From positions 1-17,653 of IMG/VR virus record IMGVR_UViG_2526164631_000015: 17,653 nucleotides of DNA. The stretch is one strand, 5' to 3'. A model generated the notes under the pieces. The model did no database searches. It was not told the origin of the DNA and was given only the letters and a program-made list of their open reading frames with translations. This stretch comes from a virus. Its lineage: Duplodnaviria; Heunggongvirae; Uroviricota; Caudoviricetes. This document shows positions 1 through 17,653 of this stretch, piece by piece. Positions within the stretch are counted from its first letter, which is position 1. Each line of letters opens with the position of its first letter. A program made the position numbers and the translations under genes.

Positions 1-256
1 AATTAAATTCGTGTTTCGGCTTGACGTAGCCCGGACGTAACACGCGGGTTTCACCACCGCGATGACGCAGCACTTTTCCTTCAACAACCGGGGAGACATA
101 GGCCGCCACCGGCGTTTTTCCGGTAATTTTGTCCAGCATCACCTCTTCGGTATGGAAATTCACCGTACGGCGGAAAAACAGCTCCAGAAACAGCGCACGA
201 AATTTCACTTTTTGTTCGGTATAACCGAGTAACTGGCGGGTCGTAAACAATCCCAT
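1..256 (-). CDS. E: Major capsid protein, N-terminal part (lambda gpE homolog); gene continues beyond the window start
   Basis: Minus-strand ORF with ATG at 254-256 and an AAAGGAA Shine-Dalgarno upstream. Translation MGLFTTRQLLGYTEQKVKFRALFLELFF...PGYVKPKHEFN aligns by eye with the lambda gpE N-terminus (MSMYTTAQLLAANEQKFKFDPLFLRLFF...PGYVKPKHEVN). Not in the ORF track because it runs off the window edge. Confidence 0.85.
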   Translation of the reverse strand, partial: MGLFTTRQLLGYTEQKVKFRALFLELFFRRTVNFHTEEVMLDKITGKTPVAAYVSPVVEGKVLRHRGGETRVLRPGYVKPKHEFN

Positions 257-284
257 AAATCAGTTCCTTTCATTCAGAAATCAG

Positions 285-306
285 TCAGGCCACCGCGGTG
301 GCCTGA
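285..306. other. 22-bp perfect palindrome (TCAGGCCACCGCGGTGGCCTGA) in the D-E intergenic spacer; strong RNA hairpin in the late transcript
   Basis: Read directly from the sequence: the segment is identical to its reverse complement. It lies between the D stop (314) and the E start (256). Confidence 0.5.
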
Positions 307-313
307 TAACGTG

Positions 314-661
314 TTACGGCAGCGCCGCGTGACTCAGGGCACTGCCGGCAAAGGCATTGGCCTTTTTGTGTTCATCCACACTTTCAGGCCAGCGGATTGC
401 CTCCGTCGCAAAGGTCCCCGACTTGTAATAGGTCAGTACCGTCTCTGTGCCTTCAAGCGGCAGTACCAGTATGCCAACCGCACTACCGGCTTTCTGTCCG
501 TCCCAGACCACCAGTTTCCCGGTGGCTTCATCCAGCATCAGGGGCGTCAGTGCCGGTGTTGCCGAGGAAATCCCGCTGCTGCCTGTGGCGGTATGAGCCG
601 GATCATTACCGGCAAAAATACGTACTTCCGCACGCTGTTCAGTGATGGTTTTCGTTACCAT
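314..661 (-). CDS. D: Head decoration protein (lambda gpD homolog)
   Basis: 115-aa ORF with an AGGAGG RBS about 10 nt upstream of ATG 659-661. Motifs DPAHTATG, TPLMLDEATGKLVVWDG, VGILV, YYKSGTF and KANAFAG match lambda gpD almost along its full length. Confidence 0.9.
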   Translation of the reverse strand: MVTKTITEQRAEVRIFAGNDPAHTATGSSGISSATPALTPLMLDEATGKLVVWDGQKAGSAVGILVLPLEGTETVLTYYKSGTFATEAIRWPESVDEHKKANAFAGSALSHAALP

Positions 662-697
662 ATTGTAAAAACCTCCTGTTGATGGTCAGCACTGACT

Positions 698-2205
698 TCA
701 TGGCATGGCCATGAGCATTTTCACGTCCGCATCACCGTCTGCTGACGTCTGTGGCACGCCACCCTGTACCGCTGCCGGTGAATGGTTCGCCATGATGCGT
801 TCAAACAGGGCGGTTGTGGATGCAGAGACCGGTTCTGCCTTACCTGATCCCGCAGCCAGCACAGCCCGGGCGCTCTCCACAGTCATTCCCGGGCAGGCAG
901 CCAGCTGTTCAGCCTGCGCCTCAGCCCCTTTTGCCTCATCCAGTGCCATGATCTGATCACGGAGTGAGGGTCCGGCATCCGCCTGCGGTGAAGCAGCCAG
1001 GATCGGGCGGGCTTTTTCCACCGTCATCTCCGGCATCGCCGCCAGCGTTGCCGCCAGTTGTTCACGACCGTTCGCTTCTTCACACGCCATAATGCGATCG
1101 GCTTCACTCTGCGTGGATGCCACCGGCTGCTGCGGTGCCGCCGCGGCCAGAATCGCCCGGGCCTGTTCAACGCTCATGCCCTGTTGTCCTGCCAGCATCG
1201 TGGCAAGCTGTTCACGTCCTTTCGCTTCCTGGCATGTCAGGATCCCCATCACTCGCTGGTTCTCCTGCGCGGCGGCTTCCGTTGCAGTTAATTGCGGCAT
1301 AGTGCCTCCTCTGACATTACTGTTCAGCGCCGTGGCCATCACACTGATGGCATCCGACGCATTGACTAATTCATCCGCCAGCCCGGCATCAATGCCGGAC
1401 TGACCTTCAAAAACGGCGGCCTCTGTTCCCGTGACGGCATCAACAGACAGACCGGTAAACATGGCCACTTTTTCGGCAAACATCCGGCGCGCCGCATCAA
1501 TGCGCTGCTGCATGTCCTGGCGAACCTCTGCCGGTAAGGCTTCAAACTGATTGCCATCCACCTTGTGCGCCCCCTGACGTAAATCAGCGTGATATCCACA
1601 CCGGCCTGCGCCAGATGACCGGCATAGCTGACATGGCTCATCATCACGCCAATGGAGCCGATACGGGATGTCTGGGTAACCAGCCGTCGGGAGCAGGCCG
1701 ACGCCAGCAGCATGGCTGCAGAACAGGCCGTGTCATTGCACAGTGCCCAGACCGGCTTCTGCTGACGGAGGCGGTAAATCATGTCAGCGCAGTCAAACGC
1801 GCCGGCGGCCTGCCCGCCCGGACTGTCAATGTCCAGCAGTATGCCCCGCACCTGGCTATCTGCCATTGCCTGCTGAAGACAGGCGACAATGCCGTCATAG
1901 CCAGTCATTCCGGAAAATGGCCGCATCCCCCCCAGCCGGTGCACCAGCGTGCCGGTCACCGGCAGTACCGCAATACCGTTCACCACCCGGTAAACACGGG
2001 CCGGTCGTTTACCTCCGGCCATGTACTCGTCCGTTTCAGCCAGCATTCCGGGAGCATCAAACTGTACCTGCTGTTGTGGTACCGAAAGACTTGATGCCCC
2101 CATCTCGCGCCCGAGCGCGCAAAAGAAAACCCGCGCATAGGCGGGCTCCAGAAGCAGCGGTTCATTGAATGCTGCGGCAATAATGTGTGAAAGATTACGT
2201 CTCAC
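698..2205 (-). pseudogene. C: Head maturation protease (S49/ClpP-like, lambda gpC homolog) with C-terminal Nu3-like scaffold region; reading frame broken near 1565-1575, giving ORFs 1366..2205 and 698..1561
   Basis: ORF 1366..2205 matches the lambda gpC N-terminal protease domain (AFNEPLLLEPAYARVFFCAL...GIAVLPV.GTLV...SGMTGY.GI...VWAL.ND...RRLVTQT...GSIGVMM...ITLIY). ORF 698..1561, in another frame, continues the gpC/Nu3 homology (VDGN...FAEKVAMFTGLSV...TEAAVF.GQ..IDAGLADELVN). The switch coincides with a run of five C on the plus strand (1570-1574). This may be a true frameshift or a homopolymer sequencing error. Confidence 0.55.
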
Positions 2206-3785
2206 GGGGTGTTGTCTCCTCTTCCGGCCTGCGACTCTCCGCTATCTGCTGCTGATACGCCTGCGCTATCCACACCGGACGTGAGAGTCCGGCTTTTTGC
2301 CGCTCAGCAGATTCCCTGACCTGCTGGCGGAAAATGTCCTGATAATCCTCGCCCATCAGCGCCAGCTCTTTCTCATACGTGCTCAGTCCGGCCTCAATGC
2401 GCATCACTGATTCCTGGACTTCCTTGAGCCCGTCAATGGCCATTCTTCCGGCTCCAATCCACTCAGCCCGTGACCAGGCTGATCGCGCCTGATAAAAATC
2501 AAAACGCGCCCGTGGCGGACGAATAATCCCCCGAAGAAGTGCCTCTTCCAGCCAGCAGGAAAACATCTGCGTGGCCAGCCGGGACGCAATAAATTTTCGT
2601 CGTCCCATAAAATAGCGCCACGACTCATTGGCGGAGGCGCGGGCACTTGAATAACTGACCTTCGAGTAATCCCGGGACAACTGTTCGTAGGAAACGCCAA
2701 GACCGGCGGCGATATACCGCAGCAGCGCCTGTTCAAGCGCCGAAAATCCATTGTCTGAATCCTGCGCGGTCTGAAGTTTCAGATCATCACCGGGGAAAAG
2801 GTGCGGAATTTTGACACCACCCAGCGTCACGCTATTCGTGTCATACCAGGTGGAGAACTTATCCAGAATATTAATAAGCGGATTATCCTTCTGCCCCTGC
2901 GGCGCACCGGCGATATATTCAAAGGCCTTTTCGGTATCAAGGTCACTTTCAATCGTCGCTGCATACATCGCCTTCACTATGGCCGACTGAAGCTGTGTTG
3001 CCTGCAGGGAATCGAGCATCTTCAGCCGTTCCATTACGCTGTAAAACTGATTGGCCCCACGGGTCTGCCCGTCCTCCACCGGCTCGAAAATATGCAGCAT
3101 GGCCGGACGCCCGGTGGAAGTTCACGCGGGATCCGTTCCCATCGTCCACTCCCGGAGACGGAAAATCATCCTCACAGATATGGTACGCAACGGCACGACC
3201 ATATCGATCGACCTCCACACCGGCCCGCAGAAAACGGTTCCCCATACCGTGTCCTGGCGTGTCCACCCGTTTCGGACTCACGGCTTTAAAACGCGTACGA
3301 AACAGTTGCGTGCTCTCCGTATCCCAGACCGGCTGCACAAAGATTTCGCCGTTAAACGCATGAACGCCCACACCTTCACGGATAAATTCCGTAAACGTGC
3401 GTTTCCCTTCCACGTCGATCTCGCCAGACATCCCTTCGGCGTATTCCGACCAGGCCGCCTCCACCTCATCGACAAAACTTTTTGCTGCAGTCTCCCGCAT
3501 CTCCAGCCAGCGCCAGTTCGGACGGTAGCTGATCAGAAACATATGCCCGACAATATGATCCTTATGCAGGGCCACCGCATTGGCCGCTATCCCGTTATTG
3601 CGCACCAGATCATCTGCACGGGCATTCCCCAGACGCAACGCGGGCAACAGGGCCGCATCGGCACTCTGCGCCGGTGGCAACCACTCCGCCATTTGCCCGC
3701 CAAATCCTGCACCGCCCCCGTTGTAGCTGAGGCTCTCCCGAAGCGGAACACCGTTCACATCAATCAGGACAGGCGTTCGTTTCAT
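2195..3785 (-). pseudogene. B: Portal protein (lambda gpB homolog), interrupted: ORFs 2949..3785 and 2195..3100 overlap in different frames
   Basis: The N-terminal ORF (MKRTPVLIDVNGVPLRE...GGGAGFGGQ...NARADDLVRNNG...HAFNGEIFVQ) and the C-terminal ORF (...HIFEPVEDGQTRGAN.FYSVME...YSSARASANESW.YFMGRRKF...MAIDGLKEVQE) each align with lambda gpB. Between about 3100 and 3160 the homology jumps frame and an in-frame TGA appears. Confidence 0.6.
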
Positions 3786-3987
3786 AACCTCACTCCCAGC
3801 GGACGACGGCGACGTCGGGTTGTCCCCAGTACCGACTCCGCATCATTGATCGCCCGGTTAAGCTCATCCAGAGAAGCCGCCGTATATTCAATTCTGCGAC
3901 CATCTTTCTGGACAGACACCACCCGTTTACCGGTAATAAATCAAGGCGCGCCTGACGCAGCGCCTGCAGTTCAGCGACTGTAACCAT
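3782..3987 (-). pseudogene. W: Head-tail joining / head completion protein (lambda gpW homolog) with an internal -1 frameshift near 3932-3940
   Basis: Frame A from ATG 3985-3987 gives MVTVAELQALRQARLDLL, like the lambda W N-terminus. A second frame gives TGKRVVSVQKDGRRIEYTAASLDELNRAINDAESVLGTTRRRRRPLGVRL, like the lambda W C-terminus ([25 protein letters not shown]...QRRRGPAGFYV), and ends in a TGA overlapping the portal ATG (ATGA). One base appears to be missing in TTATTACCGG. Confidence 0.55.
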
Positions 3988-5899
3988 TCACTCCTCCGGA
4001 CAGCTTCGCTGCCAGTTCTTTCAGGGTTGGCCGGGTCGTCTCTTCTTCCCGGGATTTTGCCAGTACAGCCAGATCAAGCTGCCAGCGTTGCACGGACACA
4101 CGTAATGCCGCGTAGGCATACACCAGGCAGTCCAGCGCTTCGTTACGCCGCTTTTTGTTATCCCACAGCAGACGCATCTTTCCTTTTTCCCACTTCTCCA
4201 CAAGCTCTTCCGCGACCAGTTGCTGCGCCTCTGTCTGCGAAAAAATCTCCGGATCATCAGGAAAACGGATGGCATACGACGTGGCTTCATCCGCAGGAGT
4301 GGGATCGGCTTTCATACGGGCATAGAGAATTTCTTTTGCGGTGTCCGTCCCCACTTCACACAGATACACGCCCCGCTGATTGCGGGTTTTCGGCATGGTG
4401 ATCACCGGCTTGCCATAGACAGATGCGCCTTTTACCGGCAGCACCCGGAAAACACCGTGTTTTTTTGACCTCTGATAGACAATTTCACCATCGATCCCCC
4501 CGGTGTCCCAGCAGACACGGGAAATGGTCATTTCGGTTCCGTCTGCATGGCAGTATTTTTTGTTGATCGCCGCATCCACACGTAACAGCGTCTCTTCCTC
4601 ATCGGGACGGCCCATAATGATGATTTTATCCACCAGAAAAGCTTCCTCTCCCGGTGCCCATCCCCAGACATACATCTCAAAACGGTTTCGCTGCGAGTCA
4701 ATGCCCGCCGTCAGATAAACCACCCGGGCAGGTACCGCCGCCGTGTAATGCACGACCTTATCCATCAGTACCTGGTGATCGAGTTTTTCGCCCACGGCTT
4801 CTTCCCAGGTCTCGCCCAGCGTGGTGTTCACAAAGGTTTTCAGGCCGTTGGGATCTTTCAGTGCATCCAGCCAGTCATAGACTATCTGTACCCAGGTGGT
4901 AAACGGACTGTACGCCGTCCAGATATGGAACGTGATGGAGCGCGGCGGCGGAATTTCATCACCCCGGGCGCTGAAAAACGTCAGACCGTCACGGGTCCAC
5001 ATGCCCGTGTTTTCACAGATCCACCGCCCGTTGCTCTGGTCCAGTTCAGACTGATGGATCACGCAGCCATGATGTTCACAGAGGTAGAAAACACTTTCGG
5101 GGCTGTCCTTCTCCCATTTAAGCCCAAAAGGCGTGGACTCATCACCAAATTTCAGATACTGCGCCTCCCCACAGTGCGGGCAGGGCACATAAAAACGCAT
5201 AAAATGCGCCGACTCGTTAGCGGCTTTTTCGATCTGGCAGGTGCCTTTGATTTTAGGCGTCGAGCCGCGAATGGATTTTGGCCACACCGACCCCTCAATA
5301 CGCTTATCCCCCAGCAGGGTTGGCGAGCCCTCTTTTTCGACATCCGGCTCGAACGAGGAAAGTTCGTCATAGCAGACCACGTCCACGGATTTTTCACGGT
5401 AGTTTTTGGCGGCAGCGCCGCCCAGGCACCAGAAACCGACGCCCGATGAAAAGCGTTTCAGCGTGAGAGTATTGTCACGATGTTTACGCCCCAGCCATGG
5501 GGAAAGGTCTTTCAGGCATGGCACGTTCCGAATCGTCGCCTCCACGTGAGACTTCATAAAATCTTCAGCGGCAGAATCCGTGGGCTGAAAAAGCAGACTG
5601 TTTCGGGATTTATGCTCAATAAAATACCCGACCACCCCCAGCAACATCTTTGTATAGCCAACACGGGCAGATTTAATCAGGTTAACCGTGCGAACCTGGT
5701 CGTTACCCATACAGTTCATAATGGCGATCTGGAATGGCAGCGTTTTCCATTCTCCCTCACCATATGAAGATTCTTTAGGCAGATAATAATTTTGATCAGC
5801 CCATTCAACTGCCGTCATTGGTACAACCCTGACCAGAGGCTGCAGCGCAACCGAAACGGCAGCCATCATATTATTCAGTTGTTGCTCTGATATATTCAT
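3971..5899 (-). CDS. A: Terminase large subunit (lambda gpA homolog)
   Basis: Long intact ORF. From the internal Met, MNISEQQLNN...TAVEWADQNYYLPKESSYGEGEWKTLPFQIAIMN...KSARVGYTKMLLGV...GGAAAKNYREKSVDVVCYDELS...GSVWPKSIRGSTPK...CPHCGE.QYLKFGD...TAYSPFTTWVQIV...NTTLGETWE...KKRRNEALDC.VYA is collinear with lambda gpA. Start chosen at ATG 5897-5899 by homology; the ORF track begins 57 nt further upstream. Confidence 0.9.
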   Translation of the reverse strand: MNISEQQLNNMMAAVSVALQPLVRVVPMTAVEWADQNYYLPKESSYGEGEWKTLPFQIAIMNCMGNDQVRTVNLIKSARVGYTKMLLGVVGYFIEHKSRNSLLFQPTDSAAEDFMKSHVEATIRNVPCLKDLSPWLGRKHRDNTLTLKRFSSGVGFWCLGGAAAKNYREKSVDVVCYDELSSFEPDVEKEGSPTLLGDKRIEGSVWPKSIRGSTPKIKGTCQIEKAANESAHFMRFYVPCPHCGEAQYLKFGDESTPFGLKWEKDSPESVFYLCEHHGCVIHQSELDQSNGRWICENTGMWTRDGLTFFSARGDEIPPPRSITFHIWTAYSPFTTWVQIVYDWLDALKDPNGLKTFVNTTLGETWEEAVGEKLDHQVLMDKVVHYTAAVPARVVYLTAGIDSQRNRFEMYVWGWAPGEEAFLVDKIIIMGRPDEEETLLRVDAAINKKYCHADGTEMTISRVCWDTGGIDGEIVYQRSKKHGVFRVLPVKGASVYGKPVITMPKTRNQRGVYLCEVGTDTAKEILYARMKADPTPADEATSYAIRFPDDPEIFSQTEAQQLVAEELVEKWEKGKMRLLWDNKKRRNEALDCLVYAYAALRVSVQRWQLDLAVLAKSREEETTRPTLKELAAKLSGGVNGYSR

Positions 5900-6380
5900 C
5901 GAGTAAATCCGGTAATTTATCCCCTGCCCGCGCACACTGATTTGCCCCCTTAGCAATAAGGGTTTTCAGATGGTCAAGATGGCGCGGTGTTAAATCAGGA
6001 AACTGTCGCTGCATGGATAAAGGGATGGAATCAAGCGTACTGGATAACGCCATTGCCAGCTTACTGAGGGCAAAAATACAGAACCCGGTGTCAATAAGTT
6101 TTCCTTTTGACACCTCATTTTTTAACTGCTGTGTAACAGCCTGTTCTGCTGTCAGTTCCCATCTGGCAATAAGCAATTTTTCCTCATAGTCGTCTTCGCT
6201 ATCGCCATCAGGCACATCGTTTTTACTTCTCCTCAGATACGATATGTAAAAATCGCGCCAGGCATCCAGATCCAGTTGCCCTCGCTTATTCGATATCGGG
6301 GCACCCGGCAATTTCTGCAATCTGCGAAGCTGGCGATCGGTCAGACTTAAATGCCTGGCAACTTCAGTCTGCGTAGCCAC
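5871..6380 (-). CDS. Terminase small subunit (Nu1-like; N-terminal HTH diverged, C-terminal half lambda Nu1-like)
   Basis: 169-aa ORF, GTG start preceded by GAGGTGAGGA. The C-terminal half (GFCIFALSKLAMALSSTLDSIPLSMQRQFPDLTPRHLDHLK...LPDLLDEYI) aligns with lambda Nu1 (AFCTFVLSRIAGEIASILDGLPLSVQRRFPELENRHVDFLK...IPGLLSEYI). Overlaps the gpA start by about 29 nt as in lambda, and the start lies about 190 bp from cosN. Confidence 0.8.
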   Translation of the reverse strand: MATQTEVARHLSLTDRQLRRLQKLPGAPISNKRGQLDLDAWRDFYISYLRRSKNDVPDGDSEDDYEEKLLIARWELTAEQAVTQQLKNEVSKGKLIDTGFCIFALSKLAMALSSTLDSIPLSMQRQFPDLTPRHLDHLKTLIAKGANQCARAGDKLPDLLDEYIRATTE

Positions 6381-6420
6381 TCCTCACCTCGCAAAAACTC
6401 TCACCTCACAATCACAACAA

Positions 6421-6526
6421 AACCGGTCATGTCCGGTTTACATGTCTGTTTTTTGTTCATGTCCGGTTCACAGAAGACCTGTTTTTATATTTTTCATATA
6501 GTTAACTTGAAGAGAAACCGGACATG
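6421..6526. repeat. cosB-like terminase-binding repeats: CATGTCCGGTT at 6428-6438 and 6458-6468 (direct) and 6516-6526 (inverted), plus a partial copy at 6441-6448
   Basis: Repeats read directly from the sequence, located between cosN and the small-terminase start, with one copy inverted as for lambda R3 versus R1/R2. Confidence 0.6.
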
Positions 6527-6563
6527 GATCCCGGAAAATTTTCATAAATAGCGAAAACCCGCG

Positions 6564-6575
6564 AGGTCGCCGCCC
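6564..6575. other. cos: cosN cohesive-end site; plus strand AGGTCGCCGCCC is the reverse complement of the lambda 12-nt cohesive end GGGCGGCGACCT
   Basis: Plus strand 6529-6575 (CCGGAAAATTTTCATAAATAGCGAAAACCCGCGAGGTCGCCGCCC) is the reverse complement of the lambda left end as I recall it. The flanking 6576-6790 resembles the lambda right end (cosQ side). Confidence 0.8.
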
Positions 6576-7086
6576 CGTAGCCTGCCGGATCGCCGGAAAG
6601 GACCCAATAAAATGATAATAATTATCATTTATATAAATACCATCACACATCCCACGTACACCATAAAACCACGACAAATAATCAATTTTGTCCAAGTCAT
6701 GCATTAATTGATCTGTGTCAACTTAACGTAAAGACATCTTAAGACAATACAAATCAGCAGCACTGAACACGGAAAAACACAATGTCATCAAAAAATAAAG
6801 CTTCCCAAACCAGATGATTAATCAAATCCATATTGCCCTTGAACGTAAGGGATCGGGTAATTTTTCGGCATGGGTTATTGAAGCCTGCAGGAGAAGGCTG
6901 GCAACAAATGCAAAGCACCTGCGCCCGGCCAGCATGAAAAATAACGAGAAATGAACGTTCGGTTACAGGAACCGGTAGCTACTGTCTTCTAACAATATTT
7001 CATCTTCATATCCGGCGAAACAAGACTTTACCCTGCAGGGATGTACTGAATAGCAACAGAGTGATAATTAACTTCTGATAAAATAA

Positions 7087-7413
7087 TCAGGGTGCTGAAG
7101 GACTAAAGATAAATGTTTTCTTCACGCCTTTACGCGGCTTGTCCTTCTCAAATCGCCATTTTGCCATCGCCTTTACAACCTGCTCATCAAACAGATGGTG
7201 CGGCTCTGAACGGATAAACTCAATTCGGGTGACAGTACCATCAGCACCAATATCAAACTTCACATCAACCCGTCCCTTTATATAATTTGCCGCGGCATAG
7301 GCCGGATATTGTGGTAATGCCTTAACCAACTGTCGAGGCATATCTGTTTTATGTTGCGTACAGCCCATAACCAAAGAAGACAACAAAATAATTAACGGAA
7401 GATTTCTTTTCAT
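7087..7413 (-). CDS. Lipoprotein with a TonB C-terminal-like domain (moron, function unknown)
   Basis: Signal peptide plus lipobox (MKRNLPLIILLSSLVMGC). Mature region PQYPAYAAANYIKGRVDVKFDIGADGTVTRIEFIRSEPHHLFDEQVVKAMAKWRFEKDKP aligns with the E. coli TonB C-terminal domain ([60 protein letters not shown]). Start taken at ATG 7411-7413; an in-frame ATG at 7426-7428 is the alternative. Confidence 0.75.
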   Translation of the reverse strand: MKRNLPLIILLSSLVMGCTQHKTDMPRQLVKALPQYPAYAAANYIKGRVDVKFDIGADGTVTRIEFIRSEPHHLFDEQVVKAMAKWRFEKDKPRKGVKKTFIFSPSAP

Positions 7414-7433
7414 TTTTATTCCCGGCATAGATA

Positions 7434-7450
7434 AGAATAAGTCTTATTCT
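7434..7450. promoter_or_regulatory. AT-rich dyad AGAATAAG-T-CTTATTCT just upstream of the TonB-C lipoprotein start, overlapping a candidate -10 (TAGAAT); Fur-box-like operator candidate
   Basis: Palindrome read directly from the sequence. Its resemblance to Fur-box hexamers (GATAAT-type) and the promoter assignment are inference. Confidence 0.35.
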
Positions 7451-8088
7451 AACAATGCAGCCCTGTCGGTCATCAATCCTCTGCTTAATGGCAATGACAA
7501 TTATCCGACTTAAATCACAAATCAGACACATGACATAACAGAGCTTGCGAGGTAACACATCGTCCGGTTTCTTCCACCATCGCACCGGACCAGCGACCAT
7601 GAGGGGACAACGCCGCGCTCCGTTAACACGGTAAACCCCGGTGTGTATCGTTTTTGATTATCCCCGCACACTCGCGCAGAGGAGTCTCCCTCTCGGGCTG
7701 TGGTCTCTGTTGATGCGGGAATACGGCGACGATACAGTGCATAGTTATGTCAGGCTAAAATGCCTTTATCAAATCTGGGTAACGCAATCTGCCATTGTTG
7801 GCTCCGGTTGTGGTGATGATGTCAAGCAAGCCCATCTTGACTATCTCAACTAGTCGATTCATGACATATGTCACATTTATACCAACCAGATCATTGCGTT
7901 GAGTTTACAACTCAATAATTCTTGGTTGGACGTCAAGTTTTGACGGTATTCGGGTGGCAGTTGATAGCAATCTTGGAACCGTCCACCTAATAGCTGCTTG
8001 TGTGGCGTTTAAATTGTGGAGTGCTCGCAACAGAACTTTTCTTTCTTGTTTGCGAGCGATGTTTAGCAACTTTTAAGAGAGTTAAGTC

Positions 8089-8319
8089 ATGGAGTTTTTG
8101 AAAGAGCATCATTTGCCTTCAATAATTTTTGGAATTTTTTCCGCCATTTTTTGGATTATTTCATGTTTTGCATCTTCCAAAGAACACCCACCAAAAACGG
8201 AACAAGGCAGTTTCTCATCACTGGGTTGTTTTAAAGCCATTGAAATACAAAGTAAATGGAATAAACGGGCTGCTTTTTGCGCAGCGTTAGCTGTTCTTGC
8301 TCAAGTATTTAGCTTTTAG
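8089..8319 (+). CDS. Small hydrophobic/membrane protein, 76 aa, function unknown (moron on the strand opposite the late genes)
   Basis: ATG start with a GAGAG motif upstream. Hydrophobic segments (LPSIIFGIFSAIFWIISCFA; AAFCAALAVLAQVFSF). AT-rich context. Followed 18 nt downstream by an intrinsic terminator. Confidence 0.5.
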   Translation: MEFLKEHHLPSIIFGIFSAIFWIISCFASSKEHPPKTEQGSFSSLGCFKAIEIQSKWNKRAAFCAALAVLAQVFSF

Positions 8320-8336
8320 TTTCAAAAGTGTAAATC

Positions 8337-8372
8337 AGAACCACTCGTATAGCGGGTGGTTCTCTGTTTTAT
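8337..8372 (+). terminator. Rho-independent terminator of the small plus-strand ORF
   Basis: Stem AGAACCACTCG / CGGGTGGTTCT (one G-U pair), loop TATAG, followed by CTGTTTTATT. Confidence 0.6.
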
Positions 8373-8435
8373 TCGTGTTGCGACTAAAACTAACTAAAAT
8401 CACGCATATGAAAGATAATGGGAAAATTATCGCTA

Positions 8436-8873
8436 TCATCGAAGGCATTGCGTCCTAATGTACTCCTGCAAGTAGTTAACCTGCGCGGTTATCCTGTCGA
8501 TTCCACTTCGGAGACGGTAATAATTGAGTTCAGCATCTGCTGTAAGTCCTGGGGTTTCTCCATTGCCCATGCCGCTGGCTCCGGTCGTTGACTTTGCACA
8601 GGTGGCGGCGACTTGCAGGCGCTTACGCCCAGCAGAAACATCAGCACGGAGACTTTCGATAGTCGCATTAGCATCAGCAAGCTCCTTTGTGTATCTGGCG
8701 TCAAGTTCTGCTACATCACGTTGCCGCTTCTGCATATCAGCGATGATGGATGTGGCTTTATCGCGCTGCTCTTTGTAGGCGATGGCGTTATCACGGTAAT
8801 GATTAACAGCCCATGAAAGGCAGACGATGAGGCAGATGACCAGAACGTAGATAATCGCGGTTACTCTGCTCAT
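8436..8873 (-). CDS. Rz: Spanin inner-membrane subunit (i-spanin) Rz
   Basis: [39 protein letters not shown]...[19 protein letters not shown] is near-identical in pattern to lambda Rz ([39 protein letters not shown]...). The ATG at 8871-8873 overlaps the R stop (ATGA). Confidence 0.9.
8489..8674 (-). CDS. Rz1: Spanin outer-membrane lipoprotein subunit (o-spanin) Rz1, embedded in the +1 frame of Rz
   Basis: Signal peptide with lipobox ([20 protein letters not shown]) followed by a Pro-rich mature part ([21 protein letters not shown]), wholly inside Rz in another frame as in lambda. Confidence 0.8.
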
Positions 8874-9367
8874 TGTTGCCCCCACAAACAGACTTCACGC
8901 TCAATCTCACGGCGAGTCATCAGCCCTTTCCATTGCTTACCGCCAGCGTATGTCCAGCGCCGTAGCTGATCACATGCGCCTTTGATATCGCCCTGGTTTA
9001 TTTTGCGAAGAAGCGTCGATGTTCTGAAATTGCCAGCGCCCACGTTGTAAACGAACGAGTAAAGAGCGCCGCGCGTTGTTTCCGGTATATCGACGTTGAT
9101 GTACGGGTTTATTTGTCTGGCGACCGTGGCAAGGTCTTTATTCAGGAGGGCTTTGCATTCTGCTTCGGTATACGTTTTACCGGGCATGATGTCTTTTCCG
9201 GTGTGTCCGTGACATACAGTCCATACGCCAACGATATCTTCGTATGGTATGTAGCTGACACCTTCCAGGCCATCGTCACCACTCGGACCAGTGATGAGCA
9301 CAGACGCTATGGCAACAGCCCCACCACCAATAGCAGCAGCAACAGCCTTGCGTAATGACGGCGACAT
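8870..9367 (-). CDS. R: SAR (signal-anchor-release) endolysin, phage lysozyme, phage-21 R type
   Basis: N-terminal SAR domain ([24 protein letters not shown]) followed by a lysozyme core ([21 protein letters not shown]...). Matches phage 21 R as recalled. Confidence 0.9.
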
Positions 9368-9573
9368 TATTCACCTCTCGCAGCCTTACGCTTATCTTCT
9401 TTAATCTTGAAATAAAGGTTTGTCAGATACGTCAGCAGGCCAAACAGCAGACTCCCCAGCACACCTATTGCCACCCACTGGGACGGAGAGACTTTGTCCA
9501 GCAGCTGCAGTAACCAGTATCCCGTCCCCACCGCTGACGTGGTGTATGACACACCTGTTGTGATTTTTTCCAT
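9367..9573 (-). CDS. S: Pinholin (phage-21 S21 type holin)
   Basis: 68-aa product with two TMDs and a charged C-terminus ([68 protein letters not shown]). Resembles S21 and sits immediately upstream of the SAR endolysin. Confidence 0.85.
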
Positions 9574-9829
9574 CTGATGTATGTCTCCGTCACCGCCGAC
9601 AGAAAATGAAAGTAAAGAAAAACAAAAAAGCCGCCAGTGTCACCCACTGACGGCCAACGCCGGGAGCCGTGATTATGGCATTCAGGCTCTGCTAAAAATG
9701 CCAGATAACATTCCGGCCAACCCCTGATTCAGGTTATAAATGACACAATATCTTGACAACATCCGTCACTGTCTGTCAGAAAATGTACTGCCAAGTATAA
9801 GTATCATGTGAAGTACATCTACCCGTTTT

Positions 9830-9866
9830 AGCCAGCGTCCTTCAGAGTGGGCGCTGGCTTTTTTTA
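9830..9866 (+). terminator. Intrinsic-terminator-like hairpin oriented on the plus strand, directly abutting the nanS-p stop codon
   Basis: Stem AGCCAGCGTCC / GGGCGCTGGCT (about 11 bp, one G-U), loop TTCAGAGT, followed by TTTTTTT on the plus strand. On the minus strand the run is A, so it does not terminate the late transcript. Confidence 0.55.
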
Positions 9867-11732
9867 TTATGCTGCCGGTGCATTTATCTCCAGCACCAGA
9901 CTTTCTATCTCAACACCATACGCTGCATTTTTGGTAATATCCGTCAGCGTCAGCGCATTCAGCCCCAGTGTCAGACTGTCTTTTATGACCTGGAATGCCG
10001 GGCCAGCCACTCCATTCAGTTTCGGAGTAACCGTGGCACTGCCGGCGGTGAACACCAGTTCCAGCGTCTGCCAGTCATTACTGTAATTCCCGAACTCGCC
10101 CAACTTTGTGTTTCCTGCTTTCTTGTGATGCATCAGATTCAGTTTGCCGTCTGTGGTCTGGGTGAAGAACGACATCAGGAACGGGTTACCAGTCCCGGTC
10201 ATCGCCACGACGTCAGGTAACGCTACATCGGTATACAGATAAATTCCCAGGCCGAACTGGTTGTTGGTCAGTGCGCCTGACAGTCGAAACTTACAGCTCA
10301 GTCTGCCACCCCGTGTCAGCAGGGAGACTGCGTCATCCACCGGATGCATCAGGGACCAGGTTTTATTGCTCTGCTTGGCGATCTTAAATACACCACCCGA
10401 CAACTGAATTCCGCCGTCCTTAATGGTCCAGCCCTGCGCAGCAGCCTCTCCGGCTGTCGGCAACAGGGAGATTGTGCGTACGGATGCATCTTCAGACGGC
10501 CCCGATGGCGTGTTGCCGCCGGGCGAGGGTTTGATTTCCGGTGCCTTACCACTGATGAAAGCTGAGGTGCGCCCGGCTGCGTTCAGAATAGCGGTTGCCA
10601 TACGATCCGGAATAATGCTCCTGCGCGCCCATGAACTGAAATGTGTCGGGCGGTTTGATGATACCTGGTTTCCATTCGTTCTCGATGCCGCACCGTAATA
10701 TCCTGATGCCGGAATATCCGGATCTTCTGCCGGTGCGTTAGTGGCGGTATTGACGCCGTTACCGTCTGTCATGAAGGGCACAAAATAAACGCCCTCACTC
10801 TCCCTGTTTTTATACCCGCCGTACACGGTGTCGTACTGGGTAGCGTATGTATTTTTCCAGTAATACGTCGTGTCACCACAAATCCACGGCACATTTACAG
10901 CACTGCCACCATGACACTGCGCGTTAAACACAGTGAGGTCAGCACGAAACTGCTTCAGCATGGCTGTAAACAGCGCAGGTTGCTGTGCGTAGGTGGCGGC
11001 GCTCATGTCAAACTCTCCCTGCATCCAGCACACCGCCAGCAACACATTTTTCGGGTTCTTCTGTAATGCAGCTTTAGTGCGCGCAATCAGGTCCTGATAT
11101 AACGGTTTACCCACCCCCCAGCGCGCCGAATCCTGGCTGGCCCCCGCGTCCGCACTGAATGTCCCCTCCGCGCCCTGGGTGAATGCCGAACCACCACGAC
11201 AGCATGGTACCAGCAGGATCCCCGCGTTATTCGGGATATACGGGAGCAGTTTTTTGGCAATATGTAAGCCCTGGCCGACACAGCCGTACTGCCCTTTGCT
11301 CAGGTCTGCCTTCGGATGATTCAGCGTACTCATATCCTGCACATCATGCAGACAGTGGTCAGCCGGGATGATGTCGTTATACGTACAACTCTCTCCACCC
11401 GGAGTTACCGTGCTGCGGCGCGCCAGCTGTTTAATGCGCGGATCCGGAGCATCGTAAGAATCCGGTAACGGAAGCCCTTCACCGTAGGCCATGCCGTTGG
11501 ACTGTCCGGCAAGCACAACCACGTAGAACCAGTCCGGCTCAGTTGCACCACTGACGACCACATCACCTTCTGCTGCAATCGCCTGCATCAGGGTATAAGG
11601 GGTTATGGCCACCGGACTACCAAACGGCTGCCAGCCCTCTTTCAGTTTATGTGTCAGCTTTTCCGCAAGATCTGACGGCGACGCCGCCCTGACAACATCA
11701 TAGTGTTTAAATGCCATGGTTCTTTCCACCAT
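9867..11732 (-). CDS. nanS: Prophage sialate O-acetylesterase (NanS-p-like; SASA/SGNH esterase domain with C-terminal extension)
   Basis: 621-aa ORF with the catalytic-serine GQSN motif (VVLAGQSNGMAYG) typical of SASA-family sialate O-acetylesterases. Position between the tRNA/toxin locus and the lysis genes matches the nanS-p (yjhS-like) gene of Stx-type phages. Confidence 0.8.
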   Translation of the reverse strand: MVERTMAFKHYDVVRAASPSDLAEKLTHKLKEGWQPFGSPVAITPYTLMQAIAAEGDVVVSGATEPDWFYVVVLAGQSNGMAYGEGLPLPDSYDAPDPRIKQLARRSTVTPGGESCTYNDIIPADHCLHDVQDMSTLNHPKADLSKGQYGCVGQGLHIAKKLLPYIPNNAGILLVPCCRGGSAFTQGAEGTFSADAGASQDSARWGVGKPLYQDLIARTKAALQKNPKNVLLAVCWMQGEFDMSAATYAQQPALFTAMLKQFRADLTVFNAQCHGGSAVNVPWICGDTTYYWKNTYATQYDTVYGGYKNRESEGVYFVPFMTDGNGVNTATNAPAEDPDIPASGYYGAASRTNGNQVSSNRPTHFSSWARRSIIPDRMATAILNAAGRTSAFISGKAPEIKPSPGGNTPSGPSEDASVRTISLLPTAGEAAAQGWTIKDGGIQLSGGVFKIAKQSNKTWSLMHPVDDAVSLLTRGGRLSCKFRLSGALTNNQFGLGIYLYTDVALPDVVAMTGTGNPFLMSFFTQTTDGKLNLMHHKKAGNTKLGEFGNYSNDWQTLELVFTAGSATVTPKLNGVAGPAFQVIKDSLTLGLNALTLTDITKNAAYGVEIESLVLEINAPAA

Positions 11733-11977
11733 CTGAAAAATAATTCTTTAAAATACCTGACATGTAATACAGAAAAAACACAAAACCATACCTTAAATAA
11801 AAACCTCATCATCAAGCAGATATGCATGGATAAACTACAAGACGAGATATAAACCACCCTGCATTTAAATAAACAATAAACAACATCAGAAAAATAATTC
11901 TGCTCTATGGTTTACAATCAAAAATATCATTTATACTTTTCAGAACATCACCAGCAAGGCATAAACAAGGAAACTAA

Positions 11978-12313
11978 ATGAAGTGGATTGTGATTGATAC
12001 AGTTATCCAGCCATCATGCGGAATATCTTTTTCAGTCATATGGAGTAAAATAAAATTAATAATCTGGTATCAATCGGATGCTTTCTTACCTCCTGAAAGT
12101 ATATTTACACTGACTCACACAGGTATCATGCTCAATAACAAAGTGCTACCTGTAACCATTTACAACGTAGTACCATTCAATAAAACATTCTGGAATTTAA
12201 TCAAAAACAGCCAGGAATGCCCTACAAATACAGATAACGTATTGAATGAATGCTTTAATAACCGTTGCACTCTGCAAATATGTCCTTATGGGCTAAAACA
12301 ACAAAGTCCATAA
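11978..12313 (+). CDS. Hypothetical protein, 111 aa, Cys-rich C-terminus; cargo gene antisense to the late operon
   Basis: ATG preceded by a strong RBS (AAGGAAACTAAATG). Candidate sigma70 promoter upstream (TTTACA ... TATACT around 11912-11940). About 33% GC. No recognisable family by eye. Confidence 0.45.
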
Positions 12314-12332
12314 GGAGTTTACTCACATCTGA

Positions 12333-12369
12333 CAAAATCAATATAAACAGCCCCTCCGGAGAGGGGCTG
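12333..12369 (-). terminator. Intrinsic-terminator-like hairpin on the minus strand (stem CAGCCCCTC / GAGGGGCTG, loop CGGA, then TTTATATTGATTTTG on the minus strand)
   Basis: GC-rich 9-bp stem with a T-rich tract on the minus strand only. Lies within the cargo block and adjacent to the 3' end of the plus-strand 111-aa ORF. Confidence 0.5.
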
Positions 12370-12745
12370 GAGAGTGGCGCTATGTGCCATTGCATGGTGC
12401 CGGGTGCCTCCCGGTGAATTCAGTACCAGCACCTGAATCCGCGATTATCCCATATACCTACTCGCTGATTGCCCCTCCGCACAGGTGGATTCACCATGCC
12501 AGTTTCTTTTAACAAACTCCCCGCAAACCAGACAACAGTCAACCGCCTGAATTGTGAAGTATTTAAAAATTTCTCCGGCTAACAGTCTGGCGTTTTCTTT
12601 TTCAGCAACGGGAAAGCAACAACCACCACACCCGCCACCAGTACACAGTCAGCCAGCACTGACATTATCCGGCTGCTGCAATGCCATTCACAAAAACAGT
12701 AAGCAATCACTTTTTACCGTAACAGGTGATAATCCAGATATGTAT

Positions 12746-13072
12746 CTACCCCAGATGAGTAATCCGAAGTTCATCCATACCACAGGTCCTGGCTATTCTG
12801 TTGTACTCCTGAACAAGAGCAAATAATTCTGAATTAGCAACCATGAACTCATCGCAAACCCTCTGTATAGCATCACTATTCAGAATAATAACGTCTCTTC
12901 CCAAAAGACGATCAGGAGTACAGAACAAAACTGTCAAACGGCTGAAGGCCTTTGCTCGTGCTGCATTGACTATATCAATACGCTGCCTAAGGATGAAACA
13001 CCCCGACGCCTCATCAATATTCACTCTACCCACACCATATGAATGATAAATATTTAATACTGAAAAAACCAT
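12746..13072 (-). CDS. Hypothetical protein (about 108 aa from ATG 13070-13072; ORF track starts at TTG 13099); coding status uncertain
   Basis: Open frame in the cargo block with no convincing RBS and no recognisable motifs. Confidence 0.25.
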   Translation of the reverse strand: MVFSVLNIYHSYGVGRVNIDEASGCFILRQRIDIVNAARAKAFSRLTVLFCTPDRLLGRDVIILNSDAIQRVCDEFMVANSELFALVQEYNRIARTCGMDELRITHLG

Positions 13073-13209
13073 TAGACCGTATAACAAACACTCAATCAAT
13101 ACTTAACAGAACTTTTATTTTTGACAAACATATAATATTTTCAACAATATACTGAGCCAGGTATATTCCAGTATAAGGCTCTGCCGGAAGAAATCTGGAA
13201 GAATGAATA

Positions 13210-13286
13210 TGGCGCGTTGTACTGGATTCGAACCAGTGACCGATTGCTTAGAAGGCAATTGCTCTGTCCGGCTGAGCTAACAACGC
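13210..13286 (-). tRNA. tRNA-Arg (anticodon UCU)
   Basis: Minus-strand sequence GCGTTGTTAGCTCAGCCGGACAGAGCAATTGCCTTCTAAGCAATCGGTCACTGGTTCGAATCCAGTACAACGCGCCA folds as a canonical cloverleaf: 7-bp acceptor, GCTC/GAGC D-stem, anticodon loop CTTCTAA, T-loop TTCGAAT, encoded CCA. Confidence 0.85.
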
Positions 13287-13298
13287 ATAATGCAGATA

Positions 13299-13375
13299 AT
13301 GGATTGCCATCGGGGACCCGGGCCCCACACAGCCAGTTTCGAAAGCTGACGCTCTCTGCCGATGAGCTAATGGCG
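13299..13375 (-). tRNA. tRNA-like element, probably degenerate tRNA-Arg (UCG-like anticodon); non-canonical T-loop and two acceptor-stem mismatches
   Basis: Minus-strand sequence CCGCCATTAGCTCATCGGCAGAGAGCGTCAGCTTTCGAAACTGGCTGTGTGGGGCCCGGGTCCCCGATGGCAATCCA has TA at positions 8-9, a GCTC/GAGC D-stem, an anticodon loop TTTCGAA and a terminal CCA. Acceptor pairs 1-72 and 2-71 are C-A mismatches and the T-loop is CCCGGGT rather than TTCRANT. Confidence 0.4.
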
Positions 13376-13383
13376 GTATGTGA

Positions 13384-13459
13384 TGGTGGCCCTTGCTGGA
13401 TTTGAACCAGCGACCTGGCGATTATGAGTCGCTCGCTCTCACCACTGAGCTAAAGGGCC
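13384..13459 (-). tRNA. tRNA with CAU anticodon, ileX/ileZ-like (tRNA-Ile2, lysidine type) or Met
   Basis: Minus-strand sequence GGCCCTTTAGCTCAGTGGTGAGAGCGAGCGACTCATAATCGCCAGGTCGCTGGTTCAAATCCAGCAAGGGCCACCA is a canonical cloverleaf. The anticodon stem-loop GCGACTCATAATCGC matches E. coli ileX as recalled. Confidence 0.85.
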
Positions 13460-13508
13460 GGTAGCAGAATAATAATGGTGCGTAATTAATTCTGCAATCC
13501 CATCCGTT

Positions 13509-14558
13509 TCAAACGATTAAATCCTGAACTTCCCTGACTGTCTGTTCAAAACGTCCTGTCTCCAGCTCAACACCAATCGCACAACGCCCCAGTGCCATCG
13601 CCGCTTTTACCGTTGAACCTGAACCCATAAAAAAATCTGCAACCAGGTCTCCCGGACGACTGCTCGCGTTGATTATCTGCTGCAGCATTTCTGCCGGTTT
13701 TTCGCACGGATGTTTCCCTGGATAGTACTGCACCGGTTTATGCGTCCAGACATCGGTGTACGGAACCTGCGCCGTCACACCGAAATACCGCCGCAAATTT
13801 TTATATTCACTCAGCAGTTCCGTATACTGCCGGTTCAGCTCACTGTATGTGCTGACCAGCTGGTGGTGTGGCTTTTCCAGTTCCCCGCGCTGATGTTTTT
13901 CTGCCGCAACACGCGCAAACAACGCCTGCAATTTGTTGTAATTACCCTCGTTCGGTAACTGCCACTGACTGGTACCAAACCAGTGCGAAGCCATGTTTTT
14001 CTTTCCGGTGGCTTCCGCTATCTGTTTTGACGTTATTCCCAGTGATTTACGCGCATCACGAAAGTAAGAAATCAGCGGGGCCATGACGTGCTGTTTTAGC
14101 TCGCGCCCCTGTGCCACATAGCCATCATCTTTCGGGCGATACGGTCCCTGATAATGTTCTGCAAACAGAATGCGCTCTGTTGCCGGAAAATACGCCCGCA
14201 GACTTTCCTTATTGCACCCGTTCCAGCGTCCGGACGGCTTCGCCCAGATAATGTGGTTCAGCACATTAAAGCGCTCACGCATCATGATTTCGGTGTCAGA
14301 TGCCAGGCGATGACCACAGAACAGGTAAAGACTTCCGGCAGGCTTCAGTACCCGCCAGAACTGCGCCAGACACTGGTCCAGCCATTTCAGGTAATCATCG
14401 TCGCCCTCCCACTGGTTATCCCAGCCCTCGGGCTTCACTTTAAAGTATGGCGGGTCTGTGACTATCAGATCGACAGAGTTTTCCGGTAAGGTCTGGATAA
14501 ATTCCAGGCAATCAGCGTTGATTAACTCACAACTGGATATTTTTACAGTATTAATCAT
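13509..14558 (-). CDS. DNA methyltransferase, beta-class amino-MTase (N6-adenine or N4-cytosine); orphan, no cognate endonuclease in the window
   Basis: 349-aa ORF with motif IV DPPY near the N-terminus (LIVTDPPYF) and motif I FxGxG near the C-terminus (DFFMGSGSTV), the circularly permuted order of beta-class MTases. Confidence 0.85.
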   Translation of the reverse strand: MINTVKISSCELINADCLEFIQTLPENSVDLIVTDPPYFKVKPEGWDNQWEGDDDYLKWLDQCLAQFWRVLKPAGSLYLFCGHRLASDTEIMMRERFNVLNHIIWAKPSGRWNGCNKESLRAYFPATERILFAEHYQGPYRPKDDGYVAQGRELKQHVMAPLISYFRDARKSLGITSKQIAEATGKKNMASHWFGTSQWQLPNEGNYNKLQALFARVAAEKHQRGELEKPHHQLVSTYSELNRQYTELLSEYKNLRRYFGVTAQVPYTDVWTHKPVQYYPGKHPCEKPAEMLQQIINASSRPGDLVADFFMGSGSTVKAAMALGRCAIGVELETGRFEQTVREVQDLIV

Positions 14559-14708
14559 AGATCAATAAGCACTTCTCTGATAGGCTCATACCGCTTTTGC
14601 GCAAAGCAGATGGGCCTGAGGTTTGCTTGTGACCCCAACGCATGAGCAGATGGCTGGCAGGTGCCGCTAACACCCACCAGCCGCCCATTACCACAAATTA
14701 AAAAGCCT

Positions 14709-14918
14709 TCACTGCGGAAGGCGTCTGTAACAACCGAACTGATAATCTGCCAGACCCGCCATAACAAGCTGGGTCAGTATTAACTGGCAGCGTTCGCGTG
14801 AAAGGTAAGTATTCTGCGCAATTTCCCCGACGGTCGCCGGTTCGGTGACGCTTAATTCATTAAACACCACTCTGGCGGTTTCGGTCATATCCTGCTGTTT
14901 TAGCATGCCTTTTTCCAT
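14709..14918 (-). CDS. Small hypothetical protein (about 65-70 aa); start uncertain (ORF track extends to 15029)
   Basis: Open frame immediately downstream of the tR'-like terminator. Internal ATGs at 14916-14918 and 14904-14906 carry weak to moderate RBS (AAAGG); the 15029 ATG abuts the terminator T-tract with no RBS. Confidence 0.35.
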   Translation of the reverse strand: MEKGMLKQQDMTETARVVFNELSVTEPATVGEIAQNTYLSRERCQLILTQLVMAGLADYQFGCYRRLPQ

Positions 14919-15029
14919 TTTCCGGTTAACGTGACATACCAATAACTCTTGTCGAAAAAGCCAGCAAGTTGAAAGACCGGTATTAGCAACCACCAGCGCG
15001 TTTAACGCCCCGTGCCGTTTTTCAGTCAT

Positions 15030-15051
15030 AAAAAAACCCGCAAAAAGCGGG
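15030..15051 (-). terminator. Intrinsic terminator on the minus strand about 80 bp downstream of the Q-like gene (tR'-like)
   Basis: Minus-strand RNA GCCCGC-UUUUU-GCGGG followed by U7. The position mirrors the lambdoid Q-pR'-tR' arrangement. Confidence 0.6.
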
Positions 15052-15130
15052 CTCTTTCAAATGTCCATGTCTGCTATTCGCCTCGCGGTACAGCTTTGCT
15101 AAGCTTACCGGAATTGAAGCAGTTTTTACG

Positions 15131-15697
15131 TCAAAAAGCAATAACTTTTTTCTCTATACCAAAAGCCATAACCATTGGTTTGTACAAAATAAATTCTGCC
15201 ACCTTTAGCCAATGCTCAATGCGTCTTTCACAGGTTCTTAAACTCCATTCCGGATGTGCATCATTCAGCAGTTCAGCCATTTTGCGCTTAGTCATCCCCC
15301 GCCCCACATAACGCTGACTCAGAACATTGAGCAGCCCGGGATAACCTGCCAGTACTTCACCAATAACCCTGTCGATTATTAACGCCTCTGAATCGGTACA
15401 ATGTGCCAGCCAGCTTTTTTGATTGCCGTTGATCATATCCCGCAAAAAAGCCTCAAGTTCAGGTTTGTCCAGACCCGCTTTTTTCATCCTCCGGAGCGCC
15501 TCGTTAATTGCCGTTTTTGTCAGCTTTTTAGAGGTCAGTAATTGGTTGAACATATTTCCCGTCTTACCGTCGCCAATATACGACCAACGCCCCCACATAC
15601 GCAGTTTCCCCTGGATCCAGACACTTTCCAGCGTTTTCAGGCGTAAATGCTCACCGCTTTTGCCTGTAATTTCCGGGTATATCATATTTATGCTCAC
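15131..15697 (-). CDS. Putative late-gene antiterminator (Q-like), assigned mainly by synteny
   Basis: 188-aa ORF immediately downstream of rusA and upstream of a short terminated leader, as for lambdoid Q genes. Contains a W-G-x-W motif region (RMWGRWS) reminiscent of some Q families. Start may be GTG 15695-15697 or ATG 15683-15685. Confidence 0.5.
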   Translation of the reverse strand: MSINMIYPEITGKSGEHLRLKTLESVWIQGKLRMWGRWSYIGDGKTGNMFNQLLTSKKLTKTAINEALRRMKKAGLDKPELEAFLRDMINGNQKSWLAHCTDSEALIIDRVIGEVLAGYPGLLNVLSQRYVGRGMTKRKMAELLNDAHPEWSLRTCERRIEHWLKVAEFILYKPMVMAFGIEKKVIAF

Positions 15698-16059
15698 TCA
15701 CTTTCAATTTTGTAAATCTTCACGCCCAGCCGCCCACCAGAAACGAGCTGACCGCGCACAATATTGATTTCATCAAACTGCTCGTCGTCTATAAGTAGTC
15801 CGGCATGCGTAAGCGCATCCAGTGGTGCCTTCAGGATATTGTCCAGGTCGCGGCGGCGCTTATCCGGTGGCTCTGCAATAATCTTTATCGCCAGCCTTCC
15901 GGACAGGTTTAATTTCAGCCACTGCTGGCGAACAATAAGCGCCACATCACGGCGATAACGCTCACCGGCTTTTGACACAAAATATGTGCTGCCACGACGT
16001 CGCCAGTAAGTGTTCACCGTCGGCGGGTAAGGCAAAACAAATTCTATGCGTTCAGTCAT
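15694..16059 (-). CDS. rusA: Holliday junction resolvase RusA (crossover junction endodeoxyribonuclease)
   Basis: 121-aa ORF. LPYPPTVNTYWRRRG...AGERYRRDV...PPDKRRRDLDNILKAPLDALTHAGLLIDDEQ aligns with E. coli RusA (LPWPPSNNRYYR...[30 protein letters not shown]). Confidence 0.9.
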   Translation of the reverse strand: MTERIEFVLPYPPTVNTYWRRRGSTYFVSKAGERYRRDVALIVRQQWLKLNLSGRLAIKIIAEPPDKRRRDLDNILKAPLDALTHAGLLIDDEQFDEINIVRGQLVSGGRLGVKIYKIESE

Positions 16060-17043
16060 TCATGCTTTCCACTTCAGGACACCCGAATTTCTCGCGTGCA
16101 TTAAAAAACGAATCAGCAACAACAGCTGGCTGCCGTGTTTTTCTTCAAAATCTTTTACCCCGGCGTGTAGTTCGCTATGACATTTACGGCACAGCGGAAT
16201 AACAAACAAATCATCAGCCTTTGTTCCCATCCCTCCCAGTCCATGACCAATGATGTGATGCGGATCATCTGCCTGATTACCGCACGTCATGCATTTCTGC
16301 GTTTTTACCCAGCGCGTGTATACAGGCATCTCTTCCCGTCGTGGTTTCTGGCGCTGGAGATACTGAGCCGGTGACTCCGGATCAACGGCAATGCTTACCA
16401 CCGTCTTTTCCTGTGGCGGGTTTTGCTGGTGGGCGTGAGGCAGTAGCGCAATATTTTTTGTGCGCTGCTTCAGCATGCTGGTGGCGGTCTGCTCTCCCGG
16501 CACGATGTCGCTCTCGCGGTATACTGAGCGAATTTTTTCCGCGCGTAATCCCAGTGAACGACGTAACACCGTCTCCGGTAGTGCGTCCGCTACGTTATTT
16601 ATGGTTGCCCACCAGGATAATTCAGCCAGCGATAATTCCCGCTCCTGCGTGCCATTCATTGCGTGGCGGATGACATCAATCATCCATGCTGACAGGTTTT
16701 GGTGAGCAAGCTGCCCGAGTGATTCGGAAGTCTGGTTACGCAGCTGGTTGTCGCAGTGCCAGCACAACACCATCGCGCCGGTACCGTAACGATGTATGAC
16801 GGTTTCACTGTGATGGTAGTCACCATGAGGCCACTGGCAGGATTTAATGTGGCGTAACAGCCAGTCAGACAATGCACCAGCACCACCAGCAGCACGAATC
16901 ACCCGCTCATCGCTGAAAAATGGCAGTAATGATTTATCCTCCGCCAGCGGCTGGCGAACAGCAGGAACGACTCCGGACGGCAGACCGCGCATGCTTTTCG
17001 GTTCCGGCTCCACCAGAACTCGAGGGTTATGAAATACCTGCAT
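16060..17043 (-). CDS. Prophage nin-region protein with C-terminal Cys/His zinc-binding (HNH-like) motif; ydfU/DUF968-like
   Basis: C-terminus CMTCGNQADDPHHIIGHGLGGMGTKADDLFVIPLCRKCHSELH carries a CxxC...HH...CxxCH motif. Located between the hypothetical 90-aa ORF and rusA. Start chosen at ATG 17041-17043; the ORF track extends to 17187 through a low-complexity, GC-rich, Pro/Arg-rich stretch. Confidence 0.5.
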   Translation of the reverse strand: MQVFHNPRVLVEPEPKSMRGLPSGVVPAVRQPLAEDKSLLPFFSDERVIRAAGGAGALSDWLLRHIKSCQWPHGDYHHSETVIHRYGTGAMVLCWHCDNQLRNQTSESLGQLAHQNLSAWMIDVIRHAMNGTQERELSLAELSWWATINNVADALPETVLRRSLGLRAEKIRSVYRESDIVPGEQTATSMLKQRTKNIALLPHAHQQNPPQEKTVVSIAVDPESPAQYLQRQKPRREEMPVYTRWVKTQKCMTCGNQADDPHHIIGHGLGGMGTKADDLFVIPLCRKCHSELHAGVKDFEEKHGSQLLLLIRFLMHARNSGVLKWKA

Positions 17044-17116
17044 GGATTCACGGCCCGGTTTTAGCACCACCAGCCCAAGTTCCGGTACCGGAACAGGTCG
17101 AAGTAATACCCGCACG

Positions 17117-17389
17117 TTACCTCCAGATGCGTTGCTGGAATGTGCGGGACGGACGCGGTGGGCGTTCGGAATAAGGGAGCCTGACATAGATTATCCAGTG
17201 ACGATAATCGAGGCTGAGGGCTTTCTTAATCTCGTATCCGCGTCTGCGGTAGTTATGAATTAGCCATTCGGCCTGTTCTTCAGTACATGGTGGGTGTTGG
17301 TACCAGTCGGTTTTAAATGCGTGTGAACGCCGCCCATGCCGGATGGCAAGGTCGGTATCAGAATTGTGAAATTTGGTTTTGTGCACCAT
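17117..17389 (-). CDS. Hypothetical nin-region protein (90 aa)
   Basis: ATG-initiated ORF downstream of an intrinsic terminator; no recognisable motif. Confidence 0.35.
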   Translation of the reverse strand: MVHKTKFHNSDTDLAIRHGRRSHAFKTDWYQHPPCTEEQAEWLIHNYRRRGYEIKKALSLDYRHWIIYVRLPYSERPPRPSRTFQQRIWR

Positions 17390-17459
17390 CTGTTTTCTCT
17401 GCTGGCGCAGCAGGTGTCAGGTGTTCAGGCTGACGTGCGAATTGTAAACCAGAATGCCA

Positions 17460-17487
17460 GGAAAAACAAAACCCGCCGAAGCGGGTT
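17460..17487 (-). terminator. Intrinsic terminator on the minus strand (stem AACCCGC / GCGGGTT, loop TTCG, then TTTTGTTTTT)
   Basis: Read directly from the sequence. Separates the 3' end of an upstream gene from the nin-like genes, analogous to the tR2-type terminators of lambdoid phages. Confidence 0.6.
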
Positions 17488-17555
17488 AAGTGCGGGTGCG
17501 TTGAGGATGCCTGACTCATCAGAGGTGGCGAGGGATTTCTCCCTCGCCTGGTCTC

Positions 17556-17653
17556 TTACTCCTCAGGTTCGTAAGCTGTGAAGACAGCGACCTCCGTCTG
17601 GCCGGTTCGGATTCGTACCTCGCAGAGGTCTTTCCTCGTTACCAGTGCCGTCA
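17556..17653 (-). CDS. 3'-terminal fragment of a gene that begins beyond the window end (product unknown)
   Basis: Open minus-strand frame from the window edge (...TGQTEVAVFTAYEPEE-stop), followed by a 9-bp-stem hairpin (17526-17547) and the intrinsic terminator. Confidence 0.3.
   Translation of the reverse strand, partial: TALVTRKDLCEVRIRTGQTEVAVFTAYEPEE

Follow-up and report, generated by a model that had tools for sequence, protein, structure and literature searches.

A small lipoprotein with a TonB C-terminal domain, encoded between the lysis cassette and cos of a lambda-like Escherichia coli prophage

Introduction

TonB-dependent transporters of the outer membrane admit iron and vitamin B12, and are likewise the way in for siderophore-antibiotic conjugates and for many phages, colicins and microcins. 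In the 17,653-nucleotide stretch of DNA analysed here (hereafter the window), which derives from a lambda-like E. coli prophage, a gene of the late region encodes a short protein that combines a lipoprotein signal with a domain resembling the periplasmic end of TonB. This locus raises three questions: what a TonB domain detached from the rest of TonB might do for a phage or its lysogen, where such a gene comes from, and whether its expression responds to iron.

Gene and lipoprotein signal

The open reading frame spans positions 7087..7428 on the minus strand, and ends with a TGA stop codon at 7087-7089. I took the ATG at 7411-7413 as the start, in agreement with RefSeq, which defines a coding sequence at 7087..7413 and a product of 108 amino acids (WP_000828067.1), with 100% identical copies in E2348/69 and O111:H2 12A. 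A second in-frame ATG, upstream at 7428, is GTG in most related loci. A candidate Shine-Dalgarno sequence, GGGAA (7419..7423, minus strand), can be read 5 nt ahead of the chosen ATG, and the motif GGAAT(A/G)AAAATG around this start is conserved in both phage alleles (referred to as type A and type B).

The N-terminus, MKRNLPLIILLSSLVMGC18, shows the parts of a lipoprotein signal, with basic residues K2 and R3, an h-region (LPLIILLSSLV) and a lipobox (LVMGC18). It is encoded at 7360..7413 on the minus strand, with the lipobox codons at 7360-7374, and passes an own-coded version of the PROSITE PS51257-like lipobox rule; the lipobox and its cysteine recur in most relatives of the protein. The residue at +2, following Cys18, is a threonine (S, A or T in other alleles and relatives). 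Lipoproteins without an aspartate at +2 are sorted to the outer membrane, and since the phage protein has a threonine there, sorting to this membrane is expected. The lipoprotein is thus predicted, from its sequence, to be located in the outer membrane.

The TonB C-terminal domain

Profile searches, sequence matches in the PDB and a predicted structure all identify a TonB C-terminal domain (CTD) in residues 26-104, encoded at 7102..7338 on the minus strand. The Pfam family TonB_C (PF03544) matches residues 34-101 with 57.2 bits (cut-off 24.6, E=2.4e-15), and TIGR01352 scores 57.1 bits (threshold 27.1, E=1.7e-15). A phmmer search against the PDB retrieved the E. coli and Salmonella TonB CTDs with E about 1e-16. 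Residues 26-104 of the phage protein correspond to residues 153-231 of E. coli TonB, with no gaps over 79 residues, and the identity to true TonB CTDs is 38-42% (41% for that of E. coli).

The AlphaFold2 (AF2) model has a pLDDT of 86.8 overall and above 96 across the domain. Used as a Foldseek query, it matched the E. coli and Salmonella TonB CTDs with a probability of 1.00 and an rmsd of 1.0-1.8 Å (1.0 Å to 2gsk_B, 1.3 Å to 1u07), while TolA-type matches in the same comparison were not significant (E>0.1). Among the viral structures of BFVD there were zero matches at E<=0.001, the best being one 256-aa protein (E=0.22, probability 0.97). The landmarks of TonB are also present: Y163 and P164 correspond to Y36 and P37, F180 to F53, G186 to G59, F202 to F75, W213 to W86 and F230 to F103.

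The strand equivalent to beta3 is complete in the phage protein, at about residues 94-103. In TonB this strand pairs with the TonB boxes of its partners, which are also found in TonB-dependent colicins, and the substitution Q160L restores activity to TonB-box mutants (PMC11658791). The phage protein has a leucine, Leu33, at the position of Q160. The equivalents of R158, Q160 and R166 differ between the two phage alleles.

Nothing else of TonB is recognisable. Only eight residues (TQHKTDMP) separate Cys18 from the domain, the Pro-rich spacer is absent, and a cleavable lipoprotein signal stands where TonB has its ExbB/ExbD-coupled anchor. Consistent with this, the NCBIfam TonB equivalog models match over their C-terminal 80-85 positions only, with 50-74 bits against cut-offs of 265-448. 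The original prediction had described the product as a lipoprotein with a TonB_C domain and neither spacer nor N-terminal anchor, and on each of these points the lipobox, the profile scores, the predicted fold and the short linker bear it out.

Position between the lysis cassette and cos

The gene is located in the interval from the lysis cassette to cosN and is oriented like the late operon. On one side, the cassette ends with Rz and its embedded Rz1 lipoprotein (8436..8885, minus strand), recognised from their translations and annotated 'lysis protein' in RefSeq. On the other, cosN is present as the exact lambda sequence GGGCGGCGACCT (6564..6575, minus strand), as shown by alignment with the lambda right end. 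Presence/absence comparison and a terminator scan outline a moron-like insert on the minus strand, of approximate extent 7000..7561, comprising the promoter region and the gene: many Stx phages match only within 7562-7700 and do not have the gene, and homology to the lambda right end picks up again below about 6960. The gene is accordingly polymorphic for presence at the lysis-cos junction, and a promoter-like site is found upstream of it.

This placement is moron-like and supports the prediction of a late-region moron. It had also been likened to the position of bor, which is correct in that the gene lies between lysis and cos; however, it has the orientation of the late genes, unlike bor, and coexists with bor/iss in the prophage of Nissle 1917, where the two adjoin. 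Because of this orientation, read-through from pR' should express the gene during lytic growth. The terminator scan of the minus strand, followed from the stop codon past cosN, found nothing resembling a terminator. The conserved segment at 7555-7705 gave no significant signal of a structured RNA (z=-1.26). Lom and type III secretion system (T3SS) effectors are encoded in the same prophage.

Distribution, selection and chromosomal relatives

The two alleles were found in 415 and 1225, respectively, of 5426 complete E. coli genomes, type B being the commoner. Comparison of the gene with the type B allele yields a dN/dS of 0.13, and the reading frame is intact in all 80 of the 80 IMG/VR loci; the gene is under purifying selection, and these same values reject the notion of a pseudogene or relic.

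Small lipoproteins annotated as 'TonB family protein' are encoded in the chromosomes of Raoultella, Klebsiella, Serratia and Erwinia (e.g. P0177, loci L005-L013), in housekeeping rather than phage neighbourhoods. They share with the phage protein a lipobox followed by TonB_C, in 107-133 amino acids, as well as the motifs SEPxHLFD and KWRFExxKP, and their domains are 46-53% identical to that of the phage for the nearest relatives and 37-51% for the rest. Where they differ from the phage copy is in their ordinary chromosomal setting and in their promoters. In seven of the eight chromosomal loci compared (all but that of Erwinia), the site that best matches a Fur box within the 15-16 kb examined is the one immediately ahead of the gene. 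These seven loci come from three lineages, namely Raoultella/Klebsiella, a second R. planticola copy, and Serratia. Their boxes score 14-17/19, and are often the sole site of at least 14/19 in the locus.

In a neighbour-joining tree, which has no bootstrap and is indicative only, the phage alleles nest within the clade of chromosomal small lipoproteins. The identities agree with the tree, being 46-53% to the nearest chromosomal lipoproteins against 41% to the E. coli TonB CTD. On this evidence the gene belongs in that clade and was not simply clipped from host tonB; direct capture from this source is rejected. New here is the indication, from these sequence comparisons, that the phage gene belongs to a small-lipoprotein family of Raoultella, Klebsiella and Serratia, whose members mostly have a Fur box upstream.

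The upstream dyad and the question of Fur control

A perfect dyad overlapping a candidate -10 had been predicted upstream of the gene, and is indeed there: AGAATAAG-T-CTTATTCT is an exact 8-1-8 palindrome at 7434..7450 (unstranded), overlapping TAGAAT (7451-7446, minus strand), which the preceding TG makes an extended -10. A consensus scan (9/12, with TG) gives a candidate sigma-70 promoter at 7446..7473 on the minus strand, consisting of ATGACC (7473-7468), a 16-nt spacer and the extended -10 TGTTAGAAT (7454-7446). Type A and type B both keep ATTGTYAGAATAAGAC amid diverging flanks. Palindromes with perfect 8-nt arms are scarce: the scan of the window counted 6 hits, at 4 sites, where Markov-1 simulations gave 1.3 +/- 1.3 hits. 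Folding energy (MFE z=+0.29) argues against the dyad being an RNA hairpin or terminator, and no Rfam family was found in the region; this reading was rejected.

The second part of the prediction, control by Fur, fares less well for this copy. That the dyad is a working Fur operator, through which iron limitation would induce the gene in the lysogen, I consider doubtful. The site does form a weak Fur-box-like array, GATAAGAATAAGTCTTATT, at 7430-7448, which includes part of the dyad and scores 13/19 to the consensus GATAATGATAATCATTATC; 2.1% of the shuffled versions of the 80-bp upstream region score as high. It is in register with the F-F-x-R hexamer layout (GATAAG AATAAG T CTTATT), and with a NATWAT-array model it scores 12/15, making it the third-best locus of the window. 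Its overlap with the candidate -10 also speaks for an operator. Mismatches, however, fall beside the dyad centre and at the G of the GAT core (TAAG-T-CTTA versus TAAT-N-ATTA).

Conservation of the site points both ways. The dyad is kept in the type A lineage, including P0003, a variant of 90% identity with differing flanks. On the other hand, the right arm is missing from type B, the commoner allele, where the best upstream match to the Fur consensus is 10/19, and also from P0006, which has no dyad upstream and whose best match (12/19) lies elsewhere, about 75-95 nt upstream of the ATG. Within type A, the right arm carries a substitution in 6 of 80 loci, and polymorphic sites are at least as dense there as in the flanks. 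A second GATAAT, about 85-90 nt upstream of the ATG, is conserved in all four alleles and offers an alternative to the promoter element under the dyad. The type A promoter aligns weakly with the Fur-box promoters of Raoultella and Klebsiella. Given the strong Fur boxes immediately ahead of the gene in the chromosomal relatives, an ancestry in iron regulation is nonetheless credible, and to that extent the prediction is partly borne out. The top Fur-like site of the window is a separate one at 6608-6632, outside the control region of the gene; it is conserved, adjoins cosQ and is present in lambda.

Proposed function

I propose, tentatively and at somewhat less than an even chance, that the protein is a TonB mimic tethered to the outer membrane, which would bind TonB boxes in competition with TonB. 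The tether of about eight residues would position a monomeric CTD just beneath the barrels of TonB-dependent transporters, where exposed TonB boxes would be bound by beta-strand augmentation on the beta3-equivalent strand, as they are by the TonB CTD. FhuA, BtuB, FepA, Cir and like transporters would be the targets, possibly together with incoming group-B colicins. Without an ExbBD-coupled anchor the mimic could not pull, and would act as a competitive, non-productive occupant of TonB boxes, an 'anti-TonB'. Entry of TonB-dependent phages, colicins and microcins would be damped as a result, with siderophore and B12 uptake paying some cost. The late transcript should supply the protein during lytic growth, and in the lysogen it would probably also be made from its own candidate extended -10 promoter, the ancestral Fur operator having presumably largely decayed in the phage copies.

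Several observations are in line with this proposal. The fold is closest to 2gsk_B, the form of E. coli TonB that binds the Ton box. The TonB landmarks, Leu33 at the position of Q160, the conserved lipobox, the purifying selection and the wide distribution also fit, as does the analogy with the FhuA-directed lipoproteins Cor and Llp. Its chromosomal relatives carry Fur boxes, which link the family to iron and TonB physiology. Over-expression of the periplasmic TonB domain in E. coli is cited as having inhibited iron import by transporters (Howard et al. 2001, J Bacteriol 183:5885, cited in PMC9841981), and a TonB-box pentapeptide lowered TonB-mediated colicin killing and phi80 infection (PMC9841981). 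Other points speak against it. If a decoy were induced by iron starvation, which is what the Fur boxes of the relatives imply, it would seem to harm the very iron uptake that the cell needs, which argues for a subtler or positive role of the family. The fold of the TonB and TolA CTDs also serves other partners, as in FusB with ferredoxin, and in TolA III with TolB, g3p and colicins. The divergence of the two phage alleles at the equivalents of R158, Q160 and R166 counts against the proposal too. PADLOC returned no match for the lipoprotein, and membership of a defence system was set aside on that basis. A literature search found no study of this protein, or of stand-alone TonB_C lipoproteins.

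A broader version of the mimic proposal, which I put forward with still more reserve, is that the 'anti-TonB' represents a previously undescribed class of envelope protein, of Fur-regulated chromosomal origin in Enterobacterales, which lambdoid prophages would have carried into roughly a quarter to a third of E. coli, EPEC, STEC and Nissle 1917 among them. Occupying TonB boxes from the side of the outer membrane, it might protect broadly against phages, colicins and microcins that depend on TonB, or else adjust iron uptake. Its mechanism would differ from that of Cor and Llp, and it would not be bound to one receptor. If so, this would be a new type of prophage-conferred resistance, independent of any single receptor, and phage therapy and 'Trojan horse' antibiotics could be confounded in many carrier lineages of E. 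coli. It would also provide a natural proof of concept for drugs directed at the interface between TonB and the TonB box, and the Fur-boxed relatives would be an unrecognised member of the iron-starvation response in Raoultella, Klebsiella and Serratia. Should the protein have no effect on TonB-dependent processes, it would amount to no more than an uncharacterised moron of the usual kind, listed in databases under a misleading name.

In the first rival of the mimic, the protein is not a defence but modulates or helps TonB-dependent transport as part of normal physiology. The family would be an outer-membrane factor induced by iron starvation, brought to E. coli by the prophage as a fitness gene. 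Such a helper might dock or hand over TonB boxes, associate at the outer membrane with the CTD of TonB, or share out scarce TonB among many transporters. The Fur boxes in three chromosomal lineages, the housekeeping context of the relatives, the nesting of the phage alleles in their clade and the strong purifying selection all agree with it. However, there is no known mechanism by which a membrane-tethered CTD devoid of a motor would assist transport, and the sole experimental precedent for a free TonB CTD (cited in PMC9841981) is one of inhibition. The phage copies have moreover largely lost the Fur box, and the chromosomal family is narrow in distribution. I regard this reading as unlikely.

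The variety of partners of this fold is the basis of a second rival, in which the TonB_C domain binds something other than a TonB box. The protein could then be an envelope or virulence moron akin to Bor/Iss or Lom, contributing for instance to serum resistance or to a link between outer membrane and peptidoglycan, or could capture a periplasmic or imported protein. Its location in the classical moron zone beside bor/iss, in a prophage with Lom and T3SS effectors, would suit such a role. Yet the nearest matches are true TonB CTDs, both in sequence and in structure (rmsd about 1 Å), and not TolA-type domains; the protein has preserved its YP motif and beta3 strand, and the Fur boxes of the relatives suggest iron and TonB biology. 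This reading is accordingly improbable.

Finally, a role as a lysis accessory or spanin-like protein, after the PHROGs annotation 'Rz-like spanin' (category lysis), was rejected as highly improbable: although the match to phrog_1267 is full-length (E=3.4e-42) and the protein, like o-spanins, has an N-terminal lipoprotein signal and is encoded in the same direction as the lysis cassette, about 1 kb downstream, the phage is already equipped with a complete Rz and, embedded in it, the Pro-rich lipoprotein Rz1, the compact globular TonB_C domain comes without the coiled coil, the Pro-rich body of an o-spanin or the C-terminal transmembrane segment of a u-spanin, and homologues occur in non-phage chromosomal loci with Fur boxes. 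The label was most likely carried over from the neighbouring genes.

Comparison with known systems

With the CTD of TonB itself (residues about 150-239; 1u07, 2gsk, 2grx), the phage protein shares the domain family and the fold. It also keeps the YP motif, the core aromatic residues and beta3, the strand on which TonB boxes pair. TonB, in contrast, has an N-terminal transmembrane anchor that couples it to ExbB/ExbD, and a Pro-rich rod, whereas the phage protein has a predicted lipid anchor on the opposite side, probably in the outer membrane, and ends four residues earlier. Q160 of TonB is replaced by Leu or Tyr, and the phage protein belongs to the separate clade of small lipoproteins. The engineered periplasmic TonB fragments cited in PMC9841981 likewise are periplasmic CTDs without the TonB anchor, and they inhibited iron import, as is proposed for the phage protein. 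Those fragments were artificial, soluble and over-expressed pieces of host TonB, while the phage protein is natural, predicted to be lipid-anchored, diverged and prophage-borne.

Cor (of phi80, N15, HK022 and mEp167) and Llp (of T5) are likewise small phage lipoproteins, and inactivate FhuA, a TonB-dependent transporter; Llp works from the inner leaflet of the outer membrane. Judged by role, from their descriptions, they would be functional analogues only of the TonB-CTD lipoprotein, whose profile and structural matches are to TonB_C domains alone. Both target the receptor of their own phage, FhuA, whereas the expected target of a TonB mimic would be TonB boxes generally. Exclusion of a self-receptor in the manner of Cor and Llp is unlikely here. 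The receptor of phage 434 is OmpC, and J of the closest complete prophage shares 94% identity with phage 434 J at the C-terminus, which argues against exclusion of this type.

Bor/Iss and Lom, like the TonB-CTD lipoprotein, are accessory proteins of the envelope whose genes sit in the late region of lambdoid prophages. They belong to different protein families, and bor runs against the late operon, while the TonB-CTD gene runs with it.

Domain architecture of the lipoprotein

The gene at 7087–7413 (minus strand) encodes a 108-aa product, MKRNLPLIILLSSLVMGC/TQHKTDM-PRQLVKALPQYPAY...KKTFIFSPSAP, whose N-terminus satisfies a lipobox rule, with Cys18 followed by Thr at +2. Residues 26–104 form a TonB C-terminal domain (Pfam TonB_C, E=2.4e-15; TIGR01352, 1.7e-15). 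The top sequence matches in the PDB are the TonB C-terminal domains (CTDs) of E. coli and Salmonella (E ~1e-16), and TonB residues 153–231 are aligned without gaps. An AF2 model (pLDDT >96 in the domain) superposes at 1.0 Å on TonB of the BtuB:TonB complex and 1.3 Å on 1u07, while structure comparison of this model gave no significant match to TolA-type domains. The original prediction of a lipoprotein signal and of TonB C-terminal similarity is therefore borne out, and it rightly holds the protein to be unable to transduce energy, since both the membrane anchor and the Pro-rich rod of TonB are missing.

The domain call itself is not new, as the product is already annotated as 'TonB family protein' in RefSeq and as 'tonB-like' in phage records. 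Literature searches yielded no functional work on the protein or on stand-alone TonB_C lipoproteins; no viral structure in BFVD was significantly related to it, and PADLOC lacks a corresponding model.

Genomic context and alleles

The window corresponds to the late region of a lambda-like prophage, for which the minus strand gives the reading direction. In phage sense, the Q-region comes first, followed by a SASA esterase (9867–11732), holin (9367–9573), lysozyme (8870–9367), Rz with embedded Rz1 (8436–8885), a spacer of ∼1 kb and the lipoprotein gene. The cos region is next, with cosN (6564–6575) identical to that of lambda, and Nu1, terminase, portal and head genes lie beyond it. Between the Q-region and the esterase, Rfam detects an STnc100 sRNA (123.6 bits) and two tRNAs, annotated in RefSeq as Arg and Ile (12339–12528, 13213–13286 and 13387–13459, minus strand), with an iraM-like anti-adapter gene on the opposite strand (11978–12313, plus).

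Two alleles were identified, that of the window (type A) and a second one (type B) with 70% protein and 72% DNA identity to it; dN/dS between them is 0.13, with dS near saturation. Each of the 80 type A loci retrieved from IMG/VR has an intact 108-codon frame. Among 5426 complete E. coli genomes, 415 carry type A and 1225 type B, the latter including Nissle 1917 and the E. coli type strain. EPEC E2348/69 shares with the window, at 100% identity, the 521-bp segment surrounding the gene. A near-consensus sigma-70 promoter-like site (TTCACA-16-TATAAT, 11/12) lies antisense within the gene (7259–7286, plus strand), and may be due to chance or be an antisense promoter.

The gene had been placed at the bor-equivalent position. 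It does lie between the lysis genes and cos, but the order in Nissle (Rz, iss/bor on the opposite strand, lipoprotein gene, Nu1) indicates a separate slot beside bor, and it is co-oriented with the late operon. The gene is absent from many Stx phages, which share only 7562–7700 with the window, and lambda right-end homology resumes below ∼6960, which outlines a putative moron-like insert of roughly 560 bp at the lysis-cos junction. A 76-aa ORF on the strand opposite the late genes (8089–8319, plus), with two hydrophobic segments ('hypothetical protein' in RefSeq; PHROG 14357, of unknown function), lies a short way downstream of Rz, a placement like that of bor in lambda, and is followed by a hairpin (8337–8363) with a 12-bp stem and T-rich tail.

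Chromosomal relatives

An exhaustive profile search revealed further ∼110-aa lipoproteins of the same architecture. When one genome was scanned for each species, they turned up in Raoultella, Serratia, Erwinia and some of the Klebsiella species. These loci have no gene in common with the window besides the lipoprotein. Their neighbours are housekeeping genes in Raoultella (lacZ/lacI, a glycine-zipper lipoprotein, DUF1440) and Serratia (mltB-like, dsbB, nhaB). In a neighbour-joining tree of the domain (without bootstrap), the phage alleles fall within the small-lipoprotein clade, apart from enterobacterial TonB CTDs; identity is 46–53% to the nearest lipoproteins, versus 41% to the E. coli TonB CTD.

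Eight chromosomal loci of 15–16 kb were retrieved, and in seven of them, the exception being Erwinia, the best Fur-consensus match is directly upstream of the lipoprotein gene, so that the family looks iron-regulated. These boxes (L005–L010 and L013, from Raoultella, Klebsiella and Serratia) score 14–17/19, and are often the only site of at least 14/19 in the locus; examples are Serratia (17/19, GGTAATGAAAATCATTATC) and Klebsiella R390 (16/19). Judged from these upstream sites, the genes look like undescribed candidate members of the Fur regulon in the three genera.

The upstream dyad

The predicted dyad, AGAATAAG-T-CTTATTCT, is exact at 7434–7450 and overlaps the candidate extended -10 TGTTAGAAT, as proposed, with a poor partner -35. 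Few perfect palindromes in the window have 8-nt arms. Positions 7430–7448 match the 19-bp Fur consensus at 13/19 and keep the register of the F-F-x-R hexamer arrangement; when the 80-bp upstream region was shuffled, this score was reached in only 2.1% of cases. This is suggestive, not strong, for a Fur box. In P0003, a variant with 90% identity, the dyad is unchanged while nearby bases differ, which counts in favour of an operator. I found no support for an RNA role.

The proposal of Fur control draws on this match and on the boxes of the chromosomal relatives, the most informative, though indirect, result on Fur. Against it, neither type B nor the variant P0006 has the right arm, which carries a substitution in 6 of 80 type A loci, dyad polymorphism being no rarer than in the flanks. 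Fur control of the window copy is rather unlikely, and in type A the dyad may be what is left of a decayed Fur box.

The strongest Fur-box-like site in the window is elsewhere, at 6608–6632 (TAAAATGATAATAATTATCATTTAT, 16/19), where it precedes cosQ/cosN by ∼35 bp in phage sense. Its core, TGATAAT-A-ATTATCA, is a perfect 7-1-7 palindrome. The element is conserved in position in both phage lambda (GATGATAATCATTATCAC) and the Nissle 1917 prophage, the latter despite its unrelated flank; part of a packaging signal, a protein-binding site and Fur are all candidates. Two further perfect palindromes lie at 287–304 (AGGCCACCGCGGTGGCCT, between the head decoration and major capsid genes) and 17079–17094 (GTTCCGGTACCGGAAC, near the start of a DUF968 gene).

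Possible function

Read-through would give late expression of the lipoprotein, which the lysogen would probably express as well. The TonB boxes of transporters and TonB-dependent colicins add a strand to β3 of the TonB CTD (PMC11658791), and a TonB-CTD lipoprotein could occupy these boxes without pulling. On these grounds I tentatively favour a competitor role, or 'anti-TonB'. Leu33 is at the position of TonB Q160, and TonB Q160L restores activity to TonB-box mutants (PMC11658791), but this is a curiosity, not evidence.

Over its full length, the window is best matched (98.8% identity) by a complete prophage, located at potB in E. coli O111:H2 strain 12A, whose J C-terminus is 94% identical to that of phage 434. 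Since phage 434 uses OmpC, the target is predicted not to be the phage's own receptor, in which the lipoprotein would differ from Cor and Llp.

The Fur boxes of the chromosomal relatives suggest, as a rival reading, that the protein may help or ration iron uptake, and another ligand for the TonB_C fold is a further rival to competition for TonB boxes. The family matched by the gene, PHROG 1267, is labelled 'Rz-like spanin' (category lysis), a reading rejected because the phage has true Rz and Rz1, the protein's architecture is unsuited to a spanin, and the fold is that of TonB_C. The label is probably an annotation error, which could spread through tools that use PHROGs.

Comparison with the strain 12A prophage

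The two prophages are nearly identical, apart from small indels at 1575–1576, 3115, 3157, 3933 and 17461. In the window, the S49 head protease (698–2205) and portal (2195–3785) ORFs are each in two pieces; these indels and split ORFs are either real prophage decay or sequencing errors. As many as 179 of 207 substitutions lie within a single 1-kb stretch (∼15000–16000), taking in the genes for DUF1133 and RusA together with their upstream region, with near identity elsewhere, which suggests a recombinational patch. The strain 12A prophage (L103) also carries, at 12493–15906 and 5566–10059, the J C-terminus and T3SS effector genes (espW and nleG fragments), the latter lying beyond the tail fibres.

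Follow-up and report, generated by a model that had tools for sequence, protein, structure and literature searches.

The window, a stretch of 17,653 nucleotides, comes from a lambda-like prophage of E. coli and is 100% identical over bases 7600-8500 to E. coli O127:H6 E2348/69 and five more complete genomes. The late genes of this prophage occupy the minus strand. An ORF of 76 codons lies between the TonB_C-family gene and the Rz-type gene (Table 1), on the strand opposite the late genes, exactly where a preliminary description of the DNA had placed it, and the module around it is AT-rich, as that description had also noted. GC content was 0.365-0.41 over positions 7900-8499 compared with 0.48-0.535 in the lysis genes, and 0.37-0.41 in the cassette defined below compared with ~0.52 in its flanks. 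The limits of the inserted DNA are visible in prophage L022 (E. coli MDP9-27), which aligned with the window at 7563-7770 and again at 8443-8812 with 94-98% identity, and in which a GIY-YIG nuclease gene replaces the module and fills the same interval. Because the flanking alignment ends at 7770 and resumes at 8443, we define a mosaic cassette of 672 bp that contains the remnant of a small-terminase gene, the small ORF, and a terminator. The cassette occupies a variable slot in the lambda-like prophage, with lysis genes on one side and packaging genes on the other.

Table 1. Genes and sequence features in and near the cassette, in window coordinates.
Feature	Position	Strand	Details
Nu1-type small terminase gene (working small terminase of the prophage)	near 5850-6400		among the late genes, with the large terminase
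TonB_C-family gene	7087-7428	-	
Mosaic cassette (terS relic, small ORF, terminator)	7771-8442		limits from the L022 alignment
Terminase_2 (PF03592) terS pseudogene relic, 5' ~95 codons	7776-8061	-	tblastn, Pfam, DNA alignment
Palindrome 1, TGACATATGTCA	7862-7873		perfect, 12 bp; relic codons V-T-Y-V-M
Palindrome 2, TTGAGTT-TAC-AACTCAA	7899-7915		7-bp arms, 3-nt loop; relic TAA at centre
Weak candidate sigma-70-like promoter, CTAATA-17-TAAATT	7987-8015	+	best site within the cassette, position-weight scan
Shine-Dalgarno-like AAGAGAG	8075-8081	+	7 nt before the ATG, read from the sequence
Gene for 76-aa two-helix membrane protein, phrog_14357 family	8089-8319	+	ATG ORF; RefSeq WP_157778920, 'hypothetical protein'
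Intrinsic terminator	8337-8372	+	12-pair stem, 3-nt loop (hairpin 8337-8363), then CTGTTTTATT
Rz-type lysis protein	8436-8885	-	
Lysozyme RrrD	8870-9367	-	
Class II holin	9367-9573	-	

The two hydrophobic segments ascribed to the ORF product at the outset were borne out by Kyte-Doolittle analysis, which placed them at residues ~9-29 and ~59-76, and by AlphaFold2, which predicted a helical hairpin with helices at residues 9-27 and 44-75 (pLDDT 77). The protein has no lipobox. The loop that joins the helices contains six lysines or arginines and three glutamates, for a net charge of +3, and by the positive-inside rule it is thus predicted to be cytoplasmic, with both the N and C termini in the periplasm.

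The protein had at first been said to match nothing recognizable, a statement that did not survive database searches. Its 90%-identity cluster was present on 586 contigs. An exhaustive HMMER profile search (E<1e-3) recovered 22 representative clusters. Almost all are 75-99 aa long, and three correspond to short segments of much longer proteins. An indexed profile search recovered 34 proteins from Enterobacterales, Legionellales, Pseudomonas, Methylobacterium, and Bradyrhizobium. Residues 3-73 of the query matched positions 10-87 of the 90-position profile of phrog_14357 (PHROGs v4; E = 1.3e-6), and 16 of 20 relatives also matched this profile over nearly its full length, the best at 1.9e-32. 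The family consists of uncharacterized two-helix membrane proteins of 75-105 aa; membership in phrog_14357 provides a label only, as that family has no described function or structure. In family alignments, the hydrophobic first helix carries the motif S..(F/A)G..SA..W..S and is followed by a variable basic loop and then by a second helix with the motif Q.KWN.RAA..AA.A...Q. Trp22, Gln54, Asn58, Ala61/Ala62, and Gln72 were invariant or nearly so (alignments A4 and A6). Neither a tblastn search of 50,697 phage records with the protein nor a pattern scan of species-representative genomes returned relatives. One apparent 74-aa variant (P0003) was discarded as a frameshifted copy from a low-quality assembly in which all genes were fragmented.

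Several observations bear on whether the ORF is maintained by selection. First, the preliminary description had named absence from related prophages as grounds for doubt, and we found the ORF conserved in prophages of Citrobacter, Yersinia, Pantoea, and Hafnia. Second, its closest homologue, P0002 from a Citrobacter sedlakii prophage, is 74% identical, and comparison of these two genes gave a dN/dS of 0.19. Third, dN/dS was 0.057 for the Pantoea and Hafnia genes, and nucleotide differences were concentrated at third codon positions. Judged from these comparisons, the ORF is a real conserved gene under purifying selection.

Next to the small gene and on the late-gene strand, the cassette carries the decaying start of a small-terminase gene (terS) of the Terminase_2 family. 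The intact TerS of Citrobacter matched this region with 55% identity over 82 aa, interrupted by one stop (tblastn, E = 1e-21), and the minus-strand translation reads ...LNATQAAIR...DVQPRIIEL*TQRNDLVGINVTYVMNRLVEI..., with the in-frame TAA at 7905-7907. The start codon, which would have been at about 8059-8061, is lost, and indels are present. The conceptual translation scored 21.4 bits against Terminase_2 (E = 4e-4), short of the Pfam gathering cut-off of 26.1 bits, and the relic has no intact reading frame. Annotated terS genes of 196 other E. coli genomes matched the same stretch at 70-74% nucleotide identity, and a non-coding stretch of phage P22 between orf80 and orf25 was 83% identical to the relic and shared its TAA. 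On alignment evidence, homology to intact terS is clear, and the region is a pseudogene relic: it resembles the first ~95 codons of the Terminase_2 terS genes of enterobacterial prophages and differs from them in being truncated and interrupted, with a Nu1-type gene doing the job of small terminase.

The Citrobacter sedlakii locus connects these two parts of the cassette. Its terS gene is intact (Terminase_2 Pfam E = 7.7e-40) and starts 26 nt from the divergent P0002 gene, and the DNA alignment with the window continues from the small ORF straight into this terS gene. The lost start codon of the relic likewise lies ~27 nt from the small gene, which points the opposite way. Citrobacter and an IMG metagenome contig both have an intact Terminase_2 terS back to back with the small gene. 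Among the relatives, Yersinia excepted, a distance of 19-26 nt separates the start of the small gene from that of a Terminase_2 terS or its relic. The terS 5' stub has 26 codons in Pantoea and ~112 codons with stops in Hafnia, and it is almost wholly gone in Yersinia. Comparison of these loci shows divergent pairing with the start of a Terminase_2 terS to be the ancestral arrangement, with two loci retaining an intact terS and four a decayed one.

Orientation was also recurrent. In the Citrobacter, Yersinia, Pantoea, and Hafnia prophages, the small gene comes after the lysis genes and runs against the late genes (in Yersinia and Hafnia it comes immediately after Rz). The IMG metagenome contig has the same arrangement, and in Pseudomonas the small gene sits in the early region of a prophage on the strand opposite every neighbour. 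Persistent stand-alone placement on the opposite strand is the pattern that would be expected of an accessory gene expressed in the lysogen.

Downstream of the ORF, the intrinsic terminator recognized from the start was upheld: the GC-rich hairpin, with its 12 pairs and T tract, has a folding energy of -18.5 kcal/mol (z = -6.4). It was not kept 3' of the homologues, among which Pantoea has a different terminator and the others have none. GGAG or GGA was found in the Citrobacter, Pantoea, and Hafnia loci at the place equivalent to the Shine-Dalgarno-like element. As the start codons of the two genes nearly adjoin, any promoter of the small gene must sit within terS sequence. A consensus sigma-70 scan passed no promoter upstream of the ORF, the candidate at 7987-8015 included; in a position-weight scan this candidate scored 6.7, the 99.9th percentile of plus-strand positions. 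Its -10 element reads TAAATC in four of seven aligned relatives and CAAATC or CAAGTC in three, and the final T was kept in none of the seven. Of the promoter-operator-ORF-terminator layout originally proposed, the ORF and terminator stand, the best promoter candidate in the cassette is this weak site, and the operators are not sustained, as discussed below. A strong sigma-70-like site at 7710-7738 was set aside; it lies outside the cassette, and its key -35 and -10 bases are lost in strain Z1323CEC0015 (L026), whose ORF stays 100% identical. Rfam searches of the whole window at the gathering threshold and of 7400-8500 at E<=1 returned no element in the cassette.

The cassette is rare. The block with the ORF was carried by 11 of 5426 complete E. 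coli genomes, and the terS relic was confined to the same 11; an apparent presence of the relic in 3360 E. coli genomes was rejected, as those matches were to the Rz end and the left flank. Ten IMG/VR contigs also carried the cassette, all with the same E. coli version. Across the genomes and contigs it always lay within one block of ~3 kb (6529-9600), beside which the terminase genes varied. Position-by-position comparison, which took in 11 of 13 E. coli copies, revealed 0-2 base differences within the cassette and more in the flanks (14 in the flanks of strain Z1323CEC0015). The carriers are not related to one another: they came from human, pig, chicken, and dog hosts, and the sequences flanking the cassette varied among them.

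A moron is add-on DNA with deviant GC content and its own promoter and terminator that is expressed from the prophage (Juhala et al., 2000; Cumby et al., 2012, PMC3594210). The cassette is absent from collinear relatives, given its presence in 11 of 5426 E. coli genomes and the GIY-YIG nuclease in its place in L022; its base composition is deviant; and its terminator is its own (z = -6.4). With the opposite-strand orientation and the conservation of the gene, these properties support the preliminary reading of the module as a moron in the sense of an add-on cassette, and, taking anatomy and classification together, we consider it likely that 7771-8442 is an ordinary, genuine moron-type accessory cassette. 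It is made up of (i) a dead terS start of the Terminase_2 type, on the same strand as the late genes, (ii) an intact divergent gene for a 76-aa protein predicted to form a helical hairpin in the inner membrane, and (iii) a rho-independent terminator that would end the small-gene transcript before it could run antisense into Rz. The promoter would lie inside the terS relic, and the small gene would be transcribed in the lysogen and shut down in lytic growth by antisense, Q-antiterminated late transcription. The protein may pack through Gly/Ser/Ala faces and the invariant Trp22, Gln54, Asn58, and Gln72. Morons are among the chief means through which prophages alter their hosts, and within them small membrane proteins have the poorest annotation; for one such hypothetical protein, from the reference EPEC strain E2348/69, there is now a family, evidence of a real gene under selection, a predicted topology, and a cassette that can be cleanly deleted.

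The start of terS has a conservation pattern of its own. Across four intact terS genes, codons 1-30 encode identical protein, and synonymous divergence in this block is 0.11-0.16 compared with 0.48-0.75 in the remainder of the gene. The relics of Pantoea and P22 preserve this ~90-nt block almost without change. The genes that start 19-28 nt from it differ between phages and include two highly divergent versions of the phrog_14357 protein (37% identity), a YodC-family gene, a gene for a 182-aa protein in BL21, and, at the P22 relic, an unannotated 87-aa ORF. The pattern resembles a slot for cargo adjoining a terS start that is conserved at the DNA level. Conservation of the block could reflect a divergent promoter embedded in it, a site recognized in packaging, or a preferred point of crossover. 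One rather improbable possibility is that the first ~90 nt of terS are conserved at the DNA level as a dock that supplies a divergent promoter or other cis element to a cargo gene. If so, phages that have swapped their packaging modules would keep a dead terS stub, as in the window, Pantoea, Hafnia, and P22, because the cargo needs the stub; late antisense transcription would turn the cargo off in lytic growth; and the window cassette would be one case of a general site for exchangeable cargo. A general cargo slot beside a conserved terS start, if it exists, would aid the reading of prophage mosaics. The window copy of the block has drifted to ~79% identity with the consensus of its relatives (our count of aligned columns), which makes the promoter explanation weaker for this copy, as an embedded promoter could be damaged.

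This drift bears on the best-surviving alternative to an active moron, in which the cassette is silent debris from a Terminase_2 module that was replaced by lambda-type Nu1/A genes, with the small gene unexpressed, its promoter decayed along with terS, and its frame intact because these events are recent. The relic is indeed more decayed in the window than in Pantoea or P22, with its start codon lost and its match to the conserved block reduced as noted; the scans returned no convincing promoter; and the 0-2 base differences among the compared E. coli copies mean that selection has not had the time to leave a visible mark among them. Nevertheless, we judge this account unlikely. The ORF, its Shine-Dalgarno site, and the strong terminator are all intact, dN/dS relative to Citrobacter is 0.19, the cassette has spread in unrelated human, pig, chicken, and dog strains with differing flanks, and pairs of relic and gene persist in at least three other lineages.

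What might an accessory protein of this kind do? Our best guess, a tentative one made by analogy, is that it may provide a membrane-level benefit to the prophage, for example by blocking entry of superinfecting-phage DNA in the manner of HK97 gp15 or T4 Imm. The protein resembled no characterized family of exclusion, defence, holin, or toxin proteins. Pfam searches with the query at E<=10 and with 20 relatives at E<=0.1 gave no match to Lambda_Bor, YebO/HK97 gp15, T4 Imm, or holin families, and assigned no significant family to the query or the 20 relatives, with the hits being noise from hydrophobic segments. A profile search of the PDB returned no match, and Foldseek comparison of the AlphaFold2 model with BFVD and the PDB gave best E-values of 0.9 and 1.6, which are uninformative because the model is a bare helical hairpin. 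A literature search returned no description of the small gene or of terS relics at the cassette site.

Three known systems provide comparisons. Phage lambda bor is expressed in the lysogen, lies just downstream of Rz, and encodes an outer-membrane lipoprotein. The gene in the window shares the slot of bor, between lysis and packaging genes, its orientation opposite the late operon, and a small product predicted here to reside in the envelope, and, like bor, it would be dispensable for phage growth; unlike Bor, which belongs to another family, its product is predicted to be a two-helix hairpin in the inner membrane. T4 Imm is an 83-aa membrane immunity protein that blocks DNA injection. The window protein is of similar size, with a similar predicted layout of two membrane segments, but has no detectable homology to Imm, which comes from a virulent phage and is expressed early in infection rather than from a prophage. 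HK97 gp15 is a YebO-like inner-membrane moron product for which expression and superinfection exclusion, through a block to DNA entry, have been demonstrated (PMC3594210). Like gp15, the window protein is small and predicted to be in the inner membrane, and it is encoded in an add-on cassette of a lambdoid prophage with deviant GC content and its own terminator; in contrast with gp15, it has no YebO match, its gene lies outside a tail operon, and its expression and role in exclusion are conjectural. If the protein does exclude superinfecting phages, it would represent a new family among the few known inner-membrane exclusion proteins.

Location alone might suggest a role in the lytic cycle, with the protein modulating the class II holin, endolysin, or spanin system or coupling lysis to packaging. 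The gene follows Rz in five enteric lineages whose lysis cassettes have a Phage_holin_2_1 holin, and its size and two-helix layout are like those of class II holins. We find such a role very hard to support, as the gene is opposite the late operon, which makes late transcription antisense to it. In addition, BLASTP against the class II holin of the window gave no alignment, the Pfam searches gave no similarity to any holin family, and in Pseudomonas, Methylobacterium, and the L024 element the gene is far from any lysis genes.

A small membrane-damaging toxin, either an abortive-infection effector or a type I toxin held in check by the antisense late transcript or another RNA, seems equally remote. 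The protein is a small hydrophobic hairpin in which the conserved polar residues Gln54, Asn58, and Gln72 could line a pore, convergent antisense transcription is inherent in the layout of the gene, one relative lies near SAVED/ThiF (CBASS-like) genes, and one of 20 relatives gave a faint NCBIfam match to SLATT_5 (NF033631, E = 0.058). This match was the lone one in NCBIfam results that were otherwise noise for the 20 relatives, it falls within that noise, and no SLATT Pfam family was matched. Moreover, none of the defence models in PADLOC-DB 2.0 matched any of 20 family members, we found neither a conserved partner gene nor, in Rfam searches, an antitoxin RNA, and family members are usually lone genes among ordinary phage genes.

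Finally, the preliminary description interpreted two palindromes upstream of the ORF as repressor operators on the promoter of the small gene, making the cassette a regulated unit. Both palindromes exist, each 9 nt further right than first reported (7853-7864 and 7890-7906), and the second, initially given as TTGAGT-N5-ACTCAA, is more aptly seen as a pair of 7-bp arms around a 3-nt loop. The interval 7771-8088 is also mildly enriched in inverted repeats with 6-bp arms, with four independent repeats compared with ~1.5 expected. The idea that they serve as operators is nonetheless scarcely credible, and we reject it. They lie 174-227 nt upstream of the ATG, within the terS pseudogene, where they were formerly codons, and they are no more frequent in the window than chance predicts: perfect 12-bp palindromes numbered 4 compared with 4.4 +/- 2.0 in first-order Markov simulations, and repeats of the 6-N5-6 type numbered 7 compared with 4.8 +/- 2.3 expected from Markov simulations. 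Neither is palindromic in the intact terS next to the closest homologue, that of Citrobacter, where the first reads GCAACTTATGTACTG; in P22 the first reads TGACACATGTCA, which is an imperfect palindrome, and the second is lost from the relic. No -35/-10 pair that passed the consensus scan overlaps 7862-7915, where the best position-weight scores were 5.0-5.6 with key -10 bases missing, and the cassette has no repressor-type gene. Because the palindromes sit in a pseudogene, occur at chance frequency, and are not kept as palindromes in homologous loci, they are incidental features of decaying coding sequence, and a false lead is thereby removed.

The second palindrome is the tip of a longer, imperfect hairpin of 48 nt (7882-7929), the one further property that might favour an operator, with folding energies of -17 and -20.5 kcal/mol (z = -4.0 and -4.35). 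The homologous sequences of Citrobacter and P22 gave z = -0.5 and -0.8. The unusual stability of this hairpin is an oddity peculiar to the lineage of the window.

Synonymous divergence among intact Terminase_2 terS genes was uneven, amounting to 0.11-0.16 in codons 1-30 versus 0.48-0.75 over the remainder of the gene. The same 30-codon block was almost unaltered in the terS relics of Pantoea and P22, and a decayed counterpart was present in the window. Divergent to the block, at a distance of 19-28 nt, lay a cargo gene that differed from phage to phage. It encoded the phrog_14357 protein, a member of the YodC family or, in BL21, a 182-aa protein; in P22 it was an ORF lacking annotation. In phage P22-pbi, the relic began with GTG and carried a TAA identical to that of the window, and the 87-aa ORF divergent from it occupied the slot held in the window by the small membrane-protein gene.

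Coordinates of the conserved terS block, its P22 counterpart and a flanking promoter-like site
Feature	Locus	Position	Strand	Remark
First-30-codon terS block	L003	5885-5974	-	intact terS
First-30-codon terS block	L025	4892-4981	-	intact terS
First-30-codon terS block	L027	2179-2268	-	intact terS
First-30-codon terS block	L028	2162-2251	-	intact terS
Decayed counterpart of 30-codon terS block	window	7972-8061		
Terminase_2 terS 5' relic	L002 (phage P22-pbi)	704-981	-	in orf80-orf25 'non-coding' gap
Unannotated 87-aa ORF (MSDIEQKIAHLEDII...)	L002 (phage P22-pbi)	about 1016-1279	+	divergent from P22 terS relic
Strong sigma-70-like site, TTGATG-17-TACAGT	window	7710-7738	+	unannotated flank left of cassette

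Palindrome 2 of the window forms the tip of a 48-nt imperfect inverted repeat (7882-7929), for which folding of the two strands gave -17 and -20.5 kcal/mol (z = -4.0 and -4.35). An equivalent fold was absent from the homologous Citrobacter and P22 sequences. We rejected the repeat as a terminator because no T tract follows the hairpin.

The sigma-70-like site in the left flank ranked within the top four such sites on the + strand of the window; in strain Z1323CEC0015, it was altered in the -35 as well as the -10 element. In a Yersinia enterocolitica prophage (L015 4850-4960), the terS relic upstream of the homologue was nearly gone. Its position was occupied by AT-rich DNA in which ATTGATAAT / TATCAATAAT-like motifs recurred and which also contained a good sigma-70-like site (TTGATA-17-TTTATT).

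In an integrase-bearing element (L024), a CBASS-like set of SAVED-domain and ThiF-like genes (5906-10252) lay about 650 bp downstream of family member P0032 (5001-5252), on the same strand; this proximity may be coincidence. In another copy of the window prophage (L004, E. coli assembly GCA_900448305.1), almost all genes were fragmented, including the one for P0003, a 74-aa 'variant' of the small protein. The broken genes look like assembly indel errors rather than biology, and P0003 was discarded.

E. coli E2348/69 carries IS200C and ISEc13 (L001 11134-13103) in the interval between the holin and SASA esterase genes, and both are absent at about 9630 in the window. The window prophage, otherwise near-identical to that of E2348/69, is therefore from a different carrier strain.

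Elsewhere in the window, the Rfam STnc100 sRNA (12339-12528, - strand; 123.6 bits versus a gathering score of 47) adjoins an IraM/PmrD-like gene (11978-12313, + strand). Two prophage-borne tRNA genes (13213-13286 and 13387-13459, - strand) lie downstream of a DNA methyltransferase gene, and the matching region of E2348/69 is annotated with tRNA-Arg and tRNA-Ile.

Follow-up and report, generated by a model that had tools for sequence, protein, structure and literature searches.

The RssB anti-adaptor IraL was described in Escherichia coli CFT073, where the gene was renamed iraL by Hryckowian et al. in 2014 (PMC4045071) and where, in our comparison, it lay on the potB island flanked by a DUF3927 gene and a DUF1737 fragment. 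IraL co-purifies and interacts with RssB through an RssB contact limited to the N-terminal domain, and it is 58.9% identical to K-12 IraM and binds RssB differently (PMC4045071). Deletion of iraL in CFT073 halved the log-phase half-life of RpoS, and iraL supplied with its native promoter raised log-phase RpoS in K-12 (PMC4045071). The gene has its own mapped sigma-70 transcription start, which is used in uninduced log-phase cells (PMC4045071), and the level of IraL was increased in a CFT073 fur mutant (PMC7157518). A second described element is the STnc100 sRNA, which is located downstream of stx2 (PMC12370729) and whose family has been described both there and in prophage late regions (PMC12370729, PMC12711010, bioRxiv 10.64898/2026.05.13.724894). 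STnc100 partly overlaps EcOnc27/sRNA103, a reported Hfq-binding sRNA (PMC12711010), and several STnc100 copies are transcribed in EDL933, one of them confirmed by Northern blot (PMC5331693). Zhu, Shabalina and Storz have argued that STnc100 and PasD share a common ancestor (bioRxiv 10.64898/2026.05.13.724894); PasD1 and PasD2 are sRNAs of EPEC E2348/69 (PMC8550237; bioRxiv 10.64898/2026.05.13.724894).

We compared these systems with a phage locus contained in a 17,653-nucleotide stretch of DNA, hereafter the window. The phage late region occupied the minus strand of the window in the order Q-like gene, methyltransferase, tRNAs, a 1.5 kb slot, nanS-p-type esterase and lysis genes. Pfam searches placed the DUF1133/Phage_antitermQ (Q-like) gene at 15131-15697, an N6_N4 (N6/N4) DNA methylase at 13509-14558 and the esterase, composed of DUF1737, SASA and DUF6645 domains, at 9867-11732, all on the minus strand. 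The slot itself (11733-13209, 1,477 bp) lay between the tRNAs and the esterase, which formed its downstream boundary, and the lysis genes encoded on the same strand were a holin (9367-9573), a lysozyme (8870-9367) and Rz (8436-8885). The first-pass annotation of this DNA had noted a low-GC block in the slot, and this was borne out by a GC content of 0.30-0.35 over 11700-12300 compared to 0.50-0.59 in the flanks. The same annotation had placed a tR'-like terminator after Q. A 106-aa minus-strand ORF between the Q-like gene and the methylase did end in a terminator-like hairpin (14722-14705), but this was the single such site between the two genes, against a mean of 0.9 in shuffled sequence. It is no more than chance expectation. 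At the far end of the esterase, a 78-nt plus-strand sequence (9788-9865) was 100% identical to PasC of EPEC E2348/69, an Hfq-dependent sRNA validated there by Northern blot (coordinates from PMC8550237). The 3' end of this copy fell 1 nt short of the esterase stop codon; the two are convergent, and the copy ended in a hairpin followed by a T run.

The slot recurred with 100% identity in a prophage of E. coli O111:H2 strain 12A and with 99.7% identity in prophage PP5 of EPEC E2348/69, and the potB prophage of CFT073 had the same layout at 96.9% identity over 1.9 kb. Among 5,426 complete E. coli genomes, 863 contained at least 80% of the slot. The RefSeq labels over it were 'anti-adapter protein IraM', 'hypothetical protein' and 'DUF3927 family protein'. 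We are confident, although short of certain, that it represents a mosaic 'moron' module already known from lambdoid E. coli prophages that lack stx, of the E2348/69 PP5 / CFT073 potB type, and that it is composed of two transcriptional halves. The module is already described and common: iraL, the STnc100 family and their placement relative to stx have all been published. What we add consists of sequence identities, family memberships and positions, the function of IraL having been demonstrated elsewhere on an identical protein.

Over its whole length the window was 98.8% identical to the 12A prophage, from which it was distinguished by single-base indels at 1574, 1578, 3117, 3158 and 3934. Two genes that are unbroken in 12A were split by such indels, namely the S49 protease gene (ORFs 698-1561 and 1366-2205) and the portal gene (ORFs 2195-3100 and 2949-3785). 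These frameshifts reflect either a decaying prophage or sequencing indels. Mismatches to 12A were unevenly spread, 175 of the 200 being concentrated in 1 kb (15000-16000) around the Q-like gene, so that this DUF1133 gene is another allele, exchanged within a prophage that is almost unchanged elsewhere.

Alignment with the Stx2 phage 933W supported the Stx-phage late architecture proposed in the first-pass annotation. The tRNAs, STnc100 and the start of the esterase were in common, with identities of 88.6% in the tRNA region, about 70% in STnc100 and 85% at the esterase start, and the tRNAs (ileZ-argN-argO in 933W), STnc100, the esterase and the lysis genes (S, R and Rz in 933W) were arranged alike in order and orientation. 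The window thus has the late-region order of a Stx-converting phage (Q, tRNAs, cargo slot, STnc100, nanS-p, lysis) but is without stxA and stxB. A tblastn search of the window with 933W Stx2A and Stx2B gave a best E of 0.66, in agreement with the first-pass statement that the slot holds no stx-like ORF, and no slot ORF matched a toxin family in Pfam. The interval from the tRNAs to STnc100 is occupied by stxA2B2 in 933W and by a 92-aa ORF (ORF92) and a DUF3927 gene in the window. The 933W STnc100 copy (207.7 bits) follows stxB2 by 75 nt and is directly followed by AsxR on the opposite strand, whereas the window has iraL and its AT-rich promoter where 933W has AsxR. The two further differ in the Q gene, which is of another type (DUF1133) in the window, and in the methyltransferase that the window carries between Q and the tRNAs.

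The plus-strand ORF that had been pointed out in the first pass was present (11978-12313) and encodes an RssB anti-adaptor of the IraM family, as judged by identity, NCBIfam and a PDB match. Its product was identical at 111 of 111 aa to the CFT073 potB-prophage protein WP_000871291.1, against the at least 95% identity over the whole coding region by which IraL was defined (PMC4045071). It scored 162 bits against the IraM subfamily model NF007393 of NCBIfam (cut-off 121), matched the IraM chain of PDB 8twd with an E of 9.1e-32 and had 20 positions differing from K-12 IraM over residues 1-78. In CFT073 and S. sonnei, the identical protein has been found to bind RssB and to prolong the half-life of RpoS (PMC4045071). 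The RefSeq name for IraL of CFT073 is 'anti-adapter protein IraM'. The likeness to the CFT073 locus extended from IraL to its promoter and its neighbours (tRNAs, DUF3927 and STnc100), but in CFT073 only a DUF1737 fragment is left of the esterase and none of the three tRNAs has decayed.

An AT-rich spacer (11733-11910, GC 0.30) separated the iraL promoter from the start of the esterase gene and was nearly invariant when the window, CFT073, E2348/69 and phage 640R1 were aligned. The promoter and a 33-nt leader followed on the plus strand at 11911-11977, and apart from a few bases the promoter region was that of CFT073. The published 5' RACE sequence of the iraL mRNA, ACATCACCAGCAAGGCATAAACAAGGAAACCA (PMC4045071), was found at 11945-11976 with one mismatch, placing the transcription start at 11945. 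We read TTTACA (11911-11916) and TATACT (11932-11937) as putative -35 and -10 hexamers; they are only 15 nt apart. The orientation of iraL is antisense to late transcription. Together with the gene's own sigma-70 promoter, this argues that iraL is a moron expressed in the lysogen rather than cargo driven by induction, and the first-pass proposal that genes at this position are highly expressed on prophage induction fails for iraL, given a start used in uninduced log-phase cells (PMC4045071). For the minus-strand parts of the slot, high expression on induction is plausible. In an Hfq RIL-seq data set from EPEC, the iraL mRNA (E2348C_1245; NC_011601 1288353-1288689) formed 11 chimeras with Spot 42 (p = 2.2e-5). 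The presence of the mRNA in these chimeras indicates that iraL is expressed in EPEC, and the Spot 42 partner hints at sRNA control of iraL. The portion of these tables that was covered had no entry for the PP5 copy of STnc100, which does not count against its presence there.

Adjacent to iraL, on the minus strand, was an STnc100-family sRNA gene (12339-12528), which matched the full Rfam model RF02076 (positions 1-206) with 123.6 bits against a gathering score of 47. Two further features from the first pass are accounted for by this gene. The GC-richer structured segment corresponds to the STnc100 match, within which the stretch 12339-12499 folded with z = -2.7 compared to shuffled sequence, and the internal terminator was recovered by a terminator scan as a 9-pair stem (12369-12348) followed by TTTATATT. 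The gene occupies the same position as STnc100/EcOnc27 of Stx2 phages, between the stx slot and nanS-p, and like them ends in a terminator hairpin and U tract, but it scored lower than the 933W copy (123.6 vs 207.7 bits) and is preceded by DUF3927 rather than stxB. The same synteny of DUF3927 gene, sRNA and esterase surrounds PasD2 of the E2348/69 prophage PP2. PasD and the window share the 5' core GCATGGTGAATCC and a GGGAGGC segment, but PasD2 fell below the STnc100 gathering score, a blastn-short search with PasD2 found no match in the window, where only the core blocks aligned, and the published PasD seed region was not conserved in the alignment. In view of the 99.7% identity to E2348/69, we had suspected that the STnc100 match was PasD2 itself. 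This was rejected, as the published loci place PasD2 in PP2 and PasD1 in PP4, the window corresponds to PP5, and there was no BLAST match.

The core in common with PasD2 began at the mapped PasD2 5' end GCATGGTGAATCC, which aligned to window position 12499, and a conserved TGTTAAAA motif lay upstream of the sRNA core at 12514-12506, where the window reads TGTTAAAAG. By analogy with PasD2, drawn from alignment of the conserved cores only, the sRNA would start near 12499 from its own promoter upstream and give an RNA of about 150-160 nt. A 25-codon ORF, MVNPPVRRGNQRVGIWDNRGFRCWY, lies inside STnc100 on the minus strand (12423-12497) and begins at the conserved core GCATGGTG; ribosome footprints have been reported on some EDL933 STnc100 copies (PMC5331693). 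A related prophage contig carried two STnc100 copies, at 1344-1556 and 4650-4839, one after a TolA-like gene and the other after a 56%-identical ORF92 homologue, with an AraC-type regulator and an IS3 element between them.

These results bear on the first-pass view, in which the slot carries a new cargo for fitness or virulence, its function unknown, that is switched on from the late promoter upon induction in the manner of stx. The slot is indeed equivalent in position to stxAB, and ORF92 and the DUF3927 gene, both co-directional with late transcription, are without an assigned function. The largest ORF, however, encodes the characterized IraL, antisense and with its own promoter, the structured segment belongs to a described sRNA family, and the block is common and annotated in RefSeq. 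With an IraL identical at every residue, a described STnc100 family and 863 matching genomes, the slot is a common and already characterized module, and we consider a novel late-driven cargo highly improbable.

The position occupied by stxAB in 933W is filled in the window by ORF92, a minus-strand ORF of 92 aa with a GTG start (12746-13024) that belongs to phrog_2873 (E 5.7e-57, residues 1-92 on profile positions 17-108). The first-pass annotation had the end of this ORF right, at 12746, but its start is most likely GTG 13024 and not 13072. Homologues of a longer form of the ORF (ORF117) were found at 55-59% identity and then at 30-44%. Those homologues that are neither extended nor cut off were 91-95 aa long, of similar length and with conserved columns, and their first residue aligned with GTG 13024 or lay no more than about five residues away, which makes a 92-aa product the most likely one. 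An AlphaFold2 model of ORF92 (pLDDT 89.3) predicted a helix / beta-hairpin / helix arrangement, for which a fold search of the PDB returned weak generic helical-hairpin or prefoldin-like matches (best E 0.03) and none at E <= 0.001; ORF92 likewise had no match in Pfam, NCBIfam or PADLOC.

Next to ORF92 was a gene overlooked in the first pass, which encodes a small hydrophobic peptide of the DUF3927 family (12579-12710, minus strand). It matched Pfam PF13064 at an E of 8.1e-26, with 90.2 bits against a gathering score of 25, and also phrog_1470, labelled 'TciB-like' in the category moron; a literature search on 'TciB' returned only unrelated papers. The peptide would have 43 aa if begun at the GTG; the start chosen by RefSeq in E2348/69 is an internal ATG, which gives 28 aa. 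RefSeq annotates a 'DUF3927 family protein' in CFT073, E2348/69 and 12A, with a start codon choice that varies by strain.

We also weighed whether ORF92 and the DUF3927 ORF are non-coding, the minus-strand stretch being a long sRNA leader and only iraL and the sRNA being functional. The ORF92 region was matched in 1,186 genomes, yet no RefSeq feature lay over ORF92 under the full-length matches listed, the ribosome-binding sites are weak, and the RefSeq starts of DUF3927 differ between strains. Close ORF117 copies had only 2-4 substitutions, mostly non-synonymous, and thus gave no sign of recent purifying selection. Such a reading would nevertheless have to accommodate protein homologues of similar length and with conserved columns down to 30% identity, a confident structure model, membership of ORF92 in a PHROG family and a DUF3927 match far above the Pfam threshold. 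We regard it as very unlikely, and the homologues argue that ORF92 represents a real gene family.

Upstream of ORF92 the first-pass annotation had counted three tRNAs. Two of these were confirmed as intact on the minus strand by ARAGORN and Rfam: a tRNA with anticodon CAU (13384-13459, Rfam 72.5 bits), whose identical gene is labelled tRNA-Ile (ileZ type) by RefSeq in E2348/69 and 12A, and a tRNA-Arg(UCU) of argO type (13210-13286, 70.1 bits). The middle one proved to be a decayed relic of a tRNA-Arg(UCG) at the argN position (about 13300-13376, minus strand), which aligned to the CFT073 tRNA-Arg(tcg) with substitutions in the D, anticodon and T arms. It was missed by ARAGORN and by Rfam even at E 0.1, whereas the CFT073 copy was detected, leaving only two intact tRNAs in the window.

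The decay of the middle tRNA is one of several observations that would fit the slot being a scar left by loss of stxAB from a Stx phage and not an alternative cassette. The flanks formed by the tRNAs, STnc100 and esterase are common to 933W, the indels that split the portal and S49 protease genes suggest a degenerating prophage, and Zhu et al. have proposed a Stx-phage ancestry for related sRNA loci (bioRxiv 10.64898/2026.05.13.724894). However, what fills the stx position is not a deletion junction but unrelated coding DNA, namely ORF92 and DUF3927 with a length of about 630 bp. Moreover, a 38%-identical homologue of ORF92 occurs in another, distantly related prophage in the order Q ... ORF92 family, TerB-like, DUF3927, holin, so that the pairing and its position are old and the arrangement is independent of stx. 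A scar of toxin loss is in our judgement unlikely, and we favour the moron module.

On the moron-module reading, the slot would work as two halves of opposite polarity. The first, co-directional with the late operon, would consist of ORF92, the DUF3927 peptide and STnc100 and end at the intrinsic terminator of the sRNA. The STnc100 RNA would probably arise from its own promoter just upstream, and could in addition be processed out of late RNA that reads through the slot; as with EcOnc27/sRNA103 and PasD, to which it is related, it would be Hfq-associated and base-pair with targets in trans. In the second half, on the opposite strand, a sigma-70 promoter of its own within the AT-rich spacer would drive iraL in uninduced lysogens, with transcription starting at 11945. 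IraL would then sequester RssB, which would block the delivery of RpoS to ClpXP, raise RpoS in exponential growth and leave the host pre-armed against stress. After induction, as expected from lambdoid biology, Q-modified polymerase would transcribe ORF92 and DUF3927, pass the terminator and continue antisense to iraL as far as the esterase and lysis genes, and we infer that ORF92 and DUF3927 are expressed.

A more speculative extension is that lambdoid late regions contain a conserved functional cassette made up of ORF92, the DUF3927 peptide and STnc100. The idea arises from the prefoldin-like helical hairpin of ORF92, from its lack of RefSeq annotation in the matching genomes listed, and from the recurrence of ORF92-family and DUF3927 genes together just upstream of lysis genes in distant prophages. 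Its products could possibly be expressed late and modulate the timing of lysis, the state of the envelope or superinfection, with the sRNA released from the 3' end. We hold this idea tentatively and think it rather doubtful. If it were true, stxAB would be a replacement of the protein part of an older cassette.

The remaining functional interest of the slot lies only in ORF92 and the DUF3927 peptide, which are small, widespread hypothetical phage proteins. For annotation, the locus shows IraL labelled 'IraM' in RefSeq and, exactly where stx would lie, a conserved gene of 92 aa without RefSeq annotation in the full-length matches listed. For the host, the prophage supplies a factor that stabilizes RpoS in log phase together with at least two Hfq-type sRNA loci, STnc100 and, just downstream, PasC. 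Should ORF92 and the DUF3927 peptide have a function, it would reveal the role of the toxin slot's ancestral occupant.

Follow-up and report, generated by a model that had tools for sequence, protein, structure and literature searches.

The 111-residue gene on the plus strand at 11978-12313 of the window (the whole stretch of 17,653 nucleotides that was analysed) is iraL; it belongs to the IraM/IraL/RssC family of anti-adaptors and is carried by a prophage. The gene is already known and not new: locus c1429 of uropathogenic E. coli CFT073, formerly ycgW, was named iraL and characterised by Hryckowian et al. (mBio 2014, PMC4045071). The window itself is the late region of a lambdoid prophage. 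[quoted passage not shown]

According to the mechanism considered most likely, which is the published one, a sigma-70 promoter that belongs to iraL would drive its transcription in the lysogen, with a start at 11945. The PmrD-like beta-barrel of the product (residues 1-78) would then bind the response-regulator-like adaptor RssB and cover its RpoS-binding face, so that RpoS (sigma-S) would not be delivered to ClpXP. As a consequence, RpoS would be longer-lived and build up in growing cells, and the general stress response would be pre-armed. The gene is a clean example of a lysogenic conversion that alters host regulation instead of adding a toxin, and this RpoS-raising prophage cassette is present in about a quarter of the complete E. 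coli genomes (1446 of 5426).

Identity and reading frame

The initial annotation, made from the DNA letters, described a plus-strand ORF of 111 codons with a near-consensus ribosome-binding site and a cluster of cysteines at the C-terminal end of its product. All three are in place. The ORF begins with an ATG at 11978 and ends with a stop codon at 12311-12313, the Shine-Dalgarno sequence AAGGA is found at 11967-11971, six bases 5' of the ATG, and four of the five cysteines of the protein (C81, C92, C97 and C102; the fifth is C14) span 22 residues. The gene and the elements that belong to it are as follows.

11718..12390, plus strand: iraL cassette (moron) with promoter, CDS and hairpin; 673 bp, AT-rich
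11911..11916, plus strand: -35 hexamer TTTACA, 5/6 positions of TTGACA; identical in CFT073 and E2348/69
11932..11937, plus strand: -10 hexamer TATACT, 5/6 positions of TATAAT; identical in CFT073 and E2348/69
11945..11977, plus strand: transcription start (11945) and 33-nt leader, which match the published 5'-RACE result; contains the AAGGA at 11967-11971
11978..12313, plus strand: iraL CDS; 111 aa, RssB anti-adaptor
11978..12211, plus strand: predicted PmrD-like beta-barrel plus helix, the RssB-binding domain (residues 1-78), from phmmer and the AF2 model
12218..12292, plus strand: motif C81-P-x9-C92-x4-C97-x4-C102-P-Y-G (residues 81-105), from an alignment of 41 family members
12348..12369, minus strand: GC-rich hairpin with T-run, terminator-like; nine pairs, seven of them G-C, with the tail TTTATATTGA

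The protein is identical at 111 of 111 residues to IraL of CFT073, which is encoded at 1343465-1343800 of that genome, and the two have the protein accession WP_000871291.1 in common. In a three-way alignment the CDS differs from that of CFT073 at two positions in 336 bp, both synonymous, and the wider region (window 11498-13498) is 96.5% identical. In the literature, iraL and iraM form non-overlapping groups, each of which is at least 95% identical internally (PMC4045071). The iraL group comprises genes with at least 95% identity to CFT073 iraL over the CDS (Hryckowian 2014) and with an upstream region that is at least 96% identical to that of CFT073 and includes the mapped start site. The protein encoded here is 100% identical, and the upstream region shows at least this identity and includes the mapped start site.

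The NCBIfam model NF007393, 'anti-adapter protein IraM', matched with 162 bits against a curated cutoff of 121, and the match is full-length, with residues 1-110 aligned to positions 1-113 of the 114 in the profile. A match to phrog_4407 (annotated as function unknown) was found in PHROGs with E = 3e-73. The Pfam scan, carried out with a copy that holds PF11183.13, returned no family for IraL at E <= 1.

Conservation of the reading frame in related prophages had been named as a check on the gene. The iraL CDS was found with at least 90% nucleotide identity in the 1446 of 5426 complete E. coli genomes mentioned above, with up to three copies per genome, and all of the matches listed carry a gene annotation for it. 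This conservation, the annotation and the NF007393 score together indicate that the ORF is not a product of chance. The RefSeq product name for the same CDS is IraM in every genome record among the matches listed. Such naming masks that IraL and IraM are distinct: they are regulated differently, and different modes of RssB binding have been reported for them.

Six of the 13 isoleucine codons of iraL are ATA, which is a rare codon in E. coli. It can be read by a CAU-anticodon tRNA once the anticodon is modified. The prophage encodes a CAU-anticodon tRNA (tRNA-Ile in RefSeq) about 1.1 kb from the ATA-using iraL, and a tRNA-Arg(UCU) adjoins it.

Promoter, cassette and prophage context

A sigma-70 promoter (TTTACA and TATACT) had been proposed upstream of the ORF. 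[quoted passage not shown] Since the RACE end falls at 11945, seven bases after TATACT, the proposed promoter is the real one. The spacer between the two hexamers is 15 bp, which is short and suboptimal. A generic promoter scan that required spacers of 16-18 bp did not list the iraL promoter, as 15 bp lies outside this range. Compared with CFT073, three SNPs are present in the promoter and leader: at 11917 (spacer), 11944 (-1) and 11975 (leader). A terminator scan found no canonical intrinsic terminator for the iraL direction.

Expression in the lysogen, which the initial annotation also assumed, is borne out by 5'-RACE, deletion and complementation experiments published for the identical protein (PMC4045071). 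It was also reported that iraL with 100 bp of upstream DNA increases RpoS in K-12 (PMC4045071). More IraL was observed in a fur mutant of CFT073 (PMC7157518), and a shift from 23 to 37 degrees C raised the iraL mRNA by 1.6 log2 (PMC12890032).

The RefSeq name and the common NCBIfam family could be taken to mean that the gene is an IraM in the strict functional sense, which is controlled by PhoP/PhoQ and stabilises RpoS in cells starved of magnesium. A direct repeat that resembles a PhoP box, TGTTTATTGTTTATTTA, would fit such a role. It lies on the minus strand at 11866-11882, 63-79 bp upstream of the iraL start site, has one mismatch to KGTTTA-N5-KGTTTA, and is also conserved in both CFT073 and E2348/69. 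No other site in the window has at most one mismatch to the PhoP box; however, 43 of 200 shuffles of the whole window and about 5% of local simulations also yield one by chance, and the repeat is regarded as no more than a lead. The comparison with IraM of K-12 (b1160) also speaks against this reading. The two proteins have the family NF007393 and the PmrD-like fold in common, they align without gaps over 107 residues, and all five cysteine positions match, but only 66 of these 107 residues (62%) are identical; the 58.9% given in the literature (PMC4045071) equals 66/112. The C-terminus of IraL is four residues longer than that of K-12 IraM. At the nucleotide level the identity is 71% and confined to the CDS. 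Because the similarity ends at the CDS borders, the promoter regions of iraL and iraM are unrelated. With 62% amino acid and 71% nucleotide identity, the gene falls outside the strict iraM group, which is defined by at least 95% identity to K-12 iraM and a common regulatory region. Moreover, IraM is induced by Mg2+ starvation (PMC10844676), whereas IraL works in unstressed log phase, and the literature separates the two groups (PMC4045071). That the regulatory regions are unrelated agrees with the finding that IraL and IraM act under different conditions. A strict IraM therefore seems unlikely.

K-12 iraM is located just beyond the annotated right end of e14, beside ycgX, which encodes a DUF1398 protein (6414-8108 of the K-12 locus). 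Another DUF1398 gene, ydfO, is also present in the iraL-carrying prophage of CFT073. These two observations suggest that K-12 iraM may lie in a prophage remnant too.

With the gene taken as iraL, the description of it as a self-contained unit holds, as it has its own sigma-70 promoter and its own ribosome-binding site. The GC content of 11718-12390 is 32%, against 51% in the whole window. CFT073 and phage vB_EcoS-640R1 carry the same cassette with at least 96% identity, as does E2348/69 over 11740-12520. Both flanks (window 11617-11717 and 12391-12566) are conserved in the Shigella phage 75/02 Stx as well; there they enclose only 260 bp, without the cassette, and this gap sits between stxB and the esterase gene. 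This indicates that iraL is a moron inserted in the post-stx gap. The characters of a moron found here are a promoter of its own, a flanking hairpin, a deviant GC content and presence or absence among phages, and the cassette would presumably be dispensable for lytic growth.

The hairpin at 12348-12369 lies just past the iraL stop. Its folding energy is -20.8 kcal/mol (z = -2.65), and it is identical in CFT073 and E2348/69. The T-run is found on the minus strand only, with none on the plus strand, in which iraL is read, and the hairpin thus faces transcription that arrives from the Q/tRNA side. In the absence of Q, it would probably halt transcription from the tRNA side before a collision with iraL and thereby insulate the gene in the lysogen.

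Morons of the stxAB type in lambdoid phages resemble iraL in several ways. They are self-contained cargo located between the Q/tRNA region and the esterase and lysis genes, their composition is unlike that of the flanks, and they are present or absent among otherwise similar phages. Expression of stxAB depends on late transcription. The orientation differs as well: stxAB is co-oriented with the late transcript (phage 75/02 Stx), whereas iraL is antisense to it, with a constitutive-type promoter of its own and expression in the lysogen.

Along its entire length, the window shares 98.8% identity with a prophage from E. coli O111:H2 strain 12A. The offset between the two sequences moves from 301 to 296 across the Q region (14906-16060). 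The main features around the cassette are listed below.

9867..11717, minus strand: SASA/DUF1737 carbohydrate esterase (NanS-p-like); Pfam DUF1737, SASA and DUF6645, and RefSeq
12384-12509, plus strand: 42-codon ORF; an incomplete pseudogene in RefSeq
12579-12665, minus strand: DUF3927 / 'TciB-like' remnant of 28 residues; only the last half of the profile is matched
13210-13286, minus strand: tRNA-Arg(UCU); ARAGORN and RefSeq of the matching prophage
13384-13459, minus strand: CAU-anticodon tRNA (tRNA-Ile in RefSeq); ARAGORN and RefSeq of the matching prophage
13509-14558, minus strand: N6/N4 DNA methyltransferase, 349 aa, between the Q-like gene and the tRNAs
14709-14906, minus strand: 65-residue ORF (phrog_331), the end of which is overlapped by a terminator-like hairpin at 14705-14722
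15134..15685, minus strand: Q-like antiterminator (DUF1133) that determines in which direction the late genes are transcribed; phrog_753 'anti-termination protein Q-like', E = 5e-81

The order on the minus strand is RusA, Q-like gene, 65-residue ORF, methyltransferase, tRNAs, DUF3927 remnant, esterase, holin, lysozyme, Rz and terminase. In Pfam, the Q-like gene matches DUF1133 (E = 3e-105) and Phage_antitermQ (E = 5e-8). The initial annotation had placed the ORF antisense to the late operon and at a hotspot for cargo genes, and the gene order agrees with both statements. The features named in this order are all on the minus strand, and iraL, which lies between the Q/tRNA region and the esterase, is among the few genes annotated on the plus strand of the window. 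As a plus-strand gene between the DUF3927 remnant and the esterase, it is antisense to the Q-dependent transcript. Seen in the late direction, both tRNAs are upstream of the cassette, and the esterase is the first late gene past it. The DUF3927 remnant and the 42-codon ORF look like debris that flanks the cassette.

The context of iraL in CFT073 is alike: tRNAs, DUF3927, a pseudo-ORF, the antisense iraL, a DUF1737 esterase and a holin. Two differences were found. The Q gene of the carrier prophage in CFT073 is an 822-bp 'antitermination protein', whereas that of the window is of the DUF1133 type, and the esterase is truncated in CFT073 but intact here. At least 80% of the iraL CDS was recovered in 1440 of the 1446 genomes. 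An 801-bp stretch comprising the gene and its two flanks is at least 80% retained in 1432 of all the genomes, and iraL therefore travels with its present context. Among deposited phage genomes, four carry iraL.

Two further observations concern the late region. The methyltransferase gene at 13509-14558 lies within the expected late transcription unit. The hairpin with a T-run at 14705-14722 on the minus strand, about 430 bp downstream of the Q-like gene, is a candidate for a tR'-type terminator of the late promoter.

Binding to RssB and the predicted fold

The binding of IraL to RssB was demonstrated with the CFT073 protein by a two-hybrid assay and by copurification (PMC4045071). Deletion of iraL lowered the log-phase level of RpoS in both CFT073 and Shigella sonnei, and the half-life of RpoS in CFT073 decreased from about 5 min to about 2.5 min upon deletion (PMC4045071). 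Judged from its sequence, the gene is expected to have the same RssB/RpoS function in the present strain as in CFT073.

Structure prediction had been suggested for the 111-residue protein. The AF2 model gives a PmrD-like barrel like that of IraM in 8TWD. A first run, with 16 close homologues, reached a pLDDT of 54.8 with the tail below 50, and it was replaced by a run with 41 diverse family members, for which the pLDDT was 84.8 and the block means over residues 1-80 were 88-97. The predicted structure superposes on 8twd_A (IraM 1-78 bound to RssB) with an rmsd of 1.3 A over 78 residues and a TM score of 0.90, and a phmmer comparison of residues 1-78 with the same chain gave E = 9e-32. The study of the IraM-RssB complex identified 14 RssB-contacting residues of IraM, in clusters I-III (PMC10844676). 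Ten of the 14 are identical in IraL, and the others are replaced by similar residues (T13S, L75I, H63N and I64V). It was reported that IraM touches both domains of RssB, whereas IraL touches the N-terminal one only (PMC4045071). For this reason, 8TWD may be an incomplete model for the details of how IraL binds. A resemblance of residues 9-47 to the Kti11/Dph3 zinc-binding proteins was attributed to chance, with phmmer E values of 0.26-0.88 and a location in the beta-barrel, not in the cysteine tail.

The next-best folds, with E values of 1e-3 to 3e-3, were those of PmrD (4HN7, 2JSO and 2RQX), the protein that protects phospho-PmrA. PmrD has a barrel and a helix like IraL (TM 0.71-0.76, target-normalised), and the two proteins are alike in their small size and in binding a receiver domain. 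It could thus be asked whether the gene product is a PmrD-like connector that acts also, or instead, on another response regulator, for example by shielding a phosphorylated receiver domain. In addition to the fold, members of the IraM/IraL family are tagged with PF11183.15 (PmrD), a precomputed label of the protein database, and IraM was found to increase the net phosphorylation of RssB, which is a PmrD-like property (PMC10844676). However, the sequence identity to PmrD is only about 15-21%, and the targets differ (PmrA for PmrD, RssB for IraL). The PmrD chains, of 81-88 residues, end after the helix and lack the four-cysteine tail of IraL. The PmrD model in the Pfam copy used, PF11183.13, matched neither IraL nor K-12 IraM in hmmscan, and it matched five of the 41 relatives weakly (best E = 0.003); the discrepancy in the PmrD label appears to be due to the difference between Pfam versions 13 and 15. 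RssB binding and the effect on RpoS were published for the identical protein (PMC4045071), and a connector to another response regulator is considered very improbable.

The identification as an RssB anti-adaptor also bears on the suggestion in the initial annotation that genes of this kind are often host-interaction, toxin or defence factors. The first part stands in a broad sense, as IraL rewires the RpoS stress response of the host. The other two do not stand for a known RssB anti-adaptor, and the defence reading was dropped as the PADLOC defence models returned no family for IraL at E <= 1. Given also that the predicted structure of residues 1-78 superposes on crystallised IraM, iraL is a moron for host physiology, neither a toxin gene nor a defence gene. 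Although an antisense, lysogen-expressed gene with four clustered cysteines, at a hotspot that holds Shiga toxin in related phages, might bring to mind a prophage toxin, an anti-phage defence factor or a secreted disulfide-knot peptide, these are effectively refuted by the identity of the product to a cytoplasmic RssB-binding protein (PMC4045071), together with the absence of a PADLOC match, the lack of an obvious N-terminal signal peptide by eye, and the cytoplasmic-type beta-barrel predicted for residues 1-78.

The four-cysteine tail

A word-indexed search for homologues reached Escherichia relatives only, whereas an exhaustive profile search reached other Enterobacteriaceae and gave 93 cluster representatives of the IraM/IraL family. 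Those representatives that were checked belong to Salmonella, Citrobacter, Enterobacter, Cronobacter, Intestinirhabdus and Dryocola, and where their sources give a name, it is IraM. Across 41 intact members, which are 20-76% identical to IraL, no columns are invariant other than W72, C81, C97, C102 and P103, and the C92 column is conserved to at least 90% in the same alignment. The tails of all 41 contain the pattern C-x(8-12)-C-x(3-5)-C-x4-C. IraL fits the family motif, C-x(8-12)-C-x(3-5)-C-x4-C-P, as C81-x10-C92-x4-C97-x4-C102-P103. In a cruder alignment of 56 sequences, the exceptions to the cysteine pattern appeared to be frameshifted or truncated. The invariant columns and the presence of the pattern in every tail place the four cysteines among the best-conserved positions of the family.

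The AF2 model is of low confidence in this part, with block-mean pLDDT values of only 55-71 for residues 81-111. In the structural study of IraM, residues 79-107 were dropped and described as prone to proteolysis, 'less conserved' and flexible by prediction, and the paper is silent on the cysteines (PMC10844676). The truncated IraM still formed a stable complex with RssB (PMC10844676), which indicates that the tail is dispensable for RssB binding. As the sole crystal structure, 8TWD, does not include residues 79-107, a candidate site in the tail would have been overlooked.

A profile of the cysteine tail found nothing significant among PDB sequences, where a CCCH zinc-finger protein appeared at E = 5 only. 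A search of 29 tails against Pfam gave nothing significant either; the best matches were to zf-CCCH with E = 1.5-2.2, each in a single tail. The CCCH-like spacing is therefore a mere resemblance. A literature search for IraM with zinc or cysteines returned no relevant paper in the collection covered.

Four invariant cysteines in a cytoplasmic protein usually form a metal site, and the tail of IraL may accordingly hold a metal. The initial annotation had raised a zinc-binding or disulfide knot for these cysteines. A tentative proposal, plausible though less likely than not, is that a Cys4 metal site (with zinc or iron-sulfur) or else a redox switch based on thiols is made up of C81, C92, C97 and C102 and controls the stability or activity of the anti-adaptors of the IraL/IraM family. 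RsrA and Hsp33 are zinc-thiolate switches with which such a site could be compared. If the proposal is true, this branch of RpoS control would have a built-in metal or oxidative-stress input, and the prophage copy of iraL would bring that input into its host. The tail, which is among the best-conserved parts of the family and yet was discarded in the structural study, is thus a modest lead. The remaining cysteine of IraL, C14, is not conserved in the family, and threonine is the commonest residue at its position.
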